64,000 nucleotides of DNA, from positions 2,099 through 66,098 of the IMG/VR virus record IMGVR_UViG_3300006213_001191; one strand, 5' to 3'. The position numbers were made by a program, and so were the translations under genes. The stretch comes from a virus (lineage: Duplodnaviria; Caudoviricetes). Positions 1 to 64,000 of this stretch are shown piece by piece. The notes beneath the pieces were generated by a model. It had not been told where the DNA came from. It did not search any database and saw nothing but the letters and a program-made list of their open reading frames with translations. How positions within the stretch are numbered: position 1 is the stretch's first letter; every line of letters begins with the position of its first letter.

Positions 1-1052
1 TCATTCAGTCTGTTTAACTGGTCGGCTAAATCTCTTGCCTGATTCGGATACAGATGACTGTAGGTATCCAGTGTCGTCTGAACCTTTTCATGTCCAAGCC
101 TTTCTGCAACCAGCCTTGGCTGCGCGCCTAACTCCGAAATCAGAAGCGACGCATGACTGTGACGAAGGTCGTGCAGACGAATTTTCTTTACACCAGACAA
201 TTTTACTCCCCGAATCATTTCATGCTCCAAATAAGATTTCGTAACCATAAAGAGCCTGTCCCACGTCATCATTCCATAAAGTCTGCCTGCATAATCTTCC
301 AGCTCTTTCACCAGAAAATCCGGCAGGGTAATCACTCTTTTGTTTTTTTCCGTTTTGGGTTCTGTTATTACATTTCTCCCGTCAAATCTCTGCAGTGACT
401 TTGAAATTCTAAGAGTTTTTTCTTCAAAATCCAAATCCCCCAAAGTAAGTGCCAGCAGTTCGCCCACGCGAATTCCAGTCCAGTACATGGTAAGAAAAGA
501 ATAATAACTCACTGGCTTATCTTTCACACACTCAAGGAACTTTTCAAACTCTTCCTGTGTCCAGTAACTCATTTCCTCTGCCCTGCTCTTTCCCATAGAG
601 CCTGCCTGTGTACAGGGATTCCTTGACAAATCATAATACCGGACTGCGTAATTAAAAATTGCGTTGAGCTGGTTATTAATCGTTTTCAGATATGTCTGAG
701 TATATCCCTGTTTCATCAGTAAGTTCTGCCATTTCCTGACATCTGCTGCCGTTATTTCAGCAATCTGCTTTTTTCCGAAATATGGCATAATCTTTAAATC
801 AACAATATACCATTTCGAGCGTATAGTATTTTCACGCAGACGGTTTTCCATATCCTCCCAGTATAGTTTTACAAAAGATTCAAATGTCATATCCAGATTT
901 CTTGCCTGCTGTGCCTTAAACTGCTCTGCCCATTCCACAGCTTCCTTTTTGGTACGAAAATTTCGTTTATGTTTCTTTTTGCGGGTACCCATCCAGTCGC
1001 TATAATAAAACTGCACATCCCAAAGTCCTTTTTCGTTTTTAGTTACTGTCAT
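1..1052 (-). CDS. int: Tyrosine integrase (3' end runs off window)
   Basis: Manual translation from ATG 1052 (RBS AGGAGA) is open to position 1: MTVTKNEKGLWDVQFYY...WTGIRVGELLAL...IRLHDLRHSHAS...RLGHEKVQTTLDTYSHLY (R, HxxR, H, Y catalytic set). Not in ORF track because no stop lies in the window. Confidence 0.97.
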   Translation of the reverse strand, partial: MTVTKNEKGLWDVQFYYSDWMGTRKKKHKRNFRTKKEAVEWAEQFKAQQARNLDMTFESFVKLYWEDMENRLRENTIRSKWYIVDLKIMPYFGKKQIAEITAADVRKWQNLLMKQGYTQTYLKTINNQLNAIFNYAVRYYDLSRNPCTQAGSMGKSRAEEMSYWTQEEFEKFLECVKDKPVSYYSFLTMYWTGIRVGELLALTLGDLDFEEKTLRISKSLQRFDGRNVITEPKTEKNKRVITLPDFLVKELEDYAGRLYGMMTWDRLFMVTKSYLEHEMIRGVKLSGVKKIRLHDLRHSHASLLISELGAQPRLVAERLGHEKVQTTLDTYSHLYPNQARDLADQLNRLN

Positions 1053-1111
1053 TTTTACCGTCTCCTTTTCAATTAATGCAACCAGCCTTGCGTTGATTAC
1101 TAATGGCAGGC

Positions 1112-1141
1112 GGCGGATTAGGCAAACTATCCTAATCCACC
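1112..1141. promoter_or_regulatory. Hairpin between xis and int
   Basis: GGATTAGG(1115-1122)/CCTAATCC(1131-1138) inverted repeat. Confidence 0.45.
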
Positions 1142-1158
1142 AGTAATAAGCCTGAATC

Positions 1159-1341
1159 CTACAGACCATAATACTTTTCTTTAAAATACCGCTTGGGAAT
1201 TCTGCCTGCAACCACAATATAGCCTTTTTTCTTTAAATCCATATTCAGTTCTTTGACAATTTTATAAGCATGTCCTCTGGATACTCCCAGCATATCTGCT
1301 ACTTCCAAAGCTGTGTAAAATATACACTCCTGCATGTTCAT
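1159..1341 (-). CDS. xis: Excisionase-like HTH protein
   Basis: TALEVADMLGVSRGHAYKIVKELN motif; directly upstream of int. Confidence 0.8.
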   Translation of the reverse strand: MNMQECIFYTALEVADMLGVSRGHAYKIVKELNMDLKKKGYIVVAGRIPKRYFKEKYYGL

Positions 1342-1414
1342 GCACCTCCTTAAAAATCAATCATTCTATATCTGCACAATAAAATATTACACCATTAAAA
1401 TTTGGGCTTTTACA

Positions 1415-2764
1415 CTAAATTATATTATAAGCTTGCCTCCATTTTAAACAGCAGAGACATGGCTTTGGCTGATTATCCTGTTTTTCTCTGGAAGGACGCC
1501 TTACTTTCCGTTCTGTTACATGCGGATAAATGTTTATAATCGCCTGAACTAATTCTCTCTGACTGCATAATGGAGGTTTATCATCTGCAATTTTGGCATA
1601 TTCTTCATAATACCTCTGATATCCTATGTAAATATCAGTTTTAGGAATTGCATCTTCCCTAAATCCGGTATACTCCAATGCATGATATATAAACTCATCA
1701 ACATATATGTTTTTTCCCATCCACTGATTTTTTATATTTCTGGATAATTCTGACTCAGGAAATACAATTCCCCCGTCATCCCTAATAATTTTCCCCAGTT
1801 TACGGACTGCATTTGACATCACCGCTGATTTTTCCTTTTGAAGCTGCTGTGGCATATCTGCAATTAAGCTATCTAGAGGTGTAGAATGAATAAATGGAAT
1901 TACAATTAATCTCCGATAAAACGCATCATCTATGGTATTTGGCGACAAATATAATCCTCCATTACTGGCTAAAAGGAGCTTAAATCTTATAATAGAAGTA
2001 ATATCATTCTTATATTTTGCCGCTACCCTTATTACTTTTTCACCAGTAAACTTCTTTATTTGTGCAACAGCTTCTTTTCCAAGCCTTGATGTATTCATCT
2101 CCAGACAAGATAACAAAATAGCCCGATCAACACCTGCAAGTGAAAAATTTTCCTTTAAATGGTCTAAATCAATAGTTTTACAACATTCTACGGGAAATAA
2201 CGATTCTATAAACTGTCCGAGAATACTTTTACCCGAATCCTTCGCATATGCCATATCAAAAAAACATTTACCATTTCGATTAGGAATAACCAGATATGCC
2301 AGCATATAATCAAACATATCCATAGATTCCCTATCTTCTCCTGTTGCGTCTTTTTTTAATTTGTTGTAAATAGGAGTTTTTTCTGATTTCTCAATATAAT
2401 TGCAGCTAATTTCATAGTAATATGGCAGTTTACCAGAATGAGCATATGTCTTTTTTGTCAACACATCATATACACAATTCTGAAATACTACTCTATTTTC
2501 AATCATCTGAAAATCTTCTTCTGTAAAACATTTCTCACCCTTCATATATTTACAATACATCTCATATTCTATAAACATACTTATCTTATTACAAAAAGTA
2601 TCTATATTTTCTATAGTTTTTTTGAAATTTTTGTTTATGTATGTATAAACCAGATGATTTAAAGTTTTTCGATTAATATGCTCCCAATAATGCCCGTTAA
2701 ATCTATACAGTCCTTCCCCTTCCATAGTTGGACTATACAGATAGCAAAACTCCTCTTTTCGCAT
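1415..2764 (-). CDS. D5/P4-family primase-associated SF3 helicase
   Basis: Degenerate Walker A AKDSGKS, KKFTGEK, FKLLLASN, DAFYRRLIVIPF typical of D5-type helicases. Confidence 0.85.
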   Translation of the reverse strand: MRKEEFCYLYSPTMEGEGLYRFNGHYWEHINRKTLNHLVYTYINKNFKKTIENIDTFCNKISMFIEYEMYCKYMKGEKCFTEEDFQMIENRVVFQNCVYDVLTKKTYAHSGKLPYYYEISCNYIEKSEKTPIYNKLKKDATGEDRESMDMFDYMLAYLVIPNRNGKCFFDMAYAKDSGKSILGQFIESLFPVECCKTIDLDHLKENFSLAGVDRAILLSCLEMNTSRLGKEAVAQIKKFTGEKVIRVAAKYKNDITSIIRFKLLLASNGGLYLSPNTIDDAFYRRLIVIPFIHSTPLDSLIADMPQQLQKEKSAVMSNAVRKLGKIIRDDGGIVFPESELSRNIKNQWMGKNIYVDEFIYHALEYTGFREDAIPKTDIYIGYQRYYEEYAKIADDKPPLCSQRELVQAIINIYPHVTERKVRRPSREKQDNQPKPCLCCLKWRQAYNII

Positions 2765-2831
2765 AATCTGTTTCGCACATTCATATGGTTTTTGCTCTCT
2801 CTTTGATAAAGTTCTTTGAATAGTCTGCTTA

Positions 2832-3425
2832 TTATTTTTTATCTAATAATGAAGGTAAAGCTGCATTTATATCTTCCATCTTCTCAAATGGCTCTCTAAT
2901 CTGATTGTCAGACATGTCAATGCTTATGTCTTCCAAACCTTCCCCATTATCAGACCAGTCAGAATTCTGTACAGCCTCAAAAAACTTATCCATACCATTG
3001 CCCGTGTTTAAATCATCCCCTCTCTCTTCTTCATAACCATTGAATATCTGTACACATCCTTCAACTTCATCTGTATCATTATATAAATTTTCCTCTCTAA
3101 TTTGATTGTCAAACATATCAATATTTATCGATTTCAAATCCTCTTCATTGTTAGACCAGTCAGAATCTTGTATAGACTCAAAAAGCTTATCCACATCTTT
3201 TTCAGTCTCATACATAATTTCATCAGTTGTTGGAACTGGAAGAGTATTTTTCTCCGCCACTTTGTCTGCATAATTGTCTGGATTTGATGTAACTGAATCA
3301 CTCTTATCAACTGATAATTTGCTGTCATATAGTATCTTTTTTGGAGCATATCTTCTCTTTCCATCATCCTTTTGTACTCTCTGTTCCCATTGTTCCTGTA
3401 ATTTCTGAAAGTTTTTATTCCTCAT
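2832..3425 (-). CDS. Hypothetical acidic protein with internal ~33-aa duplication
   Basis: DKLFESIQDSDWSNN..IDMFDNQIRE / DKFFEAVQNSDWSDN..IDMSDNQIRE. Confidence 0.7.
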   Translation of the reverse strand: MRNKNFQKLQEQWEQRVQKDDGKRRYAPKKILYDSKLSVDKSDSVTSNPDNYADKVAEKNTLPVPTTDEIMYETEKDVDKLFESIQDSDWSNNEEDLKSINIDMFDNQIREENLYNDTDEVEGCVQIFNGYEEERGDDLNTGNGMDKFFEAVQNSDWSDNGEGLEDISIDMSDNQIREPFEKMEDINAALPSLLDKK

Positions 3426-3851
3426 TTATCTCTCTTCTTCATATCCAAAGCTGCTTATGTTTATCGTTTTTACTGTTTCACTCTGTGAATCAACCCATGT
3501 AAAGCTATATTCATTATCCATGTATTCTAATTTCCAGATTAATCCAAAAATTCCCTTAAATGGCATTGCGCACTCAGAAATCTTTTTCTTTCCTATAAAA
3601 TATTCCTCATCATTGTATTTCATAATAATAGTATTTTTCTTATGCGGAATCATAATAAAGAAAGTTTCACATGTATCCTGTGTAGCACATATTATTTGTT
3701 CTTCAGTATCTCCACTTATAAAGACTGCTATATATCTGTCAATAGGATTTTTAATTTCTTCTGCAGCATTATTTCCTTCATAAAGAAACGAAGTTCCATT
3801 ATTTCCTCTCAGCATAATTACTTTAGTTGTGGGTTTCAATTTTTTTGACAT
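3426..3851 (-). CDS. Hypothetical protein
   Basis: RBS GGAGGT upstream; abuts the next gene. Confidence 0.7.
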   Translation of the reverse strand: MSKKLKPTTKVIMLRGNNGTSFLYEGNNAAEEIKNPIDRYIAVFISGDTEEQIICATQDTCETFFIMIPHKKNTIIMKYNDEEYFIGKKKISECAMPFKGIFGLIWKLEYMDNEYSFTWVDSQSETVKTINISSFGYEEER

Positions 3852-4129
3852 TTTAATTTACCTCCAATTTACATTTTTATAAATCCCGGCCGCGGTTTAT
3901 GCTGGCATTTTACTCTTTTTAATTGCGTAATGCAATAATGCCAAATTCTACTTAAAAAATTTTCTGGATTCAAAATTTTTGACCTTTATCCTATGTTTTT
4001 TGTGCATATTGCACAAAAACTATCTATCTCGTATAAAATTTGACTTCTTCAAAAAATCATTCCCTATTATTTTCAAAAATAATTGAATTTTTATAAATAA
4101 AAATAGTGATAATCACTATTTGATTACCA

Positions 4130-5047
4130 CTACTGTAAAAACTGATATAAACAAATTTCTGTCATTACTTTTTTTATATCTAATTCTATATTTATTTCTT
4201 TAAAACACTCCCAAATTAATTGAACCATCCTTTCAGATTTTAATAATGTATTTTGTGCTTTATGTATTAAACCTTTAATCTCTTTCCAAATTTTATCTCG
4301 TGGTTCTTTAGTTGAGTCTATCTCTTCACCTGTGACTAAATTTTCTATTTCTTCTTCTAACCACTCCTCTTCAATTTCTCTTATTCGCTTAAAAACACAT
4401 ATTATAAGAAAACGATACTCCATAGCTGAAATAAAACTAAAACCATTTTTGAATGGTTCTAAGCAAATACAAATCGCCCCAATCAATTGATTATAATTTT
4501 GATTTTCTATATAGCTATAAATAATATTATCTACATCAAAACGGCCTTCGTTTTCAGTATAAAACATTTCTTTATATGATTTGGTATCATATGTAAAATA
4601 CTCATATTTAATTTGTTTAGTAAATTCTTTACCAAAACATTTTTCTAATTGTTTTTTTAAATTACGAAAATTTATAGAAGTATATCTATCTTTTTTGAAA
4701 GGACTAGCTATCAATATATTTGACTTTTCTAAAGTACCGCGTAGACCTAACATAAAAGCAATAGTATCATAAAATCCTGTTCTTTTATTTGGTCTCTTCC
4801 ATATCCCTATTAATACATCCAATAATGATTGCTTAATAATGATTTCTATAAAACCAAAATTTTCCAAGAAATCATGTATATCTTCTAAAGTAACATAAAA
4901 TCCTTCTTTATCAGGCTCTATACTTTTTTCAAAATAGTATTCAGCATAACATTGAATTGCCCAATATAAAACGTTTAGCATATCTATCTTTTTTATAGAA
5001 CTATTTCGGCGATAATTTATTAATACAGAATTATAATTCATCATCAT
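4130..5047 (-). CDS. Hypothetical protein, very AT-rich
   Basis: ~305-aa ORF; start placed at the MMMN ATG overlapping the upstream gene. Confidence 0.7.
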   Translation of the reverse strand: MMMNYNSVLINYRRNSSIKKIDMLNVLYWAIQCYAEYYFEKSIEPDKEGFYVTLEDIHDFLENFGFIEIIIKQSLLDVLIGIWKRPNKRTGFYDTIAFMLGLRGTLEKSNILIASPFKKDRYTSINFRNLKKQLEKCFGKEFTKQIKYEYFTYDTKSYKEMFYTENEGRFDVDNIIYSYIENQNYNQLIGAICICLEPFKNGFSFISAMEYRFLIICVFKRIREIEEEWLEEEIENLVTGEEIDSTKEPRDKIWKEIKGLIHKAQNTLLKSERMVQLIWECFKEINIELDIKKVMTEICLYQFLQ

Positions 5048-5600
5048 TATAATCCTGACCCCAAAGATAAAGTACAAATAAATTCATATATAAATATTTT
5101 GAATTTGATGAAATTTTATTTGGCTTAATATAATGAGAAAAAAAACGCTCAACTCTTGACAAAAATAAGAACTTTGACTCCTCAAATTTTTGGCTACTAT
5201 TCCAACCTTCTAAATCATGTGAAAATATAAATAACTCTTTTATCTTCTGAATATGTTCGCCATAAACTTCCTTTTTACTGATTTCATCTGTATATACACA
5301 AAAATCATTCCAAAAATCCTCTTCAGAAATACTATCTTTTTCCTCGATTCTCATTTCTGATATTATCATCTTACTATTTAATACTTCATATAAAAGATAA
5401 TGTATATTATTAATTAACACATGGATATTAAGGTACTCACTCATCAACCCATCCTTATCAGTTTCGTCTATATAAACACACTCGCATATGAATTGTAATA
5501 TAGCATTTATGTTCTCAACCTCTCCAAATTCTTCATCTGTTTCCTCATTTCTAAAATCTTGTTCAATTACCTCTTTTAACTTTTTAATATCAATTCCCAT
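5031..5600 (-). CDS. Hypothetical protein, very AT-rich
   Basis: 189-aa ORF overlapping the downstream gene. Confidence 0.7.
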   Translation of the reverse strand: MGIDIKKLKEVIEQDFRNEETDEEFGEVENINAILQFICECVYIDETDKDGLMSEYLNIHVLINNIHYLLYEVLNSKMIISEMRIEEKDSISEEDFWNDFCVYTDEISKKEVYGEHIQKIKELFIFSHDLEGWNSSQKFEESKFLFLSRVERFFSHYIKPNKISSNSKYLYMNLFVLYLWGQDYNDDEL

Positions 5601-5765
5601 ATTTTAATCTTTATCCGCTATTCTTTCTATAAATATATAAAAAATATATAAAAATTTTTTTCATATAACAGTATCTTTTCTTCCTCACCAAAAACATTTA
5701 CCACCAATTAGATTTTCATCTGTCAGTCAACAATGCGTTAAAAAACAAAAAAAGGAGTTACGCAT

Positions 5766-6845
5766 ATGCTTAATTACTCAATTCATACATATGAATTATA
5801 TATCAAAATTACTTTAAATGAATTTTGGAAATTATATGATTTTCTTAAAGAACTACAAGTTTCCATAGAAAAATCAACATTTTTATCATATCATAAAGAA
5901 CTGGAAACAACAACATTTATTTTTAGAAAATTACCTTATTATGGTATTAGTAGTATTAAATTACTAAAAACAGATTACGATATAGCTACATGGCAATGTT
6001 ATTTATACATTATTATCAATCCGTATAATGCCTATATAAAATGTTTGCAGTCAGATGAAAACATTATTGATTCAGAAAAAATATATGATGCCTTGGAAGA
6101 GGTTAATTTACAACTCCTACAATTCCTTCCTCATAACATTTACAGCCAGTTACGATTATATCGCATAGATTTCTGCGTAAATCTTTTATTTAGTACGCAA
6201 CTTCAGGCAGAAGAATACATAAAACTACTAAAACAAGGCGTTTATCCCAAATGTTTAAAAGAAGATTTACACTACGATAATACTCAGCATCGCTATATTC
6301 CATACAAAGATTCTCTTCTTTTAGAATGTGGTTCATACTCTTTTGAAGTATATCCAAAACATATACAGATGAAAAATTCTTCTTTACTTTCAAACATAGA
6401 ATCCGGAATTGTACGAATTGAACTTCGCGCTAAGCGTTCAAAATTAAAACAGCTATCTAAGAAATATGGTATGGATTTCTTATCTAGTGATTATGTTCCA
6501 GCTTTAGAAAGCGCACATATAGTTGCAAAACAGGAAATTACAAATATACTACGGAAAATGGTTGGAAATACGGACTTTTACTCTTTTATATTTACAAAAA
6601 ACAAAATACTGGAATCTACATTTTGTGATTTAGATAAGGAGTTATTGTTAATAGTTCTCCAATATTTTTCCAAGCACAGAAAAGGAAAAGAATTTTTAAA
6701 CACATATAATTTAAGTCATAGTGACTGGAAAAAAATTATTAAAAAATTCAACCAACTTGGCTGCAGTCCCATTACAGTTCCTAGAAGATACTCGTGTAAC
6801 GAATATCCTGGTATCGACAGTTGGAATACTTATTTTCTTTCATAA
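5766..6845 (+). CDS. Putative Rep_trans / phage gpII-like replication initiator or relaxase
   Basis: RIDFCVN, YPKHIQ and GIVRIELR resemble the RxD, YxK and RxE motifs of that superfamily; RBS AGGAG. Confidence 0.5.
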   Translation: MLNYSIHTYELYIKITLNEFWKLYDFLKELQVSIEKSTFLSYHKELETTTFIFRKLPYYGISSIKLLKTDYDIATWQCYLYIIINPYNAYIKCLQSDENIIDSEKIYDALEEVNLQLLQFLPHNIYSQLRLYRIDFCVNLLFSTQLQAEEYIKLLKQGVYPKCLKEDLHYDNTQHRYIPYKDSLLLECGSYSFEVYPKHIQMKNSSLLSNIESGIVRIELRAKRSKLKQLSKKYGMDFLSSDYVPALESAHIVAKQEITNILRKMVGNTDFYSFIFTKNKILESTFCDLDKELLLIVLQYFSKHRKGKEFLNTYNLSHSDWKKIIKKFNQLGCSPITVPRRYSCNEYPGIDSWNTYFLS

Positions 6846-6981
6846 GAAAGACTTATTTTTTATAGTAGAAGAGGCAATTATGTTAAACAAGTAAAATATA
6901 ATAGTTATTGATATTTAAAATTTACAATACCCTTTTATATTTTTTCTTAGCACAAAAGCCTCTTCCATATCACTTTTTGTC

Positions 6982-7140
6982 TATGCTAAAAGACATGCCA
7001 GATATTCATCCGCCAACTGTCTGGAAATAAATGTCTGGACAACCCCATCCACCGAAAAATATTCCTCTTTTATATTATCCCAAATAGCATACGGCTCTTC
7101 AAAAGCATCCGTGGTTTCACAAATCATATATCGTTCCATA
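6982..7140 (-). CDS. Small hypothetical protein (~52 aa, MERYMICETTDAFEEPYAIWD...); coordinates approximate
   Basis: Manual translation; RBS GAGGT. Confidence 0.55.
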
Positions 7141-7191
7141 TTCTTATACCTCTTTCCTCTGGCAGCCTAACTATTTATTTTTTTGCTAAAA

Positions 7192-7365
7192 CTATGTGTT
7201 TTGTATATATTCTTCTACATCTCTTCTGGTCACTATCCATTTTCCGCCAATGAAATGCCCTTCTATAATATTTTCATGTATTAACTTTAATGCTGTATTT
7301 TTTCCTATATGCAGAACTTTCTGTAAATCTTTCAATGTTAAAGTATCTGGTACATTATCAAGCAT
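7192..7365 (-). CDS. Second excisionase-like (HTH_17) protein, 57 aa
   Basis: Manual translation MLDNVPDTLTLKDLQKVLHIGKNTALKLIHENIIEGHFIGGKWIVTREDVEEYIQNT; RBS AAGGAGG. Confidence 0.75.
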   Translation of the reverse strand: MLDNVPDTLTLKDLQKVLHIGKNTALKLIHENIIEGHFIGGKWIVTRRDVEEYIQNT

Positions 7366-7582
7366 TTTAAGTGCCTCCTTTATTTTTTATTAACCCAATG
7401 TTTATGAAAAATCGGTTTATATAAGCTCTTTCAGGTTTACTACAGATTATTCGCTGCCCTTTGAGTATAAAATTATTTTATTGATTATAAATATTTAAAC
7501 TTGATACTTTCATCAATATAAAAAAGTTCCTGCTTAAATCAGATAACTTGTATTCTTTCAGCCAAAGATACCAGATAATAAA

Positions 7583-7634
7583 TAGGTGTCAGTATGGTAC
7601 AGACTATCACCTAATCTGTACCCACTGACACCTA
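7583..7634 (-). terminator. Long hairpin downstream of the DUF5688 gene
   Basis: TAGGTGTCAGTATGGTACAGA / TCTGTACCCACTGACACCTA imperfect inverted repeat. Confidence 0.55.
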
Positions 7635-7666
7635 CAGTTCTTACTTTTCCCGCTGTCTTTTTTATG

Positions 7667-8566
7667 CTATTTTGCAATCATCATCTTTCCCAAAGTCGTG
7701 TTGTAATAATACACATGATAGGAAAGTATTTCTTCTGGCTCCAGTTCAGAATCATTTACCTCTGACACAGCCCTTGCAAGTTCCATCAGATTATCCTTCA
7801 TCCAGAGTTTTGGTATCACAAGCACTTCATGCACAGAAGAAGGCAGCAGCCAGAAATCGTCTTTCAGAAAACAGCCTATTTCACGAAGTATTTCTTCATC
7901 GCACATATATATTGCGCCGTTCTGACCGCGTTTGCTGCCAAGAATATATATAGGCGTATCCTCTATGCCGTCAACCGGTTTCATTTCGCTTTCATCTAAG
8001 AGTAAATTTAATACATCTGACATCTTTCGGAAATCCACATCGTGATTTCTCATATTTCCCCATGCAGTGTCATGAAGGAGGCTTTCGCTTACTCCCCACA
8101 ATGCCATATGTTCATTCCTAACCTGAAACGCCATATTTTCCTCTAGTCCGGTGTCCTTCAGAATTACATAATAAACCTGTGACAAATCAAGGTATTTTCT
8201 GTGCGGAACTTCATTAAGAAAATCTCTGTTTTTTTCTGTATTAATTACTTTTACGTGTATATTATTCTTCGCCGAATCCCACTGGATAAACTCTGAAATA
8301 TCTTTTCCGATACATATATGATTTCTGCAGATTTCGCAGATTTTTTCTGCTATTTCACTGATATCCCCACAGTGTAAGATATAGTGTTGATACCACTTGT
8401 CCATAGGGACAAGTGGATGTATATTTGTGCCGGGTTTTACCAGCATCAAGGAATGTTTTATGCTGTTATTCATTCCTCTCAATGTCTGCTTCTCCATTTT
8501 ATATTCGTCTCCAAGCTTTATCTGCAGTTCGTTCATAACCGCAGATAAAAATTCTTCAAAATTCAT
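7667..8566 (-). CDS. DUF5688-like protein
   Basis: C-terminal FWLLPSSVHEVLVIP..LSYHVYYYN motif. Confidence 0.75.
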   Translation of the reverse strand: MNFEEFLSAVMNELQIKLGDEYKMEKQTLRGMNNSIKHSLMLVKPGTNIHPLVPMDKWYQHYILHCGDISEIAEKICEICRNHICIGKDISEFIQWDSAKNNIHVKVINTEKNRDFLNEVPHRKYLDLSQVYYVILKDTGLEENMAFQVRNEHMALWGVSESLLHDTAWGNMRNHDVDFRKMSDVLNLLLDESEMKPVDGIEDTPIYILGSKRGQNGAIYMCDEEILREIGCFLKDDFWLLPSSVHEVLVIPKLWMKDNLMELARAVSEVNDSELEPEEILSYHVYYYNTTLGKMMIAK

Positions 8567-8578
8567 TCTTTTTTCCTC

Positions 8579-9285
8579 CTACGCTGCCTGTGCTGATTTT
8601 GTTCTGGCGAGGACTCTCATTACCTTTTCATACAGCTCCGCCGACATTTCCTCTGGTTTTCCAATATCATACCTCTCCCTGACCTTCTCTATTGTAACCC
8701 CTGTTCTGTCTAGTTCTGCCTGAAAGGAGTTTATCTGTTCTTTTGAAAGACAGGAATTTTTTCTGCTTCTGGCTTTTGTGCCAAACTCATATACTAACTG
8801 CCCTTTTCCATTTATAATAGAAAGTCCCGTAATCTCCCTGTCTTCATTATACTCAATAAAGTGTACTGAAAAATGCTCACTGCTGTAATATCTGTCGCCT
8901 CTCTGCTGAATACCGGCTTTTTCCGCTGGTATCCATATAAAAGGTGCAGTGTAAAGCTCTCTTCCAATCCCCCAGTTAAAACATGCCCTTTTAAAACTGT
9001 CAGAAGCCTGCGATTTCTCTTTTTCCGCATAGCTGGTAGTTCCTACATCCTGTTTTGATACCCAGCAGCCAGAAGCTTTGTCATAAATTTCCACTGTACA
9101 GTACAGGTTTCCGTCTATACACTGGTGGCTCCGCTTCCAGCCAAAAAGACCAAAGGTTTCATCAAGAATCCTCTGGTCTACTCTTGCATCCTTATACAAC
9201 AGAGGCTTAACCCCTTCTCATTCACCACTGCTGCCCTGCACTCAATTTCATTTGCGCGCAGCAGCCGGATAATACTTTTTTCCAT
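8579..9285 (-). pseudogene. Sak/Rad52-like single-strand annealing protein, split by an apparent 1-nt deletion near 9200
   Basis: ATG 9285 gives MEKSIIRLLRANEIECRAAVVNEKGLSL; the frame then shifts to LYKDARVDQRILDE...EKEKSQASDSFKRACFNWGIGRELY. Confidence 0.75.
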
Positions 9286-9300
9286 TGTTTTTCCTTTCTT

Positions 9301-9633
9301 TTAGTCTGTCTCACTGCCCCAGAAACATCCGCTTTCAAATTCACTGTCCACATGCTCCACAAGCTCCTGATATGAACTGTCTTCCTTTTTCAGCCAGTCC
9401 TGATAAATCTTTTCCAGTATTCTCGTACTCTGCTCTATAAGGCTTAACAGCACCGCATCTGATATGGAGTCTGCTTTTTCCATAAGAATATTGTATAAGC
9501 TCGAAAATACCTCTATCTTATAAGCCTCTCCATAAACAGACTGCTTATCCTGCATCAAAATGGATTGTTTGAAATCCTGAAGCTCGCTGTACAGGCGTTT
9601 TATAAATTTCTCTCTGACTGCGCTTTTCTCCAT
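9301..9633 (-). CDS. Hypothetical protein
   Basis: In operon; RBS GGAGG. Confidence 0.75.
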   Translation of the reverse strand: MEKSAVREKFIKRLYSELQDFKQSILMQDKQSVYGEAYKIEVFSSLYNILMEKADSISDAVLLSLIEQSTRILEKIYQDWLKKEDSSYQELVEHVDSEFESGCFWGSETD

Positions 9634-9644
9634 ACTGCCGCCTC

Positions 9645-10574
9645 CTATGCTGCCCTCACCTGAAATCTTCTGGAACTGGAAACCTTTGCATAATTCTTAT
9701 AAATTTCCGGCTGCTCCTGCTTTATCCTTCTGGTGTCAAGCCTTGTTGTATCCACATTGCTCCATGATACCTGATATTTCCCGCTGTATGCCACCTCATT
9801 ATCTCGCATAAAAAGCTTTACTTCCTGCTCAATCTGCTTCTGCTCTTCCTGCAGGCTGGAAATGGAAAGCAGTATTTCCTCTCTGCGTTTCAGCTTGTCG
9901 TCAAAGCCTACCAGCTCAATTTTTCTTTCTTTTCTTGCCGTATGAAAATACTGCTCCAGCACCTCGTCACAGACTGTGGAGCCATCGGGCGGCGGAATGG
10001 TTCCTGCTTCCACATAATTTTTCCAGAAATTTTCTTCCGCTGCTGTAAGATGTTCAATCAGCGCGTCGTCCCAGACAAGTTTCCTATATGTAAATTCTCT
10101 GCCGAGAATCACTGCCGCAAGATACCATGTTCTTTTTCCCGTCACTGCCATATAATGATAGCACTGCATAATATAATGAAGCGGGATATCACCGTCTTTC
10201 CATTTGTCCACATTGTATGCACTGGCGGTTTTGCACTCAAGCCCTGCATCCTCTCCTGCTACAAAACGGTCGATATCTGCAATCATAAAAGGATGCTGTG
10301 TGCTGCGGTACATAAAGTTGGAACGCCGCACCTTCAGACCTGTCGCTTCCATAAACCTCCTTGCAACATAATCCTCAAGGTCGTGTCCCTGCCGGACTGC
10401 CTCGCTATACAGTTCCTTTATTTCTGCGCTGGTTTTATCCATAAATACCTTCATTGGGCTGCTGTATGGATTCACACCGCAGACTGCCCCTGCATCAGAA
10501 CCGCCGATTCCAGATTTTCTCAATCTCATCCAGTCTTCGCGGCTCATTTCTGCTGTTGAAATTTTTTGATACAT
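9645..10574 (-). CDS. YqaJ-family viral recombinase / exonuclease
   Basis: WMRLRKSGIGGSDAGAVCGVNPYSSP, GLECKTA, HYIMQCYHYMAVTG; start placed at ATG 10574. Confidence 0.92.
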   Translation of the reverse strand: MYQKISTAEMSREDWMRLRKSGIGGSDAGAVCGVNPYSSPMKVFMDKTSAEIKELYSEAVRQGHDLEDYVARRFMEATGLKVRRSNFMYRSTQHPFMIADIDRFVAGEDAGLECKTASAYNVDKWKDGDIPLHYIMQCYHYMAVTGKRTWYLAAVILGREFTYRKLVWDDALIEHLTAAEENFWKNYVEAGTIPPPDGSTVCDEVLEQYFHTARKERKIELVGFDDKLKRREEILLSISSLQEEQKQIEQEVKLFMRDNEVAYSGKYQVSWSNVDTTRLDTRRIKQEQPEIYKNYAKVSSSRRFQVRAA

Positions 10575-10696
10575 AACTTGTTTTCCTTTCATTGATATAT
10601 TTTTGTTTATTCCTAAACCCATAACAGGGACAGCCAAAATCAGACATTCCAGCTATCCCTTTTCCAATAGTCCCCAAATATCAAATTTTGTCTCCG

Positions 10697-11630
10697 CTAT
10701 GCCGCGCTGACAATCTGATATGCCCTGTCAATCATTGGATTTCCATCCATTGTACGGATAAAAAGATTCTCATTATAATTCGCGGTTCTGCGGAGAGGCT
10801 CAGAATGTGTGGCAAAATCAGATACCGCGTTGATAAAAATGATAAGCATTGTTTCCCACATTTTTCAAATCAGGAGCCTCATAATAGCGGCTTCTCATAT
10901 CTTCCCTTAATTTATGGAGATTCCTCATCTGCATAACAGTCGCGCCTTTTTCAGCAGGCAGAAGAAGCTCTATGTATTCCCTGACCTGCTTGTCGGTTAT
11001 TTTCTGACGGCGGAGTTTTTCAAAATCACTTCCAAGATTCTCCATATATTTATCTGCCAGAAAAAGCGTATCTTTTGCTTCCCGAATCTTACCCTTAATA
11101 TTTCCGGTATGAATCATGCTCCAGCTCCGCTTTGCAGTATTCAATGCAAGATTCAGCGTGTTGTTGCATACTACCCTGACCGGCGTAACAGCAACCCTGA
11201 CCGCACCGGAACCGTCATGCGTATTGCTGAATATCAGATACGGGCTGATTCTTTCGCCCGAAATAATAAATTCCCTCGGAAGCCTTGCAAGAAGCCATAC
11301 CTTTCTGCCGCCCTGCAGAGAACCTGCTGTTTCATATCTGACACCATATCCCAGAAGTTCATCTGTAAACGCAAACGCTTCGTGATTTTGGATAATCTTA
11401 TACCTGTCTGTTACCACACCGAGCACACGCTGGTCGGTATCCCTGACATTGGCTTTGTAACCCTCTACTATTCCATTCGTTTTTGTGTAAATCGGCATCT
11501 GGATTACTTTCCAGTCCAATCCCGCCAGATGCAGCGCCGCTTCTGACTTTGGTGCCTCCTCTACCCTTGTTCCCAGACCATGCCAAGGTTTTTCTCTTGT
11601 GTAAAACATTGTTTCTGCATTTGCTGCCAT
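10697..11630 (-). pseudogene. DUF932-family protein with a +1 frameshift in a T5 run near 10835
   Basis: MAANAETMFYTREKPWHGLG...FSNTHDGSGAV..TPVRVVCNNTL; the conserved C-terminus FINAVSDFATHSEPLRRTANYNENLF...AYQIVSAA continues in another frame to TAG 10697. Confidence 0.85.
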
Positions 11631-11633
11631 AAC

Positions 11634-11708
11634 TTATTTCCCCTTTCCTCTTAATTCATTCCAAACAACTATGATTGTGCTTAATACCGCAAAAATAATT
11701 TTCTGCAT
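11634..11708 (-). CDS. 24-aa hydrophobic peptide MQKIIFAVLSTIIVVWNELRGKGK
   Basis: RBS GGAGG; coupled to the DUF932 start. Confidence 0.5.
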   Translation of the reverse strand: MQKIIFAVLSTIIVVWNELRGKGK

Positions 11709-11725
11709 TTCCTATCCTCCTTGTG

Positions 11726-11923
11726 TTAATCCAGCTTCTTTTCAATGACTACCGCTATATCATTCAGCAGGGTAATTGCCTTTTCCAGCGCTGCTTCCAA
11801 AACAACGCACACAGCAGGCGGAATCTCCTTTACAGATGAATTTTCCAGCATAATCAGATTGTCTCGGATGCCGTTCATAAGCTGCTCTGCCTCGTGAATC
11901 TTGTCTAAATCTTTCAATTCCAT
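11726..11923 (-). CDS. Hypothetical protein
   Basis: RBS AGGAGGTG before ATG 11923. Confidence 0.7.
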   Translation of the reverse strand: MELKDLDKIHEAEQLMNGIRDNLIMLENSSVKEIPPAVCVVLEAALEKAITLLNDIAVVIEKKLD

Positions 11924-12171
11924 AAGTTTCACCTCCTTTCTGATTTCAGGCATAAAGAAAGAGGCAGAGCATTTTCTGCTCCACCTCTGTTTACAGGTTT
12001 CTCTGTGTGTATTGACTACCAGTATTATTTTACCGCAGGCACAATTGCTTTTATTTATTTTTTTACTGGTATCTATTTCCCTATCTGATAAGATATTACA
12101 TAACCAGAAAAGGAAAGTTTTCGTTATGTCAAAGCTTTGGGCTGTTTTAAATAATACAAAATACGAAAGAA

Positions 12172-13881
12172 TTAAGCATCTTTATAATATGTCTTATACA
12201 AAACTCCATCAATATAAAAATCAATCGTATATAAATCCCCATACCAGTATACATCAAGCACAGCTCTGCGGCCGTCAGCATCGATACTGTAATATTCGCC
12301 ATTTTCATATATCAAATCGCCATACCAGTCCGTATTATAATGGTTTCCTCCCTCAGATATAGATTCCGATAGTATAAAACCAATCACATTCCCATTTGGA
12401 GAATCATATATCTCTATATCCATACTATCTGGAAATTCTGACTGGGGAGTGTCCTCTGCTTTGCTGTATGTTCCTGCTAACAGCCTATATTCTTCATTTA
12501 ATATTTCCTGAAGAATATTCTCCCATCCGCTGCTTCCTTCAAAAATATCTGCCGTTCCGTCACCATTAAGAATAATCGTTGCACCGCTGCTGTCATAATC
12601 ATTAAAATCCATGTCGTAAAATTCTATCATATTGCCTTCTGAATCTTTAATTGCAAAATCCCACTTTGTCTGGCTGGTTTCATATGTAAAATCAACCTGA
12701 AATGCTGACAGATATTCCAGTATATCAAGCTCCAGAATATCTTCCTCCCAGTTATTTGTATCTGCCGCCGAAGCATATAAAGAATAAATATCCACACCGA
12801 TATTATTCACAAATGTAATCGGTACTGTAACTACACCTTCTTTTTGGGATATTGCAGTATCAGTTTCCGGGTTTTGTGATTCTGGATTTTTCGATTCTTG
12901 GTTTTTCGGTTCCTGACTTTGTGACTTTTTCGATAAACTGTAATCATAGTACATTTCATCAAGCGCTTCATTAATATCATCTGCTTCTTTTATCTGATTA
13001 CCTTCTATAACCAGATATACATTTCCCAGTTCCTTATTCTTTATAGAATCGTTTTCAAGCTGGAACTGTATTATATTCTTTTCATCTAATTTATATTGTA
13101 CGACACGTGTTGCTCTTTCAAATTCATCCCCTCCTACAAAGCTGCTCCATTTACCGCCCTTCCAGTGATATTCTAAAATCTGTTTTAATGTAATGCTATC
13201 TTCCATTAATTCATAATTTTGTATATAGCTGAGTTTTTCATTATCATTATTAGATGTTTTTATCATACTGACTATCATGCATATGCCAATAAGTATAAGC
13301 AGCCCTGTATGTAATTTTGATATGTATTTATGTATATTTCCTTTAAAATTAATATCGCATTTTATATCTTCAATAAATTTTTTTACTTTTTTGCCAGAAT
13401 TGGAATAAAATATAACAGAACCTTTGCTCGATGCAATCTCTACTTTTTTATTGACAAAACCTCCAATAATTACAATCGCCCAGTAAATAATATAAATTAA
13501 AAGATAACCAGCTAAATGAAGGTCAATAAAAGAAAGACATAGCACTATTATAAAAAATGCTAAAATCGCAACAGGCGCTAACATGGTACACATATTGATA
13601 CTTTGTATGTTTTCAATCTCAATCTCTCCTATACAGCCCTGTTTTTTTGAAACAGGAGAAACCTTCAATATATTATTTCCGAGTTCTGCTTCATATTGCT
13701 TTTCTGATTTTGAAATTATTTTCTTTGAGAGAAAAGTGTACTTCTTTTTCTGTTCTGTTTCTGAATCCTTTTCTTTTTTTAAGAAATCTTTTTCATTCAT
13801 TTCCTCCTGCAAAGATAAACTTATTCCGCAATTCGGGCAGAAATTCCCGTCAATCTCAGCTCCACAGTTTTTACATTTCAT
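12172..13881 (-). CDS. Zinc-ribbon membrane protein with large extracellular acidic domains
   Basis: MKCKNCGAEIDGNFCPNCG; three hydrophobic helices. Confidence 0.85.
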   Translation of the reverse strand: MKCKNCGAEIDGNFCPNCGISLSLQEEMNEKDFLKKEKDSETEQKKKYTFLSKKIISKSEKQYEAELGNNILKVSPVSKKQGCIGEIEIENIQSINMCTMLAPVAILAFFIIVLCLSFIDLHLAGYLLIYIIYWAIVIIGGFVNKKVEIASSKGSVIFYSNSGKKVKKFIEDIKCDINFKGNIHKYISKLHTGLLILIGICMIVSMIKTSNNDNEKLSYIQNYELMEDSITLKQILEYHWKGGKWSSFVGGDEFERATRVVQYKLDEKNIIQFQLENDSIKNKELGNVYLVIEGNQIKEADDINEALDEMYYDYSLSKKSQSQEPKNQESKNPESQNPETDTAISQKEGVVTVPITFVNNIGVDIYSLYASAADTNNWEEDILELDILEYLSAFQVDFTYETSQTKWDFAIKDSEGNMIEFYDMDFNDYDSSGATIILNGDGTADIFEGSSGWENILQEILNEEYRLLAGTYSKAEDTPQSEFPDSMDIEIYDSPNGNVIGFILSESISEGGNHYNTDWYGDLIYENGEYYSIDADGRRAVLDVYWYGDLYTIDFYIDGVLYKTYYKDA

Positions 13882-13908
13882 GGTATTTCCTCCTTATAAA
13901 ATAGTATT

Positions 13909-14889
13909 TTATGACTCAAATGCTTCCTCAAAATAATAATATTCATCTATCTCTTGTCCATCTATTTCAATCATAATAAATGAATTTCCTTGTTCATTTC
14001 CAATATAATAAGTTAAAGTTTTACCACTACTTTCATCCATCCCTTTATATGTATATTTATCTAATGGCTCAACAATTGTCTTATATACAACACCATTATA
14101 CAATACCTCAATATTTCCAACCATATTTGAATCTATAGATGAATATACTGAAAAAATTAAATTATTATATTCATTTACACTTCCATTATATTTTCCTGCA
14201 TAATAACTCGCATAGATATTGCCATTCTCATCATAAATGAAATCTTTGTTCAAATTATTGTCTATATACAATGTATCATCTTTTAACACTACAATAACAT
14301 CACCAAACTCTACTTCGATTACCGAAACTGTATTTGGATCAATATTTAAATATATAGTCCCTGTAGCTTTTCTATCGGCAGATACAGTAGCACTAAAATA
14401 TTCACCATGGCTACTGATTCCATATAATTGGTCTACAGCATATTCATCCGCATATACTTTAAACATTGAAGCGGTAATTGCAAATGTTTCACTTCCAGTA
14501 TTTTCGGTATTAACTATAAAATAACAATAAATACTGTTATCATAATTGTAATCATATCCCCATTCTGTTATTGTGATAGATTGTCTTGCCCCATTCTCAG
14601 CTTCCATATTAAAAGTTTCCCCTACATGATATCTATCATCTATTATATTTGAAGAAATTGTTTCTTTTTCACTATTATTAAATGATGTTATAGATTCATT
14701 TATCGTCTCCTTTTCATTATTATCAGATGATATCACAGATGTATTGCTTTTTGTTACTTTATCTGTAACAGTAACATTATTTGTTGATGTATCACTAAAC
14801 ATACCAATTATTCCAAATACAACTACTATTGCAATCACTATTATTAAAATCTTTTTTATCTTCATGCCTAATCTCTCCTGTTTTAACAA
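13909..14889 (-). CDS. Membrane-anchored DUF4352-like protein
   Basis: N-terminal TM, S/T/N-rich linker, YHVGETF..VNTENTGSETFAITASMFKVYAD..SADRKATGTIY. Confidence 0.7.
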   Translation of the reverse strand: MLKQERLGMKIKKILIIVIAIVVVFGIIGMFSDTSTNNVTVTDKVTKSNTSVISSDNNEKETINESITSFNNSEKETISSNIIDDRYHVGETFNMEAENGARQSITITEWGYDYNYDNSIYCYFIVNTENTGSETFAITASMFKVYADEYAVDQLYGISSHGEYFSATVSADRKATGTIYLNIDPNTVSVIEVEFGDVIVVLKDDTLYIDNNLNKDFIYDENGNIYASYYAGKYNGSVNEYNNLIFSVYSSIDSNMVGNIEVLYNGVVYKTIVEPLDKYTYKGMDESSGKTLTYYIGNEQGNSFIMIEIDGQEIDEYYYFEEAFES

Positions 14890-15053
14890 ATTAAATTTTG
14901 CTTAAATATACATCTTTAAAAACATCAAGATTTTATATATTTCTATAAATATTTTTTACTTTCTCAAAAATATAATATTTATTCCGATAACCTTTAATCA
15001 TTATATATGTAAGTTTATCTCTAAATCTTTGATATTTTATTACTATAAAGGAG

Positions 15054-15359
15054 GTGTCTATAATGAATATCGGAAACCGTATCACTTATTTCAGGACACA
15101 AAAAGGATACTCTGTTAATAAACTTGCTAATTTAGCTGGAATCTCCCAAAGTTATCTTCGTGACATTGAATTAGAAAATAAAAATCCTACTATAGAGATT
15201 ATTTCTTGTTTATGTGATACTTTTGGAATCTCACTTAAAGATTTTTTTGATGAAAACGCTGCTGCCAGCCTTGCCGACGACCCTTTGGTACAACGGATTT
15301 ACCAGCTTTCTCCAAAACAGAGAGAAACCTTATTAGCCTTCCTGAATACAATAAAATAA
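15054..15359 (+). CDS. XRE-family HTH repressor
   Basis: RTQKGYSVNKLANLAGISQSYLRDIELENKNPT. Confidence 0.93.
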   Translation: MSIMNIGNRITYFRTQKGYSVNKLANLAGISQSYLRDIELENKNPTIEIISCLCDTFGISLKDFFDENAAASLADDPLVQRIYQLSPKQRETLLAFLNTIK

Positions 15360-15365
15360 GAAAAC

Positions 15366-15404
15366 GCTTCCGATAAATGCTTTTCATTTACCGGAAGCAT
15401 TTTT
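15366..15404 (+). terminator. Rho-independent terminator
   Basis: GCTTCCGATAAATG-CTTTT-CATTTACCGGAAGC followed by ATTTTT. Confidence 0.75.
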
Positions 15405-15660
15405 GTTATATCTACCATTTATTTAGTTAGCTACATATTTACTCTACTATACATTTATAATAATTTAATACTTTTCAATTTACAAAACTTATTTTTGTTT
15501 TGTATTTATCAAAATATTCTTTTTATTATGATTTTCAATATTAGACAAATCCTCCTGTACTAATAACTCTTTTAATACATATCCCCATTTACCTCCTAGC
15601 AGAATTTTCCATTTGTACCTTTTCACAATCTAAATCAAATTGCTATTTTATTTTAACCTA

Positions 15661-15693
15661 TATAGATATAATTGTCAATATCTATAGATATAA
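15661..15693. promoter_or_regulatory. Operator-like inverted/direct repeat
   Basis: TATAGATAT(15661-69)/ATATCTATA(15678-86); TATAGATATAA occurs twice. Confidence 0.4.
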
Positions 15694-15929
15694 CTTTTTT
15701 GATTTTCTTATTCCTATTACTATCTTACTGACAAACTTTATAACTTTGGATTAGAATTTATGTTCTAATAAAAATGCTTTTACAAAACCAAAAATATATT
15801 CATGTTAAAAAATAAAAAAACAGAGGTTCTGATAGCTATATTTCTATCAAAAACTCTGTTTTTAACATATTCTTTTTTACTTTCTAACTCTATTTATTTT
15901 CCTGCGCTTTCAAACGTTTTTCTAACTGT

Positions 15930-16127
15930 TCATTTGATTTTCAATAAGAAAATTAGAACCAGAATAGAACCACAGATAAAAACTAACGCCATAAATACAG
16001 GCTTCCAGCGATTGTATCCGTTATTCGAACTCGATTTCCTATTGGCATTTCTATGTACATTCAATACCGTAAAATCTTTGAAAGCCGTATTATTTTTGAG
16101 TGTGTCCGCATTTTCCATACATTCCAC
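15930..16127 (-). CDS. Small protein with C-terminal TM helix
   Basis: KPVFMALVFICGSILVLIFLLKIK. Confidence 0.5.
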   Translation of the reverse strand: MECMENADTLKNNTAFKDFTVLNVHRNANRKSSSNNGYNRWKPVFMALVFICGSILVLIFLLKIK

Positions 16128-16211
16128 ATAGTTATAAATCTCACACCAATCTCACAGCTTTATCTCTATAACATCTTCAATATCACATTGTAACTCTTGG
16201 CAAATACTCTT

Positions 16212-16661
16212 TTAACAAATAGTTTCTAATCTAAATGATATATTATTTTTTCTAAAGCATTGAATGATGTATTCTGCATTCATTTGAGTAATTTTATAAG
16301 CCTTTTCTTTTGTTGGATAATTATAAGTTTTGTTATATCCTTTTTCTACACTATCATACTGTAAAATAAAAAATGTTTCAAGAGCTTTCATCTGTCTACT
16401 TGTGCCTACCTCATCTAGTAGACATAATGTTTTAATCTCAAATTCATGCCCTATATTAAAATCTTTCTGCATTTCTTCTATAACATGATTTCCTTTTCTT
16501 AAAGAATAATAATGACCTGCCACTCGATGAACTGCATCTACAGAATATCCCACATAAATTTTACTATTACTCAGATTTTTTATCATATAGACACATGAAA
16601 CAGCTATATTTGCAATTATATCTCCTATATTTATTTCCTTAGTCTGATTTGATATCTTCAT
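16212..16661 (-). CDS. GIY-YIG nuclease family protein
   Basis: SCVYMIKNLSNSKIYVGYS..RVAGH..LETFFILQYDSVEKGYN. Confidence 0.85.
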   Translation of the reverse strand: MKISNQTKEINIGDIIANIAVSCVYMIKNLSNSKIYVGYSVDAVHRVAGHYYSLRKGNHVIEEMQKDFNIGHEFEIKTLCLLDEVGTSRQMKALETFFILQYDSVEKGYNKTYNYPTKEKAYKITQMNAEYIIQCFRKNNISFRLETIC

Positions 16662-16851
16662 ATTCTAATAACTCCCCTACTGTACAATGAAACATCTGAC
16701 AAAGTTTTTCAATAGTGTTATAGTCAATTCTAGCCGCCTTATCATTATATAAATTTGCTACTGTATTTCTTGCCAATCCCGTCTCATTGCACACATCTTG
16801 TATTTTCTTTCTGTCTCTGCCCATAAGTAGCGATAAATTACACTTCACCAT
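16639..16851 (-). CDS. Cro/C1-type (HTH_26-like) regulator
   Basis: KIQDVCNETGLARNTV..IDYNTIEKLCQMFHCTVGELLEY. Confidence 0.9.
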   Translation of the reverse strand: MVKCNLSLLMGRDRKKIQDVCNETGLARNTVANLYNDKAARIDYNTIEKLCQMFHCTVGELLEYEDIKSD

Positions 16852-16945
16852 GACATATACCTCCTAATTTTTTCTATTATACCCTTTTATTTTTTGAATG
16901 TCAACTAATTTGATTAACTTTCTGAAAATTTTAATCAAAAAACTA

Positions 16946-16973
16946 TTGACAATCCCGCTACATATGTTAATAT
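16946..16973 (+). promoter_or_regulatory. Putative sigma70 promoter for the amidoligase operon
   Basis: TTGACA at 16946 and TG-n-TAATAT. Confidence 0.5.
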
Positions 16974-17033
16974 ATAAACATCAGAAAGATAATCAATTTA
17001 ATCAATATATTAATCATTTAGGAGGACAAAAAC

Positions 17034-17960
17034 ATGTTAAAAAATCAATTATTTGGAGTAGAAGTAGAAATGACAGGTATCACAAGAAAAAAGGCTGCTA
17101 TGATTGTTGCGAATGTTCTTGAAACTTCACCTTCAAGAGCTGACAGCACTTGCTATTGCACACGCACTATTACCGACCAAGCATCTCGCAAATGGAAAAT
17201 CATGATAGATTCTTCTATAAATCCTCAAAGAAACGATGATAGCTTAGAAGCTCTGGATGAATACCGAGTAGAATTTGTTACCCCGCCTCTTGAGTATAAG
17301 GATATAGAACTTCTTCAAAACATCATTCGGGAACTGCGTAAAAATGGAGCAAAAACAGATAATAGCTGTGGCATACATATTCATATAGACGGAGCAAACC
17401 ATAATCCACAATCACTTAGACGGTTAATAAATTTTACAATCGCTCGACAGGATTTAATATATGAAGCCCTTGAAATTCAAAGCCGTGCAAATCATTGGTG
17501 CCATAAATTAAATAGTGCCCTGCTTACTGAAATGAAAAAAGATAAAAACCTTTCAAAAGAAAAAGCAGAAGAAATTTGGTATAGCAGCGCCAATGATGGA
17601 TACTCAGATGGTATTAATCATCAACATTATAATCGTACCCGTTATCATGGAGTAAATCTTCACAGCTATTTTTCTAAAGGCACCGTAGAATTTAGACTTT
17701 TTAACAGCACTCTTCATGCAGGAAAAATCAAAGCATATATTCAGTTTTGCTTAGCAATATCCGCATGGGCTATCACATCACAGGAAAAAATTGTATTCCG
17801 TTCTATGGCTGGCTACACCGCAGAACAGAAAGTTACAATAATGAGAAATATTCTTACCCGTCGGTTGGGACTTTATGGAGATGAATTTAAAACCTGCCGT
17901 CTCCACCTTATGACACCATTAAAGAAAGCCGCAGGAATGACCTGCAAAACAGCTGCATAA
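17034..17960 (+). CDS. Amidoligase family (Amidoligase_2-like) protein
   Basis: FGVEVEMTG, WKIMIDSSI, VEFVTPPL, SCGIHIHID, RYHGVNL, GTVEFRLFNSTL. Confidence 0.92.
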   Translation: MLKNQLFGVEVEMTGITRKKAAMIVANVLETSPSRADSTCYCTRTITDQASRKWKIMIDSSINPQRNDDSLEALDEYRVEFVTPPLEYKDIELLQNIIRELRKNGAKTDNSCGIHIHIDGANHNPQSLRRLINFTIARQDLIYEALEIQSRANHWCHKLNSALLTEMKKDKNLSKEKAEEIWYSSANDGYSDGINHQHYNRTRYHGVNLHSYFSKGTVEFRLFNSTLHAGKIKAYIQFCLAISAWAITSQEKIVFRSMAGYTAEQKVTIMRNILTRRLGLYGDEFKTCRLHLMTPLKKAAGMTCKTAA

Positions 17961-18008
17961 TAAAACACTTGCTGACCTATCGGCATAACGGGGAAATAGG
18001 AGAAAAAG

Positions 18009-18206
18009 ATGAAAGCATATGGAATGATTGCGCAAATAGAAAAAGGACGACATTATGCATCTGATGATGTATACATAAAAAACTGCCGTTTAAATAATGG
18101 AAAACATCGACACCAACGTGTTCGCCGACATAAAAGAATTTACAATCATATTGAACGGTCAAGGTCAAAAGCAATTTTAAACAAAGAATTACAAAATTGG
18201 AGGTAA
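18009..18206 (+). CDS. Small basic hypothetical protein
   Basis: RBS AGGAG; lies between amidoligase and GGCT. Confidence 0.65.
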   Translation: MKAYGMIAQIEKGRHYASDDVYIKNCRLNNGKHRHQRVRRHKRIYNHIERSRSKAILNKELQNWR

Positions 18207-18216
18207 ATATAATATT

Positions 18217-18660
18217 ATGGAAAAATTGTATATTGCTTATGGAAGTAACTTAAACTTATCACAAATGGCTGTTAGATGCCCATCCGCAAAAGTTTACGCA
18301 AAAGGAATATTAAATAACTGGAAACTTGTTTATAGGGGTAGGAAATTAAATGCACATGCCACAATAATAAGAAAGCAGGATTCTATTGTTCCAGTTCTTG
18401 TCTGGAAGATTTCTACTGAAGATGAAAAGAAACTAGATATTTATGAAGGTTATCCACATTATTACTTTAAAAAGAATATTATGGTGTATATTAATGGAAA
18501 GAAAAAGAAGGCAATGGCATATATTATGAATGAAAACCAGCTTCCCGGAAAACCTTCTGACCGGTATATTCAAACTATTTTACAGGGATATATTGATAAT
18601 GATATGGATGTTACTATCCTAAAAAAATCTTTAGACTTAAATTGTATAGAATGTAAATAA
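18217..18660 (+). CDS. Gamma-glutamylcyclotransferase (AIG2-like) family protein
   Basis: LYIAYGSNLNLSQMAVRCP, LDIYEGYP, PSDRYIQTILQGY. Confidence 0.92.
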   Translation: MEKLYIAYGSNLNLSQMAVRCPSAKVYAKGILNNWKLVYRGRKLNAHATIIRKQDSIVPVLVWKISTEDEKKLDIYEGYPHYYFKKNIMVYINGKKKKAMAYIMNENQLPGKPSDRYIQTILQGYIDNDMDVTILKKSLDLNCIECK

Positions 18661-18674
18661 AATGCCTGCTACAA

Positions 18675-18701
18675 AAAGACGTTCATGTTGTGAACGTCTT
18701 T
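18675..18701. terminator. Terminator between convergent genes
   Basis: AAAGACGTTCA-TGTTG-TGAACGTCTTT perfect stem. Confidence 0.8.
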
Positions 18702-18724
18702 CCTTTGACAATAGTATTGCAGTA

Positions 18725-18979
18725 CTATTTGACTGATGGATTCTTAGGTTCTTTCGTTGTATGCGGCTTTTTTTTCAAATCGTCATCTCTTACAATTAAT
18801 TCGTCAAGTCTGCAACCTAAAGCTTTGCAAATCAGGTCCAAATGGTCAAGATTTACTCGGTCATTTAACTCATGGTACAACTCATTAATTGTATTTGGGC
18901 GTATGCCTGTTTTTCTTGCTAAATCAGCCTGCGTCAAACGTCTTTCCCCAAGTCTTGTCGATAATAAAATCCTTATCAT
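18725..18979 (-). CDS. Cro/C1-type (HTH_26-like) regulator
   Basis: LTQADLARKTGIRPNTINELY..LDLICKALGCRLDELI. Confidence 0.92.
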   Translation of the reverse strand: MIRILLSTRLGERRLTQADLARKTGIRPNTINELYHELNDRVNLDHLDLICKALGCRLDELIVRDDDLKKKPHTTKEPKNPSVK

Positions 18980-19133
18980 ACGTCTTGCTCCTTCCGTTAT
19001 AAGATAACACCATTGAAATTAAAATGGTGAATTTTGTTATTTTATAACGGAATATGATATAGAGATTGTATGGGATGTTGAATATAGGCGATATATAGCA
19101 AATTTTCCAACAAAAAAATTTTTTACAAAACAA

Positions 19134-19169
19134 ATAAGCTTCTTGAAATTGATAATTCAAGAAGCTTAT
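19134..19169 (-). terminator. Terminator of the CRISPR mini-array transcript
   Basis: 14-bp perfect stem ATAAGCTTCTTGAA/TTCAAGAAGCTTAT followed on the minus strand by TTGTTTTG. Confidence 0.75.
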
Positions 19170-19172
19170 CTT

Positions 19173-19580
19173 GTGTCAATGCCCTATTTCGGGCTACTTT
19201 CATTTCTACTTGTAGGCTGGAAGAATGAAACAAATGAAATCGTAAATGTGTCAATGCCCTGTATCGGGCTTCTTTCAGTTCCACTAAAATGGTAATTACA
19301 TTTTGGGCAGAAAATAAGCAGTGTGTCAATGCCCTTCTTCGGACTTCTTTCATTTCTACAATTAATGAAATTGTTTCAAGCAAAATTCTTGTTGTGTGTC
19401 AATGCCCTTCATCAGGCTTCTTTCATTTCTACCTGCAGGAAGATATAAAGTGTTCTTCATTGGAGATATGTGTCAATGCCCTTCATCGAGCCTCTTTCAT
19501 TTCTACAGTATTTTAAAGTTGTCAACACTAGTACATACGAAAGGTGTCAATGCCCTGCATCGGGCTTCTTATATTTAGTA
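19173..19580 (-). CRISPR. Orphan CRISPR mini-array: 6 degenerate 37-nt repeats, 5 spacers (38, 38, 36, 37, 37 nt); no cas genes in window
   Basis: Repeats start at 19173, 19248, 19323, 19396, 19470, 19544; + strand consensus GTGTCAATGCCCTtcaTCGGGCTTCTTTCATTTCTAC; minus-strand form has a GCCC-N6-GGGC hairpin followed by 8-nt ATTGACAC. Confidence 0.93.
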
Positions 19581-19605
19581 TACTACTTTTTTGATTCTGT
19601 GAAAA
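19577..19605 (-). promoter_or_regulatory. Putative sigma70 promoter for the mini-array
   Basis: Minus strand TTTTCA-N17-TATACT; predicted start near 19570, inside the truncated first repeat. Confidence 0.65.
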
Positions 19606-19672
19606 GCTATTTCTAAAAATTTTGTTTCCCACCACCCAAAGAGGGAAGCAGGAAACATTTTTTCATTTGTGG

Positions 19673-20674
19673 CTATTTAATCAGCTTTCCACTTTTAAGC
19701 AGAGAAAGCAATCTGTTATTTTGGTCTGCACTACCTCTATAACCTGTAATCCTGTTTTTAGCTGCAATCTTTTGGCGATTTGCAAAAGAGCTTTCTATTC
19801 CCACAGCTTTCAATCCCTCTACAATACTAACACTATCACCTGTATAACGTGGATAGTAGCTTACCTGCGACTGTGGCTCCGGTTTTGGAGCTGGTGCAGA
19901 AGCCGTATATAATCCCCGAATATCCCCGTCATTCACATACAAGCCATTATCCAGCTTATATTTTGCCTGACCGCTTACAATCGCTGTGATTGTTCCATGC
20001 CCGCTGCCTCCAGTTGCGTACTGGATTCCGCATGGAAGTGTTGGCGCCGGATAAGAAGTTCCATATTCCACAGCCTGTCCAATAGAATATTTATGAACGG
20101 TCTGTGATGTTTGAGTGGCAGTAGCTACTATACTCCCTGTAATCCCTTTCACAATCGCCTGCGCGCATTTTTCTGCGTTCCAGCGGTCCGCATCATCTTT
20201 GTCGTCGACGAATGCGCACTCTATAATGATTGCCGGCGCCTTTGTATGCTTTAAGACATAATATCCCTGATTAGTTTTAAATCCCCTATTGGTAATTCCA
20301 AGGGCTGCCGCTATCTCTGCGCATATTCTTGTCCCAACATCTTTTGTGCCGTTATCATAGCCCCAGACTTCGACACCGCCTGTTCTGTCATCACCAGCAG
20401 TGTCCTCTCTTCCGGCATTAAGGTGGATAGAAACATCTAAATCTACTGTATGGGCGTTACATTTTGCCACAATAGCACTAAGATTCTCTCCTGCGGTTCT
20501 TCCGCTGTCGTCTGTACAGTCATAGACTGTGTGTCCTGCTGCTCTTAACAGTTCCACTACGCTATTCTTTACTTTTCTGTCCTCGGTCACTTCGTCTAAA
20601 ATTCCGTTTGCGCCTCTGCAAATGAGGGAGTGCCCTGCATGAATGTTGTATGTACTCATATTATTTTTCCTCAC
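19673..20674 (-). CDS. Endolysin, N-acetylmuramoyl-L-alanine amidase (Amidase_3) with C-terminal binding region
   Basis: IHAGHS, LDEVTED, DVSIHLNA, APAIIIECAFVD. Confidence 0.95.
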   Translation of the reverse strand: MRKNNMSTYNIHAGHSLICRGANGILDEVTEDRKVKNSVVELLRAAGHTVYDCTDDSGRTAGENLSAIVAKCNAHTVDLDVSIHLNAGREDTAGDDRTGGVEVWGYDNGTKDVGTRICAEIAAALGITNRGFKTNQGYYVLKHTKAPAIIIECAFVDDKDDADRWNAEKCAQAIVKGITGSIVATATQTSQTVHKYSIGQAVEYGTSYPAPTLPCGIQYATGGSGHGTITAIVSGQAKYKLDNGLYVNDGDIRGLYTASAPAPKPEPQSQVSYYPRYTGDSVSIVEGLKAVGIESSFANRQKIAAKNRITGYRGSADQNNRLLSLLKSGKLIK

Positions 20675-20939
20675 TTTCCTGTTTTACAATAAAATTTTCC
20701 CATTTCTTATATGCATCAACATATGTTTCATTTTTGTCACCATTATATGTGATTTCATAATACATGCCATCGGAAACAGTTGTGCTTACTAATGCTTTAT
20801 TATTTTGTAATGTCTTGCACGACCAGACAACAAAAACATCATCTTCTGTAATCTGCTTTTTATCTGTTTGGTCAACATTCGCATTAAAATAATTCACAAT
20901 AATTTCTTTGCAAAGTTTTAAAAATTTATCATTGTCCAT
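20661..20939 (-). CDS. Conserved phage protein (DUF6275-like)
   Basis: DDVFVVWSCKTLQNNKALVSTTVSDGMYYEITYNGDK. Confidence 0.75.
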   Translation of the reverse strand: MDNDKFLKLCKEIIVNYFNANVDQTDKKQITEDDVFVVWSCKTLQNNKALVSTTVSDGMYYEITYNGDKNETYVDAYKKWENFIVKQESEEK

Positions 20940-20941
20940 TA

Positions 20942-21166
20942 TTATTCTGCCTCGCTTTCCTTATTTTCTTTTACTTCCGGCAGACCCGCCACAGAGGTAA
21001 GCAGGCTCGCAATTCCCGCCAGTGCTGCAGTTCCGATTACTGTTACCCAGTCTACCGCTGTTATGGTGGCGGCAGCAGGCAGCAGCGCAACCGCTGTCTG
21101 TGCCATGGTTTTTCCTGCTCTGATTCCGGCTGCTTTCAGCCACTTTTTTGTTTTTTCGCTTATCAT
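20942..21166 (-). CDS. Holin (r1t-like)
   Basis: WLKAAGIRAGKTMAQTAVA..LASLLTSVAGLPEV pattern; two TMs. Confidence 0.9.
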   Translation of the reverse strand: MISEKTKKWLKAAGIRAGKTMAQTAVALLPAAATITAVDWVTVIGTAALAGIASLLTSVAGLPEVKENKESEAE

Positions 21167-21179
21167 AATTGATTCCTCC

Positions 21180-21476
21180 TTATCCTTTTATCTGTAATTC
21201 TTCTACTTCTTCCAGAAGATGTGTTACCATTCCATTTCCACCAAGCTCATGATATGCTTCATACATCTCTATAAAATTTTGCAGACCATGCTTTGTGATA
21301 TAGTTTCTTTCTGTCCATTCCTTGTGATATTCAATCAACTTTGCACGAAGCATAAGCATAGTTCCTTTACTGTTTGCATCCCTGTCTTTCTTCTGTTGTT
21401 TTAACAGCCAGACAATATAGCCCAGAGCCATTGGAAGGACAATGGAATATGTCTGCATGAAAAATTCTTTCAACAT
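21180..21476 (-). CDS. Lysis-cassette membrane protein
   Basis: N-terminal TM; YEAYHELGGNG motif. Confidence 0.75.
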   Translation of the reverse strand: MLKEFFMQTYSIVLPMALGYIVWLLKQQKKDRDANSKGTMLMLRAKLIEYHKEWTERNYITKHGLQNFIEMYEAYHELGGNGMVTHLLEEVEELQIKG

Positions 21477-21588
21477 GTTTCACCTCATTTCTATTTTTCT
21501 GCAATAAAAAAAGCCTTATGGCTTCCTTTGATTTTTATTTATTTGGTGCTCTTATGTTTTTCATATCAAATTTCCTTTTCAAAATTTT

Positions 21589-23820
21589 TTAATATCCTAT
21601 TGCGAGCCAGTTTACTTTTATTGGATAATCTGCCAATACACTATTTCCATTTGCCACTCTAATACTTACATTATTAGTTGTCTGGCTGCCTATTGCAACA
21701 GTGGAAGTACATTCTATGCTGTTGTTATAGGTATGTATTTTTGTTACAAATACATATGGTACTGCATTAAATGTAATTGGAAATGTAACAATCCCCTGCC
21801 GAACATAACCATTTGCATTTGGGGGTTCATATAATCCCCAACATATTTTAAGCCCATTGGGAAGAATAAATTTTCCTGCTGTCGTCTGTTTTAAACTGTT
21901 ATTTATGGTGTCAATATTATCCTTTAAGCTTTTTCCTGCTTTTGCGGATAAAGATATTGTACTGTCATTTGAAGTAAGGGAATCTGTAATCCCTCTCCAT
22001 GTATTTGTGTCTGTTGGTGTTGCCCAAGTCCCATCTCCACGCAAAAATGATGCCTGTTTTCCGGCAGCTGGTGCTGGAACCAGTCCTGCTTTTCCGGCAG
22101 TACTTGCTGTTGCAGCAGTCATGTTGCTGTAAGTAGTATTATTATCGCTTCCCCAAACAGCGGTTCCATCTGCACTCCATCTTAAAATTTGCCCTGAAGA
22201 ACCTCCTGAAGGGATATGCTTATTTCCTGCTGTTGTTGGATGGGTATAGTTGTTTGCATTTGTGGCTATCCCATCCAACTTTTTCTTATCCGCTGCACTT
22301 AATAAACCATTTGCAGACTGTGTAGCTGTACTGTAAGTAGTATTATTATCACTTCCCCATGCAGCAGTTCCATCTGCACTCCATCTTAATATCTGACCTG
22401 AAGAACCTCCTGACGGAATATGTTTATTTCCTGCTGTTGTTGGGTGAGCATAATTATTTGCATTTGATGCTATTCCTGCCAGTTTATTTTTCTCTGTTGT
22501 TGTATAATCGTTTGAAGAAAGTCCTTTTCCTGACTCTTTATCTACTTTATTACTTACTGTATTCCAAAGGGTCCTCTCAGCAGAGGTGATATGCTTTACA
22601 GCATCGCTTATATGGCTGTATGCTGCGTTCCAGCTATCCAGCAGTGCCTGTGTTATTTTATCCAGAACGCCTTTATTACTGTGTGTATGCTTCTTTGTAT
22701 TGGCGTCATTCCAGTTTGTCCGTTCTGCTGAGGTGATATGTATTGTGCTATCTGCTGTATGTGTATCTAATGCTGTTTTGTCTGCCTTTTTTCCAATCGC
22801 TGCGTCTAATGCTACGGAAACATCTTTATTCGCCTGTATTGCGTCTGCTACCTCTTTCAGAGTGTCTAAAGTTTCTGGTGCTCCGCCAATCAAATCAGCT
22901 ATCTTTTGGTCTGTATATCCCGTTGCCTGCCTATACGCAGAATCTGAATAATCCTTTGCATTATCAAGAGTTTCGTTCCACGTATCTTTTTCACCGTCTG
23001 TTACAAACCTATGTGTAGAATCCTGAACAATTATATTGGCAGGATGCGTATTTGGATGTACATAATTATTCGCCCCTTCTTCTATTCCTCCCAGTTTATC
23101 CTTTTCTTTTGTTGTATAATCATTAGCAGATAATCCTTTTCCTTCAATTTTATCCACTTTATCAGACACAGTATTCCATAACTTTCTTTCATCAGAAGTA
23201 ATATGAATCACCTTGTCACGAATATGCCCTATCAAATCAGACACTGCTTTTTTTAACTTTCCAAATTCCTTAAAAATATTTCTCCCACTTTCCAGTTCTG
23301 AAAGTTCTTCTGCTTCATCATACTCAGGATATAGAACTTTTTGCATATCCTCCGCCAATGCATACGCTTCCATTTCCACATTAATTACAATATTCTCCAC
23401 ATTACTTACCTTAGTATAATATTCCTGTATAATTTCAACAGGATTATCCTTTGGAGGTAAATAATCAGCCTCTTTTGCAATCGCAATAGAATATAGTACC
23501 TCTTCCACATCTCCAGCTTTTTTTGCAATAATCCCTATTTCCTTCATCCGATATCCGACGTCTAATTCCTTATTTGTAATTAACGTCTTTAACAATACTT
23601 CGTTTTCATCGGAAATTAATCTGCTGCTAAATCCCACTTCCTGCCTTTTTTGTTTTAATTCGGTTCTTATTCTCAATGCCTCTGCAGTCTTTTCCTCCTC
23701 TTCATACTCCCCACTCCCTATCACCATTTTCACAAATTCTATTTTATAACCCTCAATAATACTGTCCGCCATAAGTTTAGCCCCCGCATCTGTCATAATT
23801 GCTACTTTAAAACTTGACAT
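21589..23820 (-). CDS. Tail fibre protein
   Basis: Baseplate-attachment N-terminus, repeats KGLSxNDYT and HPTTAGNKHIPSGG, C-terminal GKFILPNGLKICWG. Confidence 0.9.
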   Translation of the reverse strand: MSSFKVAIMTDAGAKLMADSIIEGYKIEFVKMVIGSGEYEEEEKTAEALRIRTELKQKRQEVGFSSRLISDENEVLLKTLITNKELDVGYRMKEIGIIAKKAGDVEEVLYSIAIAKEADYLPPKDNPVEIIQEYYTKVSNVENIVINVEMEAYALAEDMQKVLYPEYDEAEELSELESGRNIFKEFGKLKKAVSDLIGHIRDKVIHITSDERKLWNTVSDKVDKIEGKGLSANDYTTKEKDKLGGIEEGANNYVHPNTHPANIIVQDSTHRFVTDGEKDTWNETLDNAKDYSDSAYRQATGYTDQKIADLIGGAPETLDTLKEVADAIQANKDVSVALDAAIGKKADKTALDTHTADSTIHITSAERTNWNDANTKKHTHSNKGVLDKITQALLDSWNAAYSHISDAVKHITSAERTLWNTVSNKVDKESGKGLSSNDYTTTEKNKLAGIASNANNYAHPTTAGNKHIPSGGSSGQILRWSADGTAAWGSDNNTTYSTATQSANGLLSAADKKKLDGIATNANNYTHPTTAGNKHIPSGGSSGQILRWSADGTAVWGSDNNTTYSNMTAATASTAGKAGLVPAPAAGKQASFLRGDGTWATPTDTNTWRGITDSLTSNDSTISLSAKAGKSLKDNIDTINNSLKQTTAGKFILPNGLKICWGLYEPPNANGYVRQGIVTFPITFNAVPYVFVTKIHTYNNSIECTSTVAIGSQTTNNVSIRVANGNSVLADYPIKVNWLAIGY
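22126..22466 (-). repeat. Tail fibre internal duplication (two ~135-bp copies 204 bp apart)
   Basis: NANNYxHPTTAGNKHIPSGGSSGQILRWSADGTAxWGSDNNTTYS twice. Confidence 0.9.
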
Positions 23821-24398
23821 TATGTTCCCTCCCTAATTTTAACTGCCCTGCTTCTTGAACGTAAATATCCTCCAATATAAAGAATATCCCAACATCTCCT
23901 TGTCAGTTCAATCGCTTCCATATGAGACCTTGTATTTTTTACCTTTTTAATAATTTTTCCAAACTGCATGATATTTTCTTCTGTAATCAGCGTATCTGTT
24001 TTTATTTTAAAAAAATATGGCTCACCGCCATATTCAAACCATTCCAAAACTTCACCGCTGCCAAAAACCACAGTAACTAATTCTTCAACCGCTGCCGGCG
24101 TTCCGGCCGTCATGTACCAGATTAAAGAGTTCCTCACAAGCGCTCTTTTTGTATCTATATCCATACTGTCACTATAATATTGAGTCCGAAGCTCTTTCGA
24201 CAAAAGGTCAAGAATTTTATCTGGCATAGTATCAACTTTACAATATACATAGCATAACTGTGTATATTTATATAAAAGCTGCGTACCTTCCCGAACCGCA
24301 TAACTTACCGCTTGAACTGATGGGTCTTTTGTGATATTACTTGGCAGCAAATCTGCTATTTGTCCATCATAAAAACTAATCATTTTCAAGACCTCCAT
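23820..24398 (-). CDS. Phage tail protein (P2 gpI-like)
   Basis: HYMTAGT-like motif, EWFEYGGEPYFF, VKNTRSH. Confidence 0.88.
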   Translation of the reverse strand: MEVLKMISFYDGQIADLLPSNITKDPSVQAVSYAVREGTQLLYKYTQLCYVYCKVDTMPDKILDLLSKELRTQYYSDSMDIDTKRALVRNSLIWYMTAGTPAAVEELVTVVFGSGEVLEWFEYGGEPYFFKIKTDTLITEENIMQFGKIIKKVKNTRSHMEAIELTRRCWDILYIGGYLRSRSRAVKIREGT

Positions 24399-25530
24399 AT
24401 CTTACATTTATATTTTTCAACACCGCCACTTCTATATCATCTAAAACAACAAATCTTGGTTCTGTCACCTCTATCCGTTTTACCCCTGCATTTTTTAAAA
24501 ATTTTCTAAGTTCATCTGGGTTAATATCACGACCAATTTTACTGCTCTGCCAGAGCTTATAATCCTCCAGAGCTGCTTCTGCTTGCTCCTTAATCTGTAC
24601 TGCGCTGCTACTATCGCTTGTATTAATATAATAAGTTAAATCTATATTATATTCCACGATATCCGGCGCCGCTATTATAACATTATCCGTAAGTGGTCGT
24701 TTGCTGCGCTGCCGCAAATATTCTGTCATTCCAGCAATCATAGCCGCATCTGGTATAGAACCATTATTTAAAATAAAGCGTATATCTACAACACCCGGCG
24801 CTGGACTGGTAGGTAATACATCTCCTACCCTCTGGTCATAATTTTTGGCCCAATATATATAGGCATCATCTGGTCCCGCCGTTGAATAACTGGAAGGCGC
24901 TAAAAAAACTCTTTCTGCTATACTTTGGTCGCTTTCTTTCCCTGTCCCTCCTGAACTTGTTTCTGTATTAGATACGCTTTCAATAAATCCTATTGGGTCT
25001 ACCAAAATAGTAAGTTCTCCCGCCATAAATCCATTTCCGATTTCTCCGGTTTCTGTGCATGTCATCATTACTGTTGTTTCTACTTTTCCGACTGGTATTT
25101 CATTATATTCTGTTGTTTCAAAATAAACATCATAGGCGGCTGTCACTCTGCTTCCTGCTGGAATAGAAGTTGCAGCCTCTCTTGCACCCGCAAGCCGAAA
25201 GCATACAGGAACAGTTGCTTTTTTTGGCTCATTCTCAGTTACATTTTTAAGGGCAGCTAAATTTTTCAAATAATCTCCATACGCATATTTTAAAAAATTC
25301 ATTTTGCCAGCCTTATCTATATTTTGTAGCCCCTGATAAATTACCTGTGCGCATGAAAGCAATATCAGGCGGTTTGGGTCTGCTCTGGATAAAGTAATTT
25401 TCTTTCCAGTAATTGTTTTATATTTTTCCTGAAAAGAATTAATTAAAAGAACCTGTACATCTTCTAATGTCTTATTATCAATAAAACTAATGTCTGGTAA
25501 GTTATCTATATTTTCTAAATAATCCGACAT
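24376..25530 (-). CDS. Baseplate J-like protein
   Basis: AYGDYLKNLA, STAGPDDAYIYWA. Confidence 0.92.
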   Translation of the reverse strand: MSDYLENIDNLPDISFIDNKTLEDVQVLLINSFQEKYKTITGKKITLSRADPNRLILLSCAQVIYQGLQNIDKAGKMNFLKYAYGDYLKNLAALKNVTENEPKKATVPVCFRLAGAREAATSIPAGSRVTAAYDVYFETTEYNEIPVGKVETTVMMTCTETGEIGNGFMAGELTILVDPIGFIESVSNTETSSGGTGKESDQSIAERVFLAPSSYSTAGPDDAYIYWAKNYDQRVGDVLPTSPAPGVVDIRFILNNGSIPDAAMIAGMTEYLRQRSKRPLTDNVIIAAPDIVEYNIDLTYYINTSDSSSAVQIKEQAEAALEDYKLWQSSKIGRDINPDELRKFLKNAGVKRIEVTEPRFVVLDDIEVAVLKNINVRYGGLEND

Positions 25531-25541
25531 ATTCCGCCTCC

Positions 25542-25859
25542 TTATTCTTCATAGGTTCTACTTGGCGCAATACAAACAAAAGCTTTGTTGCTTCCATCTT
25601 TTTCATACGAAAAAGAAAAATCCTTTACTTCCACCCTCGGTTCATAAAGAGAAACTTTTTCTATAATCTCTAAAGCAAGCTGATTTTGCGCCACAGGACC
25701 GGGCATACCTACAAATTCCTGATTTAAACCAAAAGAACGGTCTCCGGGACAGCTCCCTTCTGATGTGCTAAAAAGAGTTTCTATATTTCTTTTTATTTCT
25801 TCTATGATTTCTGCATTTTCATAATCAAAATTAATCAAATTCACATCCACATTTATCAT
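25542..25859 (-). CDS. Baseplate wedge GPW/gp25-like protein
   Basis: STSEGSCPGDRSFG..YEPRV. Confidence 0.85.
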   Translation of the reverse strand: MINVDVNLINFDYENAEIIEEIKRNIETLFSTSEGSCPGDRSFGLNQEFVGMPGPVAQNQLALEIIEKVSLYEPRVEVKDFSFSYEKDGSNKAFVCIAPSRTYEE

Positions 25860-25871
25860 ATATTTCCCTCT

Positions 25872-26270
25872 TTACACTGGGTACTCTTCTAAAGTAATTG
25901 TGATTGTTGCCCTTACAAGTTCCCCCTTATTAAAAATTTCATTCCATGTTTCACTTGCCGAAGTTACTACATATTTACCATTTCCCACCTTTTGTCCTCC
26001 GATTACCAGATAAGCAGGCGTCCCTGTGATAAGACTGTTTTCTATATTGGCGAGTGTTCTTCGGGGTTTAATTCCATGTCTGGCATCAAGTGTAACTGAA
26101 AATGTAACTTTATCCGTATCCGGTCCTAAAAACTGCTTTAATGGCTTTTTGCCAATTCTGGCATGTACTGCCCAGCGCGAAGATACTTCCCGTTTAAAAT
26201 CAGAAAAATTTAAAATCCTGCTATCACTTGTTTCAAAAGTAATCATACTTCCTAAATTTCCTATTTGCAT
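25872..26270 (-). CDS. P2 GpU-like tail protein
   Basis: RWAVHARIGKKPLKQFLGP..ITLEEY. Confidence 0.85.
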   Translation of the reverse strand: MQIGNLGSMITFETSDSRILNFSDFKREVSSRWAVHARIGKKPLKQFLGPDTDKVTFSVTLDARHGIKPRRTLANIENSLITGTPAYLVIGGQKVGNGKYVVTSASETWNEIFNKGELVRATITITLEEYPV

Positions 26271-26287
26271 ATTCTTACCTATATCCC

Positions 26288-26689
26288 TTAATTCATCTTA
26301 TCTATTATCTGGTTCAGCATAATATTTCCTTTTTCACTTAGAAACTGGATATTATCTGCTTTTATTACAAGATTTCTGCTTTCATCATCATATTGTATAT
26401 AAGCCATATTTTTTGTATTGCTTAATTCTTTTCGATAAACGCCTTTCCCTGATACAACTGATTTATGATTTTTATTCCAATAACCGCCCAAAACAATTCC
26501 AGCTTCATTTCCATTACTTAAATGAGCTACTAAAACATACTGTCCAATATCCGGCATTTTATATTCATCATTCAGGCTTAAATATGGCAAAGGCTTTGAT
26601 ACTGTTCCATCTCTGTCGGTATATAAGACTTTTATCATTCCATTTGCATAATCTATGCTAGAAACCTGTCCGATTCGTATTTCTCCCAT
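26288..26689 (-). CDS. Baseplate spike (GpV-like)
   Basis: IRIGQVSSID..MPDIGQYVLV..GIVLG. Confidence 0.85.
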   Translation of the reverse strand: MGEIRIGQVSSIDYANGMIKVLYTDRDGTVSKPLPYLSLNDEYKMPDIGQYVLVAHLSNGNEAGIVLGGYWNKNHKSVVSGKGVYRKELSNTKNMAYIQYDDESRNLVIKADNIQFLSEKGNIMLNQIIDKMN

Positions 26690-26699
26690 ATATACCCTC

Positions 26700-27986
26700 C
26701 TACGCTTTTGTCAGGCTTCCTTTTTCACACCATCCATATCGTGTACCGCCCTGACGTTTAGCTACTCCATATTGATACTTATATCCGTTTCCTAAAATCT
26801 GGGTAATATACATTGTCATATTTTTACATACATTATACCTACCTCCATTTCCGGCATAATACGCATTTCCGTTTACAATTACTTTATCTCCAGCCGCCAG
26901 TGTTTCAGGCTGTGCTTCTGTTTTTAAAGCTGAATATGTAGTTACTGCTTTGATTTTTGGCTGGATTTTGTGCATTTCAAGCTCCATTGTATAAGCTCCG
27001 TCGGCTTCTATATTATGGGTTACTTTATCAACAAAAAATTTTCCATTTAAGTTATAAGCTCCGCATAATTCAACGCAAACGCCAGAAACAATTTTAAGAT
27101 TGGCTCTGATAGTCGCTGTCATAGTGACAGCGCTGCGGTTTTCTTTATTTACTATTGCACAGGCTTTCAGTTGTGCGTCTGCCAGATTATCCACTTTTTC
27201 ATTTATATTAAGGTTTCTTTCCCCTGAACCTACTGTTAATGTCAGCTCTTCATCTTCATCGCCATTCGTATATTTAATCGTTGCCCCTGTATAAGTACCT
27301 GTGAGTGTTGTATTATAATTCCATGCTTCAAAATCATTTATATGGTATATTTCAACTGCCGGCTTATTTTCATAAGTGTCAATATCATATATAATGATTC
27401 TTCCATAATAAATTTTTATATATAAACCATACTCCTCACAGATTTTATTTAAAAAACTGCAATCCGTTTCCCCACTCTGCTCTGCGCTTGCTATATTAAT
27501 TATTTTGGCATCGTAATAAAGAGATAAATTATAGCGCCCTGCGATACGCTGCGCTATTTCTTTTACACTTACATTTTCCCATGTATAACTTCTCTCTGTA
27601 CATCGAAATGCCTGACCTTCCGGAACAGAAACGCCATTAATTGTACATACCAATGTAGGGCCGCTGTAACTTAAATCATCACAGCAAAATTTACCGCATG
27701 TAAAATTTTTGTCTTTTCCTGCTCCTTCCCAATTAAATACTCTGATTACAGCTTCTAATTTATCTCCTTTATTTGGCATCCATAAATTAGCCCATCGCAA
27801 ATCTTTATTACATACCTTTAGGCTTATTGCATCTGATTCACCAGTCGCTGCATCTACATAAGAAAAACTTTCTTGATAATCAGCCATAATACTAGGTGTT
27901 CTTTGAGATTGCCCCTTTGGAACATAAACTATATCTACTTGAGCTTTTCTTGGTATTTCCAGACTCATAATAATACCTCGTATCAA
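26700..27986 (-). CDS. Late control D / baseplate hub protein
   Basis: SFSYVDAATGESDAISL, EQSGETDCSFLNKICEEYG. Confidence 0.88.
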   Translation of the reverse strand: MIRGIIMSLEIPRKAQVDIVYVPKGQSQRTPSIMADYQESFSYVDAATGESDAISLKVCNKDLRWANLWMPNKGDKLEAVIRVFNWEGAGKDKNFTCGKFCCDDLSYSGPTLVCTINGVSVPEGQAFRCTERSYTWENVSVKEIAQRIAGRYNLSLYYDAKIINIASAEQSGETDCSFLNKICEEYGLYIKIYYGRIIIYDIDTYENKPAVEIYHINDFEAWNYNTTLTGTYTGATIKYTNGDEDEELTLTVGSGERNLNINEKVDNLADAQLKACAIVNKENRSAVTMTATIRANLKIVSGVCVELCGAYNLNGKFFVDKVTHNIEADGAYTMELEMHKIQPKIKAVTTYSALKTEAQPETLAAGDKVIVNGNAYYAGNGGRYNVCKNMTMYITQILGNGYKYQYGVAKRQGGTRYGWCEKGSLTKA

Positions 27987-28225
27987 TCATAAGGGTCAGT
28001 TTTACTATCAATTATATTATTTCGCCAAGGCGGTAACTCTCCATCCAGTTCTTCCGGCAATGCTGGAGTATTTAGAATGGTTCCTGATGAAAAAACAAGA
28101 ATATCAAGGCAAGCATAGTTATTTTGCATTAAATAAGAAGCATGGCGCTCTTCTCCATATACCTTCAAAGCGATGTTATCCCATGTATCGCCCTGTTTTG
28201 TCGTATAAGTTTTTCTTTCCTCCAT
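27983..28225 (-). CDS. Tail protein X (LysM-like)
   Basis: YTTKQGDTWDNIALKVYG..LPPWR. Confidence 0.9.
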   Translation of the reverse strand: MEERKTYTTKQGDTWDNIALKVYGEERHASYLMQNNYACLDILVFSSGTILNTPALPEELDGELPPWRNNIIDSKTDPYD

Positions 28226-28246
28226 AAACTGTCTCCTTAGAAATTT

Positions 28247-31200
28247 TTAAAATCTAACTCTGCCATTGTCTTTAAAAAATTGTTTTAGCATTTTATTAAA
28301 TTCTGACTGGCTTAGTTTTTCCGCCTCAACTGCATCCTGTTTTGTAGCGCTTCCCAAAAGATTATAAACTGGCGCATATGTAATATTAGGGCCAGTTGCT
28401 GCCGCTATTTTTGGCATATTCTCTTGGTCTGCTCCGGTTCCAATTCCTTTTAATTTTTCTAAAAGTATATCAACAATAGAGCTTCTGCCACCTGAAGAAA
28501 TTGTTTCGTTTAAGATATCTTTCATTTTTGTCCATAAAGTGTCAAGAGGCAGAATCGCTTCTGGTCCTGCTTCGCCTACTCCCTGCAAGCCTGCCGACGT
28601 ATTAAATAAAGTTGGCTTATCAAAGACACCTCCTTTTGCGTTCCAATTAACTTGAAATTGCGGAAGGCTTATTTTTCCATTATCACCATAAGGTTCTATT
28701 TGATAAGTTGTTGTAATAATAGGAATTTTTGGTTTTGGAATTACAATCGATAAATTTTCAAAAGCTGTTTTTATTGCGAGAGCAGCTTCTTGAGCCTTTG
28801 ATTGTATAATATTAACCAAATTGCTCATAGCACTATTCGCATTGCTCTGTACTGTATTCCATCCATTATCCAAAGCTCCGTTTATATCATTTGCCATAGC
28901 TGCCGCTGTTGTTGTTACTGTTGCAGCACCATTTGAAATTTCATTTCCTAAAGCTGTTGTTCCAGCCATTCCGGCAGTTGTAAAATTTTTTTCAATCCCC
29001 ATTGTATCAATCATTATTTTAGAACTGTCAAATGTATAAGCACTCATACTGTTATCTAAACTCGTCATAAATGCAGTCCCACTTTCTGTTCCAACATTAC
29101 TTAAATTTTGGGTAAAAGTACTGTTATTAAATGCCGAGGTATCAAGTGTAAAACTTGACAATCCGTTTGCAAGTGCCGCTGTATATGTTTGCGCTCCAGT
29201 GGTTCCTGCATTTGCAGCACTTGTATGGTCCAATGTGCTAAATGCCACAGACGAAAGATTATTTGCCGCTGTTGTCGCTGCCGTTGTACTACTTTCAATC
29301 CCTGCCGCATAGCTTTCGTCATCTCCAAAAATCCAGTTTTTAAAATCTGTCCATAATCCTTTTACAGAATCTATAAGGCCCGTAAAAGCACTGATAAATC
29401 CGTCTTTAATCCCTGACAATATATCTTTTCCGACTTGAAGCCAATCTGTTGAAAAAATAGCATCTATAATTGCAAGCGGAATATGTAATACAAAGGCTAT
29501 CAACGACGGTATTGATTTTATCAATCCTTCCAACAGCGAAGCTATAATTTTCATACCTCCTGCAATAATATTTGGCAGTCCAGTAATCAATCCCTGTAAC
29601 CATGCAAAAATTAATTGTATACCACATCGTAAAACGTTTGGAAGCATTTGAATCAATCCCTGAATCAGACCTGAAATCATATTAATTCCTGCCTGAACAA
29701 TCTCTGGCAACATTCCAGCAATGCTTTGTATGAGAGATACAATAAGTTCTACTCCTGTTTGTATAAGATTTGGCAGCATTTGCACGATACCTTGTATTAA
29801 TGCGGTCACAGTTTGAATTGCTGTATTTAGAACCTCTGGCAGCATTTGCACAATACCTTGTATAAACGATTTTATAATTTTTACTCCACTTGAAAAAATT
29901 TCTGGTAATTTAGAAATAATTCCCTGCATCAAGTTTATTACTAGATTAATTCCTGCCTGAATCATTTCCGGCAGCATTCCCAAAATACTTTGTACTAAAT
30001 TCTGTATTAATTGTATTCCAGCGTTTACTATATCCGGCATTGTTCCCATAATCCCATGTACTAAGGATAAAACAAGCTCTGCCCCCATTTGTATAATATC
30101 GGGCAACATTTTTATGGCTCCCTGTATCAAAGACAGGATAAGTTCTGCTCCCATTTGTATAATATCAGGCAGCATTTTTACAATGCTGTTAATAAGAATT
30201 TCTATCATTTGAGTAATTGTATGAATAATTTGAGGTATATTTTTTACAATCCCTTTTATCAAACTTACAACTATCTGCAGCGCCATTTCCGCAACACGCG
30301 GGAGCATAGATATAATACCCATACTTAAACTATTTATAAGCTGTACCGCCGCATTTAATAGTTCCGGGGCATTATTTAATATACTATTTACAAAAGTTTG
30401 TACTAATGTAATGGCTGTTGTTACAATAGAAGGCAATCTTTTCATAATTCCCTTTACAAAATTTGTAACAGCCTGCGTCCCGCTGCTAATAATTTGTGGT
30501 AATTGTCTTGTTATACTTTGGGCAAATTGTGTTATAATATCAATTCCTGCAAAAATAACCTGTGGAACCAAAGTAAACAACCCTTCCACAAAAATAGAAA
30601 TAACCTCTGCTGCTGAATCTGCAAGTGTTTTCGAATTGTCCGTTATCCCTACAATAAAATTTTTCAAAAGGTCCACACCCAGATTGATTACTTTCGGAGC
30701 ATAATCTGCTATTACATTCACAACTTCTGAAAGGCAATCCCCTACTGCGCTAATCATACCACTCATTCCGCCTTCTTTGTATGTTTCAGAAAGTTGTTTG
30801 ACCATATCTGTCGCCAATCCTGTCATTTTCCGAAGTGGTCCATTCAAATCTTTATAAATACTAATCCCTAAATCTGAAAGCCCTGATTTTAGAATATCAA
30901 TATCACCATTTAGATTGTCAAGCTGAATGGCATACATGTTTTCACAAGCCCCTGCGCTATTTTCGATTACTGCACTTAATTCTTCAAATCTATTTCCTGT
31001 ACCTTTAAGGACAGATTGTAAACCCGAATATAAAATAACTGATTGTTCGCCTGCCATGCCAAATTGCTTTAACATTTCTGCGGAAAACTCTTCTTGTGTT
31101 GTCATTATGTCAAAATTATCCGCCATTTCCTGCAAATTAATGCCAAGTGCGGCCAGGCTGGTTCCTGATTCTGCCAATGAGGCATCCATAACCGTTCCAA

Positions 31201-32143
31201 GTGACTGTACAGAATCTGCGGTTGCTGAAAGCATTGCTCTTGCAGAAGCAAGGTCAGTCAGCTTAAAAATTGTTGATAATGTATTGTTTACCTCTTCTGC
31301 GCTTGCTCCTGCCATTGCCCTGTTCAAATCTCCAAACACATCTCCAAGGCTTCGCATATTTCCTTCCGCATCGTAGGCTTTTAATCCCATATCTTCAAAC
31401 ATCTCTGCTGCCGCATCATTTCTAGGGCTTTGCAAAGAAAGAATCATATTCCTTAAATGTGTGCCTCCTTCTGAAGCTTTTATTCCATTATCTGCTAATA
31501 TTCCAAGAGCAGCGTTTAATTCTGTTGTTCCTCCGGCAAGCCCTTGAGCAGTTCCACCGACTGTTAATATAGCCTCTCCAAGCTGTGCAACACTAGTATT
31601 GGATTTACTTGCGGTCTGTGCCATTTTATCTGCAAAACTTGTTAAATTTTCTTCTGTCGCTTCAATCCCAAGAGCAGACATACTATCCGTCACCATATCA
31701 CTAGCTGCTGCAAGCTCCATGGCTCCTGCCCCTGCAAGTTTTAAAACCGTTGGAAGTGCTGTTGCTGCCTTATCTGCATCATAACCTGCAAGGGCTAAAT
31801 AATTTAAAGCCTCGGCTGCTTCCGTTGCTGAAAACGCCGTACTTGCTCCGCAGTCTCTGGCCGCATTTTCCAATGTTTCAAAAGCCTTCTGTCCATTCTC
31901 AGTAGTCTTATCAATCAGCATAGTTGCGGCGACCTGACTCATAGCCCCTTCAAATTCTCTTCCTGTATTTATAGCAGCTATGCCTATTCCGCCAACTGCG
32001 GCAGCAGCGGCAGCGGTGGCAGCTCCTACCGCTTTTGTGATTCCGCCAAGTCCTTTTGTTGCCTGCCCCAGCGCATTCTTAAATGAGTTTTCAACTTTTC
32101 CCGCTATTTTTATAGCAATTTCCATCTCTTTACTTCTTGCCAT
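28247..32143 (-). CDS. Tail tape measure protein
   Basis: 1298 aa; TAFSATEAAEALNYLALAG core and 11/22-aa amphipathic repeats. Confidence 0.96.
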   Translation of the reverse strand: MARSKEMEIAIKIAGKVENSFKNALGQATKGLGGITKAVGAATAAAAAAVGGIGIAAINTGREFEGAMSQVAATMLIDKTTENGQKAFETLENAARDCGASTAFSATEAAEALNYLALAGYDADKAATALPTVLKLAGAGAMELAAASDMVTDSMSALGIEATEENLTSFADKMAQTASKSNTSVAQLGEAILTVGGTAQGLAGGTTELNAALGILADNGIKASEGGTHLRNMILSLQSPRNDAAAEMFEDMGLKAYDAEGNMRSLGDVFGDLNRAMAGASAEEVNNTLSTIFKLTDLASARAMLSATADSVQSLGTVMDASLAESGTSLAALGINLQEMADNFDIMTTQEEFSAEMLKQFGMAGEQSVILYSGLQSVLKGTGNRFEELSAVIENSAGACENMYAIQLDNLNGDIDILKSGLSDLGISIYKDLNGPLRKMTGLATDMVKQLSETYKEGGMSGMISAVGDCLSEVVNVIADYAPKVINLGVDLLKNFIVGITDNSKTLADSAAEVISIFVEGLFTLVPQVIFAGIDIITQFAQSITRQLPQIISSGTQAVTNFVKGIMKRLPSIVTTAITLVQTFVNSILNNAPELLNAAVQLINSLSMGIISMLPRVAEMALQIVVSLIKGIVKNIPQIIHTITQMIEILINSIVKMLPDIIQMGAELILSLIQGAIKMLPDIIQMGAELVLSLVHGIMGTMPDIVNAGIQLIQNLVQSILGMLPEMIQAGINLVINLMQGIISKLPEIFSSGVKIIKSFIQGIVQMLPEVLNTAIQTVTALIQGIVQMLPNLIQTGVELIVSLIQSIAGMLPEIVQAGINMISGLIQGLIQMLPNVLRCGIQLIFAWLQGLITGLPNIIAGGMKIIASLLEGLIKSIPSLIAFVLHIPLAIIDAIFSTDWLQVGKDILSGIKDGFISAFTGLIDSVKGLWTDFKNWIFGDDESYAAGIESSTTAATTAANNLSSVAFSTLDHTSAANAGTTGAQTYTAALANGLSSFTLDTSAFNNSTFTQNLSNVGTESGTAFMTSLDNSMSAYTFDSSKIMIDTMGIEKNFTTAGMAGTTALGNEISNGAATVTTTAAAMANDINGALDNGWNTVQSNANSAMSNLVNIIQSKAQEAALAIKTAFENLSIVIPKPKIPIITTTYQIEPYGDNGKISLPQFQVNWNAKGGVFDKPTLFNTSAGLQGVGEAGPEAILPLDTLWTKMKDILNETISSGGRSSIVDILLEKLKGIGTGADQENMPKIAAATGPNITYAPVYNLLGSATKQDAVEAEKLSQSEFNKMLKQFFKDNGRVRF

Positions 32144-32275
32144 AGATGTCTGCCACCTCCTTTGCTATTTCTATTAATTCAAAAACGGACAGATTCTCTA
32201 ATGTATCTAAGCCTGTCCGCAAAATAATTGATAGGTGTATTGTTAATTTTCGAATATTAGAACCGTCTGTCCATT

Positions 32276-32656
32276 TTAATTTTCGCCGTACAAAAAATTT
32301 GTTACGCATCTTTTTATTTTAATAGCGTCTCTTGGCGGTAATGCCTTAAAAAATTCTACCGGCTGTCCTGAAGCTCTTGCTGAAATCAGGCAGGCATATT
32401 CCAAGCTCATTTCAGGCAGCGTATTTACTGTCCCACCACGCTCAATAACTTTGTTTACTGCAATCATATCAGCCGCGCTCAAGTTCTCTAAACCGGTTAA
32501 ATCTACACTATCGTAGCTAACTCCCTCAAATATAAAGGGATGCTTAAATACTACTAAATAAGGATTCTCCTCTTCCTCCTGAGTATTCTCTGTCAAAGTT
32601 ACAGGAAATTCCTGTTCTATCGTTTTGTCTAACTTTTCTTCCTTGTTCATTAACAC
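32276..32656 (-). CDS. Tail assembly chaperone (P2 gpE-like) with probable -1 frameshift extension to 32130
   Basis: Between tube and TMP; TTTTTTG at 32291-32297 just before the stop; -1 frame open to TAA 32130. Confidence 0.88.
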   Translation of the reverse strand: MLMNKEEKLDKTIEQEFPVTLTENTQEEEENPYLVVFKHPFIFEGVSYDSVDLTGLENLSAADMIAVNKVIERGGTVNTLPEMSLEYACLISARASGQPVEFFKALPPRDAIKIKRCVTNFLYGEN

Positions 32657-33180
32657 ATTTTCCTCACTTTCTCTAATAAATCTTTTCCATGCACTTTATA
32701 AACAAAATTAAGTTTATCAAGTTCAATCTCTGTCACATTTCCAATTTCAATTAAAATATAAAGAACTTCCAGTTTAATACTGCTTCCTGTTCCGCTTCCC
32801 TGTTTCGCTTTGCCTCCGGTAATGCCTTTATTTTTTCCACGAACTACAATACGCATAGGCTTCATAGCCGTTGCACCTGTACTGTTTATTGTATATTGAA
32901 TGGAACCTCTCAGGGTAATTGTTACTGAAGAAATATCATCTGAAAGGACAAATAAATCCCCATCCATAGTTCTAAATGGAATCTCCATTTCCATACTCTG
33001 AAAATGTCCAAGTGTCGGGTCATCAATCTCCCCTAAAATTCCCGGTCCGCTTAAAGTTTCTGTCAGGGATTCAAAATCGGGCAGAGTTACTTCCTCGGAA
33101 ATACCTATCAGCTTTTTCCCGTCTTTATAAACATTAAAGGAATTTATCTTTGAAGGAATATTATACATACTACTCTGCAC
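32650..33180 (-). CDS. Tail tube protein (FII-like)
   Basis: EVTLPDF..LSGPGILGEID..ELDKLN. Confidence 0.92.
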   Translation of the reverse strand: MQSSMYNIPSKINSFNVYKDGKKLIGISEEVTLPDFESLTETLSGPGILGEIDDPTLGHFQSMEMEIPFRTMDGDLFVLSDDISSVTITLRGSIQYTINSTGATAMKPMRIVVRGKNKGITGGKAKQGSGTGSSIKLEVLYILIEIGNVTEIELDKLNFVYKVHGKDLLEKVRKMC

Positions 33181-34633
33181 CTCCTAACGCTGCTTCTAAT
33201 ATTGTTGGGTCAAACTCTAGCACATTTAAAATATCTTCCGCCGGAGTATACGGTGCAAGATATTGATGAAACTGGATTTTTCCATTTAAAATCTCTGAAA
33301 CTGGATTTTCCTCTTCGCTGTAAGTAATCCTTGCGCCTGCGCACTTACCCTGCGCCATATAAGAATTTCCCCGGATATTTTCCGCATCACAGATAGCTTG
33401 AATAAGCCTTGTATCTATCAAATCGTCTACTTTTTGGAAATAGCTCAAAATGAAACTATTTCCCCACCAGCTAAAAAATCTGCGGCAGCAAAACCAACGG
33501 TCTTTTGGGTCTGTTGTCATTGGGTACGCAGCGCTGTTATTTCCCCATGAACGAAAACCATTAAAATTAACAGCAGTAACCACCCCGAAGCTATTAACTA
33601 TATTGGCCTGTTCTTGGTCTATTACAATCTCGCTGTTTTCTTCATCATCAAGACAAAGACCTGTAATCGGCAGGGCTTTATTGCTAATGCTTAAATTAGG
33701 CACATCATCATTGCTTGTATCTATGTAAGCAATTAACGCTGAATAAACTGCGCTGTAATAGTATACTTCATTTCCGATTCTTACTTTTGGCCATACCGGC
33801 TGCAAATGCTCACTGACAAAACCGGAACGCTCTTTTACAGCCTTTACATCCGTATATTTTACTGCCCCGTCTTTTGTACTGTCCAAATCAGTGATACACT
33901 CGCAAGTGAAAACACCGTTAATTTTAAGGCATTTCGCCGCCATAACTGAAGCCACCGCGGGGTCCTTGGAATATCCGGGACAGGTAATAATTCCGGGAAC
34001 TATGCCAAAAAGCGGGTATACATGGCGTATAAGTTCTAAACCGCTTTCTTTTCCAGTGCTTACATTATATCCTCCAATAATATCTGCACTTGTTACTTTA
34101 GAAGGGGCAATTTTATCACCAGAAATACTTAAACTTGCTGCGGTGTTTCCAGCCCCATTTTCAAGCAGGGTAATAATAGCATAGCCGTCGTCATTAAAAC
34201 TGGTAACATAATCTACATCTGCCTGCAGAATAGTTTCTCCATTCTCTACAACAAGCGTATCAAGCAAAATCCCTTCAATCGGTACAATTACCTGCAGAGC
34301 GTCTACGGAATAACTGCTTTTTGTTATTGATTCTTTGTGCTTTTTAGGGTCTAAAACATTAATTAAAGCAATCGGCGCAACACTGAATTTTGTAAAAGTC
34401 GCGCTTATACTCTGATTTAAGCTATAATCCTTTAAATTTTTAGAATATCCTATGGCTGCGCTTGCTTCCGATAAGTTATAAGCAAGTTTTACTATGTTAG
34501 TAGCATTATAGGGGTCCTCTGCCAAATTTACAGGCGAAACACCTACTACTACCTGAAACGCCGCTGTACCGACAATCGGAGCCGCCAAGCTGGTTGGATT
34601 TTCTAAAATTCTTATTCCATGATTGTATGGCAT
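33170..34633 (-). CDS. Tail sheath protein
   Basis: YNHGIRILE, INVLDP, GFRSWGN, PYTPAEDI. Confidence 0.95.
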   Translation of the reverse strand: MPYNHGIRILENPTSLAAPIVGTAAFQVVVGVSPVNLAEDPYNATNIVKLAYNLSEASAAIGYSKNLKDYSLNQSISATFTKFSVAPIALINVLDPKKHKESITKSSYSVDALQVIVPIEGILLDTLVVENGETILQADVDYVTSFNDDGYAIITLLENGAGNTAASLSISGDKIAPSKVTSADIIGGYNVSTGKESGLELIRHVYPLFGIVPGIITCPGYSKDPAVASVMAAKCLKINGVFTCECITDLDSTKDGAVKYTDVKAVKERSGFVSEHLQPVWPKVRIGNEVYYYSAVYSALIAYIDTSNDDVPNLSISNKALPITGLCLDDEENSEIVIDQEQANIVNSFGVVTAVNFNGFRSWGNNSAAYPMTTDPKDRWFCCRRFFSWWGNSFILSYFQKVDDLIDTRLIQAICDAENIRGNSYMAQGKCAGARITYSEEENPVSEILNGKIQFHQYLAPYTPAEDILNVLEFDPTILEAALGGAE

Positions 34634-34653
34634 CTCTTTCTCTCCTTTTCTGT

Positions 34654-34938
34654 TTATTTTTTGCTGGCTTTTTGATAGAGAATATTTAAAACGCTTCCCT
34701 CTTTTGCCAATTCTATGTTTGCCTGTGCCAATTTCTCAACTGGCACAATCAGCGAACGAAAAAACGGCTGCTCCTGAATTTTTTTCTTTAAAACATCTGG
34801 CAGACCGTTATTAAATACTGTATATTGCTTTGCCCCGGAAATATCCGGACCAATATATACTACTGTTTCCTGCTTTTGCATTTCTTCTTTTACTGGCGCT
34901 TTCTTTGTTAGTTGTATTTTTTTCTCTGCATCGCTCAT
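34654..34938 (-). CDS. Hypothetical phage protein
   Basis: VYIGP motif; in late operon. Confidence 0.75.
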   Translation of the reverse strand: MSDAEKKIQLTKKAPVKEEMQKQETVVYIGPDISGAKQYTVFNNGLPDVLKKKIQEQPFFRSLIVPVEKLAQANIELAKEGSVLNILYQKASKK

Positions 34939-35453
34939 GAATATTTGTCCTCCCTTCTAATTCCTGCAATTTCAAAAGTTAAACTCATACCTCCAAAATA
35001 GAAGGGATAAGTTTCTTCATCTTGTAAAGTCCATAAAATAGGATATTGAATTGTATATTTTCCATTTAATACAGGCGCTTTCGCAAACCTTTCATAGATT
35101 TTAGATATAATGTTTAAAATATCTTTATTTCCTTGCTTATCATAATCTTGTTCGTATGTACCTATCAACAAGGTAATATTCACTATCTGGGCGCTGTCCT
35201 CATCCTTTATCTCTCCGTCGTTAATACGGATAATAATATACGGATAGGGGTCAGGTGTCGTCTGCTCATCAATCAAACCATTTTCTAAAAGTTCAGGCGG
35301 TATATCCTGCGGATTTGCTGATTCCGGCATTGGTAAAAACTGCTCAAAAATATTTATGGTGCTTGTTTTATCCTGCGGATTTTTCAGTTGAAAATCTACA
35401 AAAATTTTTTTTAATTCATCTGCTAACTCACTTTGTAAAAATGCAGCAACCAT
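34935..35453 (-). CDS. Putative tail completion/terminator protein
   Basis: Position between the Z-like gene and sheath. Confidence 0.6.
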   Translation of the reverse strand: MVAAFLQSELADELKKIFVDFQLKNPQDKTSTINIFEQFLPMPESANPQDIPPELLENGLIDEQTTPDPYPYIIIRINDGEIKDEDSAQIVNITLLIGTYEQDYDKQGNKDILNIISKIYERFAKAPVLNGKYTIQYPILWTLQDEETYPFYFGGMSLTFEIAGIRREDKYS

Positions 35454-35454
35454 A

Positions 35455-36036
35455 TCATCCCTCCAATATCTTTCTTACTTGAATTTCTACATTCTGTTTA
35501 AAATTCTGCATAATATGAGGTTTTACTACACCATACACTCGCCTTTCATTTCCTAACATTATAGGAATTGAATTAGCAGAAAATGTTTTAATGGGGGTTC
35601 TTTTCTCACTTCTACGCTGAACAACTGCAACATAGCCACTGGAAAATTTTGTAACAAAGGCTTTTAATTTACCCATTTCTAAAGATTTCATACTTCTTGA
35701 TTTTAATACTTTTGCTTTTACTACCTCTGGACGTTTTTTCCCCGTTTGCATTTTAGCCGGGCTAACTTTAAAATCTTTCAGCCCCATAACCTTTCCTGTT
35801 GCCTGTATTGTTGCCTCTAATCTTGTTGGAGTAGCATTTTTAATTTTCATAGCCTTATTAAATCGCCCTGTTTTAACCGTATAAGTTTTTTGTGCCTCTG
35901 TTGATAAATCTTTTCTAGCTTGTTTAGCTGTTTGATTGATTGCATTTTTTAATGCTTTTGGAGCCTCGCTTTTCATTTGCCCTAATTTTCTTTCAACTTG
36001 GGCCAGTATATTTTCATCATAATTTATTTCTATCAA
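35455..36036 (-). CDS. Minor tail protein Z-like
   Basis: KALKNAINQTAKQAR..PIKTFSANSIPIML. Confidence 0.8.
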   Translation of the reverse strand: MIEINYDENILAQVERKLGQMKSEAPKALKNAINQTAKQARKDLSTEAQKTYTVKTGRFNKAMKIKNATPTRLEATIQATGKVMGLKDFKVSPAKMQTGKKRPEVVKAKVLKSRSMKSLEMGKLKAFVTKFSSGYVAVVQRRSEKRTPIKTFSANSIPIMLGNERRVYGVVKPHIMQNFKQNVEIQVRKILEG

Positions 36037-36365
36037 CTTTTATTTGCCTCCAAATGAAGAGAATATATTCCACCCTCGTTTATACTATCAGAAATAATAA
36101 AAGTCGCATTGTCTATTCTGACAGGCTTGCCTACTCCCGGAAGCGGCCCAAAATCTAAAGCATTAACATATATAAGTGTCTGTTTTTTATATATACCATC
36201 CATATGACTTTTCATCCGCTTCTCTCGTTCTGTAAGCTCATTATCATCAATAACAATGAACATCTTTTTACCATTTACTATATGTTCCTCTCCAAATTCT
36301 TCAGGATTAAGAAATACAGTTTTTGCGTCCTGACGTAAAATTTCTTTAAAAGTCATACTACGCAT
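36033..36365 (-). CDS. Head-tail joining protein
   Basis: TVFLNPEEFGEEHIVNG; position after head genes. Confidence 0.7.
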   Translation of the reverse strand: MRSMTFKEILRQDAKTVFLNPEEFGEEHIVNGKKMFIVIDDNELTEREKRMKSHMDGIYKKQTLIYVNALDFGPLPGVGKPVRIDNATFIISDSINEGGIYSLHLEANKS

Positions 36366-36669
36366 TAGATTTTCTCCTTCCCCTAGCGGGTTCCGGTTTT
36401 GCGCCTCTGATTTCCCTAGCTGGCGGTTTTCCTATCAAATCCTGCTCTGGTCCGGCAGAAGGATATGCATTACCAGAAAGACCCATCGAAGCTGACGCTG
36501 GTCTTACTTTTGCTTCTTGTTTCTTTGGTTCTTCGTTATCCCGCCATATGGCAGCACCATTACAAAGCCATATATCTACAAGCACGGAATTATGAATTGG
36601 CAGCTTATCCCCCGGCTTGTAATTCTGATTTCCAAAAAGAATTGACGAAACCGCTATAAGTTCTTTCAT
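36358..36669 (-). CDS. Hypothetical phage protein
   Basis: Coupled late-operon ORF. Confidence 0.7.
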   Translation of the reverse strand: MKELIAVSSILFGNQNYKPGDKLPIHNSVLVDIWLCNGAAIWRDNEEPKKQEAKVRPASASMGLSGNAYPSAGPEQDLIGKPPAREIRGAKPEPARGRRKSNA

Positions 36670-37022
36670 TATCCTGCCAATTTTACAAGCGCAACCATAT
36701 CATCTGCCGCTGCTGCCTGCACTGTATAGCCCGCCAAAGGATATGCAACCGGATTCTCTGCTGCCCCATCATTTTTTGCTGCCGTAACACCTGAACCATC
36801 AAAATATACATTTATTCCCATTTCAAGCGCCTGCTTTTCTGCTTTTGGTATTTCAAAAACACCCGTTACATGAAGTACGCCTGTTTCACCGGGAAGAATA
36901 TGCGTTCCGGCAATACCTATATGAGTGCCAAAAACAATTACTGTATTTGCTTCAATTGTTTCTGTGCTTGTATTTGTATAATCAAGAGTTTCTCCTCTCT
37001 GCCAATAAGTAGCTTTACTCAT
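36669..37022 (-). CDS. DUF2190-like capsid cement protein
   Basis: ATYWQRGETLDYTN..GVLHVTGVFEIPK. Confidence 0.85.
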   Translation of the reverse strand: MSKATYWQRGETLDYTNTSTETIEANTVIVFGTHIGIAGTHILPGETGVLHVTGVFEIPKAEKQALEMGINVYFDGSGVTAAKNDGAAENPVAYPLAGYTVQAAAADDMVALVKLAG

Positions 37023-37039
37023 ATGCCTTCTCTCCTTTC

Positions 37040-38587
37040 TTATGCTGCAATTTTTTCTCCCGGATTCTTTGCAATGCCTCTAAAATCTCTTACAGCAATG
37101 CCCCAATCCAAATAAATATCCCACTGAAAACCTAATACACCCGGTGTTTCCATACGTCTTACCGTCGGCGTTTCCTGACCGTTTAAGTAATCAACTTGGA
37201 TATGTTTTGCGCTGGCGGTATTGGCAACCATAAACCACGGTACGGCGTTCTCGCCTGCCAAAGCATTTAACACCGGGGTCTGAATTATGTTAATTGGATA
37301 ATTATAAAGCGGATTAATATCGTTATTGTTACTTCCTACTACCTGTGCACTATGAAGAATAACAGCAAGCTCAAACTCATATCCAACCGGCACAATAATA
37401 TGTTGAGGCGTAATATAAACCGCTTCCCCAAACTGGTCTTTCTGATGCTGCATTTGCAAAATAATAGACTGAATAGAAGCCTGCGAAGGCTTGGAACCAA
37501 TCCTAACAAGATTACCATGCTTTGCATCGAACAAGTTTACACCGTCAAAAATTTTGCCATTATTATAAAGCAAACTGTACACTTGTTTATCAATGGTTTT
37601 CTTAGCCGCTTGTGCGTAAAGCCCCGGAACTTCTGTCAAAAATCCAATATCGTCATTGATAAACGCCTGACGTGTCATGCTGAATGTTCGACCATAGGTA
37701 TCTAGTTTACGATTTGGCAACAATTCCGTTTTTGGAATATCCGGCTTTAATTCACCGTTTTCAGGAACCAGAAGAAAATCTCCCATTCCGCCGATTACAT
37801 ATTCATGGTCTGCTGTCTGCTTAAAATCTTTTAGGCTCCCTTTTGTAGTCCATGCCTGAAAAGTAGTCGGCACTGCATTATAAAGCTGTACAATACTTTT
37901 ACGGATTGTGTTGTCAAGAATTGCTGGAAAAGCTGCTGTAGGATTATAAAACTGACGGCAAAGTTCGCCATACATATCATCTGGTTGCATCCTTAAAAGC
38001 GTTCTGACATCACGTCCGTCGCGGCTCAAGCATTCAATCGCCAAGTCTCTAAGGCTCATGGCACGAAGCTCATTCGCTCCTTCTGCCGGAGTTTCCACAG
38101 ATACACCTGCTCTCATCATAAGCGCATCTGTTGCCCTTTCCCGAAATGTATCGCCTTCATCTCTTGTAACCTGTACATTTACTGGAGAGCTGCTCTGCTT
38201 CATGCTTTCGAGGATTGCGCCGCGCACCTGCTCTACGGTCGAACCATTACGAATGTGTTCTGACGGGTCAATATTAAAATCACGGCACAGTGCCATAATT
38301 TCTGTCGCGCGGTTCCGTTCCTCCATAGTTTCATTTTTTTGCGCTTCTGACGAAGCTGTTGGTATTGATGACTGTGCTTCTGGCGGCGCCATATTTGCTC
38401 CCGCATTTCCTGCAAGTCCTCTTTCCTGCGCTTCTATTTCTGCATCTGCCTGTTCGATTTGACGCTGATATTCATTAAATGCTGCCTGTTCTTCTGCTGT
38501 CAGCGCACGATTGCCCTCTGCCTTTGCAGTGTTTACAAGCGCCTGTTGTTTCAGCATAGCGGCTTCTCGTCTCTGTTTTGGTGTCAT
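37040..38587 (-). CDS. Major capsid protein (gpT-like) with scaffold-like N-terminus
   Basis: DFKQT, ENGELK, LDTYGRTFSMTRQAFINDD, VDYLNGQETP. Confidence 0.9.
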   Translation of the reverse strand: MTPKQRREAAMLKQQALVNTAKAEGNRALTAEEQAAFNEYQRQIEQADAEIEAQERGLAGNAGANMAPPEAQSSIPTASSEAQKNETMEERNRATEIMALCRDFNIDPSEHIRNGSTVEQVRGAILESMKQSSSPVNVQVTRDEGDTFRERATDALMMRAGVSVETPAEGANELRAMSLRDLAIECLSRDGRDVRTLLRMQPDDMYGELCRQFYNPTAAFPAILDNTIRKSIVQLYNAVPTTFQAWTTKGSLKDFKQTADHEYVIGGMGDFLLVPENGELKPDIPKTELLPNRKLDTYGRTFSMTRQAFINDDIGFLTEVPGLYAQAAKKTIDKQVYSLLYNNGKIFDGVNLFDAKHGNLVRIGSKPSQASIQSIILQMQHQKDQFGEAVYITPQHIIVPVGYEFELAVILHSAQVVGSNNNDINPLYNYPINIIQTPVLNALAGENAVPWFMVANTASAKHIQVDYLNGQETPTVRRMETPGVLGFQWDIYLDWGIAVRDFRGIAKNPGEKIAA

Positions 38588-38600
38588 TTTTTTATACCTC

Positions 38601-39218
38601 CTAATTTTTATTTTTATTTATTTGAAGTTGTGCTTCAAAACAAGTTAATGTTTTAGATTTATGGGATTTCTGTTCTTCTAAATCGCGGCCCACTCCCACA
38701 GTAGCGTCTGCTGGCACACTTACAATACTTACCTCATAAGGCGCCCATTGTCTTGCGACGTCGCAAGGTCCAATAAATCTTCCATCTATTGATGTTTTAT
38801 TTTGCATTACCTCTTCAATAATACCTATTTTATATCCTATGGAAACGCCCTTCAGCGTTCCGCTTTTCACTTTCTGAAAAATAATTTCGCTTTCATCATC
38901 TTTGTCAAACTCAATTTCTGCCATACCACGCTGATTTTCAACCCATGCTCTGTTTATTTTTCCTATTACTTTATCACGGTTATGGTTATATAATAAAACT
39001 CCTATGGTGTTTAGACGGGTCAGGTCAACCGCTGCCGGATTATGGTCTAAAATTTCTTTGCCCCAATAACGCTCATAAGGTTCCTCCGAAGAAAATGAAA
39101 GCATAAATTTTCTTTCGTTTCCTTCCCCTTCCATTGCCCGTATATAGGAAGAATTAAATGCTCTTATCTGGTTTTTGTTTGTTTTGCCGTCCGCTGTCTG
39201 GCTGTTCTGCTGATTCAT
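38601..39218 (-). CDS. HK97-type prohead protease
   Basis: LSFSSEEPY, LLYNHN, LKGVSIGY, PYEVSIVSVPADATVG; start uncertain. Confidence 0.9.
   Translation of the reverse strand: MNQQNSQTADGKTNKNQIRAFNSSYIRAMEGEGNERKFMLSFSSEEPYERYWGKEILDHNPAAVDLTRLNTIGVLLYNHNRDKVIGKINRAWVENQRGMAEIEFDKDDESEIIFQKVKSGTLKGVSIGYKIGIIEEVMQNKTSIDGRFIGPCDVARQWAPYEVSIVSVPADATVGVGRDLEEQKSHKSKTLTCFEAQLQINKNKN
38752..38767. repeat. 16-bp perfect palindrome CTTGCGACGTCGCAAG (also 48385, 48782, 62621)
   Basis: Four exact copies read in the sequence. Confidence 0.9.
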
Positions 39219-40746
39219 TTCCCTCGTTTGCAGATATGTCTGATACTGCTGGCAAATTTGATTTCGGTTTATTGTCTGCTGGTGTAAGTTCTGATTCTGT
39301 TTTATCAAAAATAATACCTCCTATCTCTAGCCCCTTTTTTCTTGCATATTTTATAACAGCGATTGTTTCATCTATCTGCTCTTTCCAATCTTTTCCGTTT
39401 TCCGCCGCTATCTGCTGATATGTTTTTTGTCCTGTTTGCAAGGCGATTTTTGTAGCGTTCGCTTCCTTCACAGGGTCAATCCACGGTTTCGGCGACGCTA
39501 CCCATTCATGTTTGAGATATTTTGTTTTATTTTCCCAAAATCCGGGAATAGGAAACAATCCACAGAGAACCCCTGAAATAATAAAAGTTTCATATACCTC
39601 ATCCATAATAACCTCTTTTAAAAGTTCTATGTCTTCTATGTAAGTCTGCCCGTCTTCAATAATTTCCTGTCTGGCGCTGCTGTAATTGCTCTGGCTCATA
39701 TCCCTGCTGGTTGCTTCATAGCTTAGTCCCTGTCCGGCTCCTATAAGCCGCTGTTGTAATTTGATATAACTTGCGGCATCGGTTGCCTGTCCAGTTGGAT
39801 TCACCACTTGAATTTCGTCTCCAGCATTTAGTTCTTTAATCATGCCGGGACTTATCCTTTTTCCTTCATAATCTTCCCGCGGTCCATCAGTAATATTTAC
39901 TCTTCCAAAACCTCCTGTTGTTGGAATAACTTTTTTAATGAAAACAGCAAGGCACGCAGCTATACGTTCTTTTACACTGACTGCAGTCATAAATTCGTTT
40001 GCGTCCCTTACTCTTGTAATAGTATGCGCTAAATCGCTCATTTCCCGTATCTGTGAAGGTCTATCTTTGGAAAAATAATAAATAATATCTTTGGAGGGAA
40101 CATATACGGAATCCATTTGCCCAAAGCCGTCTATGTTATATTGCAAAATCCAATACCCAACAGGCTTATTATAACTATTAAACTCAATCCCTCCAATAAC
40201 CCGACAGTCTGAATTATGCGGCGCCACTCTTCCAGTATCTAACTCGTCAACCTCCAGAGCCTGCAATTTAAAGGGCAGCAACCCGCCGCTGGTATAACAC
40301 TTCTTAAAAAGGATTCCACCGTCTACTTTTTTTCGACGCTCCGCCATTCTAAGCATCTGATTGAAACTTTGCGTTTCTGTAATATCGCAGTTTTTCCGTT
40401 TACACCATTCTTTCCATACTTCCTGTATTTGTTTATTAAGTGCCTCATTGTCTGTTCTAGCCCGAAGCGTCCAGCCATGCCCTACTACATTTCGGCGGTA
40501 TGCCCCTATCACAGAATTTGCCATATCGCTGTTTCGTTCAAGGTCGCGTGCCCTTGCTCTTATTACATCCCGGCTGTATCTGTCCGTCTGCTCTGCACTT
40601 TGGTTGTAAGCTATCCATCCAGCATTTAAACGGTCATAATTTCCTGCATCATAATTGCGTTGTTCATCTAAATACTGTCTCCACGCTTCCCGTTTGGCTG
40701 CGGCTGACGGGGAAATAAAACCAATAATATTATCTAACCAATTCAT
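39154..40746 (-). CDS. Portal protein, lambda family
   Basis: RARARDLERNSD, VDGGIL, GQGLSYEATSRDMSQSNYSSAR, WIDPVKE. Confidence 0.95.
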   Translation of the reverse strand: MNWLDNIIGFISPSAAAKREAWRQYLDEQRNYDAGNYDRLNAGWIAYNQSAEQTDRYSRDVIRARARDLERNSDMANSVIGAYRRNVVGHGWTLRARTDNEALNKQIQEVWKEWCKRKNCDITETQSFNQMLRMAERRKKVDGGILFKKCYTSGGLLPFKLQALEVDELDTGRVAPHNSDCRVIGGIEFNSYNKPVGYWILQYNIDGFGQMDSVYVPSKDIIYYFSKDRPSQIREMSDLAHTITRVRDANEFMTAVSVKERIAACLAVFIKKVIPTTGGFGRVNITDGPREDYEGKRISPGMIKELNAGDEIQVVNPTGQATDAASYIKLQQRLIGAGQGLSYEATSRDMSQSNYSSARQEIIEDGQTYIEDIELLKEVIMDEVYETFIISGVLCGLFPIPGFWENKTKYLKHEWVASPKPWIDPVKEANATKIALQTGQKTYQQIAAENGKDWKEQIDETIAVIKYARKKGLEIGGIIFDKTESELTPADNKPKSNLPAVSDISANEGNESAEQPDSGRQNKQKPDKSI

Positions 40747-40755
40747 TTTTCCTCC

Positions 40756-40974
40756 CTAGCGCCCATCAAAAATAGATACAAAACAATCATCCAGAAGTCC
40801 CTGCGTACCTTTGGCAACTTGCGCCATTAAATCATTTTTAATATCATAAAGGGTTTTCAAATCTGCCCTAGTCAATTTCCGCGAACCAATCTGATATGCC
40901 TGCCCGCCTATTGCGATTTGATAAATTGCTACATTTATCTGCTCAAGAAGCTCCTCTTGTGTCATATTTTCCAC
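40756..40974 (-). CDS. Head-tail joining protein (lambda gpW-like)
   Basis: GGQAYQIGSRKLTRADL between terminase and portal. Confidence 0.8.
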   Translation of the reverse strand: MENMTQEELLEQINVAIYQIAIGGQAYQIGSRKLTRADLKTLYDIKNDLMAQVAKGTQGLLDDCFVSIFDGR

Positions 40975-40989
40975 ACTATTTTCTCCTTC

Positions 40990-42894
40990 CTACAACCAAT
41001 TTTCATTTTGATTAATCCAGTCCTCTTCTGGCGTATATTGTTCCCTCTTTTCTGTCGGCGTTTCTGGTGTATTCTGCAAATAAAGCCCCCGCAGACCAAG
41101 TGTATCTGCTGCCGCCATAGCGTAACATTCACAATCTAAATAATGATTTTGTGCATGGCTGTGTTTTGGAACCCATTCTAACCTTATTTTTCCATTTCCA
41201 GATTTTATGTTAATTTTGTGCTCTGATGTAACCTGCTCTGCATATTCTAAATCACAACCCTTGTACACCATCCAACTTCCGCGCCCATTCTCCTTGTGAA
41301 GCCGTCCTGCAATCATATCCTTATATTTTCCTCCGTCTACCATAACAAGATTCATACCATATGCTTTTGAATAATCTTTATTTACAGTGCTGATTAAAAA
41401 ATGGCTTTTCATATGATTGCTGGAACCCTTGCATGGAAGCGCCCAGTCTGAATTATATGCGCAAAAATCATATACGCTGTCCGCATCATATCCTGAATCA
41501 ATCAGGCAGAGACTGACAACCATAGGATTTCTGTCTTCAGTCATATATTGCAAATTCATTATATTTTCAATTTCTTTAAAATCATACGCCTGCCCATGTG
41601 CAATATTCTGGCTTGTAATAAAATCCCCCCACGCCCGTATTGTCCAATACAAACAATTCTGCTGCACATCAACGCCGCCCGTAAGGAGTTTCGCCCAAGC
41701 CGGAACAATAAATTCCGTGAGTTCTGTCTGTCTTTCTAATACAAGTTCCGCGCTGGTTTTCAGTTTTGTATCTTCCCACGGTTCCGCAAGCCATGAATTT
41801 ACAAAATTTTGCAATTTCTCTGGGTCGCTTTTGCTTTCCATAAACTCCTTTGCAATCTCTGAAAAACGGACAAATGGACTGTAAAGCGTATTAATCCAGA
41901 AACAGACCTTTTTCACAAAACGTGTCTGCTTTCGTACAACTTCCCAACGGCCTTTTTTGATTGCTGTTTGTTTCTGCGCATCACTGATAACGCATCCGCA
42001 CTCCTGACATACATAAAAAGCAAACTCTGCGCGGTCGGCATTGCTTAAATTTTCATCTGCAATTTCTAATGAATCCATTTTCTCTTTTATAGCTTCTTTC
42101 CCATATGCTTCCACTAAATCCTTATCTTTTCCCGGCCATTTTAAGTTATCAAATCTCAATTCTATAAATTCGTTGCAGTGAGGGCAAGGAATAAAATAAT
42201 GCTTTTCTGCATCTGCTCCTTCCTTTGCTTTCCAAATATGATTTGTCCTTATAGTTGGAGTGCTGGTAATATATATTTTGCTGTTCCGAAAAGTTTTTGT
42301 ACGTTCTTTTGCTAAGCTGATTGGGTCTGCTTCTTTTTTGCTGGCTCCCGGATATTTATCTACTTCATCAAGGAAAAGATATTTCATAGCAAAAGAAGCA
42401 AGCCCCGATGGGCTGTTACTCCATACAAGTTTTATAAACATATCATCAAAATCAAGCTCAAGATTGCCGCTGTTGCGGTCATACTTTTTATACAATGTCG
42501 GCGTACTTTCAATCATTGGCTTTATACGCTTTTCTGATATACTATTTGCAAGAGTTTCTGTCGGATATACTATTTCGACTGGAGCAGGGTCTTGCTGTGC
42601 TGCATATCCCAACATATTTAGTTCTACTTCAGTTCCTCCTACTTGTGTACATTTACAAAATATAATTTCTTCTGTTTCATAGTTCAAAAATTCATCCATA
42701 ATATCTACAAGATATGGAGTCCGTTTATTACTCCAAGGCCCCGGCTCTGCGCTGGTCTTACTATCAAGGATTCGATATGTTTCTGCCCATTCGGAAACCT
42801 TCATATCTTCTGGGGGATTCAGGTATTCAAGTGCTGCTTTCTGATATGGTTTACAGGTATATTTGCGCAGCCGAAGCTGTTTAGGTTTTTGCAT
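40990..42894 (-). CDS. Terminase large subunit, GpA family
   Basis: SEWAETYR, KCTQVGGTE, LFLDEVD, STPT, PCPHC, NHYLDC. Confidence 0.96.
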   Translation of the reverse strand: MQKPKQLRLRKYTCKPYQKAALEYLNPPEDMKVSEWAETYRILDSKTSAEPGPWSNKRTPYLVDIMDEFLNYETEEIIFCKCTQVGGTEVELNMLGYAAQQDPAPVEIVYPTETLANSISEKRIKPMIESTPTLYKKYDRNSGNLELDFDDMFIKLVWSNSPSGLASFAMKYLFLDEVDKYPGASKKEADPISLAKERTKTFRNSKIYITSTPTIRTNHIWKAKEGADAEKHYFIPCPHCNEFIELRFDNLKWPGKDKDLVEAYGKEAIKEKMDSLEIADENLSNADRAEFAFYVCQECGCVISDAQKQTAIKKGRWEVVRKQTRFVKKVCFWINTLYSPFVRFSEIAKEFMESKSDPEKLQNFVNSWLAEPWEDTKLKTSAELVLERQTELTEFIVPAWAKLLTGGVDVQQNCLYWTIRAWGDFITSQNIAHGQAYDFKEIENIMNLQYMTEDRNPMVVSLCLIDSGYDADSVYDFCAYNSDWALPCKGSSNHMKSHFLISTVNKDYSKAYGMNLVMVDGGKYKDMIAGRLHKENGRGSWMVYKGCDLEYAEQVTSEHKINIKSGNGKIRLEWVPKHSHAQNHYLDCECYAMAAADTLGLRGLYLQNTPETPTEKREQYTPEEDWINQNENWL

Positions 42895-43465
42895 TTTTTC
42901 TCCTTGACTTTTCTTTCCCCTGTTCTTCTTGAATACATCCTGAAACTACAAAAGCGTGAAGCATACGTTTTACTTCCGCACCCATTTCTTTTTCGATGCG
43001 TCTGGCTTCTAATGGCTCTAAGCTGTCACTTATCATACTGACAAGTCTTGATGGCATACTTAAAGCAAAACGCTTGAAAACAGCAAAAAATTTTTGATAG
43101 TCCATAGATACTTCATTCGTATCTATATATTTTCCTGCCATAATATCACATCTCATTCTGTGCAGTTCTTCTTGTGCCTCTTTCAAGGCAATTTCTACCT
43201 CCAGCTTTTGCTGCTTTAATTCAGATTCCCTTTCAGATTTTCCTTTGCCATATGCTTTATTGGATAAATATTGAATATATGTTTTAATAGTCGATACAAG
43301 TTCATAGCGTCTGCCTTCTCCCGGAATCTCCGTTGTTTTAATAATGCCTTCCTGAGTAAGCTGCTGAACCCGCCGAACTGTAACACCAAAAATCTGTGCT
43401 ATAACCTCTGTTCGAACAAATTGAACATTAACATTTTTTTCAATTTCCGTTTTATCTTTTTCCAT
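42881..43465 (-). CDS. Terminase small subunit (Nu1-like)
   Basis: IAQIFGVTVRRVQQLTQEG HTH; start placed at ATG 43465 after RBS AGGAG. Confidence 0.88.
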   Translation of the reverse strand: MEKDKTEIEKNVNVQFVRTEVIAQIFGVTVRRVQQLTQEGIIKTTEIPGEGRRYELVSTIKTYIQYLSNKAYGKGKSERESELKQQKLEVEIALKEAQEELHRMRCDIMAGKYIDTNEVSMDYQKFFAVFKRFALSMPSRLVSMISDSLEPLEARRIEKEMGAEVKRMLHAFVVSGCIQEEQGKEKSRRKNAKT

Positions 43466-43607
43466 ATTACAATTACTCCTCTTTATATATCTTCTGTTCA
43501 AACAAGAAGACCTATATTTCGTTACACAAAAACAGGAAGAAATATATTTCTTCCTGTTTTTGCGTAACGAAATGCAAAATTTTATCTCTATTTCAGCGCC
43601 AAAAAAG

Positions 43608-43654
43608 CTGCGCATTCCACGCCCCGCATAGGGTATACCGGTCTGGAAGTACCT
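43608..43654 (-). other. Lambda-like cos site (cosQ/cosN-like)
   Basis: Minus strand AGGTACT-N22-GGGGCG, the same spacing as lambda GGGTCCT-N22-GGGGCG, upstream of the small terminase. Confidence 0.65.
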
Positions 43655-44134
43655 TTTCACCTGCGTATAGGTGTAACTACTAGATAAAGAAGCTGTCCTG
43701 ACTGCCTTTAGCTGTACTATCTTCGTTTGCCATTGTCTCAGTTATCTGGACACTTGACATGCTATGCCCACAATATCTGTTCATACTACCTTTATCTGCT
43801 CTGCCTTGAACTATACTGCTGCCAGTTATGTTATCTGCTCTATCTGCCTTGCTCCTTCCTGCTGTTCACTTATGCCTTGCGTATATACATAGATAATCCA
43901 GTCATAGATTAGTACTCTGTTATATAGGGTATAGCATAAGCAACATGTTTTATAGCATGGTTTGCTATATAGGTATATGGCATAATATAAGCCCTTATAT
44001 TGACTATATAATATAGCATATAAGAGCTTATAAATAATAGGGGAATTTTTTGCGTTGTCATATGGGGTACATATTTTTATGAGATATGCTAAGAACACTC
44101 ATGACTTCCATGAGAAGTTCAATTCCACATTACT

Positions 44135-44170
44135 ATAATACCACAGTTTAGAGTGCAAAAGAGTGCAAAC
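44135..44170 (-). promoter_or_regulatory. Putative late promoter
   Basis: Tandem TTGCACTCT repeats followed by extended -10 TG-G-TATTAT, pointing to the terminase. Confidence 0.55.
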
Positions 44171-44379
44171 TTTAAAAAACTTTTTAAACCCTTATATTTA
44201 CTGATTTTCTCTGTCTATATTTTAATAAGTTTGCTGTTGCTTTTAGAGCCTAAACTAAAAAAATTAATCTTTTGCTGTGAAACAAAAAAATCCCCCTATA
44301 ATTTCCTGAAAATTTTTTCTGAAAATTATAGGGAGATAGTTTGAGATATTAATATTCCCATAAGAAATATCAAAATCTG

Positions 44380-44766
44380 TTATACCATTCCAAGTTTTTC
44401 TTGCAATGCTTCTTGTAGCACTCTTGAAAAATTTATCCCTCTTTTTTCTGCTTCCACATTCAAATAATTTGGAATCGTGCAATTTTTCTTTACCATCTTA
44501 TTATCCGTTTTTCTTCTATATTCTGATAAATCCACATCAACTAAAGTTCTGATTGCCCCTTCTTCTACTTCATAAGCTTCTGTATCTGCTTGTGGAATTT
44601 CCCTGCCTTTGTCCTCAAGATAAATTCCCATTTGTCCGATTGCGTCTCTTGCCATAAAAATAGCTTCTGCTAAATCCTTTCCCTCTGTATGTGTTTTCAT
44701 ATCAGGAATATCTACAACATATCCCTCTTCATCCGGAATCAAATAGACTGGATACACAACTACCAT
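44380..44766 (-). CDS. hicB: HicB antitoxin
   Basis: VYPV..YVVDIPD..TEGKDLAEAIFMARDA..VKKNCTIP..INFSRVLQEAL. Confidence 0.93.
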   Translation of the reverse strand: MVVVYPVYLIPDEEGYVVDIPDMKTHTEGKDLAEAIFMARDAIGQMGIYLEDKGREIPQADTEAYEVEEGAIRTLVDVDLSEYRRKTDNKMVKKNCTIPNYLNVEAEKRGINFSRVLQEALQEKLGMV

Positions 44767-44821
44767 TGTGAATACCTCCTCTTATATATATTTTATGGAT
44801 TATGGCTTAGAGGCCGGGGAT

Positions 44822-44995
44822 TTATTCAATCCCCGCATCCTTTAAAATTCTTCTTGCAAGATTTTCTTTTATTTCCCTATGTCTTGGAATCTGTACTTCG
44901 ACCATACCATTTATGTATATGTCATGGTTGCCGCCATGACGTTCCAGCCAAAATCCTGCTTTCTTTAATTTTTTAACCAAATCCGCTTGCTTCAT
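44822..44995 (-). CDS. hicA: HicA toxin, 57 aa (missed by ORF track)
   Basis: MKQADLVKKLKKAGFWLERHGGNHDIYINGMVEVQIPRHREIKENLARRILKDAGIE. Confidence 0.93.
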   Translation of the reverse strand: MKQADLVKKLKKAGFWLERHGGNHDIYINGMVEVQIPRHREIKENLARRILKDAGIE

Positions 44996-45026
44996 TTAAT
45001 ATTTTCCTTTCGTATTTGATAATATT

Positions 45027-45055
45027 ATTATACGCCCTTAATACGTATTTGTCAA
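45027..45055 (-). promoter_or_regulatory. Consensus sigma70 promoter of hicAB with operator palindrome
   Basis: TTGACA-N17-TATAAT; AATACGTATT palindrome in the spacer. Confidence 0.85.
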
Positions 45056-45062
45056 GAGGTTT

Positions 45063-45572
45063 TTAAAATCTTTTCATCTTGTCAATTTTATATTTCTCCA
45101 AAATAACTTGTACTTTTTTAAAGGATAAAATTTTTTCCAAAGCTTTACTTTGATAATCAAAACAAGCTCTTCGACTTAAATGTATTTCATGCTCAATATT
45201 TTCCCAATTTTTGCAGTCAATAAATCGAAGTTCCAGAATCATCCTCTCTGTACTATTTTCCTCTAAAAAATCCATAATATCCATTACTTTCAGAAGAGCC
45301 TTTTCTACTTTATCTTTCTGTTTTTCTATACGAGTTTCAATTTCGCTAAGCCGATAAACAAAAGAAGCTGCCCCGGTTCCTACTGTATTTGTACCGCCAT
45401 AATTAACAGGAGAATATTTATATCCGCCTATGGGCATATTCATTTCCTCATGAATACTTTTAAGCCGCCTTTCAAGTTGTACTCTTTTCATCCTGCAAGT
45501 ATAATATTGGTTCAAATATTCTTTTAATAACTCTTTTTCCTCATTCTTTATATCTTTCTGATTCATTGGCAC
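45063..45572 (-). CDS. RinA/ArpU-like late transcription activator
   Basis: LKEYLNQY..RMILELRFIDCKNWENI..HLSRRAC, at the end of the early operon. Confidence 0.75.
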   Translation of the reverse strand: MPMNQKDIKNEEKELLKEYLNQYYTCRMKRVQLERRLKSIHEEMNMPIGGYKYSPVNYGGTNTVGTGAASFVYRLSEIETRIEKQKDKVEKALLKVMDIMDFLEENSTERMILELRFIDCKNWENIEHEIHLSRRACFDYQSKALEKILSFKKVQVILEKYKIDKMKRF

Positions 45573-45837
45573 CCTCCTTTATTTGCCCGGATTTGTCCAA
45601 ATCTGCTGCCAAAAAATAAGCTCTTCCATTATAAACTTTAAGCCCATACAGTTTTCGCTCCTTTTTATCCCAATCTGAAATTGAGATACCCCTTTTCCAT
45701 AAAATACCAAGATTATTGTTAATTCCAGCTATCAATGTGGCAATTGGTAAATTTTCAAGTATTTCTTGTTTTTGCTGACTTAAATTTAATTCTTTGGTTT
45801 TTCTTTGTTGTATAGCTCTTTGCTGTTTTCTGTTCAT
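45541..45837 (-). CDS. Hypothetical protein
   Basis: Coupled early-operon ORF. Confidence 0.7.
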   Translation of the reverse strand: MNRKQQRAIQQRKTKELNLSQQKQEILENLPIATLIAGINNNLGILWKRGISISDWDKKERKLYGLKVYNGRAYFLAADLDKSGQIKEGANESERYKE

Positions 45838-45861
45838 CTCATTATCCCAATTCTCTTATTA

Positions 45862-46071
45862 CTATTTTACTTTTCTTTCAACATCACAATTATCAGGATT
45901 ATATTTATCATAGATTGGTTCCAGTTTCTGCAACATTTCCATAGTTGCTCCAGCTATAGCCATCTTGTCTTGAACTTCAAGATTATTTTGATTGACCTTT
46001 TTCATCCATACACTAATCTGATTCATTTTTTTCTCTGTCATTTTATCAATCCTCCAAATAATTTTTTCCAA
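45862..46071 (-). CDS. Hypothetical protein
   Basis: Short ORF in operon; start uncertain. Confidence 0.55.
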   Translation of the reverse strand: MEKIIWRIDKMTEKKMNQISVWMKKVNQNNLEVQDKMAIAGATMEMLQKLEPIYDKYNPDNCDVERKVK

Positions 46072-46330
46072 ATTCCATTATAAATTCTTTTCTGCTATGT
46101 TGTTTTTCATAATGCTGCTGCCCAATACGTTTCAGTCGATTATCCAATTCTGGATTAAAATGCACCCCTGATATAGTATCTCTGTGATGCATGTAACAAA
46201 GATATACTTTTAATCCATGCTTTTCTGAAAGCTTTCTGTTTGCAGTGCCATGAAATATATGGTGTTCTTCCACATATCCATAGGCATCACAGATATAACA
46301 ATTCTTTTGTGTTTGTATGATACTCTTCAA
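46046..46330 (-). CDS. HNH-like zinc-binding phage protein
   Basis: CYIC..EEHHIF..LC..HH..GVH. Confidence 0.7.
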   Translation of the reverse strand: MKSIIQTQKNCYICDAYGYVEEHHIFHGTANRKLSEKHGLKVYLCYMHHRDTISGVHFNPELDNRLKRIGQQHYEKQHSRKEFIMEFGKNYLED

Positions 46331-46665
46331 ATGTTTTCCTCCTTCTAAAACATAGCATTTTTAACTTTTGTTAGGGAAGCCTTTAACTTAAATAATCCCC
46401 CCTATATAATGTACTAAATAAATCTTTTGGCATTTCATTCCATTTAATCCCTTTCACTCCCTATACCCCTAGTTTTTAATATACAAGTCTGTTCGTTCTG
46501 TATCCTACCATTTCCTTTCTTGCTTTATAAATTTTTTGTAAATTTTTTTGATAAATATTACTTTTTAGATATATTGTGATATAATCAAATTATTAATAGG
46601 TAATACAATATTTACAAAGTTTTGCAATTACCTAAAATTATAAAAAACAAGGAGGTGTACATATA

Positions 46666-46812
46666 ATGTCAAATTTCATTGAAATTTTGAATATATTATG
46701 TTCTTTGGCACAAAATATTTTTTCATTGTTCAAACTTTTTTTTACAATGCCAATATTGCCATTCACAATAATAGTTATATTAACGAATATTATGAAAAGA
46801 AAATCCTTTTAA
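46666..46812 (+). CDS. 48-aa hydrophobic peptide with basic C-terminus (type I toxin-like moron)
   Basis: MSNFIEILNILCSLAQNIFSLFKLFFTMPILPFTIIVILTNIMKRKSF; RBS AAGGAGGT; upstream TG-A-TATAAT. Confidence 0.6.
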   Translation: MSNFIEILNILCSLAQNIFSLFKLFFTMPILPFTIIVILTNIMKRKSF

Positions 46813-46879
46813 TAATACCTTGAGTTATCTAAGATATGACAACATATTAAATTTTAACATTCAATAAATTCAGGATTTT

Positions 46880-47104
46880 CTAATACCAAATAGGAGCATA
46901 GGTGGATAAATGGCAAGTACCACCAAATGGTAGCTTTACTGATTCCTTTTGCTCTGCTTTTTTAACCTTACAGCACTTTTCACAATAATAAACATCTATT
47001 CTATGAAAATGTGCTGTATAGGTTCCTGAATCATTCTCAAGTTTTCTTTTCTTCTGTGTTTCCTGAAATACCCATTTATGTTTACAGTTATCCATGTCTG
47101 TCAC
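46880..47104 (-). CDS. Small Cys-containing hypothetical protein
   Basis: CKHKW..YYCEKC. Confidence 0.7.
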   Translation of the reverse strand: MTDMDNCKHKWVFQETQKKRKLENDSGTYTAHFHRIDVYYCEKCCKVKKAEQKESVKLPFGGTCHLSTYAPIWY

Positions 47105-47125
47105 TCCTCCAAAATTTTCTTATGT

Positions 47126-47398
47126 CTATTTCATTATAATCTTAGGACAATTTTTATATGTTTCTTTGGTATAATGTTCACACCCTCCTTCAAATTCCTT
47201 GCATGAAGTCCTTTTAAGACATTCAAAACAACAATTCTTTATTCCGCACTTTGTTTCCTGATAAACCCTGCATCCTGCTTTACTACTTATGTTTGGATAA
47301 GCCGGCCTTGCATAGACTTTCTGTGCTTTTTCTGATAGAACCTCTTTATTTAAAATTACTGTACTATCCAATCCATTCATTCTTTGTTCTGCTCCCAT
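47126..47398 (-). CDS. Cys-rich hypothetical protein
   Basis: CCFECLKRTSC..C..C. Confidence 0.7.
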   Translation of the reverse strand: MGAEQRMNGLDSTVILNKEVLSEKAQKVYARPAYPNISSKAGCRVYQETKCGIKNCCFECLKRTSCKEFEGGCEHYTKETYKNCPKIIMK

Positions 47399-47434
47399 CT
47401 CACTTTATCCCTCCTTCTGTTCTCATATCTTCCT

Positions 47435-48007
47435 TTATTCTAGATACCAGTCTGGCAGTTCTATCCCTTCCATTTTTTTTAAAATCTCTTTTTCCTTGTC
47501 ATCTTCTGTTGTGTATACTGCAAAAATACAATCATCATCATACCAGATAAGTAATCCACCATCTTCTCTTTTTCCAAATGGTCCCTTTAAATCCGCTGTA
47601 AACTTTACCGCCGCTGCTGCACTCTCTGATATGGCGTAATTTTCTCTGTTTTCTGTTTGGACAATTCTTCTCATATGCCCATGCCTTTCATACAGCATAT
47701 TTGTAATTGTATAATTATGTATTGTCTTCTCTGGTGCAAGATACTTTTCCCAGTATTCATCATTGTCAACAGCTGGCACAAATTCTCTCTCAGGTCCATA
47801 TTCTTTCCGTTCTCCCTGCTCTGGCAACTCTCCAGTTAGTTCAATAATCGCTCCTTTGATTTTATTAGACAATTTCTTTTTATCTGCCTTTATAACCCAG
47901 TCTCCGCTATAAATAACATAATCTGAATCTAAGTTCACAACAAAGAGTATACTTTTTTTATATGCCTGCTTAATCAGTTTTTTTACTGCTGCTTCCTTCA
48001 AAAACAT
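47435..48007 (-). CDS. Hypothetical phage protein
   Basis: MFLKEAAVKKLIKQAYK..AIIELTGELP. Confidence 0.75.
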   Translation of the reverse strand: MFLKEAAVKKLIKQAYKKSILFVVNLDSDYVIYSGDWVIKADKKKLSNKIKGAIIELTGELPEQGERKEYGPEREFVPAVDNDEYWEKYLAPEKTIHNYTITNMLYERHGHMRRIVQTENRENYAISESAAAAVKFTADLKGPFGKREDGGLLIWYDDDCIFAVYTTEDDKEKEILKKMEGIELPDWYLE

Positions 48008-48008
48008 T

Positions 48009-49259
48009 CTAATCCTCCTTCATAAATACAATTTCTGCATTATACCCATTTGCTATCTTTGTACTAATTTTATTCTCTATTTGCCACATAATTTCATCAA
48101 TGCATTCTCCGTTTATCAGTTCAATGTTATCATCATAAAATCTTACTTTACCGGCTATATTGCGAATACAAAATTTCAAGCTGCTATCCTCCGGCTTTTC
48201 TTCTGGAACCTGATAATCTCCATTCTCGTCAAAGTACTCTTCTATCTCTGCCTGTCCTTCTATCTGTTCTGAATCATTATCAGTCTTTTCCAAACCGTTG
48301 TTTTTTTCTGCCTGCTCTGGGCTTTCAGTACCTTCTTTTACCCTCTGCCCTTCTTTCTGAAAATCTATATTTTCTTTGTTTTTTCTTGCGACGTCGCAAG
48401 TTTCCAAATCCTCCGATTTTGTTATTTTTTCTTGGGCTTGTTCCGCTTTCTCTTGTTCCACATTTTCTTGTGTTTCTTTGGCTCTGTAAAAATTCTCCCA
48501 TATTTTCCCCGGCACTGTATAGGTGGCCCAGAATATATCCGCTATTAATTTTATAAATTCCGGCCAAGTATAGGTTTTATTCGGTTTCCCAAAAGTCTTT
48601 AACGCTACGCCTTCCGGATAGGAATAGAAAAAAAGCATATGCAGACCTTTTTTAAACGTCAGGTTGCCAGACGGGTTTATCATCTCCGCAATCTCCTCAA
48701 AGTTTTCAAGTTTATAAATATTATTTAGAAGCTCCTTTTTATCACGAAAAAATTCTACTATTACAAACTTAATTCCTGTTTCTTGCGACGTCGCAAGTCC
48801 GTCAATTTTTTTTGTGTCTTCGGCCTCTGTTACCACATCCGCCTCAACTCTCTCCCCTTTATTAAATCTTTTTACTTCCCTGATAGTTGCCACAGTGGTA
48901 GTTTCTTTTATCAGCCGGCAGTCCTCATCCGACAGAGTAAGCATTTCTGACAGCTTCCCGCTGCCAAAGTTTTTAAACTCCGGCAGCAATTCGGGACTGT
49001 TTCCGCCTACGCTGAACTTTGTATTAACCGCCATAAAACGCGATGCTGCAGACTCACTTAGTCCATACTCGGTTTTCGCAAATTCCGCCAGTGTCTGATA
49101 ACCGTCGTTTCTGTACGCCCCGCTTTCTTTTATCTGCTTTAAACGATAGCCGATACGGATAAAACTTCCCGCCATATTCAGCAGTTCTTCTTTTATCTCC
49201 TGTTTAGCTGTTAAATACTCGTCAAATGTAATCTGATGATATTCTGTAAGATCTTCCAT
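48009..49259 (-). CDS. DUF3102-like early phage protein
   Basis: FIRIGYRLKQIKE..EFAKTEYGLSESAASRFM..KLSEML. Confidence 0.7.
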   Translation of the reverse strand: MEDLTEYHQITFDEYLTAKQEIKEELLNMAGSFIRIGYRLKQIKESGAYRNDGYQTLAEFAKTEYGLSESAASRFMAVNTKFSVGGNSPELLPEFKNFGSGKLSEMLTLSDEDCRLIKETTTVATIREVKRFNKGERVEADVVTEAEDTKKIDGLATSQETGIKFVIVEFFRDKKELLNNIYKLENFEEIAEMINPSGNLTFKKGLHMLFFYSYPEGVALKTFGKPNKTYTWPEFIKLIADIFWATYTVPGKIWENFYRAKETQENVEQEKAEQAQEKITKSEDLETCDVARKNKENIDFQKEGQRVKEGTESPEQAEKNNGLEKTDNDSEQIEGQAEIEEYFDENGDYQVPEEKPEDSSLKFCIRNIAGKVRFYDDNIELINGECIDEIMWQIENKISTKIANGYNAEIVFMKED

Positions 49260-49268
49260 TTTTTCCTC

Positions 49269-51212
49269 CTATCCTGCTGCCTGCATATTTTTCTTTAATT
49301 CTTTTAGGCGCTCTATCAAAAGTTTCCATATATTCTTCTGCCTGATATTGTCATCATCTCTGTTTGCAAATCCTCTTACCTGCAATACTGTATGGTCTGA
49401 TTTCATTTCCATGGTATACCATGATTTTTCCGGATTTGATTTTTTTCTGATAAACAGGATATAACTTTCGCCTCTGACCATTTTTTCTGTATACTGTTTT
49501 CCAGCCACACAATGATGCATGGCATGTCCTTCCCTAATAATTTCTGCTGCATTTCTAGGTGCTCGAATAAAATACTCTTCATCTTCTACCCCATATAACC
49601 TGTTCAATTCTCCTGCTATTTTCTCTACCTTTGCATAAATCCTGTTCCGCTTTTTTTCTTCTACTTCATCTTTTTTCTCGTTATAGTAAAGCACAAGGTC
49701 ATCATGTGCCTTTTTTATGTTTTTTGGGAACAATACAAAACTGCTCTTCATGTCAAATCTCAGCTCCTGGCACATGTTAAAATAATCATTATAATACCGG
49801 CTTAGTATGCCGGCGCTGTTATATCTGTATCTTTTGTAAATCTGGCGAAAGGAAGTATATGGAATCAATTTATTTATAAGGGACAATGGAATATTTGTAC
49901 AAATATACTGCTCCATCTCTTCTACACTTGGCCTTTTTCCAAAAGATTTCATTTTTTGAAAAAATTTATACTGGTCATAGTCTGCATTTACCGCTTTTAA
50001 TATCTCTAAATCATCATTTTCAATTTTAAGAATCTGATTTATCCTCTTTCCCGCTGGAAGTTTCTTTGCGATAACTTCGCTTCCAAGATACCACAGCCCC
50101 ACTTTCATTAATTTCTCCGCTGCCTCCAGCCTGTCTTTCCCGCACCACTTAAAAAATATTATGCTGATTTCTGTCTCATATGGGATTTCTTTCACTGGCA
50201 AATATGGATGGGTCATATATTCCTGCCATTCTCCGGCGTTTCTGGTATACAGGCAGCAGCGAACGAAGGCATACTGAAAAGTCCGGGAAGATAAATCTTT
50301 CACCCACCGTTGATAAGAGTTATTTTTATAATATTTCCACTCCCACCAGCTCTCATCTTTCAAGTCGAGGCTTAGGATACACATCATTTCCTCTGTGTAC
50401 CCGCTTTTTGTATGTATATCAAGGGCTGTCCGGCTGTACTTTTTATAAATTTTATATCTCCTAAACACCAACCTTTCGTCATCTTTTTGTATCAGCCACA
50501 CACTCCTAAAATCTGTCCAGACCCTCTGTCCATGCTCTCTTGAAATATCTTTTAATACAATATATTTCCCACATTCTGGGCATTTAGCCATAAGATTGTG
50601 CCTTGTATGTATATGTACTGTTTTCCCGCAGTAGCTGCATTTTCCTGTGTTCTTTGTTTCCTTATGGTAAAATATATAATTTTCTTTTACGGCGTCCCTG
50701 TTTATAAATTCCTCCCAGTCCGAGGGAAGTGCGGGAAGTGTGCCTATCTCTTTATCCCACTGGTCTGTCTCCTTACGTTCTTTGGCAAGCCGTTTTTCTT
50801 CATTTTTCCTCTCCTGATAACGGATAATGCACTCTTCCGGCTCTATTTCTGTATAACCGGTATATTTATATATTAATTCCAGCCCCTCCGGCTCAATTAA
50901 AACCTTGTTGCTGCTTTTCGCAGTTTGGATCCAATGTGTTCCGTCTTTTTTGTACGTCCAATAAATATGCAGCAGTTCCCTTAAACTTTTATGTGTCCAT
51001 ATCTCTTTTTTGCAGTTCATATCAAGAGTGATATAATCTTTCTCCCCAAGAAAAATACGGTATGTCACATCGTCGTTCATGCTGTAATAAATATCAATGA
51101 CTAGTATTTCTTCGCCTGCCACATTTTGAATGTTAGGCAGAAATTCCCATGCCTTATGTGCTCTCTGGCATCTCGGCGCTATGTCCAGAAGCTCGAGTTT
51201 CTTTTTCTTCAT
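49269..51212 (-). CDS. PcfJ-domain protein
   Basis: C-terminal IRAPRNAAEIIREGHAMHHCV..ILFIRKKSNPEKSWYTME..QVRG. Confidence 0.9.
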   Translation of the reverse strand: MKKKKLELLDIAPRCQRAHKAWEFLPNIQNVAGEEILVIDIYYSMNDDVTYRIFLGEKDYITLDMNCKKEIWTHKSLRELLHIYWTYKKDGTHWIQTAKSSNKVLIEPEGLELIYKYTGYTEIEPEECIIRYQERKNEEKRLAKERKETDQWDKEIGTLPALPSDWEEFINRDAVKENYIFYHKETKNTGKCSYCGKTVHIHTRHNLMAKCPECGKYIVLKDISREHGQRVWTDFRSVWLIQKDDERLVFRRYKIYKKYSRTALDIHTKSGYTEEMMCILSLDLKDESWWEWKYYKNNSYQRWVKDLSSRTFQYAFVRCCLYTRNAGEWQEYMTHPYLPVKEIPYETEISIIFFKWCGKDRLEAAEKLMKVGLWYLGSEVIAKKLPAGKRINQILKIENDDLEILKAVNADYDQYKFFQKMKSFGKRPSVEEMEQYICTNIPLSLINKLIPYTSFRQIYKRYRYNSAGILSRYYNDYFNMCQELRFDMKSSFVLFPKNIKKAHDDLVLYYNEKKDEVEEKKRNRIYAKVEKIAGELNRLYGVEDEEYFIRAPRNAAEIIREGHAMHHCVAGKQYTEKMVRGESYILFIRKKSNPEKSWYTMEMKSDHTVLQVRGFANRDDDNIRQKNIWKLLIERLKELKKNMQAAG

Positions 51213-51700
51213 CTCTTCGCCCGCTTTCCAAGATAATATTCTTTAATCAGCTTCTTTGCGGTTCCCATACCGGGGATTCCAAGCCTGCAGTTATTTACAT
51301 CTGCTGCCTTCAAAATATCCTTGTCCACTGCATAAGAATTTTTAAAAGACCACACAAGCAGCACCGTGATACATCCCTTTAAGCTTTTCCCTTTTTTCCT
51401 GACAGCCCTCGCCATTTTTTCATCTTTCCCGGCACAGCCCTTGATATAATTCAGCCAGTCTTCCATAATCTCCTTCGGCTTTAATTCTGCTGCTTCTACA
51501 TCCAGTTTTCCAATCGCTGCTGTTTCACAGTCAGTTAATTCGTCTAATTGTCCTGAAATATATAAATCTACAATCTCTTTCTCAATGCCGTTTTCTTCAG
51601 CCAGAATCCTTAAATTTTTGATATCCTGCTCCGCTTTAAGTCCCTGTGCTGCTTGGTTGATTTCCTCATAAGTGTCAAATTCCCCAAATATGTCAAACAT
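51209..51700 (-). CDS. PcfK-like protein (family that includes AcrIIA9-like annotations)
   Basis: KGKSLKGCI..KLIKEYY; coupled upstream of PcfJ. Confidence 0.6.
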   Translation of the reverse strand: MFDIFGEFDTYEEINQAAQGLKAEQDIKNLRILAEENGIEKEIVDLYISGQLDELTDCETAAIGKLDVEAAELKPKEIMEDWLNYIKGCAGKDEKMARAVRKKGKSLKGCITVLLVWSFKNSYAVDKDILKAADVNNCRLGIPGMGTAKKLIKEYYLGKRAKR

Positions 51701-51718
51701 CTGTATGCTCCTTTCTTC

Positions 51719-52528
51719 CTATCCTCTCTGCAAAAGCTGTTTTTCCAGCTCATTAAAATCATAATCATGCTGAGGAATGTTATTAAAAGAATTTTTCTTA
51801 ACTCCGCTTTTAACTGCTTTTTGCGGCACATAGTTACAATCTAAATAATCTATGTATCCACTGTTGAAAAATGTGCTGCCATTCTGTGGTTTCCGCCATT
51901 CGCTGTCTTTTTCCAATTCCAGGATGTATCTGTCTATTGCTCTGGTCATTTCTTCAAGACCCACTTTAAGTAGACACCTCTTGGCAGTTAAAGATACTTG
52001 TCCCTTGCCTTTTTTTACTGGAAACAGCTTCCACAATTTTTCAAACAGTTCTGTCGCTTCTTTATCGCACAAAATATTATTTATATTCTTTTCATTCTTA
52101 TCATTCTTTTCATTCTTGTTAGGTGTTAGCTCTTTGTTAGCCGTTTGTTGGCTGTTTGTTAGCTCTTTGTTAGGTTCTTTGTTAGTTTTATTTTCGTCAT
52201 CTTGGTAAAGCCTCCAATTTACAATACTTATCAGCCTTCCTTGCTTTGCTGATTCGTTTGTTAGAAATTCCAATTTTTCAAATCTTTTTAATGCAGTTCT
52301 AACATTTTGTATTGTGATACCTTTTCCGCAGTTTTCTACAATTTTTTCCAAACTGGTAATAAACTGTCCGGGTTTACAGCAATACTTTTCTCCTTTCCAC
52401 TCCCAGCTTTTCTCCTCATGATTCGCCATCAAAATAATTGTGATTAATATTGTCTTCTGTTCTGGTGTTGATAACTGCCATATAGATTTGTTCAGTAAAT
52501 CCCTGTATAATTTTGTCCATCCAGTCAT
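51719..52528 (-). CDS. Phage replication initiator / replisome organiser
   Basis: GWTKLYRDL..PGQFITSLEKI..ISIVNWRLYQ; FEKLWKLFPVKKGK; STFFN. Confidence 0.88.
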   Translation of the reverse strand: MTGWTKLYRDLLNKSIWQLSTPEQKTILITIILMANHEEKSWEWKGEKYCCKPGQFITSLEKIVENCGKGITIQNVRTALKRFEKLEFLTNESAKQGRLISIVNWRLYQDDENKTNKEPNKELTNSQQTANKELTPNKNEKNDKNEKNINNILCDKEATELFEKLWKLFPVKKGKGQVSLTAKRCLLKVGLEEMTRAIDRYILELEKDSEWRKPQNGSTFFNSGYIDYLDCNYVPQKAVKSGVKKNSFNNIPQHDYDFNELEKQLLQRG

Positions 52529-52789
52529 AGAATTTCTGTCTCCTTTCCGGGGCAGTTTCCCGCCCCTTTCTATCAGCATAGGGTAAGAGCTCCGCTGATT
52601 GTCCTTTTTCTTCTTGACTTCTATGGATAAATGCTGTACAATATACATGAAGATTTAGTACAGCATTGAAAGAATCAGGAAGGTGGTTTGCTCTGGTTCT
52701 TTTTTTGCATCCTTACACATATCTCTTTCCTGATACCTTCTTTCCAAATATCTTTTCCTCTTCCGTCATAATTTCACCAGTAGCAATGT

Positions 52790-53014
52790 TTACAACAGCC
52801 CTGTTTTATTTTCAGATATTTTTCTTTTTAAAATTTCATCAATATCTTCCCCGTCATACTCTCTCAAAAATTCTTCCAGAGTTTCCTCTCTTACTTTTTT
52901 GCAACCTAATTTCATTGACTTCAACAATCCGCTATTTATCAATGAATAAACATAATTTTTATTCGTATGCAATCTTTCCGCTACTTCATTAACTGTTAAT
53001 AACATATCACTCAC
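52790..53014 (-). CDS. Excisionase-like HTH_17 protein
   Basis: LLTVNEVAERLHTNKNYVYSLINSGLLKSMKLG. Confidence 0.88.
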   Translation of the reverse strand: MSDMLLTVNEVAERLHTNKNYVYSLINSGLLKSMKLGCKKVREETLEEFLREYDGEDIDEILKRKISENKTGLL

Positions 53015-53025
53015 TTTTCCTTTCT

Positions 53026-53286
53026 CTAAATTCTTTCTTCAAAATACAGACATATATCATCTGGCGTTGGATGTGTTTTTCCTTTTCTCTTTTTCATTGG
53101 AACTTCGCAGATACAATGTCCTGCATAAATTTCACGGTATACCCCATTAATTTTACAATAATGTTGCATGTAAAATTTACAATGTGTACAATCCTTTATC
53201 TTTGCTGGATTAACCTTAATTTCTTCCAATAAGGCTTTTAGGTGTCGGTTCTCACTTTCCAGTTTCGCAATTTCTTCAGATAACAT
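53026..53286 (-). CDS. Cys-rich hypothetical protein
   Basis: CTHCKFY..GHC..CLYFE. Confidence 0.7.
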   Translation of the reverse strand: MLSEEIAKLESENRHLKALLEEIKVNPAKIKDCTHCKFYMQHYCKINGVYREIYAGHCICEVPMKKRKGKTHPTPDDICLYFEERI

Positions 53287-53417
53287 TGGTTTTTCCCTCC
53301 TTTTGTGATAAAATAAAGTGTTAATATATATTTCATCTTAACACATTAATTTTTGATGTGTTTCTTGTATTATACACATCATATTCTAATGTGTCAATAC
53401 TTTTTAGGAGGTTTTGT

Positions 53418-53654
53418 ATGTCTTTTAATGAACGCCTTAAAATAGCCCGCAGAAATGCCGGTAAAACACAAAAAGAAACTGCTGAAGCTATTGGAATGAC
53501 ACCTAATGCTTATCAAAAATATGAATTAGGAACAAGTGAACCTAATCTAACTAAACTTGTTTTTTTAGCTGACATGTTTAATGTTTCTCTGGATTATCTT
53601 CTATGCCGTGATAATTTTGTTCAATCGCACGAAGTTTCCTTTGATGAACAATAA
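53418..53654 (+). CDS. XRE-family regulator
   Basis: RLKIARRNAGKTQKETAEAIG..YELGTSEP; RBS AGGAGG. Confidence 0.92.
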   Translation: MSFNERLKIARRNAGKTQKETAEAIGMTPNAYQKYELGTSEPNLTKLVFLADMFNVSLDYLLCRDNFVQSHEVSFDEQ

Positions 53655-53808
53655 ATAAGTCCTCAAGTTTATCCCACATTTCGATTTTCCCCATAATTGT
53701 TCCATATTCTATCTTTTGATAATGAGCTTCTGTCATATTTAGATACTCTGCTACCTGCTTTTGTGTCATGCCCGCCTTCTGGCGGGCTTCTTTTAAATTC
53801 TTTCTCAC
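53578..53808 (-). CDS. XRE/Cro-like regulator
   Basis: LKEARQKAGMTQKQVAEYL..YQKIEYG. Confidence 0.88.
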   Translation of the reverse strand: MRKNLKEARQKAGMTQKQVAEYLNMTEAHYQKIEYGTIMGKIEMWDKLEDLFIVHQRKLRAIEQNYHGIEDNPEKH

Positions 53809-53880
53809 TTTTTCTCCTTAATATTTTAATCCCGCCTGCCGTTGCCGCTATCGCGTTTCCCGACGGGATTATGCTTTTTA

Positions 53881-53950
53881 TTGCTATACTTTTCTTTCTG
53901 TTCTATAATGTTCTTACAGGCTGTTGCAGCAGCCGAGTACAAGAAAAGAG
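53881..53950 (+). promoter_or_regulatory. Promoter + conserved leader, copy 1
   Basis: TTGCTA-N17-TATAAT then ACAGGCTGTTGCAGCAGCCGAGTACA. Confidence 0.8.
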
Positions 53951-53959
53951 TGGTATGTA

Positions 53960-54184
53960 ATGTTTTATGATGATTATTGCAAAACTGATAATCAAAAAAT
54001 TGTGTTCAAAGCAATCCTCAAATTGTCAAAAAACAATTCTTATGTTGCTATACAAGAGCTTGATTATCTTGGTATTCCCCGTCCAGAACTTGTAGAAATT
54101 CTCAAATATTTTGAAAGTAATGGATTATTTACAAACGTTCAACACCTTGGACAAAATTATCCTGTATTTTTCTCTGTTGAATAA
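53960..54184 (+). CDS. Small moron protein (74 aa)
   Basis: Follows leader copy 1. Confidence 0.7.
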   Translation: MFYDDYCKTDNQKIVFKAILKLSKNNSYVAIQELDYLGIPRPELVEILKYFESNGLFTNVQHLGQNYPVFFSVE

Positions 54185-55115
54185 TTTTTTCTACATAGAT
54201 TTTATTTTCCTGATATTGCGCCCTCAAATCTTCTAAAGAGGTTTCCTTAATATATTTTTCTGAAAGATTAAAGGCTCCATTATACTTAGGAAATGTATAG
54301 GTATACTTTATTGCTTCAGGAAACTCTTTTGCTCCAATAGTGTTAAGCCACTTTTGCTTTTCTTTATCAACCAGCGTTTCCTTTGTAACACTGGTTGTAC
54401 AAAGTTCCTCAACTACTTCAGGATGCCTCTGTTCTGGGGCTAACCAACCCCCATAGGTTATAAAAACTTCTATCGGGAGCCAATCCTCTTTTTTCTTGTC
54501 AAAACCATAAAGTGGCTTGGCTCCAAATTTTTTTATCTGCATCTCTGCAATCTCTCGTTTAAATGAAATACAGATATTTGGACAGTTCTCTGGTAAATTA
54601 ACCGATACCCAATTTTCAAACATTGCCACATCTATTACTTCTTGTACTCCATAATCCATATCAAATCTACGAACTAAAAACTTTCCATAGCCTTTATCAT
54701 AATCAATAATAACACGCTGACTTTTTTCACTCTTGAATCCTGCCATATCTGCTGTTAGATTCTTAATATCTCTTTCAGCTCCAACAAGCCAATCCAAACC
54801 GCCGTATTTTCCTGCGATTTCCGCCATTTCCTGCTTTGTACAATAATGCAGAACCGTTTCATCTTCAAAATTTTTCAAACATTTAAATTTATCCAGACTT
54901 TTATCTGATGAAGACGCAGCTAATGTTTGCTTTTCTGGCTTTTCCTCAACCTCTCTTAAATATTTCTCTTTTTTTTGCGCTCTGATTGTTACCACTATGT
55001 CAGGGTGCTTTTCTTTTATTGATTCTACATTTTTCAATATTTCTTCTAAATCTTTCAAATCTTTCACTTTTGTGAATATTTCTACCCGAATAGGTCTTAT
55101 TGTGTTTGCTGACAT
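54129..55115 (-). CDS. Hypothetical multi-segment protein
   Basis: 328 aa; VIIDYD segment resembles 55395-55721. Confidence 0.7.
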   Translation of the reverse strand: MSANTIRPIRVEIFTKVKDLKDLEEILKNVESIKEKHPDIVVTIRAQKKEKYLREVEEKPEKQTLAASSSDKSLDKFKCLKNFEDETVLHYCTKQEMAEIAGKYGGLDWLVGAERDIKNLTADMAGFKSEKSQRVIIDYDKGYGKFLVRRFDMDYGVQEVIDVAMFENWVSVNLPENCPNICISFKREIAEMQIKKFGAKPLYGFDKKKEDWLPIEVFITYGGWLAPEQRHPEVVEELCTTSVTKETLVDKEKQKWLNTIGAKEFPEAIKYTYTFPKYNGAFNLSEKYIKETSLEDLRAQYQENKIYVEKIIQQRKIQDNFVQGVERL

Positions 55116-55155
55116 GCTTCACCTCTCACCTCTCTTCTAAACTTAATTTTCTTGC

Positions 55156-55227
55156 TTGTAATTCCCATTTTCTCGCTCTATAATCTTTTACAGGCTGTTT
55201 GCAGCAGCCAAGTACATACGAAAGGAG
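55156..55227 (+). promoter_or_regulatory. Promoter + conserved leader, copy 2
   Basis: TTGTAA-N17-TATAAT then ACAGGCTGTTTGCAGCAGCCAAGTACATACGAAAGGAG. Confidence 0.8.
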
Positions 55228-55234
55228 AAGAAAT

Positions 55235-55444
55235 ATGACACTTTACATGTATGCTTTCGATGGAAGTTCACTTTCCTTTGATGACCGCGACAAACTTATT
55301 ACCATTTTGGATAAATATGCACATCATGGAGTACTTTTTGTTGACTTAAAAAAAGGATTATATCAGGCAGCTTTTGAAGAAACAGTAGATATCGCTACTC
55401 TTCCACTTCCTGCTGGAACGATTGTGAAACGAGTTTATCAGTAG
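55235..55444 (+). CDS. Small moron protein (69 aa)
   Basis: Follows leader copy 2 and RBS AGGAG. Confidence 0.7.
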   Translation: MTLYMYAFDGSSLSFDDRDKLITILDKYAHHGVLFVDLKKGLYQAAFEETVDIATLPLPAGTIVKRVYQ

Positions 55445-55721
55445 AGTAACGATGTATTGCTACTCTTACCTGTTCCGGGTCATAATCAATTACGACCCGG
55501 AACGGCTTTGAATAATCTGTACGTTTTACACAATCTCCAAACACCTGAATCATATTTAGAAATGTAAGAAAATCAGTTGTCCAAGGAATACAATCTTCAC
55601 ATCCATTCGTTTCTAAATGCTTGTTACCTTCTTTTCTGAATTTCTGAAATTCTTGAAATTCCTCTTCAGTCATATGCTCTTGTGTTTTTGCCAAAAATTT
55701 TTTTCTTTCTTTTTCACTCAA
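55395..55721 (-). CDS. Hypothetical protein
   Basis: RBS GGAGGTG. Confidence 0.7.
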   Translation of the reverse strand: MSEKERKKFLAKTQEHMTEEEFQEFQKFRKEGNKHLETNGCEDCIPWTTDFLTFLNMIQVFGDCVKRTDYSKPFRVVIDYDPEQVRVAIHRYSTDKLVSQSFQQEVEE

Positions 55722-55781
55722 TCTCTTTTCACCTCCTTCTGGAACTGCCCTCTATGCTAACTGCCTCAAGCATGTTTCTTG

Positions 55782-55852
55782 TTGCTATATGTTCCCTTTT
55801 ACCATATAATATACTCACAGGCTGTTGCAGCAGCTGAGTACATATGAAAGGA
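55782..55852 (+). promoter_or_regulatory. Promoter + conserved leader, copy 3
   Basis: TTGCTA-N17-TATAAT then ACAGGCTGTTGCAGCAGCTGAGTACATATGAAAGGA. Confidence 0.8.
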
Positions 55853-55859
55853 AAAATTT

Positions 55860-56012
55860 ATGGACAACTTTGAAAAAATAGTTATGAATAAATACCTCAA
55901 AGAACATGCCATAGCTTTACTCCCTTTTCAGAACTCCCAATTCGTTTATTTGTACCTACTGATTCATTCAGTGAATATACTGTATGTTTATACATTTGTC
56001 AGATTACGCTGA
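55860..56012 (+). CDS. Small moron peptide (50 aa, hydrophobic C-terminal half)
   Basis: MDNFEKIVMNKYLKEHAIALLPFQNSQFVYLYLLIHSVNILYVYTFVRLR after leader copy 3. Confidence 0.5.
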   Translation: MDNFEKIVMNKYLKEHAIALLPFQNSQFVYLYLLIHSVNILYVYTFVRLR

Positions 56013-56148
56013 TTCTCGGATATACTCTGCTGTGCTAAAATACCCATAATGAAAATTCTTACTTTTTCAATCGTGGTATCGTCCTTGATTTTCTCAATAT
56101 CCTCTTTTAAAGTCTGTTGTGCTTTAGTCATCAATTCTGCCTCCCTTC

Positions 56149-56229
56149 TATTGCTTTTAACAATACTATATATTGCTTAAAGCAATTTGTCAAGTGCTAT
56201 TTCAATACTTATTATTGACATAAGCAATA
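56149..56229. promoter_or_regulatory. Three 17-bp operator-like palindromes TATTG-N7-CAAT(A/T)
   Basis: 56149-65, 56171-87, 56213-29, upstream of the XRE gene at 56256. Confidence 0.7.
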
Positions 56230-56255
56230 TTTTCTGATATGCTTTCGTCAGTGAG

Positions 56256-56588
56256 GTGACTATTATGATTTGTGACAGATTAAAAATTCTTTTAGATGAG
56301 TTGAATATTTCTCAACGCCAATTTGCTATAAAGATAAATCTTGACCCTGGTTATTTCTCCAGAATCATACAGGGTAAGGTCAATCCACCTGATCGGATAT
56401 TGCTGCTTATAGAAAATGTCTTTAATGTAAGTAAAGATTGGCTGGAAAACGGTCAGGGTGAAATATTTTCTAATTGTGGTGTATCTTTAGCTAAAAAGCA
56501 GGTCTTAGAATCTATTGATTCCTTGAGTGATGAACAGGTGAATGCTGTTTCTTCTTTCATTAAATATTTGACAGAGGATAAGAATTAA
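56256..56588 (+). CDS. XRE-family regulator
   Basis: ELNISQRQFAIKINLDPGYFSRIIQG. Confidence 0.9.
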   Translation: MTIMICDRLKILLDELNISQRQFAIKINLDPGYFSRIIQGKVNPPDRILLLIENVFNVSKDWLENGQGEIFSNCGVSLAKKQVLESIDSLSDEQVNAVSSFIKYLTEDKN

Positions 56589-56690
56589 GGGAGGTCAGCC
56601 TCCCTTTTCTCTTGCATGTTTATAAGCCCTTATTCACTGGATACACAATTCCGAAAAGGGTGTTTTCTTTCTGGAATTAATTTACATTGG

Positions 56691-56891
56691 TTATTCTGGA
56701 GTATTCTTTGTTTTAACAATATCTTCAATTGGAACATTTAAAATTTTTGCAACGCCACAAATTTTATCATAAGATGGTTTTACTTTATTCCACTTACAAA
56801 TACTACCTTGCGAAATATTCAATTTTTTTTTCAATTTTGTAGATAGGAATTTTTTTGATTTTGCCAAATGCTTAATTGTTTCGTAAAGCAT
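56691..56891 (-). CDS. Cro-like HTH protein
   Basis: LNISQGSICKWNKVKPS..VAKILNVPIE. Confidence 0.75.
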   Translation of the reverse strand: MLYETIKHLAKSKKFLSTKLKKKLNISQGSICKWNKVKPSYDKICGVAKILNVPIEDIVKTKNTPE

Positions 56892-57318
56892 TTATTATCC
56901 TCCCTTCTGAAAAAATCACAAACTTATTCCTTTTCATCCTGCTTTTTTTAGTAACTTTATTCTTCTTTCAAAACTGCATCATACCTTTTCTACATTCTTT
57001 TATGCTGGTTGCTTTGGGGGCTTACGGAGCTGATTAGTTATTTCATTTTTTACACCGTTTTCAGCCACTTCAGCTAACCTAACCAATGTCATAAAATACA
57101 TTTGATTTTTGGGTGACAACTTTTTTAAGATATTTGTTGTTTCTTTAATAACTATATTTTCCATGCTCTAATCTCCTTTCATTAATTTCATGATTTTAAA
57201 ATATCATATTTTTAATAATATGTCAAGCGATTTTATTAAATTTATGGTATTTATAATTGATTTTTTATCATTAATATGGTATCCTATCACTATAAAAGTA
57301 AAAAGTGAGGTGAAAATA

Positions 57319-57657
57319 ATGATTACACGTTTAAAACAACTTCGTAAGATATTAAAAATCAATCAAACAAACTTTGCTAAACAACTTGGTATAACACAAA
57401 CTGCTTACTCCATGATAGAAAATGGTAATAACCCACTATCAGATAGATATATCAAAGTTATCTGTTCTGCATTTAATGTAAATGAAAATTGGCTACGTAC
57501 TGGAAACGGAGATATGTTTTTTTCTTCTCCCTATGAAAAAGAATTTACCGAAGTTTTCAGTAATCTAGCTCCAGTAACCCAACAATATCTTTTACTTATG
57601 GCTAAAGAGCTTTTAAATACGCAAGAAAAACTCCTAAATCCTAATAATGAAAGCTGA
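57319..57657 (+). CDS. XRE-family regulator
   Basis: RLKQLRKILKINQTNFAKQLGITQTAYSMIENG..VNENWLRTG. Confidence 0.92.
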   Translation: MITRLKQLRKILKINQTNFAKQLGITQTAYSMIENGNNPLSDRYIKVICSAFNVNENWLRTGNGDMFFSSPYEKEFTEVFSNLAPVTQQYLLLMAKELLNTQEKLLNPNNES

Positions 57658-57673
57658 TTGTTGCAACATTGGC

Positions 57674-57711
57674 TAAAATTTTAGACACAAAGGTTTTCCT
57701 ATGTGTCTTTT
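57674..57711 (+). terminator. Terminator, identical copy at 59701-59738
   Basis: TAAAATTTTAGACACAAAGGTTTTCCTATGTGTCTTTT in both places, each after an XRE gene. Confidence 0.8.
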
Positions 57712-57784
57712 ATTTTTCTCATTTGCGTTGATTTATAGTTGCTATTTTCATTTTCTTCCTCTATAATATGAATAAAAAATTTTT

Positions 57785-58465
57785 ATGAAAGGATATAACA
57801 TTATGCAAAAAACTATTCAAGCTTTATATGCTGGTGAATCACGTGAAAAAAAGTCATTGGATATTGAATTTCCTAATCAATGTCCCTATTGCAATACTGG
57901 CATTGAAGCAAAACATTTAAAAACTTACATAGCAAAATATAATAATGTACCTTCTTTATACTCTCTGTTTTTTTGTCCAAAGTGCGAACATTGTTTTATT
58001 GCTATATACTATTATTCTAATCCTTACAGGATAGAAATATTGCCAAATAGTAGAAATAAAACTATTTTTAAAGACAAAATACAAAATTTATCTTCTGATT
58101 TCGTCGCCATTTACAACCAAGCTGAAATTGCTGAGCAAAGTGGTCTTAATCATATATGTGGATTAGGATACCGTAAATCTGTTGAATTTTTAGTAAAGGA
58201 TTTTTCAATTCATAACAATCCTAATGATACAGAATCTATTAAATCAATGACATTAGCCCAATGTATTAATAAATATATTAAAGAAGATAAAATTAAAACT
58301 TTAGCCGAACGCTCTGTATGGATTGGAAATGATGAAACACATTATGTTCGCAAACATGACGATAGGAATATTTCCGATATGAAACAATTTATAAAAGCTC
58401 TGGTCTATTTTATTAGCATGACTTTAGTTGTTGAAGATGCTGCTTCAATGAATCCCAAAAAATAA
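57785..58465 (+). CDS. DUF4145 (HEPN-like) domain protein with N-terminal Cys pairs
   Basis: CPYC..CPKC; GYRKSVEFLVKD; WIGNDETHY. Confidence 0.8.
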   Translation: MKGYNIMQKTIQALYAGESREKKSLDIEFPNQCPYCNTGIEAKHLKTYIAKYNNVPSLYSLFFCPKCEHCFIAIYYYSNPYRIEILPNSRNKTIFKDKIQNLSSDFVAIYNQAEIAEQSGLNHICGLGYRKSVEFLVKDFSIHNNPNDTESIKSMTLAQCINKYIKEDKIKTLAERSVWIGNDETHYVRKHDDRNISDMKQFIKALVYFISMTLVVEDAASMNPKK

Positions 58466-58500
58466 CCTATATACTTATTTTGCAACTATTAATTACTGGC

Positions 58501-58540
58501 CGACCTTGAACCCAACATTCAAGGTCGGTTACTCTTTTTT
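58501..58540 (+). terminator. Terminator after the DUF4145 gene
   Basis: CGACCTTGAA-CCCAACA-TTCAAGGTCG followed by a T-run. Confidence 0.7.
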
Positions 58541-58868
58541 CTAATTCTTTCCATTTCTTTTTTTAAATCCACATATTTTATATCTCCTATACTGGTTGTT
58601 TTGGGGGCTTATGGGGGTTGATTAGTTATTTCATTTTTTACACCATTTTCAGCCACTTCAGCTAATCTAACCAATGTCATTTACTTAAGCCCTCCCTCCG
58701 TTAAGTTAAGGCTCTACCCTCTCTAAAATTTCTGTTGCAATTTCTTATATACTCTCTGTCTGTGTTCATGAACTGTACCGTCATGTGGTTAATCTCCATG
58801 AACTCTGATTGTGTCAAAGCTTCACGCTTCAACTGTTCTAAAATCGGGTTTTCGTTCATGTTACACTC

Positions 58869-59090
58869 CTATCGTTTGATTTTTGTGCTAGAAACTACTT
58901 CCTCCTCGGTTGCAAACAAATAGTCAAATGATTTATTAAAGTATATACAAAATGCCTTACATTCACTTGGCCAAAATCTTCCACTTCGTATTTTTTGACT
59001 ATAGGCAGTTCTACTAACACCAATGATTTTCCCCATATCATCATCAGTAAGATGGTGATATGCTTTTTGTCCTAATAAATTTGCGTACAT
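58869..59090 (-). CDS. Cro-like HTH protein
   Basis: LTDDDMGKIIGVSRTAYSQK..YFNKSFDYLF; divergent from the repressor. Confidence 0.85.
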   Translation of the reverse strand: MYANLLGQKAYHHLTDDDMGKIIGVSRTAYSQKIRSGRFWPSECKAFCIYFNKSFDYLFATEEEVVSSTKIKR

Positions 59091-59113
59091 TCTCTCACTC
59101 TCACCTCCTTGTA

Positions 59114-59199
59114 TGCGTATCGCCAACCTTTATTTGATTATATCCGCGTTTCGCCAACTTATCAATAGTTTTTTATGCTTTTGTTGACATTTCGCCAAC
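59114..59199. promoter_or_regulatory. Operator-like repeats in the cro/cI intergenic region
   Basis: TCGCCAAC at 59120, 59151 and 59192. Confidence 0.65.
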
Positions 59200-59234
59200 T
59201 CAATGTTAAAATACTTTTTGAAAGAGGTGATAGT

Positions 59235-59636
59235 ATGGGATTTTCCGAACAGTTAAAAAAGGCACGATTAAACATGGATTATACACAACAACAAGTTGCT
59301 GATTTAATGGGAATTACAAAGAGTACCTATTGTGGTTACGAAACTGGTAAACGCCAACCTGATGTTGCTAAAATAAAACAACTTGCCTGTATCTTAAATA
59401 CATCTGGTGACATTCTGCTTGAAACTGGTTTTGAGCAAAAGCCATCATTTGAAAATGTAACTAATGAATTAAATGACAATGATATTAACGGACTTACTCA
59501 GAAAAAATCATTATCTGAAATTCATCAAAAAGTACTTGCTCAACTGGAAAAAATGAATGATTCACAGGTAAAAGCTGTTTTAGCCTTTATTAATTCAATG
59601 GATGAATTAGAAAAGATATCTGGTCATGAAAATTAA
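59235..59636 (+). CDS. CI-like XRE repressor
   Basis: LKKARLNMDYTQQQVADLMGITKSTYCGYETGKRQPD. Confidence 0.92.
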   Translation: MGFSEQLKKARLNMDYTQQQVADLMGITKSTYCGYETGKRQPDVAKIKQLACILNTSGDILLETGFEQKPSFENVTNELNDNDINGLTQKKSLSEIHQKVLAQLEKMNDSQVKAVLAFINSMDELEKISGHEN

Positions 59637-60016
59637 GGATTATACCTTAAAACAGGTAAAGAATTTAATTAAATTCTAAAGCAAATCACATACAATCTAA
59701 TAAAATTTTAGACACAAAGGTTTTCCTATGTGTCTTTTTTCAAAAAGTAGGCTTTCGCCTACTCTTTATAGTTGCATAAATATTTTATCAGTTTATAGAT
59801 TATTTCTAAAAATTCCAAATCTTCAATCTCCTTCACCATTTTAATGATTTCCTGTTTATAAAATTCTTTTTCATTTAAATTTTTATCCATTATAATATTC
59901 TCCTTTCGACTTTTACAGACATTATATCGCGTTCAAAAGACATTGTCAAGGACATTTTTTTGTGCTTGACATGCATTTTGTATTATGTTAATCTTGTATC
60001 GAAAGGTGGTATGCAT

Positions 60017-60421
60017 ATGACTATTGGTGAACGTATTAAATATCTACGTAAAGAAAAATTGCAAATAACACAGGAAGAGTTTTCTTATAATATTAAAATT
60101 AGTCGCTCCAATTTAGGTAGTATAGAAACAAATCGTGTAACTGCAACTGATAGAGTTATTTCTGATATATGTGAAAGATGGTTAGTAAATGAATATTGGC
60201 TTCGTAACGGAGGGGAAGACGAAGATATTTTTATTATCCTCAAAAAAGATATCGAAGTTGCAAAATATACGCAAAAAATGCTTGATGATACTGATGATTT
60301 TATATATGAATTTATCAAAAATTTGATTGTTGAGTATGGAAAGTTAGATGAAAGTTCTAAACAAATTCTAAGAAATATTGCTAAAGATATTTTCGATAAA
60401 ATGAAAACGGGGCAATCTTAA
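60017..60421 (+). CDS. XRE-family regulator
   Basis: ERIKYLRKEKLQITQEEFS..SRSNLGSIETNR..VNEYWLRNG. Confidence 0.9.
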   Translation: MTIGERIKYLRKEKLQITQEEFSYNIKISRSNLGSIETNRVTATDRVISDICERWLVNEYWLRNGGEDEDIFIILKKDIEVAKYTQKMLDDTDDFIYEFIKNLIVEYGKLDESSKQILRNIAKDIFDKMKTGQS

Positions 60422-60712
60422 TGATTGCCCTTTTTCACGTAAGTTTTTATCATAATCAAAATCTGCGCCAAAAAACGTGAATCTTTTTCATTGTCCATTA
60501 GCTTAATTAAGCGAACAATTTGACTAATCAAATCCATCAGCCTTACCCCCATATATTTTTTACAAGGAGTAAGTAGAACTTTTTTCAACACTCATCCCCC
60601 TTGCTAGATTTATTGTACCATTATTTGTCAAAAAAGTCTATACTTCTACATAAATGTCCGAATATATGGACACTTTTTTTAGAAATATGACTATATCATT
60701 ATAATTATTTTT

Positions 60713-60910
60713 TTACTTATATTCAGAATCATATAAATCTGACATTTTGCAATTTAATGCTTTAGCTATCGTTTCTAATTGCTTGAGCGTGGGAGAAGTT
60801 TTCCCGTTTTCAAAATCACTTATAGTAGATTTCCCTAATCCAGTTCTGTAAGATAAATCTCTTAACGAGAGGCGTTTACTTTTTCTTACATTCCATAATA
60901 ATAGATTCAT
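60713..60910 (-). CDS. XRE-family regulator
   Basis: LSLRDLSYRTGLGKSTISDFENGKTSPTL. Confidence 0.92.
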   Translation of the reverse strand: MNLLLWNVRKSKRLSLRDLSYRTGLGKSTISDFENGKTSPTLKQLETIAKALNCKMSDLYDSEYK

Positions 60911-60932
60911 TTATATAATACCTCCATACATG

Positions 60933-60971
60933 TAATAAAGGAAATGTCATCCAGTGACATTTCCTTTATTA
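60933..60971. other. 17-bp perfect inverted repeat
   Basis: TAATAAAGGAAATGTCA-TCCAG-TGACATTTCCTTTATTA. Confidence 0.7.
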
Positions 60972-61168
60972 TTTAGTATGGCTACATGATGTAAAATATA
61001 TAATAAAAATACGCTAATACTTCGTTTTGTTTTCAATAACAATAAATTTGTGAAAAAATGTCAGGAAATTGTGAACATTGTAATTTTTTCTTCCGAAACA
61101 TTCCTTTTATAGTTAAAGTATGCTACTATAATCAAGTAACAAAATTATAAGAAAGAAGGAAAATTATT

Positions 61169-61846
61169 ATGGCAAAAGAAAAGAAAACAACAAAACTTTG
61201 CAAACATTGCAAAACAGAAATTCCTGCAGGAGCTAAAATATGCCCTTCCTGTCAGAAAAAACAAGGTGGAATCATGATGTGGGTTATTCTTGGAATCGTA
61301 GCTATCGCTATTATTGGTGGGACAATGGGAAAATCGGATTCTAATTCCCCCTCAGAATCAAAAACAACGGAACAAGACAAAAATGTCGCAGAAATAAGCA
61401 AATCTTCGGAAGAATCCAAAGCTGATACTAAAGACACAAAAGAACAATTAACAGAAGAACAGAGTACTACAACTAATAATACTATCAAAGATGGTTCATA
61501 TGATTTAGGCGATATTAATGTATTTTTTTCTGATTCAGTGCGCGATGATGTAACAAAAAATTGGAGACTTTCTAAAGTATCTACCGAAAAAGATATTGCC
61601 GAATATGCCTTAAATTATTATAATACTTTTTTCAGTTCTAATAATGAAATACATGCCATAGTCAATTTTTCAAACAAAACGACTAACCGCATTACAAAAA
61701 TTCTTTCTAACAAAATTCAAGTAACTACTTTTCAATATATCAAAAATGAAGAACATTCTGCCAAAGAATTGTTTGGTGGAAAAATATTAATAGACCGTAT
61801 TATCAACACTGAAACTGGTGAAATTGAAAAAGAAGATACTTACTAA
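61169..61846 (+). CDS. Zinc-ribbon membrane protein (superinfection-exclusion position)
   Basis: CKHCKTEIPAGAKICPSCQ + TM helix. Confidence 0.82.
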   Translation: MAKEKKTTKLCKHCKTEIPAGAKICPSCQKKQGGIMMWVILGIVAIAIIGGTMGKSDSNSPSESKTTEQDKNVAEISKSSEESKADTKDTKEQLTEEQSTTTNNTIKDGSYDLGDINVFFSDSVRDDVTKNWRLSKVSTEKDIAEYALNYYNTFFSSNNEIHAIVNFSNKTTNRITKILSNKIQVTTFQYIKNEEHSAKELFGGKILIDRIINTETGEIEKEDTY

Positions 61847-61862
61847 AAGGAGATAAACTTTT

Positions 61863-62564
61863 ATGAATGAAAACCAAACTCAAAAGAAACACGGCGTATG
61901 GTTCTGGATAGGTCGTGTTATGCTCATCTTTTTATTGATAGGTCTTGTACTTGCCTTTGGATGGATTGCTGGAATTATCTGGCTAGTGTTTTCACGCAAA
62001 AAATTAGATGCACAGCCGGCAAAACAGAAAAAAATGACGATTGCAATTTCTATTGGCTCCATTGCATCCTTTATTATTATGGTTGCTGCTATCCTTAATT
62101 CTTCCGAAAACCAAGAAAGGCCATACTCAAACATTGGACAAAATCACTTCATTGCGGAAGATAAAACTACTACAGAAGATTTAGATTTATCCGAAACTTC
62201 TACTACACGACCTCCAGATACAACTCCGAAACCTACTACTACGCAGCCACCTACTACCACCGAAGCACCTACTACTACGCAACCGCCTACCACTACTGAA
62301 CCGCCGACAGAACCACCAACTCAGCCGCCGACAGAACCACCAACTCAACCACCAACGGAACCACCTATTGAAGATATTCCTGTAGTTAATAATACGCATT
62401 CCTATGTGTTAAATACAAATACACATAAAATTCATTCACCTTCTTGTAGATATGTAAATGAAATAGCACAAAAGAATTATTCTACTTGGTCCGGTGATAG
62501 TGTTGATGATTTTTTAGCTTCAAATCCTAAATATTCAAGATGTAAGAAATGTAATCCAAGATAA
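61863..62564 (+). CDS. Membrane protein with Pro/Thr repeat linker and C-terminal metal-binding domain
   Basis: TM helices; TTQPPT/TEPPT repeats; YVLNTNTHKIH..C..RCKKCNP. Confidence 0.82.
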   Translation: MNENQTQKKHGVWFWIGRVMLIFLLIGLVLAFGWIAGIIWLVFSRKKLDAQPAKQKKMTIAISIGSIASFIIMVAAILNSSENQERPYSNIGQNHFIAEDKTTTEDLDLSETSTTRPPDTTPKPTTTQPPTTTEAPTTTQPPTTTEPPTEPPTQPPTEPPTQPPTEPPIEDIPVVNNTHSYVLNTNTHKIHSPSCRYVNEIAQKNYSTWSGDSVDDFLASNPKYSRCKKCNPR

Positions 62565-62595
62565 ACGAGTTAAATTATAAATATTAAGGAGAAAT

Positions 62596-62683
62596 CATGT
62601 CAGAATTTATAACGAAACTTCTTGCGACGTCGCAAGTCTCCAAATCCTCCGATGAAAAACCATGTCAGAATTTATAACGAAAC
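62596..62683 (+). repeat. 23-bp direct repeat flanking a 42-bp insert matching prophage 48383-48417
   Basis: CATGTCAGAATTTATAACGAAAC at 62596 and 62661; insert 34/35 identical to 48383-48417. Confidence 0.85.
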
Positions 62684-63230
62684 CAAAGCCGATTTTGCAT
62701 TTAAGCAAATCATGATGAACGAAATGTCCGTATCGGGTTCCTGTCAGCAATGCCTGGCATTGACCCCAAAAATATCAAAGAAACCAATATTTTAAACACC
62801 TTCCTCCGCAAGAAGCACGAAGCAGATAAACTGGGAATACTGGATGTAAGAATCCTGTTAAACAGTGAAATGGAGATTGATGTAGAAATCCAGCTTGCAG
62901 AACTGGCTGTCTGACCGGAGCGTTCGCTGTTTTATATATCCAAGATGTTTACAGAGCAGATAGAGCAGGGGCAGCCTGTTATGAGCAAAGTTTATCAGTG
63001 CTGAACGAAAGGAGGAATTTGAAATAATTACAAACCAAAATTATTATATAAACAGTGCGTTCAAGCAGCTTGAAATCATAAGCTAAGACAAACAGAAAAG
63101 ACTGGAATATGAAGCAAGGAAAAAGAGTATTAGGGACCACAATCAAGAGATTCTTGAAGCTGTACTGCACGGAAAAAAGAAGGTAAAGAGGAGGGCAGAA
63201 AAGAAGAACGACTTGAAAGCATTTTTACAA
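62662..63230 (+). pseudogene. Rpn family PD-(D/E)XK nuclease / putative transposase remnant
   Basis: MSEFITKPKADFAFKQIM..RIGFLSA..DKLGILDVRI..IDVEIQL..*PERSLFY, a large internal deletion, then ISAERKEEF..RLEYEAR; frameshifts and stops. Confidence 0.85.
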
Positions 63231-63299
63231 CGATTTCAATTTTGTTGGAACTTAATACAGAACATTCAATTATTATAGAAAATCTGGAATCAAAATATT

Positions 63300-63881
63300 A
63301 GCTATCAAAAGAAAAAGCCAAAGAATATATTGGTATTTTAGACATGAAATCACAAAGACTAAAAAAGCTAACCGAAGACTTAGTAGAAGCCTCTAAAGTA
63401 TCTTCCCGGAAACGTGAAACTAAAAATAGAAGAAATCAAACTAAAAGAGCTAATTAACCAAAGCATAGGAGAATTTAAAGACAGATTTGAAGAAAAGAAA
63501 CTACAAATTGAAACCACAATGCCAGAAGAGGACATAAAAATCAATGTTGACAGCCGATATTTCTATCGAATTATTGAAAATCTTTTTAGTAATATTACAA
63601 AATATGCCTTAGAAAATTCAAGAGTTTACATTGACATGAAAAAAGAAAAAGGAAGAACTGAAATTAGCCTAAAAAACATATCAAAAGAGAGATTAAACAT
63701 AACAAGTGACGAACTGATGCAAAGATTTGTAAGAGGTGATAAATCAAGATACACAGAAGGAAGTGGATTAGGTCTATCAATAGCCAAAAGCCTTGTAGAA
63801 TTACAAGGAGGGGAATTCGAAATAATAATTGATGGAGACCTATTTAAAGTAGTAATCGAATTTGAAGAAATAGAAACATAA
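63300..63881 (+). pseudogene. Sensor histidine kinase C-terminal fragment (HATPase_c), N-terminus missing, frameshift near 63407
   Basis: KSQRLKKLTEDLVEASKVSS/GNVKL..RIIENLFSNITKY..FVRGDKSRYTEGSGLGLSIAKSL. Confidence 0.85.
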
Positions 63882-63886
63882 AAATT

Positions 63887-63930
63887 CCTTAAAAAAGGTG
63901 CAGAATCTAGGTTCTGCACCTTTTTTAAGG
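63887..63930. terminator. Terminator after the kinase fragment
   Basis: CCTTAAAAAAGGTGCAGAA/TTCTGCACCTTTTTTAAGG 19-bp stem. Confidence 0.85.
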
Positions 63931-64000
63931 GATAAATAGTAACAAAGAATCCAATATAAAATCAAAACAGTAAAATTCGTTTTGGAATAAATCTGGTAGG

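Follow-up and report, generated by a model that had tools for sequence, protein, structure and literature searches.

Genomic context of the array

The stretch of DNA considered here (64,000 nt, hereafter the window) comes from an IMG/VR virus record of 66 kb. A tyrosine integrase is encoded at the left end of that record, which makes the phage a temperate one. Its structural genes are of phage type (terminase, portal, head protease, tail sheath, baseplate and tape measure) and are accompanied by genes for a YqaJ exonuclease, a Rad52-like protein and a DUF5906 protein of recombination or replication. The carrier as a whole is myovirus-like, and its hosts are Lachnospiraceae of the mouse gut. 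On the minus strand, a tail fibre gene (21589-23820) is followed by a holin gene (Phage_r1t_holin, 20942-21166), a DUF6275 gene (20661-20939), an endolysin gene (Amidase_3, 19673-20674), the repeat array that is the subject of this report (19173-19580), and a gene for a Cro/C1-type HTH regulator (18725-18979). The array lies 93 nt from the endolysin stop; beyond the HTH gene, the plus strand carries a GGACT gene and then an amidoligase gene.

Six 37-nt repeats, with starts 73-75 nt apart, and five unique spacers make up the array. In plus-strand order the spacers measure 38, 38, 36, 37 and 37 nt, and each is absent from the rest of the window. On the plus strand the first 13 nt of the repeat, GTGTCAATGCCCT, are invariant in 6/6 copies; positions beyond these are variable, so that all six repeats differ from one another, and in the copy at 19544 the last 10 nt are degenerate. 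Read on the minus strand, the repeat consists of GTAGAAATG, six variable nucleotides, GCCC, a 6-nt loop, GGGC and ATTGACAC, that is, a 4-bp hairpin (GCCC/GGGC) followed by an 8-nt handle.

All units are given here in the minus-strand direction. Repeat 6 (19544-19580) comes first, with its stem-loop and ATTGACAC handle intact and its 5' part degenerate (TACTAAATAT in place of GTAGAAATGA). Spacer 5 (37 nt, 19507-19543), for which no target was found, leads to repeat 5 (19470-19506), whose GCUC/GGGC stem has one G.U pair in the minus-sense RNA. Then come spacer 4 (37 nt, 19433-19469); repeat 4 (19396-19432; stem GCCU/GGGC, one G.U pair); spacer 3 (36 nt, 19360-19395), after which longer natural alleles have one or two extra units before repeat 3; repeat 3 itself (19323-19359; stem GUCC/GGGC, one G.U pair); spacer 2 (38 nt, 19285-19322); repeat 2 (19248-19284); spacer 1 (38 nt, 19210-19247); and repeat 1 (19173-19209), the last, with an intact handle and a terminator hairpin directly after it.

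Direct repeats of constant length that alternate with unique spacers of similar length are the hallmark of a CRISPR array, and that is the arrangement found. Tandem Repeats Finder did not report the array when run on the window, as is to be expected when unique spacers part the repeats, and an Rfam search gave chance-level matches only, with no CRISPR-DR family among them. The array is accompanied by no recognizable cas gene within the window: PADLOC models run against its 84 ORFs gave no cas model among the 25 listed of 26 matched families (the matches listed were to HTH-type and a few unrelated families only), and 14 host type III-D proteins found nothing better than E = 0.16 by tblastn. Within the window, then, the locus has the makeup of a cas-less mini-CRISPR array on a viral genome.

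The original prediction, made from the sequence, had described six 37-nt repeats with five unique 36-38-nt spacers just past the endolysin, a stem-loop with an 8-nt handle, and no cas gene. The repeat and spacer mapping bears out the first of these, the minus strand does carry the 4-bp stem-loop and the ATTGACAC handle, and the absence of cas genes holds for the window by PADLOC (among the matches listed) and by tblastn of host proteins. Its description of the array as prophage-borne is reasonable given the integrase at the end of the record and the phage-type structural genes.

Several other features of the window deserve mention in their own right. Amidoligase (17034-17960), GGACT cyclotransferase (18217-18660) and two small HTH genes form one module at 16639-18979, which is widespread in viral contigs: among the 80 HTH loci in IMG/VR closest to that of the window, GGACT is present at 52 and amidoligase at 47. 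The HTH gene was considered as an Aca-like partner of the array and was rejected, with the repeat found at none of these 80 loci. No record of the exact endolysin was present in the contig index, and the early protein at 54129-55115 has no relatives in IMG/VR. An element of about 45 nt (a GGCTG...CAGCC hairpin, AGTACATAYGAAAGGA, ATG) is duplicated at 55185-55236 and 55815-55861; the copies form the 5' UTRs of two plus-strand early genes and may act as a shared regulatory leader. In a sister assembly (L305, 7048-8255), the integrase directly follows a GIY-YIG gene and the same lysis-array-HTH-amidoligase block is present. Relative to this assembly, about 15 kb of early genes (DUF4352, DUF932, YqaJ, Rad52-like, DUF5688 and DUF5906) intervene in window positions 1-16200, and the arrangement may be mosaic or reflect a second element.

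The repeat family and its type III-D hosts

A core pattern of handle plus stem was run against genomes as a search for the repeat family. In Lachnospiraceae it recovered, from many genomes of mouse, rumen, rabbit and human-gut origin, arrays that have about 73-nt spacing and reach 20 units. Repeats in these genomes take the form GTAGAAATG-N6-GCCCG-N4-AGGGCATTGACAC, the conserved blocks being common to the phage repeat, and the 339 spacers of the host arrays are mostly 35-39 nt long, comparable to those of the window. The repeat of Lachnospiraceae bacterium 62-26 (L198/G001) is within 1-2 nt of the phage consensus. The agreement between phage and host repeats expected of viral mini-arrays is thus found at the level of the family Lachnospiraceae.

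Genes adjoining the host arrays encode Cas6, Csx20, a TIGR03986 RAMP protein, Csm6/CARF and CARF/HEPN proteins, Csx19, a Csx7-like protein, Csx10 and a Cmr4-like protein. The TIGR03986 RAMP protein scores above its curated cut-off; Csx10, Csx19, the Csx7-like protein, Csx20 and Cas6 (PF10040/TIGR01877) were matched, some of them below cut-off. A 509-aa protein at one host locus (L217), with homologues beside other arrays, matches TIGR02577 (Cas10/Cmr2) at E = 1e-6, which is below the curated cut-off. When the genome array loci with three or more repeats were examined over neighborhoods of up to 8 kb, a type III-D homologue was present at 23 of the 44. Judged by these protein matches, the host locus is a type III-D-like system with a weak Cas10 assignment. 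The original prediction of a Cas6-dependent host system, probably of type III, agrees with the presence of both Cas6 and type III-D genes beside family arrays in Lachnospiraceae. The check it had proposed, a search of host genomes for a cas locus with a matching repeat, succeeded in genomes of the host family, as in strain 62-26 with its difference of 1-2 nt.

Spaced repeats need not be CRISPR, and protein-binding iterons or a coding repeat can be envisioned instead, the more so as small ORFs overlap the array region and the repeats are imperfect. This explanation is very improbable. Dozens of genomes have long arrays of this repeat family, with unique spacers and with cas genes alongside, a recurrence that places the array far beyond chance, and the overlapping ORFs match other loci through the repeats only. 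The family-wide arrays adjoining cas genes refute the non-CRISPR reading in practice, and the proximity to cas genes expected of CRISPR repeats is thereby found for the family. The identity of 19173-19580 is secure: a temperate phage here carries a true CRISPR array with no cas genes of its own. By repeat comparison, this array most likely originated from type III-D arrays such as those of the host family.

A relative of the phage and the host system have also been found in the same genome. One Lachnospiraceae genome (G003) contains both a type III-D locus of this repeat family (L120) and a prophage whose structural genes match the window at 73% identity across 8.5 kb; the 13 kb beside the tail-fibre gene of that prophage contain no array. 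Related prophages occur in 10 of 401 sampled Lachnospiraceae genomes. Among the genome matches, strains 62-26 and C64_1 are isolates with a cognate type III-D locus.

Two further observations came from these searches. Between the Cas10-like and CARF genes of one host type III-D locus (L217, 3061-6975) lies a gene for a 1304-aa protein with no NCBIfam match, which may be a novel type III accessory effector. Separately, about 75 viral contigs from one IMG/VR sample (3300045988; L005-L086), mostly of about 13 kb, each have one match to the 22-nt core pattern only; these look like a coincidental conserved sequence of a small phage family and not a solitary repeat unit.

Array strand and candidate transcription signals

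Three kinds of evidence assign the array RNA to the minus strand: the orientation of host arrays, the signals that bracket the phage array, and the substitutions in the stems. In host genomes the arrays follow a conserved leader and cas operons of the same orientation, and their degenerate terminal repeat is at the ATTGACAC end; the direction of operon and leader, together with the position of the terminal repeat, gives a transcribed sense running from GTAGAAATG to ATTGACAC, which corresponds to the minus strand of the window. The conserved host-type leader motif is absent upstream of repeat 6 in the window, so the phage array does not have the leader that usually accompanies a CRISPR array.

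On the minus strand, a promoter-like site (19577-19605; TTTTCA, 17 nt, TATACT), recognized as a consensus match, overlaps the start of the array such that its -10 box falls inside the degenerate 5' part of repeat 6. At the other end, a hairpin of 16 pairs with a T-rich tail, resembling an intrinsic terminator, lies directly after the last repeat (19132-19171, minus strand). Between the endolysin stop and the array, the minus strand is predicted to fold into a strong hairpin followed by AAAAUUUUU (19623-19657); with its U-run this is a possible terminator of the late operon.

In the eight repeats of the longest natural allele, 4/4 stem substitutions give G.U pairs, and do so in minus-sense RNA only. 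Extended to the 124 unique repeats of the family as an argument for strand, this pattern is weak (14 G.U pairs and 14 mismatches in the minus sense against 9 and 19 in the plus sense), and only the 4/4 of the phage itself are suggestive. The handle is changed at 0/64 sites, compared with 23/232 sites elsewhere in the repeats (Fisher p = 0.006), although the difference from other family-conserved positions is not significant (p = 0.10). Strain 62-26 offers a side observation on stems: several family arrays on one of its contigs (G001 contig C47, 20192-24145) have GCUC/GGGC, with a G.U pair, as the standard stem, and one repeat has a compensated GCUC/GAGC stem. Given that standard stem, G.U stems can be taken as normal in functional host arrays.

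Related arrays in other phages

At least six other phage-linked contigs bear arrays of the family, and three of these arrays adjoin lysis genes; no cas genes were present in the examined stretches of the six. In two (L063 and L184) holin/endolysin, array and HTH gene follow one another in the same order and orientation as in the window, and a third (L057) has the gene order of the window with the array inverted. The remaining arrays lie near a holin gene (L021), near portal and sheath genes (L163) and near baseplate genes (L174). A host-type leader is present in L184, L063, L021 and L174 and absent from both the window and L057. L184 has ten identical repeats; L057 has stem mismatches and one mutated handle.

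The L163 array (116-372) comes from a mouse-gut MAG, MGBC111501, in which several short contigs have imperfect family arrays; one of these array contigs carries portal and sheath genes related to those of the window. In the mouse gut, carriage of such arrays by phages may be common.

Natural alleles and recurrence in RNA libraries

Mouse-gut metagenomes from several studies contain the array stretch, and RNA libraries contain it as well. An identical HTH protein served to locate ten independent assemblies, which give a nested set of alleles: eight repeats in six assemblies, seven in two, and six in one (L305, identical to the window allele). The tenth (L309) ends inside the array, so its allele is not assignable. 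In the seven-repeat allele one unit is lost and a hybrid repeat stands at the deletion joint. The degenerate first repeat and spacer 5 stand unaltered at the head of every complete allele, and no new leader-end spacer appears among the ten assemblies. Nested alleles without gains mean that the array is eroding rather than adapting, and the hybrid joint and the nesting, as read from the assemblies, indicate that units are lost by repeat-to-repeat recombination within the carrier phage lineage. A duplication at repeat 3 was entertained as a sign of acquisition and rejected: a different repeat stands at the joint, and the alleles form a nested-deletion series.

RNA-library contigs from two studies (X15 and X17) carry the array at 100% identity. 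They are compatible with transcription of the array, being blind as contigs to RNA strand, ends and level and open to DNA carry-over. X17 covers the array and the HTH gene and not the endolysin gene; this was left unused as a sign of expression in lysogeny, missing contig cover being no evidence.

The search for spacer targets

No protospacer for the five window spacers or the two extra allele spacers was found in the databases searched. The searches were exact-word or small-database searches and covered INPHARED and PLSDB (blastn), IMG/VR (20-mers), JGI metagenomes (one 23-mer) and about 300 fetched loci. Peptide-level searches likewise gave no target, and no spacer targets the window itself. 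The whole array, compared with 401 Lachnospiraceae genomes with two candidates scored per genome, produced array-to-array alignments only. The original prediction had proposed matching the spacers to IMG/VR and gut phage catalogues; the searches of IMG/VR and INPHARED yielded no target for any of them.

Such partial matches as exist are at the level of chance. Full-length identity of each spacer to the phage is at the null level. Spacer 5 has an exact 14-nt match to the duplicated 5'-UTR element (55211 and 55837), which was set aside as lacking significance, since matches to the window that are just as good exist for 14 of 339 unrelated host spacers. Against the fetched host cas loci, the best spacer matches are of 12-13 nt (E about 0.7-3), again a chance level.

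Guides, decoys or relics

What might such an array do for its carrier? The favored reading, to which we assign a probability of roughly 0.45, is that it supplies crRNAs to host type III-D complexes. The array would be transcribed from the minus strand as a small unit of its own, from the promoter-like site overlapping the first repeat to the terminator after the last. Host Cas6 would cleave this RNA at every GCCC/GGGC hairpin, at the base of the stem; the resulting crRNAs would begin with the 8-nt tag ATTGACAC and would be taken up by the type III-D effector complexes of the host. Within a lysogen, these crRNAs could then detect transcripts of incoming rival phages or mobile elements and set off the host type III response, with superinfection exclusion as the outcome. 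Promoter, Cas6 processing, effector loading and rival targeting are all inferred steps. This reading is favored because the spacers are of host-like length and an intact Cas6 hairpin and tag flank every one of them, because a promoter-like site and a terminator bracket an array that recurs in RNA libraries, and because relatives have leaders and many identical repeats and there is published precedent (PMC6858448, PMC11656645). Against guide supply stand the missing protospacers and leader, the degenerate first repeat, the eroding alleles, a handle kept no significantly better than the other family-conserved positions, and the difference of all repeats from one another, which is unusual for an active array.

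The missing leader, degenerate repeats, deletion series and lack of targets lend support to two other views of the locus. One is that the array is a neutral passenger: recombination would have brought part of an array, from a host or a phage, into a cargo slot behind the lysis genes, where it now sheds units. The leaderless start, the degenerate 5' end of repeat 6 and the difference of all repeats from one another would follow naturally, as would the gain-free series of nested alleles (eight, seven and six repeats), one joint of which has a hybrid repeat, the stem mismatches and mutated handle of the related L057 array, and the failure to find spacer targets. Neutral decay sits less comfortably with a handle that is intact in 8/8 repeats and stems that all pair in minus-sense RNA, with a promoter-like site and strong terminator that bracket the array exactly, and with the presence of the array in RNA-library contigs. 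Arrays of the family recur in at least seven phage lineages, moreover, and this one has been retained in assemblies of several studies and years. We consider erosion of a passenger the leading alternative, if an unlikely one.

The other view is that the repeats matter and the spacers do not. As a decoy or competitor of the Racr or Cracr kind, the repeat RNAs would fill host Cas6 and type III-D subunits with useless guides, so that the share of complexes with anti-phage host spacers would fall whatever the spacer content. Degenerate, non-identical repeats that retain only stem and handle are in keeping with this, as are the missing leader and the lack of a detectable target for any spacer; for other CRISPR types, the jamming of Cas proteins by repeat-mimicking phage RNAs is established (PMC10651486), and Cracr arrays of several units occur in phage genomes (bioRxiv 10.1101/2024.10.29.618823). 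Racrs, however, are solitary repeat units, whereas the array here has 5-7 spacers of exactly host-like length; related phage arrays with host-type leaders and up to ten identical repeats suggest that spacer content is in use; complementarity of the spacers to fetched host cas loci is no more than chance; and the main texts on Racrs (PMC10651486) and Cracrs (bioRxiv 10.1101/2024.10.29.618823) describe none for type III. Such competition is somewhat less probable than a decaying passenger. The specific proposal that the leaderless array acts in lysogeny or infection as an RNA-based counter-defence against type III CRISPR-Cas, by flooding complexes with harmless guides or titrating Cas6, is a shade more doubtful still.

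Should the crRNAs of the favored guide-supply reading be used, prophages of gut commensals would steer an RNA-sensing, signaling form of CRISPR immunity against their rivals; in the published cases (PMC6858448, PMC11656645), such viral steering has been validated only for archaeal viruses. The system is tractable, with isolates that carry the cognate locus and natural alleles of five, six and seven spacers as ready comparisons. The value of the locus is that of a well-documented example on which the question of guide, decoy or relic can be posed.

Comparison with known systems

Viral arrays that do without cas genes and exploit host CRISPR systems against related viruses have already been described (PMC6858448, PMC11656645). 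Mini-CRISPR arrays are carried by the Saccharolobus portogloboviruses SPV1 and SPV2 (Medvedeva et al. 2019, PMC6858448), and phage and prophage mini-arrays have been surveyed, in work cited in a review (PMC11656645). The array described here resembles these viral mini-arrays (PMC6858448, PMC11656645) in its viral location, its lack of cas genes and its host-matching repeats, and equally in the presumed use of host Cas in trans and the proposed superinfection exclusion. Phage mini-arrays are reported to be leaderless (PMC6858448), as is the array of the window. Published viral mini-arrays have one or two spacers, whereas the phage lineage here has 5-7; their repeats are identical to those of the host, whereas those here are degenerate and the host system is a bacterial type III-D one; and their spacers matched to related viruses are the key evidence, whereas none is matched here.

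With Racrs (Camara-Wilpert et al. 2023, PMC10651486) the array shares the mimicry of a host repeat by a phage, the absence of cas genes and the potential to bind Cas6 or an effector. Racrs are solitary repeat units, unlike the 6-8 repeats with regular, host-length spacers of the window lineage, and the main text of PMC10651486 does not mention type III. Cracr arrays (Liu et al., bioRxiv 10.1101/2024.10.29.618823) share its form, as multi-unit, array-like phage loci with degenerate repeats, and produce crRNA-like regulatory RNAs that reprogram host Cas proteins (bioRxiv 10.1101/2024.10.29.618823). Cracr spacers show partial complementarity to the promoters of host cas or toxin genes, as reported for types I and V-A only (bioRxiv 10.1101/2024.10.29.618823), while the window spacers have chance-level matches of 12-13 nt in the fetched host cas loci.

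The array also resembles the chromosomal type III-D arrays of Lachnospiraceae (for example 62-26, L198/L217), in repeat (1-2 nt different), spacer length, hairpin and ATTGACAC handle. It lacks four features of those host arrays: the conserved leader, repeats identical to one another, a terminal repeat with its degeneracy at the handle end, and neighboring cas genes. The repeat family is now tied to the type III-D systems found widely among gut Lachnospiraceae, and several temperate phages of these bacteria carry cas-less arrays of the family, often behind lysis genes. The principle of cas-less viral arrays that borrow host Cas is already known, and the array here is a further example of it, distinguished by its link to type III-D, its 5-7 spacers, its recurrent cargo slot behind the lysis genes and its natural deletion series.

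Follow-up and report, generated by a model that had tools for sequence, protein, structure and literature searches.

Repeats that are processed by Cas6 in CRISPR systems of types I and III, such as those of the staphylococcal type III-A system, are characterized by a short 3' hairpin and an 8-nt 5' tag. Arrays borne by viruses without cas genes are already known, including the mini-arrays of the Sulfolobales viruses SPV1 and SPV2 and the leaderless mini-arrays of prophages (PMC6858448; reviewed in PMC11656645), and the mini-arrays of archaeal viruses use the Cas proteins of the host against competing viruses (PMC6858448; PMC11656645). The published mini-arrays contain one or two spacers and their repeats are identical to those of the host (PMC11656645), and it has been suggested that the leaderless mini-arrays of phages gain spacers by recombination with host arrays (PMC6858448). 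RNA anti-CRISPRs (Racr), or solitary repeat units, constitute another described arrangement, in which single repeats without regular spacers are preceded on a prophage by a promoter located immediately upstream of the repeat hairpin; no type III Racr is described in the main text of that publication (PMC10651486).

The phage array presented here resembles the virus-borne mini-arrays in being cas-less, carried by a virus and composed of repeats of a host CRISPR family, as well as in its presumed use, that of host Cas proteins against competing viruses; like the phage mini-arrays, it has no canonical leader. It departs from the published ones by its five spacers (six or seven in other samples) instead of one or two, by the fact that every repeat is different, by the link of its repeat family with type III-D and by the absence of any target virus among those searched. 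With Racr it shares the promoter immediately upstream of a repeat hairpin and the conservation of the hairpin and tag needed for the binding of Cas6 and of the effector, but it is a periodic array rather than a single unit and its spacers have a normal length and an antisense-like composition. Its predicted 4-bp G+C stem followed by a presumed 8-nt tag fits the layout of Cas6-processed type I and III repeats. Finally, the chromosomal type III-D arrays of Dorea sp. 5-2 and its genus (KE159792.1 and the genomes G408, G413 and G414) have in common with it the 37-nt repeat family, the GCCC/GGGC stem, the 8-nt tag, the spacer length and the occurrence of G.U stem variants, whereas they adjoin cas10, csx10, csx7 and cas6, begin with a leader of ~100-200 nt, end with a degenerate last repeat and are mostly uniform; the phage array has no cas gene, a short promoter in the place of the leader and repeats that all differ. 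What is new is thus not the existence of a cas-less array on a virus but its five to seven spacers, its link with type III-D and its all-different, constrained repeats.

Array anatomy and surrounding genes

The window, i.e. the whole stretch of 64,000 nucleotides that was analysed, belongs to an IMG/VR virus record of 66,098 bases considered complete by CheckV (100%). The array comprises six repeats of 37 nt, starting at 19173, 19248, 19323, 19396, 19470 and 19544, and five unique spacers of 38, 38, 36, 37 and 37 nt in ascending coordinate; the resulting period of 73-75 nt, with regular repeats and unique spacers of similar length, is that of a CRISPR array. In the order of the presumed transcript, the features of the region are as follows.

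19673-20674, minus strand: endolysin gene, with an Amidase_3 domain and a DUF3597-like C-terminus, upstream neighbour of the array
19624-19656, minus strand: terminator-like hairpin after the endolysin stop, unflagged by the scan, common to related prophages
19577-19605, minus strand: sigma-70-like promoter, TTTTCA-17 nt-TATACT, common to two related prophages
19173-19580, minus strand: cas-less CRISPR mini-array of six repeats and five spacers, defined by repeat alignment
19544-19580, minus strand: repeat, first in transcript order, of which the hairpin and tag alone are repeat-derived
19507-19543, minus strand: spacer 5, first in transcript order, 37 nt
19470-19506, minus strand: repeat with stem GCTC/GGGC, G.U at the third pair (alignment and RNA fold)
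19433-19469, minus strand: spacer 4, 37 nt
19396-19432, minus strand: repeat with stem GCCT/GGGC, G.U at the loop-closing pair (alignment and RNA fold)
19360-19395, minus strand: spacer 3, 36 nt
19323-19359, minus strand: repeat with stem GTCC/GGGC, G.U at the second pair (alignment and RNA fold)
19285-19322, minus strand: spacer 2, 38 nt
19248-19284, minus strand: repeat with unchanged stem, loop and 5' flank different (alignment and RNA fold)
19210-19247, minus strand: spacer 1, 38 nt
19173-19209, minus strand: repeat, last in transcript order, complete, with unchanged stem (alignment and RNA fold)
19122-19171, minus strand: intrinsic-terminator-like hairpin (16 pairs) and T-run, directly after the last repeat
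18725-18979: XRE-type regulator gene, the array being located between it and the endolysin gene

Read on the minus strand, a repeat consists of a 15-nt 5' flank, the two arms of a 4-bp stem (GCCC/GGGC) enclosing a 6-nt loop, and an 8-nt tail, ATTGACAC. The first repeat in transcript order is truncated, its 5' part being replaced by promoter-proximal sequence, and the -10 hexamer of the promoter (19577-19582) overlaps its degenerate-looking end. No gene for a RAMP protein, Cas6, Cas10 or Cas1 was found on the whole 66-kb virus record, so that the array is borne by a virus genome without cas genes, as are the known mini-arrays. Tandem Repeats Finder did not report the array because its spacers differ, and the repeat had no CRISPR-DR match in Rfam, either at the gathering score or at E-values up to 10.

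A tail fibre gene and small phage genes lie near the array. Beside it, a plus-strand pair of genes encoding an amidoligase (PF12224) and a gamma-glutamyl cyclotransferase-like protein (GGACT) occupies positions 17034-18660, in a cargo region between the lysis genes and a neighbouring element, and a GIY-YIG homing-endonuclease-like gene is found at 16212-16661 on the minus strand.

Repeat family, related prophages and orientation

Species-representative genomes were scanned for the repeat family and gave a match in Dorea sp. 5-2, a Lachnospiraceae from the mouse gut (KE159792.1), where the arrays lie directly beside genes for Cas10, Csx10 and several Csx7 RAMP proteins, a gene set that corresponds by its predicted products to type III-D. 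A Cas6-family gene (327 aa; PF10040, 60.6 bits) is present within this locus (L032:3502-4485, plus strand) and is a plausible candidate for the processing enzyme; an initial reading of the locus as having no Cas6 was dropped, the PF01881 (Cas6_C) search being blank but PF10040 and TIGR01877 giving matches. Cas10 also adjoins an array of the family in a metagenome locus (L050), and the same repeats are thus found beside cas genes, as expected from a genuine CRISPR repeat family. The family occurs in 4 of 18 genomes of the Dorea sp. 5-2 genus, and five repeats of the phage array are at one to four changes from its consensus, the truncated first repeat being at seven.

Several other loci of the family display particular organizations. 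The genome G122 harbors a three-repeat array with identical repeats and a typical leader (L043:9748-9931, in G122:C52), with genes for surface proteins and an AAA-ATPase around it and no cas gene within 9 kb. The Dorea-like arrays (L056:4216-6165, L053 and L032:13371-18830) are split by an insert of ~1.29 kb carrying a DUF6431 gene, with an IS91 transposase and a group II intron reverse transcriptase nearby, and the locus consequently looks repeatedly invaded by mobile DNA. In a further locus (L052:165-2968), two heterogeneous arrays follow leaders of ~200 nt that are near-identical to each other, and the interval between them contains small XRE-like genes along with several ACGCACATAT motifs; judging from this organization, the locus may be a mobile element with adaptation-competent arrays.

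Two metagenome contigs (L047 and L051) encode an endolysin 82-85% identical in nucleotides to that of the phage, which served as a synteny anchor. Both present the same succession of endolysin gene, hairpin, promoter hexamers, truncated first repeat, heterogeneous array and terminator, followed by bacterial genes, and they are related prophages with an array at the same site. The phage itself looks temperate, its two closest relatives being integrated prophages. Each of the two arrays has about seven spacers, and no spacer is common to the three phage arrays. Such an array is absent from 14 IMG/VR phages with related endolysins; the scan of IMG/VR for the repeat revealed no other viral contig, a looser repeat pattern gave two unrelated matches there, neither with an array, and a search of GenBank phages with the whole array gave no match. 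The phage was found in mouse-gut metagenomes of 12 studies, which fits hosts like the mouse-gut Lachnospiraceae. The 18 genomes of the Dorea sp. 5-2 genus gave only short matches, of 67-84% identity, to 12.5 kb of the phage, and none of them contains it.

The preliminary description deduced from the G-U pairs of the variant stems that the array is read on the minus strand, and four lines of evidence independent of this argument lead to the same orientation. The promoter and the terminators are conserved in the three phages. The chromosomal arrays of the repeat family run in this orientation from the leader to the degenerate last repeat. The 8-nt tag ATTGACAC is close to the canonical Cas6 tag, differing by one base from its common form, ATTGAAAC/G. 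In the minus-strand reading, the spacers are rich in pyrimidines: read as guides, 12 of the 13 spacers of the phage arrays have a purine fraction below 0.5 and one has exactly 0.5. As the coding strand of the phage is purine-rich (0.595), this composition fits guides antisense to mRNAs; the open-frame test on the orientation of the spacers was not significant. Contigs from RNA libraries cover the array, without part of the endolysin gene, but they are indistinguishable from DNA carry-over and say nothing on expression, since contigs cannot show transcription, strand or ends. Altogether, the array presumably forms its own minus-strand transcription unit, with a promoter running into the truncated first repeat and a terminator after the last one.

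Searches of GenBank phages, of IMG/VR (20-mer scans) and of the collected loci, all of which require near-exact matches, yielded no protospacer for any of the five spacers, and the spacers of the other arrays of the family gave no match to the window. The middle of spacer 4 has a 21-nt exact match in an unrelated IMG/VR contig of higher G+C content (L060:1134-1154), which is probably due to chance given the mismatched flanks. A 14-nt match of spacer 5 to positions 55211-55224 (E = 0.029 in a 64-kb search) was set aside.

Constraint on the repeat hairpin

In the preliminary description, the six repeats were reported to be all different while keeping their first 13 plus-strand nucleotides and an RNA hairpin, and the alignment agrees with it on each point. 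Columns 1-13 are constant and 15 of the remaining 24 vary. The 13-nt block, which spans the tag, the 3' arm of the hairpin and the base before it on the minus strand, is present in exactly six copies in the window; when up to two mismatches are allowed, 1.16 chance matches are expected and none of 100 shuffles reaches six. The stem variants in three of the repeats each correspond, as described, to one C-to-U change on the minus strand (G-to-A on the plus strand) and hit three different positions of the 5' arm, in plus-strand columns 21, 19 and 20 of the repeats at 19323, 19396 and 19470, respectively. The same 4-bp hairpin is obtained for the six repeats on the minus strand, in the minimum-energy as well as the centroid fold (-8.4 kcal/mol where the stem is unchanged, in three repeats, and -5.3 to -5.8 kcal/mol where it contains a G.U pair, in the other three), whereas the plus-strand RNA of the three variants loses or shortens it (-0.3, -3.4 and -0.8), as anticipated. 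In all six repeats, the eight nucleotides directly 3' of the hairpin are invariant, which is the layout of repeats processed by a type III Cas6. An assembly error as the source of the variants was ruled out by contigs from independent mouse-gut runs, in which the repeats at 19396 and 19470 are covered without any listed difference and the repeat at 19323 is found unchanged.

These three stem changes, all of them pair-preserving, are by themselves only suggestive of selection on the hairpin, the probability of such a result being ~0.125 when only transitions are allowed and 0.005-0.016 with broader null models. A stronger statistic is that none of the 13 columns of the block varies (p ~0.006, even with the truncated first repeat ignored). 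No two-sided covariation is observed among the window's own repeats.

The constraint was consequently evaluated over the repeat family. The first data set, formed by the window, the Dorea scaffold, the genome G122 and 14 metagenome loci, provided 45 distinct repeats, in which 99.4% of the stem cells form a standard pair, with a single mismatch. Each of the four stem pairs varies in one arm only, and the variant is always a G.U pair. Shuffling as a control for the pair counts gives no information on stem pairing, because the 3' arm hardly varies. Changes were compared between regions of the repeat, each array or group of near-identical arrays being counted once, which resulted in 10 units whose counted events may partly share ancestry between arrays. 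The stem underwent 10 C-to-U changes, one G-to-A change and no transversion, versus 31 transitions and 45 transversions among 76 changes in the loop and 5' flank (Fisher p = 1.5e-4). The rate of C-to-U in the stem (10/40 site-units, 0.25) is near-neutral, being similar to that of G-to-A at unconstrained G sites (13/60, 0.22), whereas G-to-A in the stem (1/40, 0.025) is ~9 times rarer than at those sites (p = 0.007) and transversions are suppressed (0/80 site-units in the stem vs 45/210 in the loop and flank, p = 2e-7). At the two C positions of the tag, C-to-T is the commonest change (6/20 site-units). A deamination bias on one strand fails to explain this pattern, given the suppression of G-to-A and transversions in the stem.

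Three genomes added later (G408, G413 and G414), outside the 10-to-1 stem count, agree in the main with the counts of the first set. In one of them, 15 repeats distributed over several arrays have the G.U form GCTC/GGGC as their consensus stem, showing that such a stem is compatible with array growth, and another of the later arrays mixes the GCCC and GCTC forms. Changes that break the stem are concentrated in the last repeats of the later genomes. As last repeats need no hairpin, they represent an internal control for unconstrained decay. Two stem-breaking variants lie elsewhere: the next-to-last repeat of the Dorea-like arrays has GAGC, and one internal repeat of G414 has GGGA. One region of G408 (L086, G408:C47:12000-26000) contains four or five small arrays of a repeat sub-family, 0.6-1.1 kb apart and all with the GCTC/GGGC consensus; one last repeat of this region reads GCTC/GAGC, a matching G-to-A change restoring a compensated U-A pair.

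The selection on the hairpin proposed in the preliminary description is thus upheld by the stem pattern of the whole family together with the broken stems of the unconstrained last repeats, and its suggestion to examine the arrays of related phages, which could be followed for the two prophages, revealed no random stem-breaking decay. The 3' arm of the hairpin, the base before it and the tag appear to be under strong purifying selection, the 5' arm seems to tolerate only C-to-U changes that retain a G.U pair, and the loop and much of the 5' flank would drift.

Role of the array and origin of its repeat diversity

We consider it probable that the locus is a cas-less CRISPR mini-array carried as phage cargo, which provides working guides for the Cas6 and type III-D system of the host in the competition with other phages. 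In a host equipped with this system, the transcript would be cut at the 3' base of the 4-bp hairpin, giving guide RNAs with the 8-nt tag ATTGACAC; these guides would load into the type III-D complex of the host, which would then be directed against transcripts of competing phages or other mobile elements. We infer the transcription of the array, its cleavage by Cas6, the loading of the guides and their targets from the organization of the locus and from its resemblance to the systems cited above.

The main rival to a guide array, which we regard as unlikely, is an RNA decoy that would soak up Cas6 and type III-D subunits of the host with non-targeting guides and shield the phage as an RNA anti-CRISPR does, with spacers that are irrelevant filler. 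The strong-looking promoter of its own directly before the repeat hairpin is reminiscent of solitary repeat units, a non-targeting crRNA is reported to lower interference as well (PMC10651486), the failure to find protospacers agrees with filler spacers, and the hairpin and tag would be kept by selection in a decoy as well. The spacers are more difficult to reconcile with it: they keep the 35-39 nt range of the chromosomal arrays in the three phage arrays and in the extra units described below, with one 64-nt interval in the L051 array as the exception, their content is entirely different among three related phages, and they have the antisense-like pyrimidine bias expected of selected RNA-targeting guides. 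Five to seven units, moreover, exceed the need of a decoy. It is far less probable still that the locus is a dead relic, decaying without selection, in which the excess of C-to-U would result from deamination of the non-template strand. Such decay would agree with the predominance of C-to-T at the two C positions of the tag, and with cas gene, host and target all being unfound; it is contradicted by the rarity of G-to-A and the lack of transversions in the stem, by stem-breaking that is present in last repeats, where no hairpin is required, and by the promoter and the two terminators, which are conserved between phages with 15-18% divergence in their endolysin genes.

Phage arrays show 4.7-5.7 nt of difference per repeat pair and chromosomal ones 0-2.2 (Mann-Whitney p = 0.008), in a comparison that omits the truncated first repeats of the former and the last repeats of the latter and that relies on a small sample in which several chromosomal arrays are related. 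Adjacent repeats share at most ~15-19 nt of uninterrupted identity in the phage arrays vs 24-37 in the chromosomal ones. Further heterogeneous arrays are those of L044, L048 and L052, possibly located on mobile elements. The preliminary description raised the possibility that this diversification limits the recombinational loss of spacers, which is not borne out by the alleles of the array retrieved in other mouse-gut samples. These have one (X3) or two (X15 and X16) extra spacer-repeat units after the repeat at 19323 (19323-19395), in flanks that are otherwise identical, and therefore six and seven spacers. The first extra spacer is 39 nt long and is the same in two studies, and in the extra repeat the GCCC/GGGC stem is intact and the loop differs. 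Since canonical acquisition takes place at the leader end, the extra units are most simply explained by internal deletions or exchanges, and the variation among alleles implies that recombination between these non-identical repeats does occur, internal units being gained or lost between near-identical phages.

Selection for the diversity of the repeats, by which short tracts of identity would lower the loss of spacers or their exchange with host arrays, consequently appears quite doubtful. The higher pairwise differences of the phage arrays and their shorter runs of identity between adjacent repeats are what it predicts, and the repeats do differ outside the 13-nt core of hairpin arm and tag and the pair-preserving stem. 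The same heterogeneity is however expected without selection where no adaptation-driven copying of one repeat homogenises the array, near-identical phages differ by one or two internal units, and the C-to-U rate of the stem is close to the G-to-A rate of the free sites, as under drift. The phage arrays have a short promoter and not a leader, and hence would not grow by copying one repeat. The most likely explanation is that the repeats differ in the absence of leader-driven adaptation, with units lost or exchanged by recombination. If selected diversity were nevertheless true, it would be a natural counterpart of the engineered non-repetitive guide arrays, and it predicts, as a general rule, greater heterogeneity on mobile elements than on chromosomes for arrays of one family. 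Whether this difference is systematic, and what effect it has on the stability of the arrays, is a question raised by these data.

The locus adds a case linked to type III-D, with five to seven spacers, to the virus-borne mini-arrays. Its repeat family can also be regarded as a natural mutational scan, according to which the 3' arm of the hairpin, the base before it, the 8-nt tag and the pairing of the stem would be needed by the processing and loading machinery, and the loop would be dispensable to it. As regards the ecology of gut phages, it suggests that mouse Lachnospiraceae receive from their prophages guides for an RNA-targeting system that they encode themselves.
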